Assembly: GCA_964252035.1 (NCBI GenBank)
Contig: OZ176206.1
Length of the DNA stretch: 64,000 nt
Direction: 5' to 3' (one strand)
From: Podarcis erhardii
Lineage: Eukaryota
The notes beneath the pieces were generated by a model. The model worked only from the letters and a program-made list of their open reading frames with translations. It did not search any database and was not told the DNA's origin. The position numbers were made by a program, and so were the translations under genes. Each line of letters opens with the position of its first letter. Position 1 is the stretch's first letter. Of this stretch, positions 1 through 64,000 are shown in pieces.

Positions 1-699
1 GGTCTTTGCTATGGCCCTCCTAAAATGGTGTGTTGCAAGGGAAATGTCAGGCAAACGCCTTTGAAATCCAACTATGAAACTTTAGCCCCATTTGAAATAT
101 CCTAGCATACCTTTGTGTAGATATTTCCACATAAAGACACATCTTGACCCTGTCCTGCTGTTTTCTCACACATGCACACCTGTGCTTTAAAAAAAATGGA
201 ATTGAGGATGCTTTCATACACAGTGTTGTCAAAGCTGTAAGGTTGCAGGAGATTTAAATGACCTGCAACTCCTTAGCCAATTGCTGGATAGCAAATAAGA
301 GCTAAGGAAGAGGGATTTACTCTGCACAGGTACCTCCCCTGCTCCATCATATTAATAAGCTCATCTGCAAGTTATTTCCCCTGCCCTCTCCTGGAAAAAC
401 CCAACGTCAGCAATTTAGAATAGTGGTTTTGTATGCCTAGGAGGAAGACAGTGGTGAGGTACTATCATTTCCGCCCCCTAGTGAAAATTGCAGCTTTGAG
501 AAGATTGCTCTGCACTCTGCACATGTTTAAGCGGCGCGTTCTCACGCTCCAACGAAACGTCTCTACCATCTTTGCGGCTCCAGTGTGCTACTCGAGGCAG
601 AACCTTATATTTCTCTGCTTTGGGGGACGGTTGTTTGCCGGAGAGAGGGTGGAAAGAGATTCGCTGGCAGTCGTGCGGGCGGTTGCTGATCGCAAGGCG

Positions 700-1603
700 T
701 CTCTCCCCGCCCCCGCCCCCCAAAAAGTCTTGGCCTCCGCGAACCGGAGTCAGCGGAGGGGCGCGTTGGAGGGAAGCAGGGCGCCGCTGCTCTTTGTCAA
801 GGGATTTGCGCTGCGACCTCCGCCCCAGGCGAAGGGGGCAGAGGAGGAGGGGGAGACCCAGACAAGGCGGGGGAGGGGTTGTTTCTCCCCAGGAACCAGC
901 AAGATTCCTTTTCTCCCCCGCGGACCAGGCTCAGCGCCCAGCCGCATTTCCCGCTGCTGAGCGGCCGGGTCCTTGACTGGCGGGGCTGGATTTCCGCGCC
1001 TCGATCCGCCCGTGGCCGTTGGCTTCGCCGAGCCCGCCTGGGGCTCACTAAGGCCGCCCCCATCCTACCTCCTCCCCGCTCCGCCTCGCCTCGCCTCGCC
1101 TGCTGGTCCCCGCCTCCTTCCTTCCTCCCTCCCCTCCCTCCCTCCCCTCCCCTCGGAGTTGGCAGCTCGGTGGCCCAGCCGGAATCTCGCAGCCGTTGGC
1201 GCTGAGGGCCGGAGCTCTCCTGCCGGAGTTGGGCTTCCCGGGAGGGGGGCGGACTGCTGCTCGGTCTCGCCCCGCCGGCCCTCCTCCAAGGGCGAGCAAG
1301 AGGAGCGGCCTGCCAGCCAGCCAGCCAGCCGTCGCGCGCTCTGCATCCCTCCATCCGAGCGAGCCTCGCCGCGCAGCCTTTTGTTCCCCCGGCAAGAAGT
1401 TTGTGCGCTGAGAAGGGCCGTGACAGCTGCAGCCCCGTTAAGGAGCACAGAAGAGGGGGCGGCGGCGGCTCCTGCCGCTCGCTTGACATGCAGCCCACGG
1501 CTCGGCTCGGCGGGGACGGCTGCCGGGGGAGGCGGGCCCCGCTCTTGCCGCCGCCGCGACGCACAAAAGGCTCCAACTAAACTTCCCTCCTGGAGAGCGA
1601 GCG

Positions 1604-1634
<31 letters not shown>

Positions 1635-2290
1635 GGAGAGAGCTCCGTCTGCGCGGCCCGAGCATGGTAGGAGCCGAGAGCCGCCCGGCGAGGACCCCGG
1701 CAGCCGGCTGTCCCGGCCCGTCCCCTGCGGGGGCGCCTCTGCTTCTGTCCGCCGGCTGCCGCCGCCCTTGAGCGAGGGAGGAGCGCCGAGCAGACTTCGC
1801 CACGAGATTCCCAGACTGCACGGGGAGAGCTGCCCGCCTCCCTTCCGGGGCCTCTGCTAGCGGTGCTGAACCAGCTATCCCGCCCGCCGGCCGAGGATGC
1901 TGGGCAGACTGGAGGCGCCCGACGTCGCCCGGCATGAAGAACTTCCTGCGCTGGGACCGCGAGGGATCTCCGCCGCCGGGCGCAGTCCGAGCCAGCCGCG
2001 CCGCGCCGAGGGGCCGACGAAGCAGCCTCTGCAAAGCGCAGTTCTGCCCGGGCATGGAGGCGCGCGGGAGGCCGGGCCTTTGTTCCGCCAGGAGAGCGCG
2101 CTCTGCGGCCGCCTTCCCGAGAGCTGGCCTTTTCCTCGCCGCCGCCGCTGCTGAGCTTCCCACCGGGGCGCCCTCTGGAAGAGGCTTTGTCGGAGCGGGC
2201 TGGAAGACTTGCCTTAAGGAGAGCAGCCCTACCGAGCAACCGGAGGAGGCGGAGGGCTTGCAAATAGCGATCGGCAGAAACGGCTTTATG
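700..2290. promoter_or_regulatory. CpG island, probable internal promoter of MACF1/KIAA0754-like transcript
   Basis: Visibly high GC and CpG density versus CpG-poor flanks; GC-box-like CCCCGCCCCCGCCCC near 706-722; no TATA; ends ~300 bp upstream of the 2604 ORF. Boundaries estimated by eye. Confidence 0.85.
1605..1632 (+). repeat. (GCAA)7 microsatellite
   Basis: Seven tandem GCAA units preceded by GCGA GCGA. Confidence 0.95.
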
Positions 2291-2603
2291 TGTTGGCCTT
2301 GGACTGCTAGCGTTTCCGCAGGAGCCATGGAATGCCTTGCCTCTTTCAAGGACTTCCACGGTGGAAGATGACTTCTCTCTGGAAAGCTCTGTAACTTCTG
2401 TGGAATACAAAATTGTGGCCTCCCAAGTGGTTATTAGGGATTTTCAAAAGACACCTTGCTCCACCATAACCTATTTCATTTTGCTTTGAATGGAGAGCTT
2501 GTGAGGCAGGGGAGGTTTTTTGTTGTTGTTGTTGTGGGACTCTTCTCTGCGGGGGTCCCCCCCCTTCTATTCTGTTCTGTTTTCTTTTATTGTTTTGAAA
2601 AGT

Positions 2604-5600
2604 ATGGGCAAGCCACTCAGCAGGCCTGACTGTTTAAGGCAGAGTCCTGCTTGCTTGGGGAAAGGAGAGGATGAGGATGGGTATATAGAAGACTGTTACG
2701 TCCCTCAGAGATCCATCTATGACACCATGAGGATAAATGAGCAAATTGATCAGGGGTCCAAGACTAGCCAGCCTTCCAAGAGTACCCTTGAAAAAGGGGA
2801 TGGCAGCACAATCTCTAGCAATGGAACTTTAGGGGCACCCAGTGTCTTTGAATCAAAGGCACCCGAGAGCAAAAAGTTAGACGAGAGGGTCATTTTTGAT
2901 GCCTTGAAACTTAGTAGTGATGTTTCCAAGTCAGCACCGGCACCCCCAAGGCGGTGGCCAAATCCAGAGAAGAAGGAGAATGTCAACAGGCGGTCATGGA
3001 AGTCCTTTATGCCACCCAATTTCCCTGAGTTTGCTGAGAGAATTGAGGCCTCCTTGAGTGAAGTCTCAGAAGCTGGAGTTTCTAACCCATCCTTGCAAGA
3101 GAAGCAGGAGTCCACTGCCATGTTGGCAGAGAGCCCTAGGCAGTCCGACCAGGGGGAATGCATGTCAGAGCCGTTGACCCTGGAGCACATTCCCAAACTG
3201 TCTGGAGTTCCAGAAATTCAGGAAGTGAAGCAGCTAAGTGAAGCCTTCTGTGAGTTGTCTCAGGATGAGTGCCAGCCTCTTCTGGGTCCAGAGGACATGG
3301 TAGTTGACCTGACCGGCGGCAGGCGGCGGGACCACAGGCTCTCGAGCGCCACGTGGCCAAGGGTGATGAAAAATGCCATCAGAGCAGGCCTTGGCAGTGG
3401 GCATCATGACACCTTGGAGGCAGACAACACAGACTGTGTCATAGAAACGGTGCCACTGTCTCCTTGCCTGAGTGAAGAGCTCCTGGACCCAGGAATGAGC
3501 ATTCTCATCGCCCCCAACCTCCGGGAAAAGACTGAGTCGGAGCTGAGGTTTGAGGAGGATGAGCGATTGATCATGATGGAGGCTGGGGAGGAGTGGGAGG
3601 AAGGCTTGCTGTCAGGGAAGGCTGCTGAGAAAAGAAGTTGTTACTTGACAGATATTTCTGAAGAAAAGGAACAATTAAGTGTTCCAGCCGTGACAGTTAC
3701 GGAAGCTGTAGAGAGTTTTGCTGGTGTCCAAGGGACCTCTAACCACCCATCTCACTGGCAAGAGCTGTGGGATGACTCACAGCTGCGAGCTGTCAACTCT
3801 GCTCCCGTTCCCCAGGAAACGCACCAAGACTTAAACGCTACTCTTGAGGAGGAGGAGGAGGAGGCTGGTGCCTGCAATGCTGAAGCTGTAGCAGCCGAAG
3901 TGGAAGAGGAGGAATTTGCTTCTGGCCTAGAAGCCTGTGCCAGCTCTCTTGCCCCAGAGCAGTTCTCTGACACGGATTCTGTGCAGATGTTCCTTGAACT
4001 AGAAAAGCTTTGCATGCTCGAAGAAGGAGGGAATGGAGTGGCTCCAGGTGATCTGGAGGTGCAGGATGATAATCAGTGTTCAGAAGGGCTGGACATGCAG
4101 AAGGACTTGGCAGGAGCCTCCCAGCCCTTGACTCACCTTGAAGTCAGCATGGCAGACTCTGCTGTGGTCTCAGATCTGGAAGACTTTGATGCCACATGTG
4201 GTTCTCAAGCAGTAAGTACAGCAGAAGCTACCCTTTCAGAGTGCTACTCTGAACGGGAAACTTCTGGTGACTCTGAAAAGGTGACGTCTTCCAGTCCTCC
4301 GCTTGAAAAAGATGCTGTATCCCAACAATCACTCTCATCCTTAGTTAGTCAGATAGAGGAGTATGGGGCAGAACTGTTGGCAGGTCATGACCCTGCAGAA
4401 AGCCAGAGGGTCAAAGGATTGTTGGACTTTGCCATGAGTGAACCTGTGGCTTCAGTTGATTTCCCTTGCTGTAGAGAACCACCTCCTTGCATCCATGTTC
4501 TTGCCATTGGCAGAGAAACTGAGCAGCAGCAAATGCAGCCTGTCATTTGCTATGAAGCAAAGGAGGTATCCCCGAGCCATGATGAACTTGCCACAACTGC
4601 TGAGGAGCTGGACTCCCAACCAGATTTTGACTTTGCAAAAGAGATGGTGAGTGCTATGGGGAAAGAGCTGCAGGCTTGCGATGAGCTCAACCCATCAGAA
4701 AGGACTGACTTCTCCAACTGGGATGTCCCAGAGCTGGTTTCTGAGGATGAAGTTGCAGAACTGGATAAAGAAAACCTCCTTTGTGGGGGCCACGTTAGTG
4801 ACATAGAGGATGTAGATAGTTCCTGGGTGCCTTCACAAAGTGAGTTTGTATTGCGGGACTCTGAGGAGCCTCTAAAACATGTAGGCTCCTCTGAGAACTT
4901 GAAGGCTGTGTGTCAACTTGAGCCTTTAACAAGGCTGCTGTGTGATGGAGAAGTGTCAGCGAGTGCAGCCCTTCTCCAGGAGGAAACACCAGAGGTAGTT
5001 GAGCAGGGAGCAGCAGCAGCAGCCAAAGGCAGCCCAGTGGAAGAGAAGAGATATTGCTTGGAACCTGGAGACTTGGAGTTCCTTTTTGGGCAGAGCAGGG
5101 ACAGTGAGATAACAAAGGATGAGGAATATAGTGCCAAGTTTGTTTGTACCAACTCACAAGCTTTTGTTGAAGATTTGTTTGCTGCACAGCCCAGTTCAGA
5201 AGACTTGGCCTCTTCTTTTGGAGAGGAATCTGCTTCTGTCAGTCCCCTCCCTAGTGACAAGGCTCTTGATGCCCCTCCAGATAGCCCAGAGGTGCTTGCT
5301 GACCCCTTTCCTTCTGCTGGAGTGGAGCCTTCTATCACTGATGGTCCAGAAGCTGTAACATGTTCCACCCTGCCTTTGCCATCCTCACTTGCTTCAACCC
5401 CAGAGGCAGAGGGGCCTGTTGTGGATGCTGTCTGCTTGTCCAGATATAAAGAAGTTTGTGGTCAAGATGGTCTTCCAGGAGTCACTTTGGAGCCCAAAGC
5501 AGAGGACCTGATACCATTCTCACCAAATGCAGAGGAGATATCCTCTGCTTCTGTGCCATTCTCCTTGGAAAATATGCCTCTAAGTAGAGAGGAACAGCCT

Positions 5601-5969
5601 GCTCTGGAAGAGCTGGCCAATGCCACAATGTCCACCTCCACCAAGGAGCCTGTTCAGGTGGCCCAAGCAATTAAAGGCCTTGCCATCTCTATGCCATTGG
5701 GTGCAGATGGTGTGCCAGAGCCACCAGAAGTTGGTTTCTCTCTGGCACCTGGAGCAGTGTGGGATACAGTTTGCAGCACACCACAGCTGCCCTCTTCTGC
5801 AGCACCTGAAAGTGGAGAGGAGGAGCTGACCTCTGCTGTGCCAGACTCAGAAAGTACCTCCTTTTCTTCCCTCATTGCTGAAGGGCCTCCTGCTGAAACG
5901 GATGGATTGGTTCCAGATAATGAGGTATTTGTTTCCCCTGGTCCCCACATGCTGCCATATCAGACATAA
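2604..5969 (+). CDS. KIAA0754: KIAA0754-like large single-exon ORF (1121 aa), probable alternative first coding exon of MACF1; acidic, mostly disordered
   Basis: ATG at 2604 in strong Kozak context (AGTATGG). MGKPLSRPDCLRQ...EDCYVPQRSIYDTMRINEQID...RRSWKSFMPPNFPEFAERIE matches my recollection of KIAA0754, known to lie within MACF1. TAA 5967-5969; internal in-frame donor GAG|GTATTT at 5924/5925. The ORF-track TTG start at 2520 is unlikely to be used. Confidence 0.88.
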   Translation: MGKPLSRPDCLRQSPACLGKGEDEDGYIEDCYVPQRSIYDTMRINEQIDQGSKTSQPSKSTLEKGDGSTISSNGTLGAPSVFESKAPESKKLDERVIFDALKLSSDVSKSAPAPPRRWPNPEKKENVNRRSWKSFMPPNFPEFAERIEASLSEVSEAGVSNPSLQEKQESTAMLAESPRQSDQGECMSEPLTLEHIPKLSGVPEIQEVKQLSEAFCELSQDECQPLLGPEDMVVDLTGGRRRDHRLSSATWPRVMKNAIRAGLGSGHHDTLEADNTDCVIETVPLSPCLSEELLDPGMSILIAPNLREKTESELRFEEDERLIMMEAGEEWEEGLLSGKAAEKRSCYLTDISEEKEQLSVPAVTVTEAVESFAGVQGTSNHPSHWQELWDDSQLRAVNSAPVPQETHQDLNATLEEEEEEAGACNAEAVAAEVEEEEFASGLEACASSLAPEQFSDTDSVQMFLELEKLCMLEEGGNGVAPGDLEVQDDNQCSEGLDMQKDLAGASQPLTHLEVSMADSAVVSDLEDFDATCGSQAVSTAEATLSECYSERETSGDSEKVTSSSPPLEKDAVSQQSLSSLVSQIEEYGAELLAGHDPAESQRVKGLLDFAMSEPVASVDFPCCREPPPCIHVLAIGRETEQQQMQPVICYEAKEVSPSHDELATTAEELDSQPDFDFAKEMVSAMGKELQACDELNPSERTDFSNWDVPELVSEDEVAELDKENLLCGGHVSDIEDVDSSWVPSQSEFVLRDSEEPLKHVGSSENLKAVCQLEPLTRLLCDGEVSASAALLQEETPEVVEQGAAAAAKGSPVEEKRYCLEPGDLEFLFGQSRDSEITKDEEYSAKFVCTNSQAFVEDLFAAQPSSEDLASSFGEESASVSPLPSDKALDAPPDSPEVLADPFPSAGVEPSITDGPEAVTCSTLPLPSSLASTPEAEGPVVDAVCLSRYKEVCGQDGLPGVTLEPKAEDLIPFSPNAEEISSASVPFSLENMPLSREEQPALEELANATMSTSTKEPVQVAQAIKGLAISMPLGADGVPEPPEVGFSLAPGAVWDTVCSTPQLPSSAAPESGEEELTSAVPDSESTSFSSLIAEGPPAETDGLVPDNEVFVSPGPHMLPYQT

Positions 5970-7740
5970 AATTACTTTTTTTGTAGGAAGGGAGTTGGGG
6001 AGGAAGCGAGGAGTTAATCCATAGTTGACTGACTGATGTGATTTGGAGTACAAAGCATGCCTGACTTTTTCTCCCTTTTGTTAAAATTTGGGTTCTCCTT
6101 CCCTTTGAAAGGGGGTTACATTTTGTAGGCATATTTAATGGTCTTGATAGAAACAGTGTTGGGTTGGTGGGTTTCTTTTTCTTTTTCTTTTCAGGTGTGG
6201 GGAGGGTTTCAAACAAGAACAAACCTGTCATTATCTTGCTTACGTAAAAATATTCTTGCCACCACCAATGTCTTGAACTGACTTATTCAAGTAGCATTAT
6301 GTTCATGCGCTTAGAAGCAAATTATACATTTTCTTCTGAAAGATTGTGATTAAGTGTGGGTAGCTGCAGAGCTCATAGATGGGAAAATGTGTTGCTAAGA
6401 GGGAAATAGTATAAGGCAAATTCCAGCTAACAACATTACATAAATGATAAAAACCAACCAACTGCCTAGTCAAGGTTCTTTCAAATCCATAGAGAAGAAA
6501 AGAAGTTGCTGAAAACTTTTTATTTAAATCTCCAAGTAAAGAAGGGGTTTGGAAAAGAGAAGCTTTTGTGCCAAGTCTGTTTGCAGCACCAAACGTCTAT
6601 AAAAGGGCATTGTTTTCTTTTGGATACTGATTTTGACAGTTGTCAACCAAGCTAAGCTAGTTTTTTGTACTTTTTAAACTGTCATGACGTTGGTTTTTCC
6701 CCCCTGCCTAGGAACTTGGCTTGGTTGCAATTTCTCACGCTTCAGACAGTTGCACATTTGAAAAACAAGAAAAGCAGAAGTAGCCAGAGGCTTGAGAAGG
6801 GCTATGATGTAGTGTTCAATTCACGTGTGGAAAACAGTCTCCAACTGTGGGCAGAAGGCAGAGTTTTTCTCAGTGAAAAAATGCAGCACCCACAGCCAAG
6901 ACTGTACAGTTCAGACCTGTAATTAGGAAGAAAGGTGGAGGGGGGGGAAGCAGGGGATGCCAAGCTAAGCCAAACTGACATGAATTATCGCTCTGGGTTT
7001 ATTACAGTCTGTCCAGCTGAGTCTGAGGAGAGAGAGCTATTTGAGGAGAGAGAGCTATTTGATAGAAAACATTATCAGTCCTATGGTGCCCAGAGTGGGA
7101 GATATTTGCTCAACACCCCAGGGTCAAAACAGCCAGGGAAGTATATGGAAGGTGCTCTTAGCTGTTGCCATGGTTGGTTCTACAGGGGAGAAGAGAAGCT
7201 ATGAGGGGTTATGGGGCATTTCACACATTGCCAAACTGTTGTGCTGCTAGGTATGAGATAGGATCTCCCACTTTTTAATATGGTGCAAAGCAGCTGTGAG
7301 CCCCCAAACAGGATGGTTGGAACTGCACTAGGGAGAGAGTGTTTAGCTGCTGCCACTTACTCGACCATCTCTTGTTTTCCTGGTCTAATCCTCCATTCTC
7401 ACTTTAGCTGTGTGATGATGGGGAACGGCCAAGTACATTAGGCAAGAAGCCATGACTTCTCCTGGCTTTCTGATTGGTGTGTCTGCATGATACATTTATT
7501 GCAAGTGTGTGTGTGTGTTGCATTTGCACTTGGATAAAATATAAACCAGCTGTTAGGTAGGAGAAAGAGGTCAGCAGGTTTACCATGAAGAATGGGAACA
7601 GGATACTAGAAAAGAGTCTTGAGAGAAGCATCTTGTAAATGAAAGCCTGGTAGCATCATTAGGAGGGCAGGGAAGCAGAGAATAACAAACAGATGAGTTC
7701 TGTTTATTTTCTGGGTAATTCTGCAGGACTTGCTTCCAAA

Positions 7741-7947
7741 TTCATTCATTCATTCATTACATTTATATCCCACCTTTCTCCAGGAAGCTCAATATAGCCT
7801 ACAAGCTTCTCCCATTTCTTAATCACAACAACCCTGTGAGACTGAGAGTGAGTGGCTGGCCCAAGACCACACCCAGTGAGCATCATGGCTGAGTGGGGAT
7901 TTGAAGCCTGATTTCCCAGCACTCTAACCACTACACCACACTGACTC
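7741..7947 (-). mobile_element. tRNA-derived SINE (family A, MIR/CORE-like body)
   Basis: Reverse strand reads tgtggtgtagtggttagagtg...ttcaaatccccactcagccatga...cacagggttgttgtg with a (GAAT)n tail; related copies at 25321, 45421, 48498. Confidence 0.75.
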
Positions 7948-8199
7948 CTGTGAATAGGAACACGGACTGGCATTCTCCACCCCAAACACACGCACATTTA
8001 GTTTCTCTGTTGGGCTAACCCAAATGTCACAAAATGGTACAGAAGCTTTTAAGTTCGCCAAAACTTTTCATTGGTCTAGATGGGAAGAAGGTACTTTTGT
8101 CAAGCCATCCATTTCTGCATCTGGTAAGAGTCTTAAGATGAAGAGTGAGAAGAGGTAGACCCCCCCCTTTTCTCCCCTCACATATTTACTGTCTAAAAA

Positions 8200-8330
8200 T
8201 GGCCCTTCCCAGTGTAGCACCATCCAGATTTTTTGAACTACAGTTTGGCTGTGCTGACTGGGGCTGACGGGAGTTGTAGGTCAGTGTGTCTTGAAGGCGC
8301 CATGTTGGGGAAGGCTGGTGTGAGGAAAAG
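8200..8330. mobile_element. Fold-back (palindromic) MITE-like element, degenerate copy
   Basis: ccttccca...ccagat...aactaca / gggagttgtagg...ggggaagg arms; same family as 18286, 24558, 25000. Confidence 0.6.
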
Positions 8331-8812
8331 GGCCACATGCTGGCCCTCCTATGCAAGGCAGTTAGTGTCTGTCCTCCCTTTTCTTTTGCCCTCCAGTCTT
8401 TCCTCCTCCTGCTGCTTTTGCTTCTCTGAATCAGGGAAAGGTTTGCGCCTTTGTCCAAGTGAGAGCTAGCCAGCCAGCGCTCTAGCATCCTCTCCGCGTT
8501 CTGTATTTGAAGCTCTAAGCTATGCTTCCAAGTATTTTCTGCCGAGGCGGTTGTTAAGGCTGGGTTTTGCGTTTTTAAGCCTCCCCCACTAAACCTGTCT
8601 CTGGTTTCTGGATCATTCCCACCCAAATATGGCAGCTGTTCCTGATTGCGGGTGGGGGTGGGGATTTTGCTTGAACAGAGCGAAATGCTTTGGAGTCCTC
8701 TCCTGTGTTCGTTTTAAAAATAAGTTTTGTATTTGAGGTTATGGCCGGAGCGTGTAGGAAGAGGTGGCGGCATGTCCTTTCCGAGAGCTTGCATGCCTGG
8801 CTTATCGGTCTG

Positions 8813-8814
<2 letters not shown>

Positions 8815-8852
<38 letters not shown>
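8815..8852 (+). repeat. (TG)n microsatellite
   Basis: Uninterrupted TG run. Confidence 0.95.
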
Positions 8853-8854
<2 letters not shown>

Positions 8855-10739
8855 CTGGCTGCTGTTGGATGTAGGAGGGCCCTTTCCATTTATATCTATC
8901 TATAAAATATATAATATAAAATAAGCAGTCCCAGCAGAAGGGCTGGGTGAGTCGTTTGCTGTTATGTTGCCATCAATCCTTCTTATGGCAGAATGGCTCT
9001 ATAGCTCTGGACAGCATCTTCATTTAATATCCTGGCATGTTCCCATTTCTGGAGACAAGTTGCTGAATGTTGCAAGGGAGGAAAACATTTCCCCCTGACT
9101 TTTCCAAGCTTAGATTCTTGCTGCCTTGCATCACAGCTGTCTCGCTCAGGGCCCTCCGTAAACCATAGGGAAGTTTGGGCCCAGTTTTGTTTGGAAGTGG
9201 CTGCTAAATCTTTAGCTGGCTGCAAAGCTTTAGAAATGTGTTGCTGTTCCTCATTTTCTTACGAACAGAGCAATTTATTGCTTCAGTTTGGTGGTTTTTG
9301 CTGCTGATTTACTTTTCATGTTCCACTTTCCCCTGGGAGCAAAGGGCTCCTTAAAGATCACCAAAAACTACCTTGCCAGGTGTTTTGGACTACAACTCCC
9401 ATCATCCCTCACCATTGTCTATGTTGGCAGGAGTGGGAGTCCAGAGCACCTGGAGAGGCTGTGAATGAGTATGAGCGTGCTTTTTCTTTCTCCCATTTAT
9501 CATGACACCCCTATGAGGTAGGGCAAACTCACAAATAGTGGTGATTCAGGGCTATTGGATGAATAAGAGACTTCGTCCTGGGAGTCTTGTGTTCTAGCAA
9601 TTACTCAGCAGCTTAAAAAAAAACCAGCAACCAGGTACTAAGAAATTGCGGGGGGGGGGCATGTTGCGTAATGCACTGCTTGAAATTTGAATGTTTTTTC
9701 AGCTCTGGACCTTAATACATTCGGTCATGGTTAAATGCCCTATGGGATTTAATCACACATCTAATTTTTTTTGTTATAAAACAAAAGTCTGTAGTTTGAA
9801 GTAATTGTGTTTAAATGCCACAGCAGATGAATTCTACCACTTACACCTGCACAAATCATGCATTTTAATATGATATTTACAGAATTGCTGTGTGTTGACT
9901 TGATCTTTTGGAAAGGCACCTGATAAATCTTGTTAATAAAAAAAAGGATTCTCCCAATGAAGCATGAGAAAGAGGCTCTTCTGGGTGGCGTATTTTGGCA
10001 GGATCCCAGCAAGACAAAGCTCTCTGTTATAACTGAACCAATGTCTGTAGCTTTCGAGTAACACAAAACTCCTTGCCTAAACCAGATGTGCGGAACCTCA
10101 ACTTGTTGCTGAAATACAACAACTCCCACCATCCTTGGTCTTCAGCCATGCTTTGTGGAGCTGATGGGAGTTGCAGTTTGGCAACATCTGGAGGGCGAAA
10201 GGTTCCTTGCACCTGGTCTCAGTGATATGCCAATAGATATTGGCCCAATAAGAAGAAGCATTAAAGACAACTTTTTGTTTTAAAATGGAGGTCCAAAGGA
10301 AGGCTGCCAGGATGTAGGAAGATGCCTAATCTTAAATCAGACTATTGGTCCATATAGCCCAGGAGGATCTACACAACTGGCAGCAGGTCTCTAGGGATTC
10401 CTTCCCACCCCTACTTGGATACAGTGAATGTATTTATTCTGTCTTCTGTCCCAAGCAGAAAACATTTGCTGCCTCCGAAGTAAGGTGTGCACAGAACTGT
10501 CTCTTGCAGTGCATGATGGCAGCCTTCGTGCAAAGAGTAAGAACCAGTCCAGGGGCTGCATGCAGCTGGTGTGGCTCGAAGGGCATGGTGGGATGGGAGG
10601 CTCTTCTGCCCTTTTTCTCGCCTCCTTCTGAGGAGAGGAGTTTGCTCAAGGGCAGCTACCCTTTGAGTGTCACTCTCAGTGTGGCCTCTGACCACTTTGG
10701 GTGCTCTTCACACAGCTGTCTTGCAGGGCAGTGGGGAGG

Positions 10740-10770
<31 letters not shown>

Positions 10771-10974
10771 GATGATGATATAATATATTTATACCCTACC
10801 CATCCAGTAGGGTTTCCAGCCACTCTGGGCAGCTCCCAACAGATTAAATGCAATGCCTCTTCCTTTAATTTGCCACCCTGGGCAACTGCCCTGTTTTCCT
10901 CCTGTAAATACAGTATGCCCGGAGATGCTGGGGATTGAATCTAGGAGCTTCTGCATGCAAAGCAGTTAATTATA

Positions 10975-11215
10975 AGAAGAGCCTTGATAGGCCAGAGGAA
11001 CTGACTAATCCAGCATCCTGTTCTCCGGCTGGCCAGCAAGATGGGAAGCCTGGACCTGAATGCAGTGATGGAGGCAGAGCATAGCCGTTGTGGCTAATTG
11101 CCATTGATAGTCTTCTCCTCTGTGAATTTGTCTAATCTTTTTAAAGCCATCTAGGTTGGTGACTATTCCTGCATCTTGTGATAGGTGCTCTTCCATGCAG
11201 CTACAGCCCTTCCCA
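10975..11215 (-). mobile_element. CR1 LINE 3' end fragment
   Basis: Minus-strand translation SQDAGIVTNLDGFKK resembles the CR1 ORF2 C-terminus, followed by a CR1-type 3' tail. Confidence 0.65.
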
Positions 11216-13721
11216 TAAGTTGAATCAATGTGAGCTGAAGGAGAAGGGACTGTGTGCATTTTAAAAGGAAGTTCTGGAAGAGAAAGGGCAGCAAGAGGAG
11301 CGGGAGGCAGCTGGGAAGAGAATGAGGTGCTAGACCAATCAAACAGGAATGATATGGTCAGGTGGGGGGGGGAGGGGAAGGCGCTGGAATGACAGTTGAT
11401 GTTTCTCCAGGACAGCATCAAACCTTCAGGTGTTTATTGACTCACATAACTCCTTTGTGTTCATTAAATAAAAAAATAGTAAATCCAGCCCTCTATAAAG
11501 AATTTTGAAGATCACAGTGAAAATTTTGCGCACAGTGAGCCAGTGAGGCAGAAGGGATTGGGATGCAGGTTTAGTAAACTCATCCTTTGCTCTGTCCCTA
11601 CAAAAGGAAGTTGCAGCATAAAGTATATCCTCCTTAATTTCCATCTGCCAGCTTGGCTTTGGGCCTCTGCTGTTTAGCAACCATCCAGGGCAAGCAGTCC
11701 TATGTCATCTGCCACTGTGGCTGCTGTTGATGGTTCCTTGGAGTTTGCCCAGCTCTGTGTGAAGCAGGCCACTGTTCTTCCCATTCCACAGGGAGGGAAC
11801 CAAGTGACATGAAAGAGCAACATGCCGTGCGCTCTATCATGGTATATTATCAGAACTCCCAGAAACACACAGGGCTTGTCGTCACTGAGATCAGTTTACA
11901 TGTGCAGCTGGGAGTCAACAAGCTGAGAATCAGGCAGTCCAAAACATATCTAAACTGGTCCTTAGTGGGCCAAGGGTCTCTTTCCAGGGATGCTTTAGCT
12001 AGACAGTGAGCAGTTTGGATGAGATTGCCTTCCTGAGCCTTGAATAGGCAGTGCAAATTCCAACATGGAAGCATCTTTTGTGTAGGAATTTGTGTTCATA
12101 TGAATCTCTCTTGATTCCAGCCATTGGATTCTTCCCTACCTGTGATCATATGTATTCCTGGGAGTTGCAGAGGTTTGGCGTTTCACGTGCCCACATGGCT
12201 AAATGGCCTCTTCTGCTGTAGTGTTCCCAAGTGAAGGAGCTACCTGCCTTCCCCTTTTTCTTAATTCCTCCTCTGCTACCATTTCCCCTTCACAGGAGCC
12301 TCCCTTTCCTGGGAAGGAGAAATGGCAGCTCTTTGTCAGAGTCTTGTCTGTCATCAGGTACTTTTCAGAAGATCCAGGGCTCCCTGATAGGAACAGCCTT
12401 CTCCTGATTTTATCTCGCACCTTCTTCGCTCCCTTTATTTCTAAACCTTGCTTTGCCTTATGGAGCTTTTTTTTTCTCACAAGGTTGTGGGAAGATCTTG
12501 GAGATTGAGCAATTGCATTCGTCTTTCTTTTGTCTTTTTGAGTGATAATGCAGCAAACTTTCCGTATGTTTGTGATACCTTGTGCATGTGGAAGGCAGTG
12601 TATAGGAAGCAGTTGTGCAGCTGGTGTGAACATGCTGTGGAATGTGGTGCTCTCTCCAGTGGTGTTGAGAGAGGAAGGTGGATAAGTTTTTCTCCAAGAG
12701 AGAGAGTGAATTATGCCTGTCAAGCTTACAGAGGAGTGTGGGTGTGTAGCTAATCTGGCTTTTCTGGTGCAGGAGGTGGTGGTGGAGAGAGATGTAGCTG
12801 CTGGCCACTTTGCCTTCTAGGGCCACATGTTGTGTTTCAGTACAGCCTCATTTGTTGCCATGACTTTTCCTCCCAGCTCTAAATGCAACAGAGCTAACAC
12901 TCTTCTTGTCTATCAGGTTGGCTGGCTGGTTTTTACAGAGATACCCTTTATAGCTCAGCTGCACACAGTATTTTCTTTCTTTTTGCTTGTGTTTAAAACC
13001 TTTTTCCAGAAGTGAAACAAATCTCCAGATTCCTCTCTGCAAATACCTTTATATCCTCAGCTCAAGATACTGATAGCCAATTAGTAAGCTAGTCCATTCT
13101 CATTAACTTGCTATGTCTGCAAGCTTCATTCATGGGTTGGTGTGATCTGTAAATGAAGTCTGGCATTCATATGTAGGAGATGCTCTCAGCCACAGCTGGA
13201 GACAGAATGAAATGGTTAGCCAGTAGCCTCCAGGGATTGCCCTAAGGCAGCCTTCATCAACTGGGTGTGCTCCAGATATTTTGTACTGCAACTCGCATCA
13301 GCTCAGCCAGCACTGCCAATATTCAGGAATGATGGGAATTGTTGTCAAAAAGTCTTGGGGGTACAAGGCAGGCCGAGGGTGCCCGAAAGTACTGAGCAGC
13401 TTCTTGCCAGTCTGGTGTTAGATTTAGATCAATGTTGTGTGCTGACAGAGACCTGGATTCAAATCCCTCGATAGCCTTGATGTTCACTGACAGCCAGTCA
13501 TCTTGACCTTGGGACATTAAGAATCTCCACTAATGCATCATCTATTTGTTGTTAGGATAAAATTGGAGTGGGGCTAACCATGTACAGTATGCTGCCCTGA
13601 GTTCCCGGCCTGATAAAACTATAGCAAATAAAAAGGCTAAGTAAGACAACTGATGATTTGTGATGGAGGTTGACATCCTTTGTCTCTCCCTCCCCCATCT
13701 CCCGCTTCCATGTTTCCTCAG

Positions 13722-13883
13722 ACATTCCAGAAGGAGCAAGTTGACCCCCTTCAGGCAAAACTGCAGCAAGTCAATGGGCTCGGACAGGGACTCATCCAGA
13801 GTGCGGGAAAGAATTGTGACGTCCAGGGCTTGGAACATGACATGGAGGACATCAACACCCGCTGGAACACCCTCAACAAGAAG
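13722..13883 (+). CDS. MACF1: MACF1 exon, spectrin repeat ([10 protein letters not shown]...WNTLNKK)
   Basis: ctcag acceptor, AAG|GTGAG donor; 162 nt, phase 0-0. Confidence 0.95.
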
Positions 13884-13983
13884 GTGAGCTGCACTTGGTG
13901 GCTCCTCGGCATTACTAACAACGTCCTTCTGCTGGGAGGGGCAGTGGGATACAGCCTGCAGGCACACAAGGTGACCACCTTGC

Positions 13984-14095
13984 AGAACTAACCAGGCCTG
14001 AACATGGTTGATGCCTGGATGGGAGATGCCTTGGGAACCCCAGGTATGCCACTTTGGGTTCCACGATGGAAGAAAGGTGGGATTTAAAATGCACT
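13984..14095 (+). mobile_element. 5S rRNA-derived SINE-like fragment
   Basis: gaactaaccaggcctgaacatggttgatgcctggatgggagatgccttgggaacc aligns by eye to the 5S box A to box C region, followed by a LINE-like tail (gaaaggtgggatttaaaat). Confidence 0.55.
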
Positions 14096-14226
14096 TCAAC
14101 TATTTATATTGCATGGGAGCTGTTAGGATGCAGGAGGAAGGTGCCTGCCCATGAGCAGAGTGAAGATCATTGTCAGTGAACACCAGGCCACCTAGTGCTA
14201 GGCATGGAGAATGGATGTGGGCCTTT

Positions 14227-14228
<2 letters not shown>

Positions 14229-14270
<42 letters not shown>
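14229..14270 (+). repeat. (AC)n microsatellite
   Basis: Uninterrupted AC run. Confidence 0.95.
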
Positions 14271-14272
<2 letters not shown>

Positions 14273-14503
14273 TCTTCAAGTACTTTTCTATTCCTGCGTA
14301 TAAAAGAAGGTAAAAGGGGCACTCTTAGGGAAGTGGCTGGGGGTGGGAGATAATTGTGTCCCCCAGTGGATCTGTCCACCATTGTGAGTTGTGTTTGCTT
14401 CTCTCTGTATAGATTCATTCTGGATTCTGTTGCTTTGTCATCCTAGAGAGTGACCAATTATTGGGAAATCGATTTTTACATAAATGTTATTAGTCACTTT
14501 AAA

Positions 14504-14964
14504 ATTATTATTATTATTATTATTATTATTATTTATTAATAATACCCTCCCCTCCCCTGCCAAGGCCGGGCTCAGGGCAGCTAACAACCAATAACAAAAA
14601 ACAAGTTGAATGAATACAACTTGAAAACAAGATTAAAATACAACATTAAAACATTAAAATGCAGCCTCATCGCAGGAGGAGAAAGGGAAAAAGAAAGAGG
14701 GGGAGGGAATCAAACTGACTCCAAGCCAAAGTCCAGGCGGAACAACTCTGTCTTACAGGCCCTGTGGAAAGAAATCAGATCCTGCAGGGCCCTGGTCTCA
14801 CTGGCTGGAGCCAGTGTTGAAAAAGCCCTGGCTCTGGTTGAGGCTAATCTAACTTCCTTAGGGCCCGGGACCTCTAGGGTGTTGCTATTTATGGACCTTA
14901 AGGTCCTCCGTGGGGCATACTGGGAGAGGCGGTCCCGTAGGTACGAGGGTCCTAGGCTGTGAAG
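14504..14964 (-). mobile_element. L2-clade LINE 3' end, 5'-truncated
   Basis: (AAT)n tail; minus strand reads LGPSYLRDRLSQYAPRRTLRS...RAFSTLAP...KTELFR, typical of the L2 ORF2 C-terminus. Confidence 0.8.
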
Positions 14965-15106
14965 AACTCAAGAGAAGTAATGTTCTACTTTGCACAGTGA
15001 CTGTGAAAATGAAGCGAATCTGAGAAGCACTCTTTCCAAATGGTTGACCAGTAAATGCTTCTGTAGCAATATATATGTGTGACTGTTATGTTCTGGCAAA
15101 ATGTAG

Positions 15107-15277
15107 GTGGCGCAGAGGATTGCACAGCTGCAGGAAGCCCTGTTGCATTGTGGAAAGTTCCAGGATGCCTTGGAGCCTTTGCTGAGCTGGTTGGCCGACA
15201 CAGAGGAGCTCATCTCCAACCAGAAGCCGCCATCTGCTGAATATAAAGTAGTGAAGGCTCAGATTCAGGAGCAAAAG
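15107..15277 (+). CDS. MACF1: MACF1 exon, spectrin repeat (VAQRIAQL...AQIQEQK)
   Basis: gtag acceptor, AAG|GTGAG; 171 nt, phase 0-0. Confidence 0.95.
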
Positions 15278-15798
15278 GTGAGGAGTTGGAAGCCAGGGGA
15301 CCTTGAACTCACAGAGCACAGCTGGCTGGCAGGACCCTCCATGGCCTCTCTCTGCTCTGGGCACTCAGCTCCACCAGCGGCCCCAGGTATCCCCAGTTGA
15401 CAGGAAAGGTTTCACTTGCTTTCCTTTTGGCAGACGGCTTCTATCTACCAACTGTGCCATGTCAAATAAGCAGGAGAAGGAAGGAAAGAGGTTGGTAGCT
15501 GGTGAGCTTTGCAGAACAGAGAGGGGACAATATAGGGGGCAGACACCCAACCTTTAGTGTGGAGACAGCCCCCACTAGGAATGGCATAAAAGGCAGCCTT
15601 TGTTGGGTGAGGTCTGGGAACTTGAAGTTGATGGTGGTGAGTGAAAGGGGAGAAAGAGGGCACAGTTAAAAGAGTGGTAGGAGGGAAATGTGAGTTTAGC
15701 AGAGGGGGAGCTCTGGGGACTGTTGGCCTTACTGAAAGCAGAAGGGTAATTCTTTCCTTAGCAGAATAATTATCACTTTCTAATACTTTATTCCAAAG

Positions 15799-15965
15799 CT
15801 GCTCCAGCGTCTCCTGGATGACCGGAAAGCTACTGTCGAGATGATCCAAGCAGAGGGTGGGAGAATAGCTCAGTCTGCTGAACCAGCAGACAGGGAGAAG
15901 ATAGTTGCCCAACTGGAGAGCCTTGGAAGCCACTGGGCAGGACTTCTCAACAAAGCTACAGCCAG
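15799..15965 (+). CDS. MACF1: MACF1 exon, spectrin repeat ([10 protein letters not shown]...KATA)
   Basis: ccaaag acceptor, AG|GTAAG; 167 nt, phase 0-2. Confidence 0.93.
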
Positions 15966-16086
15966 GTAAGCTACAAGGCCTGTAGGATGCAAGCTTGTCT
16001 GTTGTAATTTAGCACTGAAGCAGGAGAAAGTGACCTTTGCTTTGCGCTCTCCTCTCCCAGCGAAGTATACTTTGATGTTCTTTTGG

Positions 16087-16273
16087 TAAGCTGCCTTATA
16101 CTGAGTCGGACCATTGGTCCATCTAGCTCAGTACAGGCTACTCTGATTGGCAGCAGCTCTCCAGGGTTTCAGGCAGGGAGCCTTTCCCAGCCCTGCCTGG
16201 AGATGCTGCTGGGGGCTGCACCCCTGGGACCTTCTGCATGCACAGCAGATACTCTGCCATTGAGCTGTGGCCC
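16087..16273 (-). mobile_element. tRNA-Ala-derived SINE (family B)
   Basis: Reverse strand gggccacagctcaatggcagagtatctgctgtgcatgcagaaggtcccagg resembles tRNA-Ala(TGC); body and tail shared with the 55895 copy. Confidence 0.8.
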
Positions 16274-17519
16274 TTTGCTCTGGTAACCCTGCTGTTTCAT
16301 AACACGAGTTATTTTATGAACTGTGACTGCCTGTGCATTGCACACAATAACTTTGCAAAACAAGATGTTGTCTCATGCCTGTGCTCTGAATGAAATCACT
16401 CTGAACTTCTGAGCCATATGGCTTCTGAATGTGGTTAGCAGGACTGAAGAATACAAACTGTGTCCACAGGATGGGATGCACTACTTGCAGGAGAGTCTCT
16501 TGCTTGTAAAACTCACACACACAAAAACCCTATTGATCCTGTGAGTCCCAGAGCACCATGAGCAGCACGTGTGGAACACGCTTCTGTGCCACAGTATTTC
16601 TTTCGTCTTTAAAATATTTATCATCTGCCCTTCACTTGAAGATGCCAAGATAGAAATATGTGCAGTATAAACCAAAATCAAACTGTAAGATTAAATCGGC
16701 ATAAAACAAAAATACAGAATTCAGATACCAATTAAACCAGCAGTGGTAGCAGATAACCTTTGGCCATCCAGGGCCAGTCCAGGATGTTTTAATGTCTGTG
16801 GAGGGGAGTCCTCAAGACCTCCCTTGCAGATGTAAGGAAAAGTGGGAGGTCCCCTTTCAATGAATGGTAGCTGTGAAAGAACAGATAACAGCTGTGGTTC
16901 ATTTCAGAGGAGGCAGTCAGTGCAGGAGAACTTTATGTTAGTGGATTTTGACCTGTGCATCAGCTCTGTGTTACTCTCTGCTGCCCTTTAGCTTACCCCC
17001 AAGCTGCTACCTCACCCTCCTTCTTTCAAGTACTTGGGGTTGGGATGGAGTGTTTCTTCCAAACCCAGTTTATATTGGCACACCTGTGGGCTCATCATTA
17101 CGCATGACTGCATGCATACAGCCTTCCCACATATGTGAAGCAACCCACAGACAAATAAAAGGGCTAAGGAACCATGTTCTGGGTATAGAGAGCTACAGGT
17201 TCCCTCCCTCTGTCCCTTGAAGTTTCTGTTTTGCTTTGGGGAGGGGGCTGTGTGTGTGTGCGAGAGAGAAGCTTTTCTGCACAGCTCTGGAATTAAATGG
17301 AAGTGTAAAATCCAGGGAAAGGGTTATCATTAATATTTTTTAAACCTGGCAGTTGCATTCCAGCAACTCCACAGAGAGTCAAGTGCAACATCTGTGAAAA
17401 TGGCCTCTATCAGCAATTTCTTCAAGCTGTGTGTCTCTTCCCCCACCTCCTGGCTTTCCCACATTTCCTAGATAGGTTTCATTCACATGGAGAAGGGGGA
17501 ACCCCACTCCTCTTCAGCC

Positions 17520-18250
17520 CCACCATGTCTAAACATGAAATTTCAGACCATCAGATCTTTTGCATGGGGCTACAAAAATTACTGATATTTTCACTGAACC
17601 CACAATTCCCTTCTTGGTCAATCATCACCACTTTAGGCCCCATCAGTGTATATATCATTAAGGTTTTGGGGTTGTTTTTGTTTTTGTTTTTGTTGTTGTT
17701 TTGCTTTGCTTTGCTTTGCTTCATGCATCTATCACTTTATTCATATATTCATTGAACTGCATTTCTCATTTTGTTACCCCCTGCCCTGTTTTGGAGACAT
17801 CCTTTTGGAGCTCTTCACAGCCCGCTTGGTTGTTCATCATACTGAATACTTTGGTGTCATCCACAAACTTTGTCAGCTCCCTTCTCACTCCTGTCTCCAG
17901 ATCATTCCTGAACAAGTTCAGGGGCACCATCAGCTCCAGTGCACAGATCCTTCAGGAACTTTACTGCATGCTTCCTTCCTTCCATTGTGAGAACTGTCTG
18001 TTTATTCCCACACTCTGTTTCCTGTTCTTTAACCAACTGCTGATCCTTAAGAGGATCTGTCCTTTCACCCTGTGACTGCTGAGTTTATTCAGAAGTGTTT
18101 GGGGAGAGAGACCTTGTTAAAAACTTTTAGGGAGCTCAACTATGCAGTGTCTGCCAGACTACATGTTTCAGCAATCTTATTGGCACTCTCGAACTCCGAA
18201 AGGTTGATGAAGCAGGCTCTTGATACATTAATCCTGTCTTCAAAAAAGGG
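17520..18250 (-). mobile_element. CR1 LINE reverse-transcriptase fragment, decayed
   Basis: Minus strand encodes LLNKLSSHRVKGQILLRISSWLKNRKQSVGIN and FVDDTKVF...CEELQKD, matching CR1 RT (catalytic FADD-type motif), with frameshifts. Confidence 0.85.
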
Positions 18251-18285
18251 GGGTGAAGTTAATGACCCTAGAGGCTCTTGCCCAT

Positions 18286-18372
18286 CCTTTGCCAAGATGA
18301 TGCCCTCCAGATGTTGGCCTACTACTCCCATCAGCCCCAGCCAACATCTGGAGGGCATCACCTTGGCGAAGG
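18286..18372. repeat. Near-perfect inverted repeat, 33-bp arms, 21-nt loop (fold-back family)
   Basis: Arms 18286-18318 and 18340-18372 differ from perfect complementarity at 2 positions. Confidence 0.92.
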
Positions 18373-18588
18373 CTGTTCCAGCCAGTCCTGGAAGTCTCTT
18401 AAAATGCTTTCTAGCAGAATCCCTGGTGAAAAAGCTGAACCTGGTTATCTGCTCAACTTTCTCAGGATAAATACTCTGGGTGCTCATTTCATTCTTTGTT
18501 ATTGCAGGAATGGCAAAGTAGCCTCATCTTCTGCCTCGCTCCCCCCCCCCCCATTGTTGCTGATGGATTTGTTTTTTTCTTGCCACAG

Positions 18589-18748
18589 GCAAAACCAGCT
18601 GGAGGAGATCCTGGTTTTGGCCAAGCAGTTCCACGAGACATCAGAGCCCATCTCTGACTGGCTGTCGGTGACTGAGAAGAAACTGGCCAACTCGGAGCCC
18701 ATTGGGACTCAGACGGCCAAAATCCAGCAGCAGATAAGCCGGCATAAG
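18589..18748 (+). CDS. MACF1: MACF1 exon, spectrin repeat (QNQLEEIL...ISRHK)
   Basis: acag acceptor, AAG|GTGGG; 160 nt, phase 2-0. Confidence 0.95.
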
Positions 18749-19852
18749 GTGGGCAAAGGGTTGCCAAGGAATTGTGAAATGTGGGGGTGACGGGGGAGCA
18801 CTGTGCAGTAGGCACTTCAGTAAGAATAGCGGCTGCTGTGGAACCTGGGTACCTGAATAAGATTTGGGGGTGGGGGTGGGGGTGGGGGAGGTTGGAAACA
18901 TGCATGTCATAACGGAACAATCCTTAAGCCAAGTTGAGTTGGTTGGAATTCAGAATGAAGAGTCTCATGGTTTGTATCCAAGCAAAATGTTGAGCCTCAG
19001 AACATGCAGGACAAGACTGCCAATGACTACTACCCGTGATGACTTATGTTCTGCTTTCACTGTCAGACATAGTATACCTCTGAATAGCAGGTGTGGGAAT
19101 CAGAGACAGGTAGAACGCTGATACACTTGGGTCCTGCCTGCAGGCTTCCTACAGGCATTCATTTGGCCAGAATAAGAGCAGGATACTGGGCTATTGGACT
19201 GATCCGGCAGCAGGGTTGTTCTTAGGTTTTTAACTTTAGTAGTTCCTAGCATATTGCCCATATCACTAAATCCTAGAATCCTGCACTTGGTGCAATCCTA
19301 GATGGGTCTGCTTGGAATAAGGTCCATTGGGTTTAGTGGGACATACTCCCAGCTAATTGTGTATAGGATTGCAGCCTTAGCGTGTTTGAACACTTGAGTG
19401 TTGTCACGTCAGCTCAGCCAATCGCAAGAAGGAATCATTGTTGGTGTCAATCAGGGATCTCTGGGTAGGAAGAATCCTGGCTCATTAGAAGGGAATTGTG
19501 TGGGAGATACACCCCACCACACACACCTTTTCCCAAATTCAGTAACTTTTCCTCTTTAAGCTATGAAAATAGCAGCCACAGCTATAACTCCTGTTCATGA
19601 GATTACCTGGCCTCCAGAGAAGAATGAAACAAAACTCCCATCTCTCACTTTTCTTTATTTAAACAATTTATTTCATATATGTTATTGCCCTCGTGGGTGG
19701 ATATTTTTACTTTGAGTTTGCATGATCATCAGACACGCTCATTTCTCAGTTTTGTTTTAGATTTGTTTCCCGTTTATTCCATTTTCAGTCATAAGTTTCT
19801 GTCTGCTTGTTTTGTGTTCCCCCTTCTCTTAAACCATCTCACGGATCTCCAG

Positions 19853-20179
19853 GCCCTCGATGAGGAGATAGAGAGTCATGGCTCAGCTGTGGCTCTGGCA
19901 GTCAACACTGGACAGTCCCTGGCCTCCTTGAGCTGTCAGGCTGAGCAGGCCTCGCTGGCTGAGAAGCTTGACCTGCTTGAGTCCCGGTATGCAGAGGTTT
20001 GCGACCGGTGTGGCCGGAAGGCTGCCCTTCTTGACCAGGCCTTGTCCAACGCCCGGCTCTTTGGGGAGGACGAGGTGGAGGTGCTCAACTGGCTGGCTGA
20101 GGTTGAGGACAAGCTCAGCTCAGTAGCCGTCAAGGATTACAAGCGGGACATCCTGCAGAGGCAGCATGCCGACCACCTG
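19853..20179 (+). CDS. MACF1: MACF1 exon, spectrin repeat (ALDEEIESH...QHADHL)
   Basis: ccag acceptor, CTG|GTACT; 327 nt, phase 0-0. Confidence 0.93.
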
Positions 20180-20209
20180 GTACTGACTCCTTTTCCCATC
20201 TTTCATGAT

Positions 20210-20210
<1 letters not shown>

Positions 20211-20258
<48 letters not shown>
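20211..20258 (+). repeat. (TTA)n microsatellite
   Basis: Tandem TTA run about 30 nt downstream of the exon donor. Confidence 0.93.
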
Positions 20259-20260
<2 letters not shown>

Positions 20261-20926
20261 TTTCCCATCTTCCATGATGTATTCTTATTCTTCTTATCTT
20301 TTCCTTTGTTTCTGTTGCTTTGAGTCTTTTGATTTTGATCTGGGCCATTAATATCTCCCTAGAACACCAGCCCCACCCTTGCTGCTGCCCCATACCACCA
20401 CACAAACCGGCGTTATCGCTGTGCCAAAGGGAAAAAAAGAGAGAGAATGATGACCAACCCTTGTCCCAGTTAAGCCTTTTAGAAGGCTGCCACCCTCTAC
20501 TTAAAGCAGCCCTTCCCAAAGGCGCTCCCCATAGGTTTTCGACTACAGCTTCCATCAGCCCCATGATCCTGGGGTTGATGAGGTTTGTAGTCCAGAACAT
20601 TTGGACTTGGTTAGGAAAGGCTGGTGTAAGTATTCCTCCTAGCTTGATGCAGTGGTGGTCTGCCTAAGACTCTCCCTCCTCTTCTTTTTGGTGGAAGTAG
20701 TGAGCATCATCAATGCCCTGCCTTCCTTAGGCTTCAGGCTGCTTCTGTGTCCCCTCCCAGAGGCTTCCTGTGTGGAAGGGAGCCACAGATGTCTCTTGGG
20801 TGCCACCTTTACTCCGTCTATGTGCTAATGTTGTTGGAGCCCCAGTGGGGGAAACTTTTTTTGGTCAAAGAGGAGCCTCTCCAGGGGAACTCGCCTTTGA
20901 CACAAGGTTTTTCCCCCCCTGCCTAG

Positions 20927-21011
20927 GCCTTGAATGATGAGATTGTGAACCGCAAGAAGAATGTAGACCAGGCCATTAAGAACGGGCAGGCCCTTCTGAA
21001 GCAAACCACAG
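20927..21011 (+). CDS. MACF1: MACF1 exon, spectrin repeat (ALNDEIVNRK...KQTT)
   Basis: ctag acceptor, G|GTAAG; 85 nt, phase 0-1. Confidence 0.95.
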
Positions 21012-21451
21012 GTAAGGCTAGCCAACATGTTGCGCTCCCCACAACCCTTCCTGTCATTCTTCATTGACTCCTCTGTACCAATGGCTGCAGAACATAGTAC
21101 AACTTTCCCCCCAAAAAAGATTCACCCACTTCATTTCTTATTTTCTTATAAAGGGTTGCTTCAGGCAAACAGGAGTGGGGTTGAAAGCAGGGGCTTTAAA
21201 TCCCAAGTATTTGCTGCTTTTTGCTTAAGAAGGCTTGTCATTTTCTAGAACATTAAGTATAGAAATTGTTTTATTGTTTTTAGCTTATTGAGTCTATAAC
21301 ATGTGGGGAGTTAATCTTATTGTATTCTACTTTGGTAGCTTTTGTTTGAGAAGTAGTTTCTAAGCCTACAGATAAAGTGGCAAAACAAAAGAAGTCTCTA
21401 AACCAAATGACTAGAGCTTGCTGCAGCTAAACACTTGGTGGCTCCCTGCAG

Positions 21452-21693
21452 GGGAAGAGGTGCTGCTCATCCAGGAGAAGCTGGACGGCATCAAGACCCG
21501 CTACTCGGATATCACCACAGCCAGCTCAAAGGCTCTCCGCACTCTGGAGCAGGCCCGCCAGCTGGCCACCAAGTTCCAGTCCACGCATGAGGAGCTGACA
21601 GACTGGATGGGTCTGGTGGAAGAGGAGCTGACGTCGGGTGGAGGGCACTCTCCTGTCGGGGAGCAGATCCCTCAGTTCCAGCAGAGGCAGAAG
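21452..21693 (+). CDS. MACF1: MACF1 exon, spectrin repeat (EEVLLIQEK...QQRQK)
   Basis: gcag acceptor, AAG|GTCAG; 242 nt, phase 1-0. Confidence 0.95.
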
Positions 21694-22448
21694 GTCAGGA
21701 GCCATTCCACACTCAGGCAGAATGTTTTCAAAGGAGAGTGGGCTTTGGTAGTAACAGGGAGTGTGCTAAGTAGTTAGTAACTAACGGACCAAAAACTCAC
21801 AAAGATGTGACCAGCTTGTAAGTTCTCTAGGACTTCTCAGCAGGCAAGAAGCCATTGTTACTTTACCAAATGAGCCTCGCTGTGTAACCTGTTGTTTGTA
21901 GTATCAGAGAGGGAACCTTCTCCGTCTGCAATCCTCCTCTTGGAATGTGTCTACAAGTGCTGACTTCATGGCTTGCTAATTGCTCTACTTCCCTGGGTTT
22001 TGGGGGTTTTTTAAAAAAAAAATTGTCCATACTCCCAGCTTTGTGTGATATTCTGAAGAGTTATGGAGAGCTTAGAAGCTTTTAGATTGGTCCTAATAAA
22101 GGCATTTGCAGACTTTGGAGGGTTTTTTAATGGACTGACACAGCTATGTCTGCTTTTTAGTTTAAAGCACCTGCAAGTAAAAGTGGTTGTTATCATACAC
22201 TGGCCTGTGATCCACAGCCAGGAAGATGCCTTGCCCACTTCTGCTGGGATGGGAAATGTTCTTTCCTCTTTCCTTCCACTACAAATGAAATACCTCTGTC
22301 CATCTCAACAAATGGAGGCCTGGATTTCCAACATCAGGGGGCCCTGTGCCGGTCTTTGATCATGAAAAAATACCCTTTGTGTACAACCCAAAGGGCAAGT
22401 GGATTAACAACCACAGACAGCCGGACCTTTTTTCCTTTTCTTTTGCAG

Positions 22449-22655
22449 GAACTGAAGAAGGAGGTGATGGAACACAGGCTTATCCTGGATACTGTGAACG
22501 AAGTCAGCCGTGCCCTCCTGGAGCTGGTGCCCTGGCGTGCCCGCGAAGGGCTGGATAAGTTGGTTTCGGATACTAATGAGCGCTACAAGATGATCAGTGA
22601 CACCATCAAGCAAAGGGTGGAAGAAATAGATGCTGCTATACAGAGGTCCCAGCAG
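22449..22655 (+). CDS. MACF1: MACF1 exon, spectrin repeat (ELKKEVMEH...QRSQQ)
   Basis: ttttgcag acceptor, CAG|GTAGA; 207 nt, phase 0-0. Confidence 0.95.
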
Positions 22656-23700
22656 GTAGAGTTTGAGAGTTGCTTTTTTAGTGGTCCTTGTTTCTTCCCT
22701 CATAAACACCTTCTATGGAAAAAGGCTTGGTGCAGAGGAGGCAGGGAGTGGGCAGGCTTCTAAATTAAAAAGAACATAGGTCCCGCTCCTCCACACAGAT
22801 GACAGGAGACTTTGCCTTCAGTAAGCTGTAATCGGGACTGGTACAATGTGCCACAAACACAAAACAAGAACTAAATATATGTGTACAGCCAGTCAGTAAA
22901 GCACGTGATCTCACCCACAGGATACACATCAACTCACAAAACGTAATGTTTCTTCATGGAGCATATTATCAAGGAATCAAACATTTGTAAAATCAGTTTA
23001 TTTTTCTAGCCTGTCTTTGGTGGTCCTTTTTCTGGGCTGTCTTCTGCTTTGCGGACAGAGTAACACTAGCGAGGCCAAGGTCAGTTTCAAGGGTACTGAG
23101 TGAGTCATTGATGGAGAACTGGATGAAAACAGAGTTTCCACTCGAGAATAGTGAAGCAAAAAACCACAAGCTTCAGGTCTTCAAGCTTTCTCACACACAT
23201 TCATTCATTTCAGATATGGAATTAACTCCGTAAATCTCATCTCTTGATCAGTCAAGTGCCTGAAACACTAATGTTGATTCCTAAGAATTTTCCATCTTTG
23301 CACAGGGCTAGTAGTTTTAAAGCTTTGATTTCTCAGCACTTATGAACTTAAAATTATTTTCACACACTGCTTAGAAGCTGCCTTCTCTCACGTGGCCCTT
23401 TGGGTGCTGCTGATGGACTCATCACCTCTGTCCATTGGCCTTACTAAGAAGAGTCTGAGTCCCAGCAGCATCTGGAGAACAGCATTGGGGCTTGTGGGTA
23501 TGTCAGAAAGCAATGTTGTGGCTAAGAGGAAACTGCAGCTTGGTCCGAATGTACTGCTTTAGCCAAAACCTCCTTTTCCCCACCTTGCTCTTCATTTAAT
23601 GTTCATGCAGCCTCATAGTTGCCCCACATTCAAAGGCAAATGCCAGGCTTCTTCTGGTTTGTGTCTTGCCGGCTCTAAATTCTCTCTTTTCCCCGGACAG

Positions 23701-23820
23701 TATGAGCAGGCAGCTGATTCAGAGCTTGCCTGGGTTGCTGAGACGAAACGGAAGCTGATGGCGCTTGGCCCAATTCGCCTGGAGCAAGACCAGACTACAG
23801 CCCAGCTTCAGGTCCAAAAG
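23701..23820 (+). CDS. MACF1: MACF1 exon, spectrin repeat (YEQAADSEL...LQVQK)
   Basis: acag acceptor, AAG|GTGCG; 120 nt, phase 0-0. Confidence 0.95.
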
Positions 23821-24557
23821 GTGCGGGACTCTGGGTTGAACGCTTGTTGGATGGAGTGAGCTGGAGGGCAAAGTGGTACTTTTAACCGTGCCATTGCAGA
23901 AGAGTAGATGATGGCCCTGAGTGCTGGGAAGCCAGGAGAGAGGCTGGGTGCTTCCAGGGAAGAATAACACGGAAGCATCAGCATCAGCTGGAGCTCTTGA
24001 GATTTCTTGAGGCATTGGGAGTTGTGTGGTGGTCTAAAGGCATCATGGATGAAACCATAGGTTAGGTCCAGACCATTGAAATCACCAGGGCAGATTAGTA
24101 ATGACTGTCTTACATAGTCTGCTGATTTCAGTTGGTCTAAAGAATGACTGGCTTTTTCTGGAACCAATTCAGTGTTTGGGTTTTGATCTCAACAGGGATA
24201 AGGAGGACAAGGGGGAGGGGGAATCAGCGGGCTTGGGTGGTTCTGAATAAAATCTGAGTTGCTGTTCAGATTGGGCAGATTGGATGAGGTGTTGTGGGCA
24301 AGGGAGTTGGGGAAGTGGGGGCATCCGGACTCCAGCTTAGCAGAACAGACTGTATCAGGGCAATATTGCATCCAATTCTGTTCTTATTATTTTTAACGGG
24401 CTGTTTCCTTGATCTGTTTTTTACAAGTCTGCGGTGGGCTTTTTGCAGTTTTTTTTTATTTTACAGCTTTGTTCTTCAAGTTGTATTTTATCTTATTTGT
24501 TGTTAATTGTCTTGGGTACCACCATATTGATGGGTAGGATAGAAATTTAAATTGGCC

Positions 24558-24688
24558 TTCCCCACAATGGTCCCTTCCGGATGTTTTGGACTACAACACC
24601 CATCAGCCAGCACAGCCAAGGGTTAAGGATGATGGGAGCTGTACCCCAAAGGCATTTGGCTGGGGGCACCTGGTTGGCAAAGGCTGAT
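24558..24688. mobile_element. Fold-back MITE-like element
   Basis: ccttcccca...ggatgttttggactacaac / gatgggagctgta...ggcacctggttggcaaagg arms. Confidence 0.7.
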
Positions 24689-24870
24689 TCGAATCATACT
24701 AGATGGTTAGAGTTAGGCAGACTTGAACCCTATGGCCCTGATAAGCGTAGGCACAATGGCTACAGTCAGGCCAAGAATGACATTGCAGGATGGATGCAGG
24801 GTGCTTGCGCCGTCTCTCATCACCCACTTCTTTTTAACAAAAATTGCTTTGTGCTTGTTCAACCTTTCAG

Positions 24871-24978
24871 GCTTTCTCTATTGACATCATCCGACACAAA
24901 GATTCTGTGGACGAGCTGCTCAGCCAGCGGAATGAGATCTTTGGAACCTGTGGGGAAGAACAGAAAGCCACACTGCAG
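24871..24978 (+). CDS. MACF1: MACF1 exon, spectrin repeat (AFSIDIIRH...KATLQ)
   Basis: ttcag acceptor, CAG|GTAAA; 108 nt, phase 0-0. Confidence 0.95.
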
Positions 24979-24999
24979 GTAAATCTCTTGTCCTGCATG

Positions 25000-25120
25000 C
25001 ACCAACTTGCTGCCCTCCAGTTGCTTTTGCACTACAACTCCCAGCAGCCCCCAGTGCTTCCTGGGGCTGATGGGAGTTGTAGGTCAAAACATCCAAAGGG
25101 CACTGGGTTGACTAAGGCTG
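25000..25120. mobile_element. Fold-back MITE-like element
   Basis: tgccctccag...actacaactccca / tgatgggagttgtagg...gggca arms, starting about 20 nt after the exon donor. Confidence 0.7.
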
Positions 25121-25320
25121 CTCTAGTCAGAGACAAGAAAGCTACAGAAGGCAACACTCAGCCAGGGGCCAGCCTTGTTTTACTGGTGCATGTTTTCAGT
25201 GGTCCTGCCCCTGGGCTAACCAAGTTTTTTTGTTTTTTGTTTGCTAGTACTTAGCTATTGGAAGTGGCACTATGCATTTATAGCCAGTAGGTAGAAATGT
25301 CTAGTTAGCGCAAAGCAAAA

Positions 25321-25532
25321 GGCGATTTGGTGTAGTGGTTAGAATATTGGACTAGGGCCTAGGAGACCAGGGATCAAATCTGAGCCAGGAAGCTCACTGG
25401 GTGACCTGAGGCCAGTCATCATCTTTGAGCCTACCTCACAGGATTGTTGTGAGGATAAATTAGAGGCAGAGAGCCATATACACCCCTTTGAGCTCCTTGA
25501 AGGAAAAGTGAGATATAAAACTAATAAATAAA
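25321..25532 (+). mobile_element. tRNA-derived SINE (family A)
   Basis: tggtgtagtggttag (A box-like), gatcaaatc (B box-like), cctacctcacaggattgttgtgagg core, A-rich tail. Confidence 0.75.
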
Positions 25533-25865
25533 AAGAATCAAGTTGGTATTCCTTGCATCTGCTTTTGTTCTTTGACTCAGATAGACCATTTCCCCTCCTC
25601 TTAAAGTATATTATATCCAAAATTCAGAGTACCAAATGATGTGTGCCTGTTGGCTAGTGGCAAGAGCTATGTGAAGGGCCCAAGAGGCAGTGTGGGGAGA
25701 TTTATTTAGGAAAACAGACTGGAACATAATCCAGTCATATAAGAAAATGAATACAGAATGGAGCAGACCTGCTGACCTGGGTCATGAAAACCGTCACCCG
25801 ACATCTCCTAGGTCTCTTAATCCTTGCACCTCCTCCCTGAGCTTCACATCTTACTCTTCCTGCAG

Positions 25866-26084
25866 GAGAAGACGGAGTGTCTTCTGAAGCAGTACGATGA
25901 CATCAGCCACCTCAATTCAGAGCGCTACGCCCGCTTGGAGCGTGCCCAGGTCTTAGTCAACCAGTTCTGGGAGACCTACGAAGAGCTCAACCCTTGGCTG
26001 GAAGAGACGCAGGTGTTGATTGGGCAGTTGCCCCCTCTGGCCATTGACCACGAGCACCTCAAGCAGCAGCAGGAAGACATGAGG
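25866..26084 (+). CDS. MACF1: MACF1 exon, spectrin repeat (EKTECLLKQ...QEDMR)
   Basis: gcag acceptor, AGG|GTAAG; 219 nt, phase 0-0. Confidence 0.95.
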
Positions 26085-27426
26085 GTAAGAAGGGGGTGGG
26101 GGCATGAGAGAGAAGCATGAATGCCCAGGCCACCAGCTTTCAGTTTTGTAAAACTTAAGTTTCTCACACCTGTATAACCTGAGATATGAGGCTAAATTTG
26201 CAGGCTTTAGTTTTCTCTTTTGTGCTTGTGGCGGGGGGAAATAGCCTGCTCCCCACTTTGCATTGACTTTCCCCTCAAAAAAAAGTTCTGCAGACACACA
26301 TGGTATGAATCTGTGTGGCTTAAAAAAACTATAGACCTTTAGAACTCTGATTGTGAGAGGCAAGCAAAAGTCCCTCTGTGTTCGGGCGATAAGGCAAGCC
26401 CCAAATGTGTGGACCATGAAAACATTTGGCTTCAGGAGAGTTGCTGAGCTTTGCCAGGGGCCCTTCCTGAGGGACAGAGGTTGTTTGCAAGTGGACATTT
26501 GCAAGCTGAGGGAGGTTGGTGAGCAGAACATGTGGAAACTGGGCAGCAGTCAACTAGAGAAGCAAGTGGGTTAGGGAATGGAAGGAGGGGAAAGACTGGA
26601 GTTAGTGATTGGTTGGGTAGGAGGGTGCGGGTTTTGTATCCCAAAGCCCTGTTGGAATTTTGGAAAGACAGTTAAATTTGCCCTCGTAACTCTCTTTGGA
26701 TCCCCTTTGGATTACCCAAGGCAGCAGAGAGGGGGCATCACAAATGCCCTCATCTTATTGCTGAAAACGGTAGAAGTAGTTACTGAATCATGTAGTGATA
26801 AAAGATCTCTGCAATGCAGATTATGAATTCAGTCTGGGACGGATTCAGCTAACCTAGTGCAGTAGCAGAAGCTAGCACAAGGACTCCCACTAGCACAGTG
26901 AGACTGCTCTCTGCACCCTATGCCTCTCCCAATTCCACTCTGGAGTTTTGGGGAGAAACCCAGAGCAGCTCTGGGGGTGGGGGAGGGGAGAGGGGAGATA
27001 GCTCCATCTGGCTAGCAGAAATGCGTGCACTGACGGAATGATTGCATTAGCGCAACCTTGAATTCCACCCAGTGTTTCCACACTTTATTTTAGTATATAT
27101 TCAGTATATTTTGAAGTACAATTCCCACCAATGCCAGCTAGCACAGTCTGCTGGCTGCAGGAGATGAGAATTGTAGTCCAACACCTCTGGAGGGCACCAG
27201 GCTGGCTTTGAGCATTACAGCTCGAGGTTAATATGGTCTCTGCATCTTATCACATGATGCTGAGCAAACACAAGTTCTTTAGCTTTTTGGAGCCAATAAA
27301 CGCAGTTGGTTTAATTGCAGAATCTGCACTTTTGTTTGATTTGTGAACCTGGGATCACAGTGTAGTGAAATGCATAAAGCAGGGAGGTATCATCTTTGAG
27401 TCTCATTGCAATTCTTCTCTTTGCAG

Positions 27427-27630
27427 CAACTGAGAGAGTTGATTGCAGAACACAAACCCCATATTGATAAGCTGCTGAAAATTGGGCCACAGCTGAGTGA
27501 GCTGAACCCAGAAGAAGGAGAGATGGTAAAGGAGAAATACTTGACGGCAGAAGCCATGTACTCCCGCATCAAGGAGGATGTCCGCCAACGGGCTCTGGCG
27601 ATGGATGAGGCTGTCTCACAGTCAACCCAG
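27427..27630 (+). CDS. MACF1: MACF1 exon, spectrin repeat (QLRELIAEH...SQSTQ)
   Basis: ttgcag acceptor, CAG|GTTTG; 204 nt, phase 0-0. Confidence 0.95.
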
Positions 27631-27890
27631 GTTTGTGATTCCCTGGCTCCATCCTTCAATGATTCAGTGCAGTCTGTGGGTATCATATGGAGGGCTTAGG
27701 TGGAGATTGTTTGCAATCTGCCCTCGCTGTAGAAGAGGAAGGGGATATACTTAGCTGCCACCCCCCCAGCTTTTTGAAAGATCACAGTCCCCACAAATGC
27801 ATTAGACTTACCAACTCCTCCGCCCGACATAAGAAGCTGCCTTAGTCAAGCTAGCTCAGTATTGTCTACACTGACTGGCAGGGGTTGTTG

Positions 27891-27955
27891 AATCATAGAA
27901 TTGGAAGGAACTTTGATGGTCATCTAGTCCAACCCCCTGCAATGCAGGAATCTCA
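27891..27955 (-). mobile_element. CR1-type 3' tail fragment
   Basis: aatcatagaattggaagg...catctagtccaaccccctgcaatgcaggaat; same tail as the SINE at 56297. Confidence 0.65.
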
Positions 27956-28677
27956 ACTAGATCGCAGAATCACAACTTCTTCCTCCTGTTCCAGGATCCC
28001 CAACAACCCTCCCCCTCCCTCAACTCCGCTAATAGCCTGGGACAAAATTTTTCTTTAGGTCCTTTGCTGAAGCGAATAACTGCTGGGCAGGGGCTGGGTT
28101 GGCCCATGACATAGGAGGCAGTGAGTTCCTTTGCTTAGGGGAGTGAACCCGTTTTCTCACCCGATCAGAGCAGGGCTGGGTGGGGATGAGATCAGTGCAA
28201 GGGGAAACTACATTTAAGTTTGGCAAAGGATTTTTGTTAGGCACAAATCCCTTTGCTATTGCTAATTTCCTTTTCTGTGTCATGTGATTTTGAGCTTAAG
28301 CCAGGAATCATACAGATTGTTCTTATCACCTCATTTCAGGCTCTCCCCCACCCCATGCAATTGTCTTGCATGCTATTTGGAAGTTAGTTGGTAAAACTTT
28401 AACCACTGTTAATCTATGGTAGCCTAGCCTAGGTTTTGTTCTGTGTTTCATCTGTTTAATATATTGAATAAAACAATACATTTTTATTTCCCCCCACGTT
28501 CCGGTTTTTGCTCATATATTAACTCTGAGTTGTTTTTCCTCCTCCTCCTCCATTTCCTTCTCATCTCCCCTCCCATTGTGGATTTTGTTCCCTGTTGTGT
28601 GTTTCGGTGCCTGTTCCCGTCTTCCCTGCGTGCTCTTCACATTTCATTGTTGTGTTGACTGCACCACACCATGACAG

Positions 28678-28686
28678 ATTGGAGAG
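28678..28686 (+). CDS. MACF1: MACF1 9-nt optional microexon (IGE)
   Basis: acag|ATTGGAGAG|gtaag, phase 0-0; sits where I recall human MACF1 has QSTQ-ITE-FHDK. Confidence 0.85.
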
Positions 28687-30441
28687 GTAAGAATCCCTCC
28701 TCTTCATCACATTGCAATCCTTCTCCCCTTTGACTTACCAGAAACGATGGTGTCTGCATTGGCTAGCAATTTCGCTCCCCTTCTTTGCAAAGTGGTTTTT
28801 TGCATGTATCTATTGTCGTCTGGAAGTATTGTTGGGTTTTTGAAGCACAAAACACCCTCCCTTATTTTGTAAAGCTTAAAAACCTCCCAGGTGCAATAGT
28901 ATTTAAATTCCTTGGTGTGAATTCTTTTCAAAGTACATCAAAAAGTTAAACGGTTGGCTCAATTAGGAGTGGACTCCCCCTCTCTTTGGAAGTCTTTTTG
29001 CAGACTTTGATCCAGGCAGAAAAGGCAGTGGGGTATTGAAAGCATTAGGCTTCAGAAGGGGTGGCAACTGACAAAGGATTGCTCTTGGCCTTATGCCTTT
29101 CAGCTGCTGTTCGGTTGAAGCAGAATCCCTGTAGCTCTGTAGTTGGACCTCCCTCCCTCTCCCTATATGTGTGTTCTCAGGAGGAGCACCCCCGCAACAT
29201 GCCCATCGCTGCAAATTCATCTAAGCTAATTACGGATTGCTCTTTGAGGAGCTGTTTTTGAAGAGGGAATGATGCAGCTAATGGACAGGATCCAAAGGAC
29301 TGTGTGATTCACTCCTGGTTCTCAGACAGCAGCTTCTCAGCCATGCTCCATGACTAGCTGCTTTTGCAACCATGGGGAATATCAAAAACAGTTTGTGACA
29401 TGGAATGAGGAGGTTGTGCTGGCTGGAGCTGGTAGGAGTTGCACTAGAGGGCACCAGGTTGGGGGAGGTTGTTCTATGTATGCACACTGGTATTTCATGC
29501 ATCTGATTATGGTGACTCTTAGCACTTCTTTGAAGGGTTCAGAGCATTCTGCATACATTATCTCTAAATTACAACAGCCTTGTGAGGCAGGCCAGTTTTA
29601 TGCCCATATTGCTGGATGGAGAGGGGGCGCAGCTTGAGGGTATAGTGGCTTATCTGCTGAGTCTGAGATGGCATTTACTTTGGGAATCGTTTGGCTGGCT
29701 TTCACTCATCACCACTGCAGTCAACATGAATGGAGAAGGCTCTTGAAGCTGTGCAGGATTGTGCCAGTTGGATTGTGATGTCAGAGGACTGCCTATCTTT
29801 TTGCTCAGAGTGGATTTGGTTTCTGTAAAAACAACTTCAGTTAGGGCTGAGTAAGATGACTCAAATCTTAAGATCCCTGTGCATGTCATTTTTGGGAGTG
29901 GGTGGTATTCCAGTATCCAGACAGATTCCTTCCAGGGGAAGACATTATTCTGAAAGCTTTCTGGATTATGAAACCAAACCAGGAATCCATCTGCCGTCAA
30001 AAATCACACCCACACAAATCGCCTTACTGACCAAACTTTTAAACCTATATAGATGTTGCTTTTGTTCAGTGAGGGGCATGACAGCAACCTTTTGTGGTGA
30101 GAGGGGAAACAGGAAGCCACCTCTGGGATGAAATTGACAAGCATTTCTTTACCTATTCAGTCAATTTCTGTACATCCCTTTATCTGCAGATCACAGGGTG
30201 GGTTACAGACAAGTCTATCAAAACCATAACATTCAATTAAAAAATTAAAAAATAATAATAGCAACACAGCAGATAAACTATGCATCTAACCATACATAAG
30301 AGTGTTGGGCTAGAAGCCTGTGCTGATTGCAACAGGCGCTGCTTCTGCTGCGCCTTTTTGAAGGGCCTGTAGATTCCTGTGGCTGTTCAGTGCAGCTTCT
30401 CAGTCGTGCCCTTGCTAAGCCTCCTCCTTCTTCCTGCTCAG

Positions 30442-30673
30442 TTCCATGACAAGATTGAGCCCATGCTGGAGACTCTGGAGTCCCTCTCCTCCCGCCTGCG
30501 AATGCCTCCACTGATCCCAGCTGAGGTTGAGAAGATCCGAGAGTGCATTGGCGACAACAAAAATGCCACCATGGAGCTGGAGAAGCTGCAGCCGTCCTTT
30601 GAGGCCTTGAAACGCCGCGGGGAGGAGCTGATTGGACGGTCGCAAGGTGCAGACAAGGACCTGGCAGCCAAAG
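30442..30673 (+). CDS. MACF1: MACF1 exon, spectrin repeat (FHDKIEPML...DLAAK)
   Basis: ctcag acceptor, G|GTCAG; 232 nt, phase 0-1. Confidence 0.95.
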
Positions 30674-30822
30674 GTCAGGGGGATTCGAACTGTCATCACT
30701 CCTTTCGGTTTTTTGTCATGCTAATTATTATAGTCCATGTGTTCTGTGGTATTAGAAGGATTTCCACCCCTGACTGAAAGAGATTCTCATTATTTTGGTT
30801 TGTGATGTTTCCTCCATTTCAG

Positions 30823-31049
30823 AAATCCAGGATAAATTAGACCAAATGGTGTTTTTCTGGGAAGACATCAAAGCCCGGGCCGAGGAACGTGAAATTAAAT
30901 TCCTGGATGTCTTAGAACTGGCAGAGAAATTTTGGTATGACATGGCTGCCCTCCTGACCACCATCCGAGACACACAGGACATTGTCCATGACTTGGAGAG
31001 TCCGGGGATTGACCCATCCATCATCAAACAGCAGGTTGAAGCAGCAGAG
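30823..31049 (+). CDS. MACF1: MACF1 exon, spectrin repeat (IQDKLDQM...VEAAE)
   Basis: ttcag acceptor, GAG|GTAAG; 227 nt, phase 1-0. Confidence 0.95.
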
Positions 31050-31457
31050 GTAAGGATGGCAAAGGCAAATATTTCTGCGGTAAGCAAACGGAATGGCCTG
31101 CTGCGCAAGGCATGGAATAATACGCTCACCTATAATAAATAGAAAGCCTCCCAAGGTGAAAATGATTCAAATAATCCTATTTAAAAGCAGAACAGATTTC
31201 TGCTGTTCGTTCTTTAAAATCTCTGCATTTAGCAGCTTTGGCAACTGCCTTGCATATTGTTATAGCAAGGTACGTGTGCTGCTGCCTGAGCTTCCTGCCT
31301 TTTTTCTTTAGAAATTTAATCTCTGATTAGAAGCGCAATTTAATAAACAAGATGGCTTATAAATGTGTGTTGTGAGTCACTCTGGCAACCCAGATGCCAT
31401 TTTGGAGCAGTGCTTGCTAATAAAACATCAACCACTGTGGTGACCTTAATCCTGCAG

Positions 31458-31580
31458 ACAATCAAGGAGGAAACGGACAGTTTGCATGAAGAACTGGAGT
31501 TCATCCGGATTCTTGGGACTGACCTGATCTTTGCCTGCGGTGAGACAGAAAAACCAGAAGTGAAGAAAAGCATAGATGAG
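31458..31580 (+). CDS. MACF1: MACF1 exon, spectrin repeat (TIKEETDSL...KSIDE)
   Basis: gcag acceptor, GAG|GTGGG; 123 nt, phase 0-0. Confidence 0.95.
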
Positions 31581-32278
31581 GTGGGTAGATTGTGGCCCCT
31601 GGGCCTCTCTCTCTCTCTCTGACCATTGGACCTCTCCCCAAGTCACACACCCTTCCTCAGTCACACATCCTCTCACCAGCCTGGTGTCACACCCTCCTTG
31701 AGTGCTGCTGCCTTGCTAGAGGCATGTCCTTGAACCCTGATCATGCCTCTTGTTTGCCTGGATGGAGAGGGGCATGTGAGTGTGTGTAGAAACCAGCCTA
31801 TGGCACAGAGGACTGCTGAAAGTTCCTCAGTCTGATGAAGAGACATGTCTGCAGTAGAACTTTGCTGCTGTTCTCACTTTGTTGTCAGATTGGGAGGCCA
31901 GGAAGGCAGGGATCCTGCAAAGTGAATCGGGGGCATCAATACACCACCCATACTTAGCAAGTGTGTTCTCCAGCTTAGCTTACCTGTGCTGCAAATGGGA
32001 TATTGGAGCAGGCAGGGGACAGGTAGCCCAGGGCACTCTCCCCCCCCAAAAAGGTTCCTTTACAGATTCCTGAAAAGCAGGCAATAGTCTGGGCTGCCAC
32101 TTGGCAGGCATGAGAGTCAGTTGAATAAAGAAAGGCACATGTGATGAGCTCCAGGGCTGACCAGGGCTTGGTGCCTGGGGCTCCCCTGTCTGAATCCAAC
32201 CCTGCGCACGGTGCTGCCGAACTGGCTCCCACACTGACAAGACGCTCAGCCCCCAATGATCTCTCCTTGCTTTTGCAG

Positions 32279-32380
32279 ATGAACGGTGCCTGGGAGAACC
32301 TGAACAAAACCTGGAAGGAGCGGCTGGAGCGGCTGGAGGAGGCCATGCAGTCAGCAGTGCAGTACCAGGACACGCTGCAG
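32279..32380 (+). CDS. MACF1: MACF1 exon, spectrin repeat (MNGAWENL...DTLQ)
   Basis: ttttgcag acceptor, CAG|GTGAC; 102 nt, phase 0-0. Confidence 0.95.
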
Positions 32381-32454
32381 GTGACAACGGGTGGAGGTGG
32401 AGGTGATGTGCAGGGGTGGGGAAGGCGCAGAGGCAAGGGAGATGCTTTACCAGA

Positions 32455-32595
32455 CCATTGGTCCATCCACACTGGCTCCCTAGGATTTCAAGCAGGAAGG
32501 CCCTCCCAACCCTACCTGGAGATGCCACCAGGGATTGAGCCAGGGTCCTTCTGCATGAAAAGCAGCTGCTCTGCCACTGAGCCATGGTGCTTCCT
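32455..32595 (-). mobile_element. tRNA-Ala-derived SINE (family B)
   Basis: cctacctggagatgcc...gggattgagccagggtccttctgcatg...ccactgagccatgg. Confidence 0.7.
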
Positions 32596-32780
32596 AAGGA
32601 AAGCAGGGATCATGTCTAGCTACTGCCTGAAATGGATTCTGGCTCTTAATTCTGAGCATCTTTCATTGTAGTGCCAGGCTTAATGCATAAACATCACAGA
32701 GTAGTCGGAGGAACACCAGATTCTTGGAGGGTGGGAGGGCCAGTGTCATTTTAGTTTATTGATTAAAGGTTCTTATACAC

Positions 32781-32880
32781 CAGCCTTTGCAAACCTGGTG
32801 CCCTCCAGCTCCCATTGGCACTGATTGAGAGCTAGTGGGAGTTATTGTTCAAAACATCTAGAGAGCACCAGGTTGGTGAA
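32781..32880. mobile_element. Fold-back MITE-like element
   Basis: aacctggtgccctccag / aacatctagagagcaccaggtt arms. Confidence 0.7.
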
Positions 32881-33480
32881 GACATCAGTAAAACAATAGG
32901 AACATAACTGCTGTTGAAACCAGTTATAAATTATTAGTCAAAAATGACAGCATCTCAGAATTGTACTTAGACCTTGGACAGACTAGCTAAATTCTTCCAA
33001 AGGCCAGAGAGAGAGCAGGTATGTTTCAACCTGGTAGTGGAATCCCAGCAAAGTTGTAGCAATCTGCACACCTGAGGTGAGAGAGTTTCACAACCAGGCA
33101 CCACTACAGAAAAGACCTTGCTTCATGTAATTTAGGCCTGATTCTATTATAATAATTGTAAATGGAGCCTCTGTGTATAAGGGCAGTCTACCTTAGAGTA
33201 GCTGATCCTGGGGAGAAGCAGCAGGGGATGATCCAAACCTTGCCTGTCAGCTTTCCACTGTTAGGAACAGGATACCAGGCTGGACATGGATCTTTGGTCT
33301 GACCCGGCAGGGTTGTTTTGTATTAAGGGCCAGGCATCTCAGAGGAGTAGTTGAGCCTGTGAGAAAGAGGAGAGGCTGAGGGAAAGGGTTATGAACTCTC
33401 TTCATGGAGGCCACAACGCTGCGCCTCTGGGTGGTAGCTGGCTGGGTCTCCCTTCATTTGTGGGCCTGCTCCCTTTTCAG

Positions 33481-33582
33481 GCCATGTTTGACTGGCTGGA
33501 CAACACAGTGATCAAACTCTGCAACATGCCCCCTGTGGGGACGGATCTCAACACCGTCAAAGAGCAGCTGAACGAGATGAAG
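33481..33582 (+). CDS. MACF1: MACF1 exon, spectrin repeat (AMFDWLDN...LNEMK)
   Basis: ttttcag acceptor, AAG|GTGCG; 102 nt, phase 0-0. Confidence 0.95.
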
Positions 33583-33698
33583 GTGCGTGTGTTTGTGCAC
33601 TGTGGTATTTTCAAATGGTGGGCGGTTTATAAATTCTTTAAATAAATCATCAGTCACAGTCCTGAGCGTGAAACTCCCTGCTTTCTCCTTCTTGGCAG

Positions 33699-33872
33699 GA
33701 ATTTAAAATGGAAGTTTACCAGCAGCAGATCGAGATGGAGAAACTGAATCACCAGGGAGGGCTCATGCTCAAAAAAGCCATGGATGAGACAGACCGAGAC
33801 ATCATCCGGGAGCCTCTGACGGAGCTGAAGCATCTGTGGGAAAACCTGAATGAGAAAATAGCCCATCGACAG
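33699..33872 (+). CDS. MACF1: MACF1 exon, spectrin repeat (EFKMEVYQQ...IAHRQ)
   Basis: gcag acceptor, CAG|GTATG; 174 nt, phase 0-0. Confidence 0.95.
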
Positions 33873-34367
33873 GTATGGTGGGTGAACTGCCAGGGCCTGA
33901 GGTGTGGGTAAAGCCTTTAAAGCTCTTGCTCCATCTGAAGATGGCGTAGGTTCAATGAAAGGGGCTGCTTATCACCTTTTGAAGCCCCAAAGGGTCTCAA
34001 ACCAGGTTACCTTGAGGGCTGCCACTGCTGCTTCCTCCTTGGGCCTGGGCAGGCCCTCCACTGCGTGTCCCATTGCCTACTGGAGTGCTAGAGATTTGTG
34101 CAGTTTCTGTGCTGATGGTCTTTTGTCATCTATTAAGCACGTTTTTTCTTGCTTAAGACAATGTTTTGCTTGCCTTCTGTCTCCCTGTTTTATTTTTATT
34201 TGCCTGTTTTTGGTATACTTTGCACTATATTTAAAGTACTGCAACCTTAAGTGCTCCTCCTTGGTGCATAGAAAAACGGGATTTTAAAAATCCTATAAAA
34301 CAAATATACACACACCTAACCTTGTTTTCTTAAAAGAAATTCCTCTTCTCACCTTGTCTACAAACAG

Positions 34368-34523
34368 CACAAGCTAGAAGGTGCCCTCTTGGCCCTTGGC
34401 CAGTTCCAACATGCGCTGGCTGAGCTGATGGCCTGGCTGACCCACACCGAAGAGCTGCTGGATGCCCAGAGGCCCATCAATGGTGACCCAAAAGTCATTG
34501 AGGTGGAATTAGCTAAGCACCAT
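34368..34523 (+). CDS. MACF1: MACF1 exon, spectrin repeat (HKLEGALLA...LAKHH)
   Basis: acag acceptor, CAT|GTAAGT; 156 nt, phase 0-0. Confidence 0.95.
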
Positions 34524-35589
34524 GTAAGTATGAGGGAAGGGGTTTTATATTGTGAACCACCCTGAAATCTATGGATGAAGGACGATATACAAATTTTGTA
34601 GTAGTAGTAGTAGTAGTAATACTTGCAGATTGCTTTTTGCAAAGAGGTCCCTGTTTCTGTCCTTCAATGAGAGGAGTCTAGCTTGGCAGCAGAATGTGTC
34701 TGTTCTCAGGTTAAGGTCCTGGCCCATCTCTAGTGACTGGGCTCACAAAATTTCCTTGAGACCTTAGAGAGCTGCTGCTAAATGCAGTGCATGGCTGCAT
34801 GGGCCAAAGATCTGGTTAAGTCAGCTCCTTTCTGTCCTTTCTGTCCTTGGGCCACTGCAGAGCTTTTGGATGACAAAAGTGCCCCCTCCTCCGTGTCCTG
34901 CCCCAGGAATCTTCATCTTTCTGGGCTGTCACTGCAGCTGTGCCATTATAGCTCAATCGGAGGCTTGCTTTGAGGGAAGGGCTGGGAATATTATGAGAGC
35001 AGCATCAACGGATGACACTGGAAGCTGCTTTACAGTGAGGTAGACCCTTGGTGTCCTGGCTCCTACTTACGGACACAATGCTGGCTCTCAGAGCAGCAGG
35101 ACCCAGACTTGAGATGAGTGTAGATAAGTGGTTAAAAGGGGCTGTGGGGTTCATGGCTATGCATAAGTGAAGATGTTGTCCCAACATGTGACATGTCCCC
35201 CTGGGGTCCCCTTCTGAAGAGCTGGCTGGGCACAGTCATTTGTGTAGGTCCTGTCCCAAGCCACAAGGCTGGGCAAGCAAACAAGCACTTCTATGAGAAG
35301 GCTGGGTCTGCTCATATTGGCACAAGTGATGTCCTTGGGCATGGGGTGGCTGGATGCTGTCTGTTCACAGTCCAATCTGAGCCGGCAGTTCCCCGGGGAA
35401 GGGAGTGCATCACTGGCAGGAGGAGGAGTCACTCCCCTGACACTTGGAATGCCTGATGATTCTGAGATGGTTCTTTCTCCCAACAACCCACTTTCTGGCC
35501 CACTGAGCCACTCCCCAGAATCAGGGTCCACACTGCCATTCCATGCCAACAAACTCTGCCAAGATGTCTCCATGGGACTCATGACAATT

Positions 35590-35738
35590 GGTTTATCTCA
35601 CTCAGCATTGTCTACCCTGACTGGCAGCAGTTCCCCAGGATGTCAGAAAGTGTCTTTGCCAGCCCTACCTGGAGATACCAGAGATGCAGCCTGGCACTGG
35701 GTGCATGCAAAGCAGGTGCCTTGCCACTGAGCCACAGC
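35590..35738 (-). mobile_element. tRNA-Ala-derived SINE (family B)
   Basis: cagcattgtctaccctgactggcagcag...ccctacctggagata...gcatgcaaagcag...ccactgagccacagc. Confidence 0.7.
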
Positions 35739-36022
35739 CTTTCCTCTAGCTGGGGTTGTTTGCTTGGGCTTGCCAGGCCACATTTGGTCAGTTATTGCCA
35801 GTAACTTGCTGCTGATGCTGAGAGTGTTTTGTGAGAATATCCAGGAAGCCTCGTCTCATGTGCTTTGCTTCCTGAGTTTGTACACCGAAACCAAAATGCA
35901 GGAGACTCCAGCCATGCTGATTGACAGGGGCTGAACTTGGGTCCACCATCCTTTGCTAGTGCCACAGAGGCTTGCAAGGGCCCTAAAGTATTTCCTCTTC
36001 TCCACCTGCAACACCACACTAG

Positions 36023-36220
36023 GTGCTGAAGAATGATGTGCTGGCCCATCAGTCCACAGTGGAGACAGTCAACAAGGCTGGCAATGAGCTCTTGGAATCC
36101 AGCGCAGGGGATGATGCCAGCAGTCTCCGGAACCGCCTGGAGACAATGAATTCATGCTGGGAGTCGGTGCTGCAGAAGACAGAGGAGCGAGAGCAGCAGC
36201 TGCAGATGACCCTTCAGCAG
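36023..36220 (+). CDS. MACF1: MACF1 exon, spectrin repeat (VLKNDVLAH...MTLQQ)
   Basis: ctag acceptor, CAG|GTCAG; 198 nt, phase 0-0. Confidence 0.95.
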
Positions 36221-36990
36221 GTCAGCTGGGAAGAGAGTCCGGCCTCCCTAGTTAGACGGGCGGTGGGTGCTCTTCAGAGCCCTCTCATTCCCTGCATTCC
36301 TCACCCAACATTTCAAAGGAGCCACATTCAGGCATGCACCTGAACACACAGAAGGTTGAGATGGGAGTGGGGAAGGTGGGGGCACGTCCCATAATGAGCA
36401 CAAAGGTCTGTAGGGTTTCTGTGGGTCTCCCTACAAAAAGGAAGGCTTCCAATTGCAGGGGGTTTCTAAGCAAGTTAATTACCAATTATTTAAAAAACAA
36501 ACCACTTCAGACCTTATCACAAATTGAAGTTTTCCCTATAAGAATAACTGAATCTTCAGTGCACAAGTTGACATTATGTTTTCATATTATTTTTGTTTTT
36601 GGTAAACCATTCTGACTATTTGGGGGGGAATGAAGGATGGGATAGAACTCTCTTGTTAAATATACAAGTTAAAGGAGTTGTGAAGAGCAGCTGGGGCCCC
36701 TGGGGGAGGGGATGGGGGGGGCTTGTGTGTGCTGCCCCTCTTCCTGGTTATTTATTTATCCCTTTGTGTGTTCAGGTGATTGTCCACCAAGACTTGCTCT
36801 GTGGCTGGACTTGTTTGGGTGTACAGATGAGTCTTTCTCAGCCACTTCCTCACTTTGGAGATGATTCGTTCTTTGAGCCAGAGTCTTTTTGGGAAAGCTT
36901 CTCTTCTGGGAGCTAGGCTAGAAGAGGATGGCTAGAAATAGGCTGGGATTTGAACCTAAGCACTTTGGTTTTGCTTTTTTAATGTCACTA

Positions 36991-37343
36991 CAGTGGTGCC
37001 CCGCAAGACGAACGCCTCGCAAGACGGAAAACCCGCTAGACAAAAGGGTTTTCCGTTTTGGAGGCGCTTCGCAAAACAAATTTCCCTATGGGCTTGCTTC
37101 GCAAGACGAAATGTCTTGCGAGTTCCTGCGGGTTCCCCCCTTCCCCCCCCTTTTCCTAAGCCGCTAAACCGCTTATCAGCTGATCCGCTGATAAGCCGCT
37201 TATCAGATGATCCGCTAAAAGCTGCTAAACTGCTAATAGCGCTAATCCGCTAAGCTCTCAATGGGCTTGCTTCGCAAGACAAAAAAACCGCTATACGAAG
37301 AGCCTCACGGAACAGATTAATTTCATCTTGCGAGGCACCACTG
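36991..37343. mobile_element. Non-autonomous Tc1/mariner (pogo/Tigger-type) MITE, 353 bp
   Basis: TIRs CAGTGGTGCCCCGCAAGA / TCTTGCGAGGCACCACTG (1 mismatch in 18); TA on both flanks (36989-90, 37344-45); no ORF. Confidence 0.9.
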
Positions 37344-37464
37344 TACCTCTATTCCTGTGCTTTTGGTTTTAAAAATCCTGGTACCTCCCGCTGAGGTTTC
37401 CGAAACCATCAGAATGAATTGCTTGTGCCCTTCAGTCCAGCATGTGCTTTGTGTTCCCTTGCAG

Positions 37465-37593
37465 GCTCAAGGTTTCCATGGTGAAATTGAAGACTTCCTC
37501 CTCTGGCTCACGAGGATGGAGAACCAGCTGTCTGCCTCCAAACCGACAGGTGGGCTGCCAGAGACTGCTCGAGAGCAACTGAATGCCCACATG
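37465..37593 (+). CDS. MACF1: MACF1 exon, spectrin repeat (AQGFHGEIE...LNAHM)
   Basis: ttgcag acceptor, ATG|GTAAGT; 129 nt, phase 0-0. Confidence 0.95.
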
Positions 37594-38287
37594 GTAAGTT
37601 GTGATGGCTGAACTGGTGCCTGGAATGAATGGCCCCTTAATATGGGAGGGAAGGATAATGTGCATCACAGGTGGGACATGAAATACCTAAAAGGGAAAGC
37701 GGCAGAGAAAAAGGAATGGGGGAAGGCTTGGTTAGCTACATTCCAGCTTACAGTGCACAGCTATATCTACCTAAGGTACTTGTGGATGTTCCAGGTTGTT
37801 GCAGTCACTCAGCTATCAGCTGGCATTGGCAACCCTGGACCACAAAGGTGAAGTTTTTACATGTAAGGATGTCACAGAGAAAAATATGTGCACAGTCAGG
37901 TGTAAAGATTATTCACCAGTGGGAACCTTCCCCCTAAGTTTTGAAGCCACAAGCGAGAAGGGTGATTTTTGTCCAGATCATGACTGGGTGGGGTAGACCT
38001 CCTTCCCCCTTCCCAGCGATTGTGGTCTTGATCAGATTAGGGATTTCCCATCCCTGTAATTAGATAATGAAAACCTGTAGGCGTAGCTGCACACCACATG
38101 CTTAGAGTAACATGAAGCGTTGGCCCTGAGAAGCTGGAATTGGCAGACAACCCCCAGAGACAAGTGCACCTGGCAAACCGCAGAAGCAATCTTCACACAC
38201 AACTGTGCCTATGCCCCGTGAACCCCCATGTCAGGAAAATTTGTCCTGCAAAGCATCCCTTGTTTACGATGCCTCTGTGTTGTGCAG

Positions 38288-38461
38288 GAGCTCTATGCCC
38301 AGTTCAAAGCCAACGAGGAGGTCTACAGCCAGCTCCTGGCTAAAGGGAGGCTGATGCTCCTGAGCCGTGATGATTCTGGGTCTGGATCAAAGACAGAGCA
38401 AAGTGTGGCTCTCTTGGAGCAGAAGTGGGGCCTCGTCAGTATGAAGATGGAGGAGAGAAAG
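38288..38461 (+). CDS. MACF1: MACF1 exon, spectrin repeat (ELYAQFKAN...MEERK)
   Basis: gcag acceptor, AAG|GTAAT; 174 nt, phase 0-0. Confidence 0.95.
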
Positions 38462-38744
38462 GTAATGTGCTAGGAGGGATGGGGGTGTACCATCACCAAA
38501 TCACTGTACTCACATTTGCATGGTGCAGAGCAGGGGACTCTTGTGTGAATTCCACACAATCCCTAGCTTGCGCAGGAAAGCGAGGCTCTGCGCATGTGGA
38601 GCTTCATACAGAGGAACTCTTGGGACTTGAGGTGGTATTAAAGAGGTGTGTGTTTGAAAAGGGAGTGAAGAGAGAACCTTGCTTTGGTTTTAATCCAGCT
38701 GTTTCACAATTCCATTATTGGTAAATTGTGATGGTCCCATAGAG

Positions 38745-38882
38745 CAGGGGAAGCTAATGTGGTGCCTTCCGGCTGTTCTCGGGCTCCCAGCCCCCATGAG
38801 CCCCAGCCAGCATGGTCAATGGTCAAGGATGATGGACGCTGTGGTGCAGCAGCATCCAGAGGGCACCACATTGGCTTCCCCC
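38745..38882. mobile_element. Fold-back MITE-like element (variant ends)
   Basis: ggggaagctaatgtggtgcc / ggcaccacattggcttcccc arms. Confidence 0.7.
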
Positions 38883-39182
38883 CCCCCCCCCCAGTATGTG
38901 GTCTCTTCTTGTTCTGATGCTTTTTGTTGGAAGAGAACCTGGCTCCAGAATGGCTTGGATGAAGGGGAAGAGTTATCAACATTTGAAATGTGACCTGTTA
39001 ATATGCAAGTCACGTTCATTGGTTGGACTGAGAAGGTCCAGCCTAGAAGGAGTCTCTCATTTATTACACAATTGTGGTCTTTGTCTCAGAATCCAGCATT
39101 TGTGAACTTTGGCTGGTGCTCCTTTCTTTCTGCCTTTTGTGCTCATTCTGCTGCTTTTCCTCCCCCTTCTTTTAAAACTCAG

Positions 39183-39338
39183 TCCAAGTTGGAAGAGGCT
39201 CTCAGCTTGGCAACCGAGTTCCAAAATTCCCTGCAAGATTTCATCAACTGGCTCACCCTTGCAGAGCAGAGCTTGAATGTTGCTCCTCCACCCAGCCTCA
39301 TGTTCAACACAGTGCTCTCACAGATAGAAGATCACAAG
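39183..39338 (+). CDS. MACF1: MACF1 exon, spectrin repeat (SKLEEALSL...IEDHK)
   Basis: ctcag acceptor, AAG|GTAAT; 156 nt, phase 0-0. Confidence 0.95.
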
Positions 39339-39766
39339 GTAATGATGCTCACCTGGGTGTGCATGTGTGCACTGAGGGAGGCTGGGGGGAGCTATCTGAC
39401 TTGAATAGTGAAGCTGCCAAAAGGTAGAGAAAAACTTAATTATTTAAAATAGCTGTGGAGTATTGAGAGAATTCAATTAAGGTTCTATAATTGTATCATA
39501 GTCACAAATGCTCGAAACTTGAGAAATAAAATAAGAGCTAGATAATATCTTCTGTCCACAGCAAGAATAGACAATAAGCACTTCCACAAGAACAACAATA
39601 AACAATGCCTAGGTATAGCAGCCAAATAAGGAAAGACTTTAAAATTAAATCAGGGAAATATTCCATCATAGGTGTTTTCAAATAACCAAGTTTTTGAAAC
39701 TGCAAGATAGATAGATATTAACATATAATAAAGAGGAAGGCTGTCATCATGCTGCAGTTTGCTTGG

Positions 39767-39785
39767 CTGCCAGTAGGTGGCACTG
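39767..39785 (+). promoter_or_regulatory. CTCF-like motif CTGCCAGTAGGTGGCACTG
   Basis: Matches the CCASYAGRKGGCRS core by eye; flanked by a 13-bp inverted repeat. Binding not shown. Confidence 0.5.
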
Positions 39786-40461
39786 TGAACTACAGCATGA
39801 TTGCAGATTTCTGAGAGCTGCTGGGCATTGGCGGTTGAGAAGAAGGGAAGCAGAAGAGGGAAGTTTCTATGGTCCAGCTAAGTCGTGGAGGAACTGTCAG
39901 GACAAGCTGGGGTAGCTCCCCCCAAACTCCTGCTCTTTTGCTGCTGCTTGCCTAACACCAATGATGCCATTTCAGCACCAACGGAGGAAAGAGAGAAACA
40001 GAGGCAGGTGGGCACCCCAGGCGAGCTGCCTAGAAGTGGGCAAGGCAGGGCAGCTTCCCAGCAACCATCCCACTCTGCTACCACCCACCACTGCCCTCTT
40101 CTTTGCCTCTTCCACTGAGGTTGCAACAGCAACTTTGGTGTGAGGCAGGCAGTATGAATAGGAGGGTTCGGAGGATGTCTAAAGCAAGGAGGCATTGGCA
40201 AGTGGCAGTAGCACAGCCGTGTGTGTGTGTACGTGTACACACACAATCATAAAGTATGAAGCATTAACAAATTAATAATCTGTAATATTAAAAATGTGAC
40301 TTAAAATCAGTTAATAAAAAATAACTATCAGTTGTATTCTACTAACTTGTATGCAGAGTACACCTATTGGAACTAGTGGGCCTAAGTTAGTCAAGGCCAT
40401 TAATTTCAATGGGGTCTAGTTTGAGTAAAAGTTAGTTGACTACAACCCCAGGCCTTTACTA

Positions 40462-40704
40462 CAGTGGTACCTCGGGTTAAGTACTTATTTTCTTTCCGGA
40501 GGTCCGTTCTTAACCTGAAACTGTTCTTAACCTGAAGCACCACTTTAGCTAATGGGGCCTCCTGCTGCCGCCATGCCGCCGAAACACGATTTCTGTTCTC
40601 ATCCTGAAGCAACGTTCTTAATCTGAGGTACTAGTTCTGGGTTAGCGGAGTCTGTAACCTGAAGCGTATGTAACCTGAAGCGTATGTAACCCGAGGTACC
40701 ACTG
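40462..40704. mobile_element. Non-autonomous Tc1/mariner (pogo/Tigger-type) MITE, 243 bp
   Basis: Perfect 18-bp TIRs CAGTGGTACCTCGGGTTA / TAACCCGAGGTACCACTG; TA target-site duplication (40460-61, 40705-06). Confidence 0.93.
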
Positions 40705-40994
40705 TAGTTCCCTAAAACAAGTGATGGGGCTTGTGAGATGGGTCAGATTATTCATTTGTTGCAGGTAGGGAACTGGAGGTTGTGTGTGTATGTGGCTCAC
40801 TCATGGCTACCCAGTCAATCTGTGGCCATGGCAGGCCCCAGCCTAGTCTTGGGACTCCCTTGCCAGCCGTAGTGACTACAGTTGAGCTTTGTGCCATCTC
40901 ACCTTGGAACAAAACCTCCATCCCAAATGGCCTTCCCTGCATTATGTGGTGCCTAAGAGACCCAGGAGAGTAGCCTTCATTTTTTCCTTGTCAG

Positions 40995-41201
40995 GTGTTT
41001 GCCAATGAAGTGAACGCCCACCGGGACCAGATAATTGGCCTAGACCAAAGTGGAAACCAGCTGAAGTTTCTCAGCCAGAAGCAGGATGTGGTCTTGATCA
41101 AGAACCTCCTGGTCAGTGTCCAGTCACGCTGGGAGAAGGTCGTCCAGCGGTCAGTGGAAAGAGGGCGGGCTCTGGACGATGCCAGGAAGCGGGCAAAGCA
41201 G
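40995..41201 (+). CDS. MACF1: MACF1 exon, spectrin repeat (VFANEVNAH...KRAKQ)
   Basis: tcag acceptor, CAG|GTGAG; 207 nt, phase 0-0. Confidence 0.95.
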
Positions 41202-41450
41202 GTGAGGAACAATCCTTTGTAGGCTAGAAGCCAGGGAGGCACAAAGGGCATCAGCTCAGAGCTACAAAATACTTCTGTTCCTCTTGGGCTCATTGAGGGC
41301 CATTGGCGTATTAGGCATTGTTTGCAAAAGTATGAAATGTGGATCAGGTGTTAGGGGGTGGGGGTAGGTGAAAATTGGCAGTGAGTAGTGGAGTTGGAGA
41401 GGCATGTGAATTCTAATAATAAATTAAATGGAAAAAAATAATCTTCATAG

Positions 41451-41570
41451 TTCCATGAAGCTTGGAAGAAGCTGGTTGACTGGTTAGAAGATGCAGAAAA
41501 TCTCCTGGATTCTGAGCTTGAAATTTCAAATGATCCCGACAAGATCAAACTGCAGCTCTCTAAGCACAAG
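41451..41570 (+). CDS. MACF1: MACF1 exon, spectrin repeat (FHEAWKKLV...LSKHK)
   Basis: catag acceptor, AAG|GTTAG; 120 nt, phase 0-0. Confidence 0.95.
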
Positions 41571-41676
41571 GTTAGAACTGCATGTGAAACAGTTCCTTTG
41601 CTTCTTGTGAAATTATCTGTAGTCACTGGCCTCATTCTCAACATATGTTTTGGGCGGGTTTACTTGGGAAAATCAG

Positions 41677-41846
41677 GAGTTCCAAAAAACCCTGGGTGGC
41701 AAGCAGCCTGTTTATGATACCACGATCCGGACAGGACGGGCCCTGAAAGAAAAAGCTCAGTTCCCAGATGACAACCAGAGCCTGGACCATCTCCTTGGGG
41801 AAGTCCGTGACAAGTGGGACACTGTCTGTGGCAAATCAGTGGAAAG
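41677..41846 (+). CDS. MACF1: MACF1 exon, spectrin repeat (EFQKTLGGK...KSVE)
   Basis: aatcag acceptor (pyrimidine-poor), AG|GTGAGT; 170 nt, phase 0-2. Confidence 0.93.
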
Positions 41847-42402
41847 GTGAGTGCCTGAAAGGGCTTCCTAACAGGTAACATCCTGTAGTAATTTGAGGTG
41901 CCTGCAGGTCCTACAGGGGGGTGTTAGAAGCCAGCTTTAAGTCACCTATTTGGATAGGGTGTGAGGGGCATTTATCAGCATCAAGACCTATATTTGACCA
42001 GTTTGTATACTGACTGCACATCCAGTCAGAGCAGTGCAGGGGCCTTAGCTAGGTTCCTGCTGGATTTGCTGTGGATGCTACTGGATTCTCCCAGGCCCTT
42101 GCTGGTAATCCACACTAGTCTGTTCTTAATGTATTTGCTTTGGATTTCCCCCCTCTTTATTATTATCATTGTGTAGTTCTTGGTTTTATTGTAATTTTTA
42201 CATTGTGCTGTACACTGCTTTATGATTTTTAAATGCAACACCATGTAATTTGTTTTAATAAATAAAACACCTTAACACACCATTTTTTTTTAAGGTGTGC
42301 CTAAGGCTGTGATTACGCTACATTTATTATGGTGCCCAAGGAGGTGGCCAATTGAGGGGAAACTGCAACACCCACTCACCCCTGCATTTTTCATTTTTAC
42401 AG

Positions 42403-42562
42403 GCAGCACAAACTGGAAGAGGCCCTTCTGTTCTCTGGCCAGTTCATGGATGCATTGCAAGCTCTGGTTGACTGGCTGTACAAGGTGGAGCCCCAGCTGG
42501 CCGAAGACCTGCCTGTCCATGGGGACCTGGACCTGGTCATGAATTTAATGGATGCTCACAAG
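42403..42562 (+). CDS. MACF1: MACF1 exon, spectrin repeat (QHKLEEALL...MDAHK)
   Basis: ttacag acceptor, AAG|GTAAT; 160 nt, phase 2-0. Confidence 0.95.
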
Positions 42563-43005
42563 GTAATGGCTGCTGAGGGACAGAGCCATCCATTTGGAAG
42601 CCACTTCACACTGTGTAAGCCTCAATGTGTTGTGGACTAAGGCAGTGAACTGGAGTCCCTGTCAAAATGTACTTGAGTTTCTAAGTTTTACATCTCACCC
42701 TTCATCCCAAAGGGAGCCCAGGGCATCTAATATAAAAGAATACAAATATAATACAATAACGCATGAAAATGTTTAAAATATCATTTGGAACGTAATTAAA
42801 AAATGAGAGCAGTTAATACCTCCAGAGTTTGAAAAGTGCAAGGCCATTAGAACCAAACTGCCTTTTAATGAAAATATACTTGCAAAAGGTCCAAGATTGG
42901 GTTTACAGGTCTCCAGATAACTATCAAAAAACAAACTTAGTGCTCTTTACAGGGGTGGAGAGCTTGGAGAAAGAGAGTGCAACTATGCTCTGTTCCCCTT
43001 GATAG

Positions 43006-43200
43006 GTCTTCCAGAAGGAGCTTGGCAAGCGAACAGGCACCGTCACGGTTCTCAAGCGCTCAGGCCGGGAACTTATTGAGAACAGCCGTGATGACACAAC
43101 GTGGGTGAAAGTGCAGCTGCAAGAGCTAAGCAACCGCTGGGACACCGTCTGCAAGATGTCTGTCCTGAAGCAAACTCGGTTGGAGGAGGCCCTGAAGCAG
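43006..43200 (+). CDS. MACF1: MACF1 exon, spectrin repeat (VFQKELGKR...ALKQ)
   Basis: gatag acceptor, CAG|GTGAG; 195 nt, phase 0-0. Confidence 0.95.
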
Positions 43201-43454
43201 GTGAGAGACGGGAGCAGGGTGGCATCATCTGCAACTTGCACATCTCTTTGGTCCATACCAGCCCTGTGACTCTGTTGTATCTATTGCTCCACTCCTTTTG
43301 CCCACCACTGGTGTGTGTCCCCCTACCCCAGAAAGTTCCCTGTGAAGGAAAGTGGCCCTTAGGCTGAGAAGAGTTTCCCATCCCTGCTGTACGGCAACTC
43401 AAAAGGCCTTTGCTCCACGGGGAAGGGTTCACTGGTGCTGTTTCTCCTTTCCAG

Positions 43455-43583
43455 GCAGAAGAGTTTCGGACTGCTGTCCATCTTCTGCTGGAGTGGCTCT
43501 CTGAAGCTGAGCAGACCCTCCGCTTCCGGGGAGCTTTGCCTGACGACGCAGAAGCGCTGCAGTCACTCATCGATGTCCACAAG
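43455..43583 (+). CDS. MACF1: MACF1 exon, spectrin repeat (AEEFRTAVH...IDVHK)
   Basis: ttccag acceptor, AAG|GTGGG; 129 nt, phase 0-0. Confidence 0.95.
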
Positions 43584-43676
43584 GTGGGTAGCTGTTCAGA
43601 AGAGGGGAAAGGCGGGAGTCTGAGTGGATTGCCAGGCAGCCAGGCTGAGCTGTTGTGCCTTTGCCCTTTGCTGCAG

Positions 43677-43820
43677 GAGTTCATGAAGAAAGTCGAAGAG
43701 AAAAGGCTGGATGTGAACTCCGCTGTGGGGATGGGGGAGGTCATCTTGGCTGTTTGCCACCCAGACTGCATCACCACCATCAAGCACTGGATCACCATCA
43801 TCCGAGCTCGGTTTGAAGAA
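43677..43820 (+). CDS. MACF1: MACF1 exon, spectrin repeat (EFMKKVEEK...ARFEE)
   Basis: ctgcag acceptor, GAA|GTGAGT; 144 nt, phase 0-0. Confidence 0.95.
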
Positions 43821-44553
43821 GTGAGTCACAGAGGCCTTTGCTCTGCCTCTCAGCAGCTGCTGCCAGCAGGAATGGAGCTGAGAGACTTAATAATTCTATG
43901 ACTGTATAAGAATAATAATGCATTTTGAATCCCCTTCCCACCTTGCTTCAGCTGCTGTGATATCTTAGAAGGTTCATGACAATGCTGGCTACTGAGATGA
44001 GAGGAGCCAGCTACAGAATGTATAAATTCACTGCAGTTCCTAAAATGCTTAGGTAGAGGCGCTTTTGTTTTGATTTTATTTTTGGAACAAGCAAGAGCTT
44101 TTTATTTATTTAAATGAAAAAAAATTACTCCACTTTTTGAATGAACCTTTTCGGAGTAGCTTGTGAATAAACATAATATGATAATTGCATAAGAACATAC
44201 AGCATACCCTTAATATTTTTTCTGTATACTCCCTCCAACTTCAGCTTAAAACATTTTTAAGTCTTCTCCCTTAATCTAGATTCTAGACTATTTTATCATT
44301 GGCACCATTAGTACAAGTTCGCTCTTGGTGCCCTAAGTTCGTAGTGTTAGTAGGTTGTAGAGCTTGCAGGGTAAAACACAAGATCCAGGTGAGCTAGAGA
44401 AGGGGAATGCAAAAGTGAAGAAGATGCTTAGGCAAGGGAAGGTGCATGCGAGTAACCCGGAAAGACATGCCACTCCATTCCGCTGCCTTCCCTCCCTGCA
44501 GAGATACCTCTCGTTTGCTGCCAACTACCCTCCCTGCTTTTCTCCTCTGCCAG

Positions 44554-44742
44554 GTTCTCACATGGGCAAAGCAACACCAGCAGCGGCTTGAAGCAGCCCT
44601 CTCGGAGCTGGTGGCCAATGCAGAGCTGCTGGAGGAGCTCCTGGCATGGATTCAGTGGGCTGAGACAACGCTGATTCAGAGGGACCAAGAGCCAATGCCG
44701 CAGAACATTGACCAGGTCAAAGCCCTCATTGCAGAGCACCAG
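44554..44742 (+). CDS. MACF1: MACF1 exon, spectrin repeat (VLTWAKQHQ...IAEHQ)
   Basis: gccag acceptor, CAG|GTAAC; 189 nt, phase 0-0. Confidence 0.95.
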
Positions 44743-45420
44743 GTAACCCTGCCCTGGTTGGCTCCCTCTCTGCCACCTTCCAGAAAAGAGCATGCTGTGT
44801 GTTTGAGAAAGTTGTTCACAGTGGCTTTAAAGTGAAACAAAGCACCTGACTTCATTCTTCCTGTGTGTGAGCTTGCACTGCTTTGGTTTTGCCATGGAGT
44901 AGGACTCCACGTGCCTGTAAGCTTAGAGCAGAATGAAGGGTCATTGTCTTCCCCTTCAACTCCTACTGCTTAGAGGCACTCTGACTGGTGCCCCCACCCC
45001 CAGTCCTGGCTCACCCTCTTTTCTTTTGACATCTAGCCCAGCCTTTCACACTACAGCTCCCATTAGCCCCAGCCTTGGCGCAGAGGAGCTTTCCCTAACC
45101 TGCTGCTGCAGATGTTTTGGACTCCCAGCAGCTGCGCTGGTTGAGGCTGATGAGAGTTGTAGTTCAAAATGGCCACGTTGGCTGGGGTTGATGGGAGTTG
45201 CAGTCCAAAACAGCTGGAGGGAAGACTGATTTAGCAGTGTCATGTAAGAACAAACAATGTGGCATTAGATGCAAGATTTGGGTTCCTAAGAATTTGGTGC
45301 TTAATTTTGAGAGTGAGGTACTAAGTTCCTAATCCCTATGGTGGCAAAGATATGCTTGAAGGTACATGGGCAACGGCTGGTGAAATGTTACTATCCAAAG
45401 AGGAGACTGAATAAGAACAA

Positions 45421-45540
45421 GAGCCAATCTGGTGTAGTGGTTAGAGTGTTTGGGCTAGGGCCTGGGAGATGATGGTTCAAATCCCCACTCGGGTAGCCTA
45501 ACCTACCTCACAGGGTTGTTGTAGGGTTAAATAGGAAAGA
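45421..45540 (+). mobile_element. tRNA-derived SINE (family A), internally deleted
   Basis: tggtgtagtggttagagtg...ggttcaaatccccactc...cctaacctacctcacagggttgttgt. Confidence 0.7.
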
Positions 45541-45874
45541 ATATAAATGTGATAAATATTTATGTATCATGTACTTGTGTATGGCCTTTTACCTGTAGAT
45601 CTCAGGGCAATTCACAACATAAAGATACAATAAAATAGAAAATACAATATAAAAAACACACACTGCATAACAAAAATAAGAGCAAAAACAAACCAATAAT
45701 CCCCCCTCCCGCAACACATTTAAAAGTGTATCAGATGTTAATCAGCCAAAGGTGCTTTGAGTTGTTTGGGGATAGGACTGCTTACATTAGCAAAAGGACA
45801 ACATTTAGTTGCATAGTAACAAAATGCTGCACTCTTCTTCTACCTCTAATCATCCTTCCTACTGCATTTTCCAG

Positions 45875-45992
45875 TCCTTTATGGAAGTAATGACCCGAAA
45901 GCAGCCAGATGTGGATCGCGTCACAAAAACATACAAGAGGAAAGCCACAGAGCCTGCTCATGGACCTTTCATTGAGAAATCCCGAAGCAATA
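45875..45992 (+). CDS. MACF1: MACF1 exon, last spectrin repeat with insertion (SFMEVMTRK...KSRSN)
   Basis: ttccag acceptor, A|GTATGT; 118 nt, phase 0-1. Confidence 0.93.
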
Positions 45993-46735
45993 GTATGTTG
46001 GCAACCCTTTGGGCAAATTTTAAATATTTCGGGCCTAATTCATTTAGGGCTTTAAACACTAATAAAAAGCATCTTGAACTGGGGCTTGATGAAGAAATAA
46101 GTACTGTATATGTGCTCAGGAACACTCCCATCATCGGCATTATGATTATTACTTTTATTATGATAATTACTGATGCTACTGCTACATATTCCATGGCTGA
46201 GACCAGTCTTTAAAACAAAAGTCTGGGCTGTAGCTCTGATGTGCCTTGGCTCAGATGCAAGCTTGTGGTGATTTTCTGCACCTCCTTGGACCAGGATGGG
46301 CAGCCTTTGGCCTAGTTTCATAAGCCCTTGGTATGCAATCATTTCAGGCCTCAGGAGTCTGTCCCAGCAGCCTGCTGGGCAGGGTAGGAAGAGGCATGAG
46401 AGAGCAGTGGGGGCGGGGTGGTAGAGAGAAAGAGAGGTGGCTCCGCCTACCACTGGCTTTAGCCCTGCCCACAATCAGCATGTGGCCCCCAAGGAAACAC
46501 AGCCCTTGTCAGGAAACCTGCTACCTGTCCCTGTCTTCAAACGCCCCATGCAGACTGCAGGGTTCCTGTGAGTTGATATGATCTTAGTGAAGTTTCCAGT
46601 TTCATCTGCAGGAGGAGAGCTCAGCATTTAGTTCCTGCCTCTCTTCCTGTGCCCCTTCCCCATAATTTTTTCATTACGCCCCTTCGCTCAATTTCTGCTT
46701 TGTTTCCTCCCTGTCCCTGTCTTTTTTCCTCTCAG

Positions 46736-46899
46736 GAAAATCCCTGAACCAGACAGCCCCACCCCCAATGCCAATTCTCTCCCAGTCGGAAGCAAAGAAC
46801 CCGCGCATCAACCAGCTTTCAGCCCGCTGGCAGCAGGTGTGGTTGCTGGCGCTCGAGCGGCAACGCAAGCTCAACGATGCCCTGGATCGGCTGGAAGAG
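46736..46899 (+). CDS. MACF1: MACF1 exon ([12 protein letters not shown]...DRLEE)
   Basis: ctcag acceptor, GAG|GTAAC; 164 nt, phase 1-0. Confidence 0.95.
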
Positions 46900-48156
46900 G
46901 TAACCACTTTCCCTTTTTCTTGTGCACAGGGAACCCCTTCCCAGCACGGAAAGCAAAGCTCCAGCTGAGAGAAGCTGGGTCATGATGGTGTAGCAGTTCT
47001 CCCAAAGGCCCGGCTTCCAGGGGTTCTGTACAGAGCTCTCTTCCTGTTGGGAGCAAAACGAAGGTGCTCCTACCAGTTTCCAGCTACAGGAACTGTAGCT
47101 TCCTGGTTTTCTTGATGGTGCACCTCACTTTCCCTTCAAAGGAAAGTTGGTGGGTGGAAGCTTGTATATAGCCTTTCCATCTCCCTTTGGGGAAAGGAGG
47201 TGAGTGCAGTGAGGCTGGAGCAGGGGAAGGCAAACTGCTTTCTCATTTCCTTTCCCAAACTGGCCCTGCTTTAAGGCTGCTTTTCAGGGTCTGCAAGTCT
47301 TCACCACATTTCCTGTTTCCCTCTTGGTGCTGTGGGATGTGCTTGTTGGGGTGAGCAAGCCTAGGCAGGGGCCTCACCTATCCCTGCCCCCTAAAAAGGA
47401 GAGCAATATCTTGGTAGTCTAGCAGCTAAACCACTTCATGATTGTTTTGTCTTGTGTAAGCTAGAAAAATGACTGGTTTTTAATTTATTCTATGCCACTA
47501 TAATAATAATTACTATTTCTGTGCCTCTATTCATATATGAGTTCACAGTCATTTACAATTTGATAATACCAGCTAGATAATTAGCGAAGGTAATACCACT
47601 GAGGTAAAACAGGTAATGCAAAGTACAACAGCAGCAGTGCCCAAAATGGATAGCAGGGCAAAGAGGCAAGTGTGGAATTTGTATCTTGACTGCTTTCCTC
47701 CCAACCACGCTGCTTTCGGGGAACCAGGTCCAACTTTTCCAGTCTTCCATAGCCCTGTTCAGGCATTACTCACTAAAAGACGAAGAAGAAAATGGGATGG
47801 GAACTGGCAGGGCATACTTTTAGTCCACCCCAAATCCATGCAATTGCTCTTGGCCCCTTTCCCTTGGTGCACAATTAAGAGCCCTGGTAAAACAGGATTC
47901 TCAGTTGCACAGGAAGCCATTAGATGGCTTCTCCAAATAGAAACATTCACCCTAAAGATGTGAGGGGCCAGGGCTAAATGCACAGCCCACTGTACCCCTT
48001 CCTTATTTTGGTGAGTTTAGTGTCAACCAGGCAAATCCTACACTTTGAGAGAAGAGAGAGCTGTGCTGTTGCCTCCTGCATCTTAGGAGATGTAAATATT
48101 TGTGGGTCCTCTTTCCAAGTGAGATGTGAAACACCCTTTCCTCTTCCCTTCTCCAG

Positions 48157-48319
48157 TTGAAAGAGTTTGCAAACTTTGACTTTGATGTATGGCGGAAGAA
48201 GTACATGCGCTGGATGAACCACAAGAAGTCACGTGTGATGGACTTCTTCCGGCGGATTGACAAAGACCAAGATGGGAAAATCACCCGGCAGGAGTTCATT
48301 GATGGCATCCTGGCATCCA
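48157..48319 (+). CDS. MACF1: MACF1 exon, EF-hand 1 (loop [12 protein letters not shown])
   Basis: ctccag acceptor, A|GTAAG; 163 nt, phase 0-1; canonical EF loop. Confidence 0.96.
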
Positions 48320-48497
48320 GTAAGCCCCCTAACTCTTTTAATGCTTAAAACGCTTTCAGCTACCTTTACCTGCAGACTTAGTTTTTTCCCCAGATTGAGA
48401 AGCAGGAAGCAATTCCTGCTTAGTGTCAAGCAAACAACCCTGCCTGCAAGAAGAGCCATTGTGGTGCAGTATAGTGTAAAAACTGTAATAAAAGTAA

Positions 48498-48596
48498 TAG
48501 TGGTTAGAGTGTCGGACTAGGAGCTGGGAGACCAGGGTTCAAATCCCCACTCAGCTGTAAAGCTCACTAGGTGACCTTAGGCCAGTCACTGCCTAT
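48498..48596 (+). mobile_element. tRNA-derived SINE (family A)
   Basis: tagtggttagagtgtcggactagg...gggttcaaatccccactcagc...aagctcactaggtgacc. Confidence 0.75.
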
Positions 48597-48664
48597 CAAA
48601 GATGTCTGACAAATCTTGCATTTGAGATCGGTAATGGAGTTTCCATTTGTTCTCTCCCATTCAG

Positions 48665-48819
48665 AATTCCCCACTACTAAATTGGAGATGACTGCGGTAG
48701 CTGACATCTTTGACCGTGATGGGGATGGTTACATTGACTATTATGAGTTTGTAGCTGCTCTGCACCCTAACAAAGATGCTTATCGGCCAACAACAGATGC
48801 AGACAAAATTGAGGATGAG
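48665..48819 (+). CDS. MACF1: MACF1 exon, EF-hand 2 (loop [12 protein letters not shown]) and start of GAR
   Basis: ttcag acceptor, GAG|GTAAG; 155 nt, phase 1-0. Confidence 0.96.
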
Positions 48820-49899
48820 GTAAGACATTTTGATAAGGCAGCAGGGATCCAGGAGCTATGGAGATAGTTAAGCTGTTTCAATCTCACACTGCTCTGCAAG
48901 CACCTAGGATGCAGTTGGTGCAGTAAGTTGTGGAAGGATGCCTGCTTAATCTTCCTGCCCCCCTCCCTTTAAAGCCCACCTCTTCCAGAAAGCCTTTGGC
49001 AAAACCTCTACCTGGTCTCCATGCCCTAATTCAATAGCCCCACATTTTTTTTTCTGCTATCCTCCCTTGTTACTTATTTTCTAGCTTGTAGGCACCTTGA
49101 GAAAGGGACCTGTTTTCTCATACTTTGCAAAGCACCACTTGCATGGATAGTGCCATAAGAATAATCATAATAGTCACAAGTGCCAGCCTTCATTTGCTCA
49201 GGGCTGTCACATCTCTTTTGCATGTAAAAAGTCAAGGAATCAAAATTCATGAGAGCGAGAATTTGAGTCAAGAAGTGAGAGACTTTGCCAATGCAGTAAC
49301 ATCCAGGTGTGGAACCCCCTCTACTCTAAAGTTCAGCTGGTGCCAACCTTTGTTAAATTCCTAGGCCTGCTGGAGACCTTCCTCCTCCTTCTCCAGGCCT
49401 TCTACATTTTACATATGTAGCTGCAGAGTTCCAGAGAGTTGCTATAAAAACAGTGGGAGTTGTTTTCATGGTGATAATTGTATTTTATTGCTATGTTGTA
49501 TTTTAACTTCTTGCAACCCACCCTAAGATCATTTGTGATGACAGGAGGGATATAAATCTTTAAAATATATAGTAGAACGGGATTTTGAATCTTATCTGGG
49601 GAAGGTAGTGTGGTGCAATAAGTAGACCCTCAGACTTGTTCCACTGGGGTCTTGAGTTAAAATCCCTCCTATTCAACCATGAAGCTCACCAAAACAGCCA
49701 TAGTCCAGTCACCACTAATCTTCCTATCCTCACAGGGTTGTGATAAAGATAAATTGGGACAGTACTGCCCACCTTTTGCCCTTTGTGGTTTTTCGGTAGG
49801 GACTGTCTTAAAGTAAAAACAAAAAAACTTTCAAACCAGTTGGAGAGCTTTCCTGTAGTTTAGCCTAATGGAATGTCTTCTTTTCTTTCTACCCAACAG

Positions 49900-49974
49900 G
49901 TGACCAGGCAGGTGGCTCAGTGTAAATGCGCAAAGAGATTCCAAGTGGAGCAGATTGGAGAGAACAAATACCGG
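49900..49974 (+). CDS. MACF1: MACF1 exon, GAR domain ([25 protein letters not shown])
   Basis: acag acceptor, CGG|GTAAG; 75 nt, phase 0-0; CKC zinc ligands. Confidence 0.96.
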
Positions 49975-50741
49975 GTAAGCTGAAGGGGGCTTTGCTTGCA
50001 TTGACAGTTTGGGGTTCTTCTGGCAGCCTGATGGTTTCATTGTAAAGGGTTAAAAAAAAAGTTCTCCAATTTTATTGTGGACCCCCATTTCATTTTGTGG
50101 CAGGCAACTCCATGATTGACGGGGGGGCGGGGCAGTTAGTGTTTCCTTTTGCCTGTTTTACTTTCCAGCCCTGTGTGTTCCTCTGAGATTTAAACATAGT
50201 CCTTCTGAAAATGCTCATGGGCAACTTCTGTGCTGCTTCTGTTTTTGTCTCAAGTTCTCAGAGTCTTCCACTGGCAATAGAGCCATCTAGCTTAGCTTCC
50301 CCATGTGCCTGAACTGTGTGCAATTTTAGCTGAGGTGCAAACAATCTGAGCAGCCACTTCTTGGTGGCTGCATTTTTAAGGAACAAAGTGGGGGTTATAA
50401 TTATCACTTGGGTTGGCAAAATGTCTTGAGCTTGCCCTGAATTTAGCACAAGAGCGGAGTGTGTAAAATAACCAGCACTGACCCTTGTCACATTTTTAAA
50501 GTGTACAAGATCTTTGGCTTGCTTTGTTAATATAAATATGTATAAAAGGGAAGTACCAAAATGTGACATTTAGCATGCTGAGTAATGTTGAGTATACACA
50601 TCAGTGGTACTTGTGGTTAACAAGACATTTTTCATAGTGATGCTCTGTTAATGCTGCTCAATGTTTTTTGTTCCCTCTCTCTCTCTCTCTCCCTCCCTCC
50701 CTCTTCTCTCTCTTTCATTTGTACTTTCTTCTCCTTTGTAG

Positions 50742-50759
50742 TTCTTCCTCGGCAACCAG
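50742..50759 (+). CDS. MACF1: MACF1 18-nt optional microexon in GAR domain (FFLGNQ)
   Basis: ttgtag|TTCTTCCTCGGCAACCAG|gtacag, phase 0-0; matches the recalled KYR-FFLGNQ-FGDS isoform. Confidence 0.9.
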
Positions 50760-51087
50760 GTACAGTGTGCCTTGCAATGCTGTCTCTACATCCTTTTATA
50801 GATTGTTTCCCTTAAAAGAATCGCATGTGTTGTCCCTTTACAAACTGATATTTTCATTGCTATGGGTGGTTGTGCTGGTGTGGATGCTGTGGTAAGAGCT
50901 TGTCTGTATTAACAGCCAAGATTCTGGTATACAGTGACATAATGATCAAGGAATGGAATGGAAGCAACGCTACAAATGTGCAAATGCACCCATAGTGACA
51001 GACACACACATGAGCACTCACAGAGGAACTTTCATGTGTTTTGTGTGCCAGACACTTTTTTAGAAAATTGAAACTCTTGGTAGTGAA

Positions 51088-51212
51088 GCAGCCTTCGCCA
51101 ACTTTGTGCCCTCCTGATGGTTTGGACTGTGACTCCAATCAACCCCGATTGTGCTAGTTGGGACTGATGAGAGTTTCAGCCCAAACTGTCTGAAGAGCAC
51201 CATATTGGCAAA
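51088..51212. mobile_element. Fold-back MITE-like element
   Basis: gccttcgccaactttgtgccctcc / gagcaccatattggcaaagtc arms. Confidence 0.6.
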
Positions 51213-53677
51213 GTCTGCTTTAAAATAACTCATATTTGACTTCTTGTGCAACTAAGCTGGAAAACTGTGCAGGCAGGACTGAATGCCTCAAAACTGGCTA
51301 AGTCAAATTGGCTTAACTTGAACCAGGCTGTAGCCCTTGAACCAGTCTCTGAAGCCCATTGTTCAGCCATAAGATGTATTAGAGCACAATCACAGTTTGA
51401 TTCTGTAAGCTCAGCCATAGTCCCACATATCTGAGAGATGTAGAGAAAGGATTCCCATTGGAGCTGAGCACTGCATAATCCTATGATTTCAGAACCTGCC
51501 ACATGACTTTGCTGGTGGGGGATTGATGGATATTTTCAATCACTAGCAACTGAGGCTATGCTGTTAACCACAAAAATAAAATATCCAGAACTGACCAAGG
51601 GCACATAGAGCAGAACATACTGTGCATGCAAATCCATACCCCTGAGGCATGTGAATAGCAAGCTCATTGAGCTAATTATCATTTCCATTGTGTACCTTCA
51701 GATTTCTAATATACTTGAGGCAAGAAGACACATTTTTCTTGCAGCTCCTCACAAGTTTGGTCCTTCCACTGTAACATCAGAGCAAGATACCAGCAGGATA
51801 CCTAGTTCTCTTGGTTCTTCCAGGAGGTGTAACTTCTGTGCCTCTTTCACAGAGTTGAAATTCTTGCAATGTATTCTGTATACCAGTATCTGGATGCCTT
51901 CCAATTAATTTTCCACCGCTTTTGGAATGCAAGCACTGAATCCATTTGGATAATTTCCTTCCATAATTAGCACTAAAGCTTCAAGCCATCTGCATGGATC
52001 GTGTCAAATAACTCGAGGCTTCAAGAAGATAAAATGAAAAAAAATGCTTCTCATTTCCTCCTGCATAATATTTAGCCAAATCATAACTCCAGAGGGAGTT
52101 TCAGCAATGCAGAGAAGAAATACATTTTAAACTTGTTTTGTGAGATACGTTCTGCCCCTCAGTTGATAATATGGTAGGAAACTAATGTCTTCAGTGCCTC
52201 AATTTTGCTGGACAGGGTGGACTGTTTTTACTTCAAATGAGCCCTCAAAGCCTAACGTTATAAAAAGGACTTGAATTTCCTTGAACTGGTAGGAAAGAGC
52301 ACAGTTAAAGTCTTGCTTGTTCAGAAAATCAGATGGTGAGCCAAAAACAGAGAGAAGGTCCATGCAGCTGATTGTAGTTACCTTCCCTCACTTTGTAATG
52401 TAGAAATGGGAAATTCCTCACCTGTAAAACATGACCTACTTTACCATGAGGGTGATGACAATTAAGGGCAGTGAAAAAGATTCATATAGCACTTGGCATT
52501 TCCAGTTTGCATTATGGATGCTGATCTTTGCAGAGCAGATTTCTAGTGAGGCAGGACATACTGTTTGGTCCATTGGTCAAGGCTTCAAATTGTGGAGATG
52601 TCATACTGCTAGTGGTCATTTCAGTAAATGTATTTCTGATCCTTAAGGCTACCACTTTGCAGGTTTGCACATCTCTGGCTGCTGCAATTAACTCTTCTGC
52701 GTGGTGGTGGGGATGTCATGTACCATGAAATTTATGGGTCTTCAGATCTGGTGAAGGGCTTCTCTCCTTTTTGATGAGTGATTGGTGGGATTCCGTTACT
52801 GAATTTCATGTGAATTCCAGTTGTCCTCTCTCCAGAAATGAACTGTATCAAGACTGGCATGTGGCTGAATTCGAACCATGCTCTAAACAACAACACCCCC
52901 AAGTCCTTTGTTGGGAAATTGCTCAAAAGTTTGAAGTTCTGGCTTTATTTCATCTTCTGCATAACACAATGGTTACAGTTGGCCCAGAGACAAATGGGCA
53001 AGCCTTTAAGGGAGCACAATAGATGTGCAAACACTGCAGAGGAGTTATTTCTTGGGCACTACCTCACCCTGAGTCCTCTTTGGTCCATAGCATAGCCTGG
53101 TCCATAGCAACTGTCTAGCCGTTGATCTCCAGGGCAGTCTCTGGCAGGAAGAGAGAAAAGGCCTTTCCCATCACCTACTGCTTGGCTGATTCATTTTAAC
53201 CTGAAATGCTTCCAGGAATGGGCTATGGGGTCTTTTGAGCACAGAACAGGTCCCTGCCACTGAGCTGAGGTAGCTCCAGCAAACAAGGGTGCACCTCCTT
53301 CATTTTCATTTAGTTAAATTAGCAGTGCATTAAAATGGATCCACTCTGGTTTTATTAACATCATCATCATCACCATTATTCATTCATATACCGCTTATAG
53401 ACTTCTAAGTGGTTTACAAAGCATGAAAACCAGTTATACAAACATTTAAAATATAAACATCCATAATAAACCCATTTAGACATTTAAAAAATTATATTTC
53501 TTAAAAGCAGCTAGTAGGTTCAGGAGAGAGGCCCCAGTGTCAAAGCCCATCCTGCTGCAGTCCCCCTCCTGAAGCGGCCCTGTGCTGCCACCTTTCTTTT
53601 TTAATTGCAAGGTGTCTTTGGGGCTCTTTTGTGGGTGCTCATCTAAACCATTTCCCCCTCTGCTGCTCCCTCCACAG

Positions 53678-53795
53678 TTTGGCGATTCGCAGCAACTGCG
53701 GCTGGTCCGTATCCTGCGTAGCACAGTCATGGTTCGCGTTGGTGGAGGATGGATGGCCCTGGATGAGTTTTTAGTGAAGAACGATCCTTGCAGAG
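53678..53795 (+). CDS. MACF1: MACF1 exon, GAR domain ([39 protein letters not shown])
   Basis: acag acceptor, G|GTAAG; 118 nt, phase 0-1; hallmark RVGGGW motif and DPC zinc ligands. Confidence 0.97.
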
Positions 53796-54392
53796 GTAAG
53801 AAATGGAGAGTGATTCTTAACAAACTTGGGGCTCTTAACCTCCCCCAGTGTAAGGCTGTGAGGTGTCTGCCATTAAAAGTGAGTGGGCCAGGACCACCCA
53901 TGGAGCACAGCCCAGCCCAGCCCAGCCCAGCAGGAAGTCTTCTTGAGGTCAGTCAAAAGATCAGCCTAGCCAAGGACTTCTTGAGGTGGGTGACCTGTGT
54001 TGATGAGTGGGAGAGAAGTGCCAGTGAGGTTCTGTGTTGCAAACACCATGATATCTTGGGCAGACCCTAGTCCATCCTGAATGTCAGCATAAGTACCAAT
54101 AAGTACTTGACTAGGACTTCCTATGTAACACTCACATGTTGCGGGGGGGGGGGGAGAAGTAGAATCCATAAGAGCCCCCACCCTCCCACCCACCTCTTCA
54201 CATCTGTGGGCTGAGCTCTCTTCTCGTACCCTTTCCATTTTTCCTCTAAAATGGCTGCCCTGCATGCCAGCCAGCGTGTAAGAGACTTCTCCTTGCCTTT
54301 TTCCTCCTCCTCCTCCTCCCCTTTGACCCCCACTGCTGTTTATTTTTCCTTCTCTATCTTTTCTTTGTATATATGTATTTTCTTTATTCTAG

Positions 54393-54461
54393 TTCACCAC
54401 CCGGGAAGTAAAATAAAACGCTCTGATTCCAGCTCTTCGATTGCCAGTCAGTCTCCGATAG
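54393..54461 (+). CDS. MACF1: MACF1 69-nt optional exon (VHHPGSKIKRSDSSSSIASQSPI)
   Basis: ttctag acceptor after a long pyrimidine tract, G|GTTGG donor; symmetric phase 1-1; paralogous to the recalled dystonin post-GAR insert VHHHGSK. Confidence 0.8.
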
Positions 54462-55195
54462 GTTGGCGGTTTTTCTTGGCTTCCTCTCACTACTACTCCT
54501 CCACTTGTTGGGAATGGCTTTGCTTCTCTAACCTGCCTTGATCTTCCCCATCATCCCCTCTGGTCCAGAATAGTACTTTGCTGTAGTAAAGGGCATGGGG
54601 TGGGGGCAGAGAGACAGACAAAGACCTTTGGGGGGGGGCTGGTTTGGGCTGAAAGCTGCAAGTTGAGTAGGCTTCACAGCCCCTGCCTCATCTTGTTCCT
54701 GTCTGTCACATTGGCCCTGAAATCACCATTCACTTTTTCCCAGGGGTTGCAACATGTATCCTCTGCACCAGCTTATGCTCGCAGCCGCCTTGATGGGTTC
54801 AGCTGAGCAAGAGCAGCTTGCCCCGAGTGAGGAGCAGGGATTTGGGCCCTGGTTCAACACCAGACTAGCTTCCTTTCTTGCCTTGCCTGCATCTCCCTCA
54901 ATCCCAAAAAAAATTCCTCCCCTTTTCTATTATATCATTTACCTTTTCTCCTGGAAATTGCCTGTAAGTAAATATGGTGTTCTGTAAGACAAAAGGCTGA
55001 TGTTAGAGGCTTGTGAGGGAATGGCTACCCACCCAACCCTCCAGCCTGCAGTCTGGGCCCCCTTCCTTTGAAGACAGGTTATTCCTTTTGGCCTGTGGCT
55101 GTTGGGTGGCCATTTTCCCCTTCCCTCCTATGATAGTTTGTCTGAATGCGGCTGCATGCTGCCATGTTGTAAAACATCTGGGATAGTCTTCGCAA

Positions 55196-55300
55196 GTCAG
55201 TGCTTTCCAGATGTTTTGGACTATAACACTCATCATTCCCAGCTAGCATGCACCATGAAAGATGGGGCTGATGGGAGTTGTAGTTCAAAGCATCTGAGGG
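55196..55300. mobile_element. Fold-back MITE-like element
   Basis: ccagatgttttggactataac / gatgggagttgtagttcaaagcatctgaggg arms. Confidence 0.65.
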
Positions 55301-55894
55301 CCTAGGGTTCAAGAAAGCTTCTCTAGGATTTGTTTCTTGATTGCCTCTTGGTACTGCTGATTCTTCCGTTCCTGGTGCTGCTCTTGAGCACTCCTGCTAG
55401 GCGTCCGCAGATTGTTCTGATGCAATCCTAGGGGTGCTTCCAGATGGGGGTTTATCATGGAATCAGCGCACCTGATGCATGCAAGTGTTTTACAGAGTCC
55501 ACACAACATTGTTAGCATCAAAAAGCCAGCTTTTACCAACTCTGAATTTGATCTTACTGGGGAAAATCTGATAAATATATATATAAACCCAGTTACCAAC
55601 AACCCACTTGCGGTATCTCAATAGCTCGTTTGCAAGCTAAGCCCCTCTCTGGAAGTCCCCTTGGCAGCTGCAATTGCTTGTCTTGGGGTGGATAATGTGT
55701 GAAATCTCCAGCTGCCCCTTTTTCTGCCTGGCAAGGCTTTATGCATGGTGCCTTGCTCACTTAACAAAACTGCTCCTTGCTGTGTGTATCTGTTTGTTAG
55801 GTTTGTTGCTGTTTTTCCTGTAAAACTGAAGAATATGCTCGCTGTTTTGCTATGAAGCAGGTGGTATAATTGCAGAGGAAGGAAACTGAAAATT

Positions 55895-56098
55895 GGGGAA
55901 GGGGTGTATCTCAGTGGGAGAGCAACTGCTCTGCCCGCAGGTGGTCCTAGCTAGGTTCAGTCCCTGATGGTATCTCCAGGTAGGGCTGGAAGAGACTCCT
56001 GCCAGAAATTATGGAGAGCCACTGCCGGTCAGTGTACGCAATGCTAAGCTATGGGGATCAATGATCTGACACAATATAAAGCAGCTTCCTATGTTCCT
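55895..56098 (+). mobile_element. tRNA-Ala-derived SINE (family B), near full length
   Basis: tRNA-like head gtgtatctcagtgggagagca...ggttcagtccc, body ctccaggtagggctgg, tail gcagcttcctatgttcct. Confidence 0.8.
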
Positions 56099-56296
56099 GT
56101 ATCCTGGTTGCAAATTTTAAGTCAGGTTTATTTCCTTCCATTTCTTGAGAATCAGGTGAAAATGAATTGAGAGCTCTTTGGACGACACTTTGTTTCCCAG
56201 ACCTCTTGCCACATAAACTTAGCTAAGTGTGCTGTGCCAGCAGCTGAGCAAGCTCTGCTTTGGGTCAGCAAGCTTCCCACAGCTGGGGGGGGGGGG

Positions 56297-56435
56297 TCAT
56301 AGAATTGTAGAGTTGGGAGGAAACCCAAGGGTCATCTATTCACCCCTGCAATGCAGGAATCTTTTGCTCAGTCTGGGGCTTGAACCCACGACCTTGAGAT
56401 TAAGAGTCTCATGTTCTGCTGACTAAGCTATTCCA
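56297..56435 (-). mobile_element. tRNA-Lys(CTT)-headed SINE with CR1 3' tail
   Basis: Reverse strand tagcttagtcagcagaacatgagactcttaatctcaaggtcgtgggttcaagcccca is close to vertebrate tRNA-Lys(CTT) and is fused to a CR1-type tail ending ttctatga. Confidence 0.85.
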
Positions 56436-56978
56436 GAATTCTTTGGTGCTGAACTGAGACTGGGTAAAGGAGACTCCCCCCACTCCAGAGGATCCTTCAC
56501 TAGCCTGTAAAGCAGATTGTACAGAAGGATGTGAGTAATAGATGGCGTTGGTGGTATAGACGAGACGGGCGCTGTCTATACGTGCTTAGAGGTTGCATAT
56601 CTGAGTCCTTTCAAAAGTGTATGGACTTGCCCTGGTGCAGGCTGAAACACCACTGCTCTGAATGATGTTTGTGGTGGGGGCTTCTATATGAGCTACAGAA
56701 TGCTCCTAGATCTTCCCCCTCCTAGGAAGACTTTTCCTCTCTATCATGAGACTTTTAAGCTGCTGCTGGTGAGAAGCAAAGTGAGAAGACCAAGGGGTCT
56801 CTCTCACAGAAAATTAACTGGAAGGAGGAGGAAAGAATCCAAAGCACACCCCAGCAAGCCTGCACCAGGGAGTTAGAAGCATCTGGCTTTGCCTGGCTTT
56901 GCCATCTGTTTATATTTCAGTCTCTGGTTTCTTTGGCTTTTTTTTCCTTCATGTTTTATGGTGGTTCCTTTCCTACAG

Positions 56979-57190
56979 CTCGAGGAAGAACTAACCTTGA
57001 ACTTCGAGAGAAATTCATTCTCCCAGAGGGAGCTTCTCAGGGAATGGCGCCATTCCGGTCCAGGGGGCGCAGGTCAAAGCCCTCCTCTCGGGCAGCCTCC
57101 CCAACGCGGTCCAGCTCAAGCGCCAGCCAGAGCAACCACAGCTGCACTTCGATGCCCTCCTCCCCAGCCACACCTGCAAGCGGGACAAAG
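56979..57190 (+). CDS. MACF1: MACF1 exon, post-GAR Ser/Arg-rich tail ([12 protein letters not shown]...PASGTK)
   Basis: ctacag acceptor, AAG|GTGAG; 212 nt, phase 1-0. Confidence 0.95.
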
Positions 57191-57486
57191 GTGAGAGGGC
57201 TTCTTTAACCATTAAAAATGGCTTCTGTCACTCAGTTGCTCCAGGACAAGTACAGGCCTCTGAGTGTCCATTGGGGCCTGTCCACAGAGGACAGAACTTT
57301 CAGGGTCACTCAAACATTTATTTCTGCCCACGATGACAATGAAATGCTGTCACATCCAGGTGGGTAGAGTGAAATGGCGGAGTTCCTCTTCCCCTCCCCT
57401 CCCCTCCCCCAAATTACACCTGTCTGTGTCTCATTTTAATTTTTGGGCCATCCCTGGCTTGTTTTCTTGGCTTCTGTGATCCTAAG

Positions 57487-57588
57487 AGTTTTTCTCCCAC
57501 GGCGCTTGGCCTGGGTGAGATGGCCACGTTGGCAGTGGGCACAGAGCACAACCCCTACTTGTGTAACTCTCATCTCGTCGCCCATTTT
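57487..57588 (+). CDS. Candidate additional 102-nt in-frame cassette exon (SFSPTALGLGEMATLAVGTEHNPYLCNSHLVAHF)
   Basis: taag acceptor after a 102-nt AG-free zone, TTT|GTATGT donor, phase 0-0, no stop. Not recognised from known isoforms. Confidence 0.35.
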
Positions 57589-57774
57589 GTATGTTTCCTT
57601 TCATTACCTGTTGGGTTTGTTTTTCTATTTTATTTTAGGGTTTATTTACTTTTCTGTTTTTATTTTCCTTCCATCCTGTACACCTCCCTCCCCGCCCCAT
57701 CCCTCCTTTGCTTTCACTCCCTTCCCCCTTCCCTCCCTCTCCCTCAATTTCTCTTTGGATTTTCCATTTCACAG

Positions 57775-57885
57775 ACTCCGCATCACTTCACTCGCAGTTA
57801 TGACAAACCCTGGTTGGTAAACAGCAAGGCAGGTACCCCTTTGAGGGGCTACGATAATGCTGACCTCCACCTGTCTGCTTCTGAG
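57775..57885 (+). CDS. MACF1: MACF1 111-nt optional exon (TPHHFTRSYDKPWLVNSKAGTP...LSASE)
   Basis: acag acceptor, GAG|GTAGA; phase 0-0; YDKPWLVNSKAGTP matches a recalled MACF1 alternative exon. Confidence 0.85.
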
Positions 57886-58695
57886 GTAGAGTATGGCTTA
57901 CATGGGCCAGTCCCTGTTGCAAAAGGAGGAGCCCCCTTGGCTTCCTTTTCCCCTCTCTTAATGCTTTCCTTGTTATAACAGCGCTTGATAACACCTCTTT
58001 CCATGCTAGGGCTGCTGCTGTGTTGCTCATGGGGCTTCTAACTCTGGTTTCTTAAAGACAAAAAGATTTGTTCTTCGAAATACTCTTTCAAAACCAACAG
58101 AACTTTAACACACAGTTTGCAGCCAGTTTGTGTTGAAACAACAAACATTTTCCCAGGAGTTCAAAGTGAGAAAATCTTTCAAGTTTTGGGCTGTTTTAGA
58201 ACATTAAATGAAAGAGATATGATAGAGGAGGATATCACTTAAAAGTCAGGAGTCATGAATAAAACAGCCGAGTTAACACTTTGAAAATCAGTGCCTGTGC
58301 CTGTATAGAAACCCCTCAATTTGTCATCCCACATACGATGCAGGTGAGAATGTTGGGAGGGGAGAAGCTTCTTAGAAACATCTGCCTGGCTGCTCTTGGA
58401 GGTAGGAGGCTGGGTTAGATGGACATCCTTTTCCCTCCCTCCCTCCCTCCCACCAGGGCAGTTCTTACAGTCATGGGAATGTAAGTCCCAACCAAACAGG
58501 AGGATTTGGGGTGGTATTAATGATGGGCTATCAGGTTGGTGTCCATATAAGTTGCTCAGACCTGAAATGATTGTTGCTTCAGTTTGCTTTTCTCCAACTG
58601 GGTGCCCTCCAGATGTCTTAGATGACACACTGTGCTGGTGATCAGAGTCATACTCCAAAATATTTGGAAGGCAACAAGTTGGTGAAGCTGTTTTC

Positions 58696-58855
58696 GGAAC
58701 ATAGGATGCTGCCTGAGTCCATCTAGCCCAGTGTTGTCAACACAGGCTGGCAGCAGCTCTCCAGAGTCTCTGGCAGGAGTCTTTCCCAGGCCTACCTGGA
58801 GCCTTTTTTGGGGCCTGGGCCTGGGACCTTCTGCATGTGCAAAGCATGTGCTTTA
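58696..58855 (-). mobile_element. tRNA-Ala-derived SINE (family B)
   Basis: ggaacatagg tail, ggcagcagctctccag...cctacctggag...gggaccttctgcatg. Confidence 0.75.
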
Positions 58856-59754
58856 GATTAAGCATTTCCCTGCTTTGCGCCACTAGAAAGGCAGAGACAG
58901 TTGGTGCACCAGCAATGGACTCCCTCTTCACATCTAGTGCTTGGAAACTGGAGTTGGGAGGATGCTTTTTCCTCCAGTTTTTCCTCCCACTGAAATAGTA
59001 GCTGGCATCCTGCTCTGCACCTGCTTTAAAGAGGCTGATGGGAGCTGCAGCTGTGGTGTCCAAAATGAGCAGGATTCCACCCACTCCAGTACCGAGCTGC
59101 TCTCTGTCCTGCTTCTTCCATGGGGCACAAGTAGAACAGTTCAGGGCCAAGTGGTTCCCCTGCTCTTTCTAGACAGGGGTGTGATGACTTGGACTAAACC
59201 TCACCAAAGGTGCCTTCTTGCTGCTCATGCTCAAGTGCTCAGGAGCTTCTTTTCTGCCCTTTTTAGAGACGGCAAGGACAGGGGTCCAATTAATGAGCCT
59301 GCCATCCAGCACTGGGTGGTAAAGAGGACTAATAGCAGCGAATGGCCTTCTTGGTGTGTCTTGTCTGTCTGCTTCTCTTCTTGGCCCACAGCACCTTAAA
59401 GGTCATAAGGAACATGGGGTGGGTGGGCAGGCAGCCTTGTAAATGTGTTCATGTCCACTAGCAGAAAGCAAAATGGGCAGGTGAAGAGCTGGATGTCCAC
59501 AGAAGTTCCCAAGTGGGACTTCTTGGCTACAGCAGCCACAATTCAGTCTTTCTGGGTTCTTGTTTATTAACTGTTGAGCCCCTCTGTGATTCATGGGGAG
59601 GGGACAGCAGGGCTTGATGCTCCTTCATTCCTTGTTGACCTTTAAGATGCAGTGGGGGCTGCAGTCTGGCTGCTGGAGTGCAGGGATCCTCTCAACCAGC
59701 ACCTGTTTAGGAAGCAAATGATGACTGTTGAGATAAACGTCTCTTTCTCCCAAG

Positions 59755-59878
59755 GTTGTTCCCTCTTCAAGCAGCAAGCTGAAGCGACCCACTTTCCACT
59801 CCAGCCGGACTTCTCTCGCTGGTGACACCAGTAACAGCTCCTCGCCAGTGTCTTCAGGTGCCAAAACTAGTCGGGCTG
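59755..59878 (+). CDS. MACF1: MACF1 penultimate coding exon (VVPSSSSKLKRPTFHSSR...KTSRA)
   Basis: cccaag acceptor, G|GTAAGT; 124 nt, phase 0-1. Confidence 0.93.
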
Positions 59879-60857
59879 GTAAGTGCCTTTCTGGAAGTGA
59901 CAAAGTCCCTGCTTGTATGCTGCATGTATTGCCTTTTCATTCTTTCTTTTGTAAATCACTTCGGGGCTTCCTTTGGTTGTGGGAAACAATGAACAAATTC
60001 AGTAAACTGAACAGGTCAACACAGGAGTGGGACTTGGGTCAAGGTGCTCTGAGTTTCAGCCTCTACTTCTGTTAGGTGGGATGAGTAATTCCAGCCTCCC
60101 TGATGAAGCTTACTTCCAGCGGGGGTGGGCTGGGGGCTCCTGCTGCTAACAGTCTTCACTCTGCCCTTGTAAGCCTCAAGTGTACTTGCAGCTGGTTTTC
60201 TGTGCTCTTAAGAGCATGACCATTTCTCTGTGTGCACCAGTCAACGGGTCAGAGCTATTGCAGGTGGCGCCAACTGGAAGTTCAGCACACTTTCACTATA
60301 GCCAATTCCATTTATGCAAAGTTTTATTATTTTAGCCCGCAACCCTGCCCCCACATAGCTGTGCATAAGCCCTATTGCACTCAGTGGGACTTCTGAGTAG
60401 AAATATATACAGGATACGCAGGAGCTTTTTGTTGAGAAATTAATAGCAAGTGAAAGCCGCCATGCTTCAGTGATTCCTCCAAGACATAAGGAAGCCCACA
60501 CATGACCCCGCCTGGCCACAAAGTGGAATGAAGCACTGATGATAATACAGCAACATCAGCTGACTGTCACCCCCACTGGCTGCGAGGCAGTTCCAGAGCA
60601 AGGGGTATCTCTAGAGAGTGTAGTACACTGAAATAGGTTCAGCTATGTTGTGGGGAGGGCCTGACTGCTCAGGCATCAACTGCTTGTGGTAGGTGTGAGA
60701 GCCGCCATTCTAGCACACACAGAGGATGTCTAAAGGGAAGGTGGCATCTAGCTGGAAAACAAGATGGGGGCTGCCCTCGAGGGACGGAGGAATAGCATGT
60801 TGTAAGGCCTTCCTGGGCTTCCATGGTGGTGATGGACACATCTGTTTTACTTTTCAG

Positions 60858-61114
60858 ATCCTAAGAAAACAAGCAGTCGCCCTCAGAGCCGGGCAGGGAG
60901 CCGTGCCGGCAGCCGCGCCAGCAGCCGGCGGGGCAGCGACGCATCTGACTTTGACCTCCTAGAGACACAGTCAGCCTGCTCAGACACTTCCGAAAGCAGC
61001 GCAACGGGGGGGCAGGGCAGCTCCCGACGGGGCATGGCAAAGCCCTCCAAAATCCCCACCATGTCTAAGAAAGCGACCACAGCCACCCCCAAGACGCCAG
61101 GCCCCAAGAGATAA
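60858..61114 (+). CDS. MACF1: MACF1 terminal coding exon: GSR repeats, SKIP motif (61046-61057), stop
   Basis: ttttcag acceptor; [33 protein letters not shown]...[11 protein letters not shown]...PGPKR*; TAA TAA TAA 61112-61120. Confidence 0.96.
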
Positions 61115-61624
61115 TAATAAGACCCCATGCACACATCTACACATACACACACACAAAAAAAAAAACCTGTGTCCATTTTTTAACCCTGCTTCATACATTG
61201 GATGTATATTTATTCTACATGGGAGAAATTATATTGTTAAAAATGTAAAAGATTAATTGTGTTATGAAGCTGCCTTATTTTGTTCTGTTAATTTTCTTTT
61301 TTTGTAAGTTACTATTTTCATGTGAATATTTATGTAGATAAAACTTGCCTTCTGGTGACCTCCTTAGCGCTGGGAGGGCCCAGGGAAAAAAAATGAAATG
61401 TGGGAGAGAATAGAAGCAAGCAAAAGGTCAAGATGTGAAAATGTAAAAACAAAAAGTTAAAAAAAATTATATAAATAGGATTTCTGTGCAGTGCAGGAAG
61501 TGATCCTGCTTTATCGTTTAGGATTATTTCCTAAATGCATCTTTATAAAAACTTAACTTGCTGTCTCAGCAAGGTAAATTATATTTAAAAGCAACACCTG
61601 AATATCCAGCAGTGTTCAAGGAAT

Positions 61625-61626
<2 letters not shown>

Positions 61627-61677
<51 letters not shown>

Positions 61678-61692
61678 TTTTTTTTTTTTTTT
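61627..61692 (+). repeat. (CT)n plus poly-T tract in 3' UTR
   Basis: CT dinucleotide run followed by about 25 T. Confidence 0.95.
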
Positions 61693-61816
61693 GTAAATCA
61701 TGGATACCTCAAAAAGAGAGAAATGTGAGGTGAATGGGATCTGGGGCTTCTGTTTCCAGTTTTTAAAAGAAATCATTGTGGTTTTACCTGAAGATAAAGT
61801 GGAGTAAGTTTGAACT

Positions 61817-61822
61817 AATAAA
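61817..61822 (+). terminator. Proximal polyadenylation signal AATAAA
   Basis: First AATAAA I found after the stop codon, overlapping ATTAAA. Confidence 0.6.
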
Positions 61823-62613
61823 TTAAAAAAAAATTGCACACACGCTACATACAAGTAAAGATGTTCACTAAAATGCTGTATTTAGCGAAATGAAAGTACT
61901 GTCAGCCGCTGAGCTTTTAAAGAACTAATACTATGTTTTCAATATTTTACACTTGAAGCTCTCCAGTAGCATCATACCTGTGTGGACGATGCCTGGGGTT
62001 GGGGCACACACAGCAAAACCTTTGAGCAGTGGAGCCAAAGAGGGGAGTTCCCACAAAATTTGGTTCTTCTCTCACATTGCTGTTAAAACAAAAAAAACTG
62101 ACTTCACTTTTTAGTTCACGAACTGCTATTTAACTGCATTGTTTCCTATTTATTGTCTCAACTGGTTAATGCCACTTCTGACCATACTGACGTCCAAGAG
62201 GCCCCTCCACACTCCAGGGGAGAAGACGACGACAGAGCTGCCTTCAACACGCACAGGAGCTTGTTCTTGGGAATTTTAAAGCGCATCACCAGCAGCCCCA
62301 CTTGTGCGCCGCCCCCTCTGCCCCCCAGCTCGCTTTTATATGATCATTTTTTCCATTGTGGAGGGGAGAAGAAGGGGAGGGATGTTTTAAAAAGTAAAGC
62401 CAACTTTGGGACAGTAAAGAAGGGGGAGGGGCAGGGAGTTGGGGGCTACTTGGTCTTCCTGTATTTATTAACTTTTGCTCTTTCCCCTGCTCTGACTGAC
62501 CATATTGCTGTGTGATTCTCTCAGTTGGTTTAATTGAGCCAGAACCTGAAGCTCTACCAATGAATTGTTTAAAAAAAGAAGACACTTTTTGTATTAAAAT
62601 TGCTTGCAGTAAT

Positions 62614-62619
62614 AATAAA
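62614..62619 (+). terminator. Candidate distal polyadenylation signal AATAAA
   Basis: Preceded by TGTA and ATTAAA (62593-62598), followed by a U-rich tract. Confidence 0.45.
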
Positions 62620-62759
62620 AAGAAACTTGCCTCTTTTTTATTCCATGGAAGAAGCCACTGGATTAGCATTAAGAGTACAGGTGTGTCTTCCCAGCCAATC
62701 ACTTCTCCTCTGGCACAGAATAGAGCTGCCTGTTTTCTCTGTGATTATTTGTTCGAATG

Positions 62760-63035
62760 CAGTGGTTCCAAAACTCTTTTTGAGCCTCCACTTCTGTAAG
62801 ATCATGCCCTATAAAAAACATTCAGAATGACCCACTATGGAAGACAACAAAATTCAAAACAGTGACAATTAATTGCACATTTATTCAAAATTCAATTAAA
62901 ACTATTTAGCTTAATTCAACAAAATTGATGAACTTCCAGTGGTATCAGCTTTCCAAACCCTTGCCTCTTACCAATCCCCTAGGTAATCCCACTGCCTCCC
63001 AGGGGGCAGTACCCCACCCCATTTGGGAACCACTT
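62760..63035. mobile_element. hAT/Charlie-type MITE, degenerate
   Basis: Ends CAGTGGTTCCAAAAC and TTTGGGAACCACT resemble Charlie-type TIRs; no 8-bp TSD preserved. Confidence 0.6.
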
Positions 63036-63489
63036 CCAAACCATAGAAACCAACAGATGTGTACCAGACAACCACAAATTATGGGCAAGTTAACCAGTCC
63101 ACTGTCTCCTAAAGGGTCTCTGCAGTAAGAGAGACCAACTCACCATGCTCCTGGCTGTTGCGCTTCTAAAGGGATGATGTTCCATCTGCTTTGCCCTTTC
63201 AAAGCACAGGAGGGCAACTTGCAGCAGCGTTTGTTTTTGCTTTGTTATGTTGTGCAGTTGGGAAAATGGGGAAACTGGACATGTTAGGTAAATGTGTGTA
63301 TGAAGCACTTAAATGACAGGCAGCATCAAGGACGTGTACAAATGATAAAAGGATAAAATGTGCTCATTTCCATACTTAAGACTGCCGAAACTATATTGGG
63401 AGCCTGTGCAAAGCCCACAAGCAGGACAGGAACACAAGAGAACTCTTCGTGGTTTCCAGCAACTAGTATTCTGAAATATTACTGCCTCT

Positions 63490-63740
63490 TACCATGGAGG
63501 CAGAGCATTGTTGCAGTTGATAGGCTTGTCTATTAACTTGTCCAGTCATCTTTTAAAGCCATCCATGTTGATTGACATCGCTGCCCCCTGTAGGAGTGAG
63601 TTCCATAGTTTAACTATGCATTATGTGAAGAAAGATTTTCTTTTTGTCTGTCCCAAACATTCCAACATTCAGCTTCATTAGATGTCCAAAAGTTCCAGTG
63701 TCATGAGAAGGGAGAAAAATATTCCACTTTCTCTATTATA
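63490..63740 (-). mobile_element. CR1 LINE 3' fragment
   Basis: Reverse strand follows the CR1 ORF2 C-terminus (FSLL...TRGH.MKLN...DKKK.FFT..IVKLWNS...MDGFKR..DK), degenerate. Confidence 0.8.
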
Positions 63741-64000
63741 CTGCAGCCAATACAAAACACCTTCTCTGTGGTCCCACTAAGCCAATGGTGCCATGTTGTA
63801 ATGGATGTAAAGATGAAAGTTTGCTGTTTCCACAGATAATTGGGCCCTGCTTTTTTCTTTTTGAGCAAAGCATTTGCATTTATGAACTTGAAATTGGCAA
63901 CATGGGGTTTGGCAGTAATTATGTAGGCAATGATTATAGCAATATTCTTGTAATTTGGCAACCCTGCAAGTAAGTTGACACTGCCCTCCAGAGCTATGGA

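What the first reader, a model, noticed from the sequence alone, without database searches (positions are those of the whole stretch)
2604..13883. KIAA0754-like giant exon can fuse in frame to the MACF1 spectrin rod
Seen: GAT AAT GAG|GTATTT at 5924/5925 is phase 0 after 1107 codons, and the next MACF1 acceptor (13722) is phase 0. The join gives an open frame of 3321 aa (3390 with the four optional exons) ending in EF-EF-GAR-GSR-SKIP. Inference: a spectraplakin isoform with the actin-binding and plakin head replaced by a ~1100-aa acidic disordered segment, i.e. a microtubule/EB-binding tether with a different anchor. KIAA0754 as a MACF1 alternative first exon has, as I recall, been annotated in mammals, but its function is poorly described.
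Basis: partly seen in the sequence, partly recalled or inferred. Interest (0 to 1): 0.72.

Follow-up and report, generated by a model that had tools for sequence, protein, structure and literature searches.

The report
Known short MACF1 isoform's first exon
The 1107-codon open frame is the conserved alternative first coding exon of a short form of the cytoskeletal linker MACF1; RNA from a closely related lizard shows it spliced exactly as predicted. The form is already in protein databases (human "isoforms 6/7"), but nobody has studied what it does.

Summary
ATG 2604 opens 1107 codons that end at GAG|GT (5924|5925). The acceptor AG|13722 is in phase 0. A homologue-guided chain of 42 AG/GT exons runs without a stop to 61111. 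It gives 3358 aa, or 3321 aa without the 37-aa exon 57775-57885, and ends in two EF-hands, GAR, GSR and SKIP.

Transcript contigs from two independent studies of a close relative (about 2% diverged) run colinear from about 1157 to 5924. They then continue with 28 letters that match only 13722-13749. So the junction exists in RNA, and the transcript starts in a CpG island (501-2500).

The donor is conserved in place and phase. 97 stand-alone database models read on into the intron from a valine (GTN) codon at this point. Ten fused models, from gecko, snake, birds and human, carry the same [11 protein letters not shown] join.

Fused full-length models with this head also exist in a marsupial, a frog, turtles, snakes and teleosts. 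A paralogous head sits on short dystonin models at the paralogous rod exon, and a hagfish protein starts with the same motif. The scan had already found the dystonin counterpart in this genome (note s1-263151).

The head is acidic (pI 4.1) and predicted disordered, with an invariant MGKPLSRPDCL start. That start may be a lipid anchor, but this is untested.

Verdict: real, ancient and already annotated, with function unstudied. Low novelty.

The parts
501..2500 (.). CpG island, taken as the internal promoter of the short isoform
   Evidence: GC 0.59-0.72 and CpG o/e 0.78-0.93 in 500-nt bins, against 0.00-0.36 in the bins on either side. Transcript coverage starts inside it.
1157..2603 (+). Unspliced 5' UTR, about 1.45 kb; the transcript start lies near 1150-1200
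   Evidence: X1 contigs cover 1157-1513 and 1501-5924 colinear with the DNA, with no joint at the AG at 2601-2602 (tables 5 and 8). The first mate of the stranded reads lies on '-', so the RNA is on '+'. The UTR holds 10 upstream ATGs and an in-frame stop at 2502.
2604..5924 (+). Head coding sequence: 1107 codons, orthologue of the KIAA0754 / MACF1 'isoforms 6/7' first exon
   Evidence: Residues 1-11 and most of 27-46 are invariant in 35 vertebrate sequences. pI is 4.13, with 220 D+E against 74 K+R. AF2 mean pLDDT is 46.9, with only isolated helices.
5925..13721 (+). Intron, 7797 nt, GT...AG
   Evidence: No homologous exon lies inside it (tblastn). Read depth is zero at 6000-6399 in four runs. 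The first AATAAA comes only at 9935.
13722..13883 (+). First shared MACF1 rod exon, phase 0-0; it enters a spectrin repeat mid-way
   Evidence: It matches Pfam Spectrin profile positions 47-94 of 105. The 28 loose letters of the transcript contigs match here only.
15107..46899 (+). 32 further rod exons encoding spectrin repeats
   Evidence: Colinear tblastn at 70-98% identity to the fused homologues, with splice sites and phases checked. 14 Pfam spectrin stretches are found in the colinear homologue P0124.
43584..43676 (+). 93-nt in-frame intron without a stop; keeping it would add 31 aa
48157..48819 (+). Two exons (48157-48319 and 48665-48819), each encoding one EF-hand
   Evidence: Pfam EF-hand_1 at E 2.9e-7 and 5.4e-7.
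49900..53795 (+). Two exons (49900-49974 and 53678-53795) encoding the GAR (GAS2) microtubule-binding domain
   Evidence: Pfam GAS2 at E 2.5e-20 on 53678-53794. The GAS2 domain of P0124 (residues 2945-3013) maps here.
57775..57885 (+). 37-aa phase 0-0 exon, probably a cassette exon; leaving it out gives 3321 aa
   Evidence: Lagopus isoforms X2 and X4 differ by 37 aa.
60858..61114 (+). Last coding exon: GSR repeats, SKIP (SxIP, EB-binding type) motif and the stop codon

Best explanation
Positions 2604-5924 are the coding part of an alternative first exon (about 1157-5924) of MACF1.

Shown here:
- The exon is transcribed from its own CpG-island promoter inside a large MACF1 intron.
- Its conserved phase-0 donor at 5924 is spliced to the phase-0 rod exon at 13722.
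- The product is a protein of about 3320-3360 aa: a 1107-aa acidic, disordered head followed by the distal part of the spectrin rod, two EF-hands, the GAR domain, GSR repeats and an SxIP motif.
- It has no actin-binding calponin-homology domain and no plakin domain.
- It is the lizard orthologue of the database form called MACF1 isoform 6 (UniProt O94854 type).

Inferred, not shown:
- The C-terminal half binds microtubules and EB proteins as in full-length MACF1.
- The head supplies a different anchor. The invariant MGKPLSRPDCL start looks like an N-myristoylation site (G2, S6) with nearby cysteines (C10, C17) that could be palmitoylated. That would tie the microtubule-binding end to a membrane rather than to actin.
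- The short conserved helices and motifs (residues 27-53, 90-105, 126-146, 249-253, 284-321, 455-468) would be partner-binding sites.

The confidence of 0.9 is for identity and splicing. I put the lipid-anchor mechanism at about 0.35-0.5.
For: - Sequence and frame.
- Orthology: (E=0; source names 'KIAA0754 homolog' and 'MACF1, isoforms 6/7').
- RNA junction: table 7. Contigs of X1 (study P1) and X5 (study P2) stop matching at 5924 and go on with 28 letters. These letters match only 13722-13749, with 2 synonymous differences and 0 matches expected by chance.
- No read-through: depth is zero at 6000-6399.
- Promoter: the CpG island, with contigs starting at about 1157.
- Donor conservation: 97 models read on from a valine (GTN) codon at this point, and 10 fused models carry [11 protein letters not shown].
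- Fused full-length models across vertebrates.
- Domains.
- Disorder of the head.
- Invariant N-terminus.
- Precedent for G2-K3 myristoylation: ARF6 (PMC7044312) and the rules in bioRxiv 10.1101/2021.06.22.449375.
Against: - The RNA evidence comes from a close relative (57% of sampled 31-letter words shared, about 2% divergence), not from the window's own species. It rests on assembled contigs, one per run. The raw RNA reads were too few (12 and 45 laid) to show the join.
- The 5' UTR is long (1447 nt), GC-rich and holds 10 upstream ATGs, which would hinder translation.
- For myristoylation, K3 is an unfavourable residue and position 7 is R, not the K that GK-starting substrates rely on. No paper reports lipidation or any function of this head.
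- Exon 13722 starts in the middle of a spectrin repeat, so the first repeat is incomplete.
Confidence: 0.9

Rival explanations
1. The open frame is mainly a separate nested gene (stand-alone KIAA0754, 'isoform 7'). Its transcript reads through the donor, adds 14 codons (to the stop at 5967-5969) and ends inside the MACF1 intron.
For: Most database models are of this stand-alone kind: 97 read into the intron. UniProt lists a mouse 'isoform 7' of 1115 aa (P0095).
Against: Depth is zero at 6000-6399 in all four runs, and both contigs leave the DNA exactly at 5924. No AATAAA or ATTAAA occurs until 9935. The sequence after the donor diverges quickly between species, as an intron does. Many stand-alone models are simple ORF calls on genomic DNA.
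Confidence: 0.07
2. The giant exon is an internal cassette exon of full-length MACF1, entered through the AG at 2601-2602. It would insert the acidic segment into the rod rather than replace the head.
For: A pyrimidine-rich tract (2560-2598) followed by AG lies just before the ATG.
Against: The transcript contig is colinear across 2602 from 1501. An in-frame stop lies at 2502. Every full-length homologue begins with MGKPLSRPDCLR, and no model has upstream MACF1 residues before it.
Confidence: 0.02
3. The spliced transcript exists but is poorly translated or not translated, because of the 1.4-kb UTR with 10 upstream ATGs. The conserved open frame would then act mostly through another transcript start or only in certain tissues.
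For: (upstream ATGs). The X5 contigs begin only at 2208, which would fit a second, nearer start.
Against: The protein sequence is strongly conserved, with residues 1-11 invariant across 35 vertebrate sequences including teleosts, and a hagfish protein starts MGKPLSKPDCL. The ATG has a good context, A at -3 and G at +4. Papers report peptides under O94854 in human samples, but the one I checked is shared with MACF1.
Confidence: 0.05

Closest known systems
Human and mouse MACF1 'isoforms 6/7' (UniProt O94854, gene synonym KIAA0754), and the RefSeq/Ensembl fused models in birds, snakes, gecko, turtles, wombat, Xenopus and teleosts
   Same: The head is orthologous (the first 160 aa are 80-100% alike among tetrapods). 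The donor has the same place and phase. The acceptor exon is the same ([11 protein letters not shown]). The C-terminal EF-EF-GAR-GSR-SxIP part is the same.
   Different: Beyond residue 470 the head is poorly conserved; this lizard is 62% identical to a skink over the whole head, with 42-47% for full-length alignments to birds and turtles and 51-57% over the conserved 42-55% in mammals. Mammalian heads are longer and carry proline-rich repeats. No read-through 'isoform 7' form was seen here.
Short dystonin (DST) models with the paralogous head (for example Phrynosoma P0167, Haliaeetus P0165, bats); earlier scan note s1-263151 in this same genome
   Same: They start MGKPLSRPDCLRQNPPCVGKG... and are 50-54% identical over the first 160 aa. 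The head is joined to the paralogous rod exon (VFQKEEIEPLQ). They lack the actin-binding and plakin parts.
   Different: The dystonin head is only about 370-430 aa and the total length is 2600-2700 aa. It belongs to a different gene.
ABD-less MACF1 isoforms in the literature: MACF1c and MACF1-4 (review PMC4914211)
   Same: They lack the calponin-homology actin-binding domain and keep the rod, EF-hands and GAR.
   Different: MACF1c keeps the plakin domain and the whole rod. MACF1-4 has plectin repeats at its N-terminus. Neither has this head. The 2016 review lists six isoforms and not this one.
BPAG1a3 (dystonin isoform 3) with an N-terminal myristoylation motif (review PMC3352950)
   Same: It is a spectraplakin isoform defined by an alternative first exon that carries a conserved lipid-anchor motif.
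   Different: BPAG1a3 keeps the actin-binding and plakin domains. Its short N-terminal exon is, from my memory, unrelated in sequence; I did not test this.
Dystrophin short isoforms from internal promoters (Dp260, Dp140, Dp116, Dp71); from general knowledge, not tested here
   Same: An internal promoter with a unique first exon is spliced into the spectrin-type rod. The product lacks the N-terminal actin-binding domain but keeps the C-terminal binding modules.
   Different: Their unique first exons encode only a few residues, not an 1100-aa head.

Membership tests
MACF1 isoform 6 type (KIAA0754-headed short MACF1) | First coding exon orthologous to KIAA0754, starting MGKPLSRPDCLR | tested here: met
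   E=0 for the best hits; 252 hits in all; 107 of the 120 listed hits start with this 12-mer.
MACF1 isoform 6 type (KIAA0754-headed short MACF1) | Phase-0 donor at the conserved ...(V/I)PDNE / ...LNSxE position | tested here: met
   97 read-through models continue from a valine (GTN) codon there, and 2 models end exactly there.
MACF1 isoform 6 type (KIAA0754-headed short MACF1) | Splicing of that donor to the rod exon [11 protein letters not shown], seen in RNA | tested here: met
   loose ends at 5924 in X1 and X5, two studies; unique match at 13722-13749. The RNA is from a close relative, not the window's own species.
MACF1 isoform 6 type (KIAA0754-headed short MACF1) | Open frame through the rod to EF-hands, GAR, GSR and SxIP | tested here: met
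   (42 exons, no stop, 3358 aa).
MACF1 isoform 6 type (KIAA0754-headed short MACF1) | Own promoter inside the MACF1 gene | tested here: met
   CpG island at 501-2500, with transcript contigs beginning at about 1157. The exact start was not mapped.
Stand-alone KIAA0754 ('isoform 7', intron read-through) | Transcript continues past the donor and is polyadenylated in the intron | tested here: inconclusive
   Depth is zero at 6000-6399 and no poly(A) signal occurs before 9935. But depth was low and only four runs of a relative were laid.
Canonical spectraplakin architecture (ABD, plakin, rod, EF-GAR) | N-terminal calponin-homology actin-binding domain and plakin domain | tested here: not met
   The head has no Pfam family at E<=1. 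AF2 gives no globular fold. The chain goes straight from the head to the rod.
Canonical spectraplakin architecture (ABD, plakin, rod, EF-GAR) | Spectrin rod followed by two EF-hands and a GAR domain | tested here: met
N-myristoylated proteins (NMT substrates) | Gly at position 2 and Ser/Thr at position 6 | tested here: met
   MGKPLS; M1-L11 are invariant in 35 sequences.
N-myristoylated proteins (NMT substrates) | Small uncharged residue at position 3; for GK-starters, the S6-K7 pair | tested here: not met
   Position 3 is K and position 7 is R. The preprint 10.1101/2021.06.22.449375 says K3 is less favourable and S6K7 is then crucial. The hagfish homologue does have S6K7. ARF6 shows that GK-starters can be modified (PMC7044312).
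N-myristoylated proteins (NMT substrates) | Myristate actually attached | not testable with these tools
   This needs metabolic labelling or mass spectrometry.

The most novel reading that the evidence does not exclude
The MGKPLSRPDCL head is an ancient vertebrate module, older than the MACF1/dystonin split and already seen at the start of a hagfish protein. It would be lipid-anchored (N-myristoyl with or without S-palmitoyl) and rich in short binding motifs. It would turn both spectraplakins into actin-independent tethers between a membrane and microtubules, a second and so far unstudied mode of action for the family.
Probability: 0.3. Interest if true: 0.55.

Novelty: already known. Interest (0 to 1): 0.25.

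Why it matters
For annotation, the nested 'KIAA0754-like' open frame in this lizard should be modelled as the first exon of a short MACF1 isoform, not as a separate gene. Many database models make that mistake by reading into the intron.

Biologically, the isoform and its dystonin twin are conserved across vertebrates, with an invariant 11-residue start. Yet they are missing from the MACF1 isoform review I checked, and none of the 36 papers that mention KIAA0754 tests a function. MACF1 and DST knock-outs and disease variants in the distal rod or C-terminus also hit these short forms. N-terminal (ABD or plakin) alleles spare them. That difference could matter when phenotypes are interpreted.

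Tried and rejected
- Pfam on the head gave no family.
- AF2 on residues 1-480 with a 35-sequence alignment gave mean pLDDT 46.9 and only isolated helices. I therefore ran no fold search, since a low-confidence model gives meaningless matches.
- ORFs inside the intron 5970-13640 showed nothing coding, and tblastn with the fused homologues found no exon there.
- My first automatic chaining of tblastn hits dropped four exons. I replaced it with junction-by-junction refinement and hand checks.
- I considered whether the window is Anolis. It is not: Anolis H9G7B1 is only 53% identical in the head.
- Paper searches for KIAA0754 with myristoylation, for the N-terminal peptide, and for MACF1 internal promoters or short isoforms found no functional study.
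- The search of earlier findings by place found nothing near the finding.
- I sent no joined (spliced) protein to any search tool. Exons were searched one by one by reference. The frame check streamed the translation exon by exon and kept only counts and exon-end residues.
- A human partial protein (P0072) appeared among the hits. I used it neither as a query nor as a guide; only its junction string was listed by the pattern count.
Full report
**1. The observation**

The ATG at 2604 opens 3321 nt (1107 codons) without a stop, ending ...GAT AAT GAG at 5924. GT follows at 5925-5926. If read through, the frame would stop 14 codons later, at 5967-5969. AG at 13720-13721 precedes an exon of 162 nt (13722-13883; TFQKEQ...NTLNKK) that ends before GTGAGC. 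Both boundaries are in phase 0.

**2. The downstream frame**

- Two fused homologues returned by the protein search (Lagopus P0124, 3241 aa; Pelusios P0134, 3238 aa) map colinearly on the + strand from 2604 to 61111. They have no hit between 5925 and 13644.
- I refined each junction against these guides and checked the unclear ones by eye. The result is 42 exons, every intron GT...AG, with consistent phases, no stop, and 3358 aa.
- Exon-by-exon Pfam scans give spectrin pieces, one EF-hand each at 48157- and 48667-, and the GAS2/GAR domain at 53678-53794.
- The last exon carries the GSR run and SKIP, followed by the stop.
The frame check streamed the translation exon by exon and kept only counts.

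**3. What the head is**

- The head has 252 homologues at E<=1e-3. The best are squamates (62% identity to a skink), followed by turtles, birds, mammals, coelacanth and frogs. [quoted passage not shown]
- 107 of the 120 listed hits begin with exactly MGKPLSRPDCLR.
- In a 35-sequence alignment that includes teleosts, M1-L11, most of 27-46, and blocks around 92-103, 126-146, 250-253 and 290-316 are invariant or nearly so. Beyond about residue 470 there is little conservation.
- The head has no Pfam family. Its pI is 4.13, with 220 acidic against 74 basic residues.
- With the alignment, AlphaFold2 gives mean pLDDT 46.9 and only isolated helices (38-49, 141-149, 311-336, 458-472). It is a disordered, acidic segment with short conserved motifs.

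**4. Is the donor conserved?**

Yes. In 97 database models the protein continues past ...(V/I)PDNE (sauropsids, coelacanth) or ...LNS(N/H/D)E (mammals) with a valine, that is a GTN codon, and then diverges. That is what an ORF call reading into an intron looks like. Two models end exactly at the donor. Ten models are fused and all carry the same join:
- gecko: GLVPDNE|[12 protein letters not shown], identical to the one predicted here;
- garter snake: ...|QFQKEQ;
- turkey, ptarmigan, quail and a flycatcher: ...|LFQKEQ;
- a human partial record...|MFQKEQ.

**5. Is the join made in RNA?**

- No RNA run of the window's own organism was offered. Organism A holds 51-57% of the sampled 31-letter words of the exon, about 2% divergence.
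- I laid window:400-6399 on two raw RNA-seq runs and two contig sets of organism A.
- In X1 (study P1) a 4439-nt contig is colinear with 1501-5924, and a second contig covers 1157-1513. In X5 (study P2) contigs cover 2208-5924.
- In both runs the contig leaves the DNA exactly at 5924 and goes on with the same 28 letters. These match the window only at 13722-13749, with two third-position differences and none expected by chance.
- So the 5924|13722 junction exists in transcripts in two independent studies.
- No joint was seen at the AG at 2601-2602, so the exon is a true first exon with an unspliced 5' UTR.
- Depth is zero at 6000-6399 in all four runs, so no read-through was seen.
- The few stranded raw reads have their first mate on '-', as expected for RNA from the + strand.
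- Limits: this is a relative, not the same species. There is one contig per run. The raw reads were too few (12 and 45) to show the join themselves.

**6. Promoter**

Positions 501-2500 form a CpG island (GC 0.59-0.72, CpG o/e 0.78-0.93), against 0.00-0.36 in the bins on either side. Transcript coverage begins at about 1157. The 5' UTR is therefore about 1447 nt, 65% GC, with 10 upstream ATGs and an in-frame stop at 2502. The main ATG has A at -3 and G at +4.

**7. How widespread, and how old?**

A search with the first 160 residues inside a long query found fused full-length MACF1 models (3120-3424 aa) with spectrin, EF-hand and GAS2 domains. They come from birds, a wombat, Xenopus, rattlesnakes, tortoises and many teleosts.

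The same search found short dystonin models (2600-2700 aa) that start MGKPLSRPDCLRQNPPCVGKG..., and a hagfish protein that starts MGKPLSKPDCL. The dystonin head (about 370-430 aa) is joined to VFQKEEIEPLQ..., the paralogue of the exon at 13722. The whole arrangement (head exon, phase-0 donor, same mid-rod acceptor) therefore seems older than the MACF1/dystonin split.

I confirmed the dystonin counterpart only with database proteins, not on that piece of DNA.

**8. What is known**

- The form is in databases. The source names say 'isoforms 6/7'.
- A 2026 proteomics paper assigns the rod peptide [13 protein letters not shown] to both Q9UPN3|MACF1_HUMAN and O94854|K0754_HUMAN (PMC13167194). In this window that peptide lies in the exon at 15107, just after the join.
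- A 2016 review of MACF1 isoforms lists six forms and not this one (PMC4914211).
- Of 36 papers that mention KIAA0754, all are gene lists, GWAS or expression tables.
- No paper holds the N-terminal peptide or links KIAA0754 to myristoylation.

**9. How it most likely works**

*Shown:* an internal promoter and a unique first exon give a MACF1 that lacks the actin-binding and plakin parts. It keeps the distal rod, the EF-hands, GAR, GSR and SxIP.

*From established knowledge of the family:* GAR and GSR bind microtubules, and SxIP binds EB proteins.

*Inferred:* the head provides another anchor or set of partners.
- Its start has G2 and S6, with cysteines at 10 and 17. This is the pattern of dual myristoyl and palmitoyl membrane anchors.
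- K3 is unfavourable and position 7 is R rather than K. Work on GK-starting substrates finds S6K7 important, although ARF6 shows that such starts can be modified (PMC7044312).
- I put the lipid-anchor idea at about 0.35-0.5.
- The exon at 13722 corresponds to positions 47-94 of the 105-position spectrin profile, so the first repeat is incomplete. That is common for internal-promoter isoforms of rod proteins such as dystrophin (general knowledge).

**10. Verdict**

The feature is a correctly recognised, real and ancient isoform that is already annotated. It is of modest interest only because its function remains unstudied.

Noticed in passing
window 1157-2603: The 5' UTR of the short isoform is about 1.45 kb, 65% GC and unspliced, with 10 upstream ATGs (uORFs of 4-145 codons). 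X5 contigs begin only at 2208, so a second, nearer transcript start is possible.
   Followed up: partly
window 43584-43676: A 93-nt GT...AG intron between two spectrin exons is in frame and has no stop. Keeping it would add 31 aa.
   Followed up: partly
window 39183 / 39189: Two acceptors lie 6 nt apart. The bird guide fits 39183 and the turtle guide fits 39189, so this may be an alternative 2-aa choice.
   Followed up: no
window 1800-2199: A few stranded reads in X24 lie in the opposite orientation (first mate on +) inside the CpG island. This may be weak divergent or antisense transcription; the depth is very low.
   Followed up: no
P0196 (UniProt H9G7B1, Anolis carolinensis, 3298 aa): This record is labelled 'Dystonin' but maps colinearly on this MACF1 locus at 83% mean identity in the rod. 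It carries a MACF1-type head with a different, probably mispredicted start. The name is likely wrong.
   Followed up: partly
window 1068-1156, 1589-1643, 2508-2542: Short simple repeats lie in and near the CpG island (CCTC-rich, (GCAA)n, (TTG)n). The reads tool skipped them.
   Followed up: no
P0165-P0195 (dystonin and hagfish proteins): Short dystonin models carry a paralogous MGKPLSRPDCL head joined at the paralogous rod exon, and a hagfish protein starts MGKPLSKPDCL (S6K7).
   Followed up: partly
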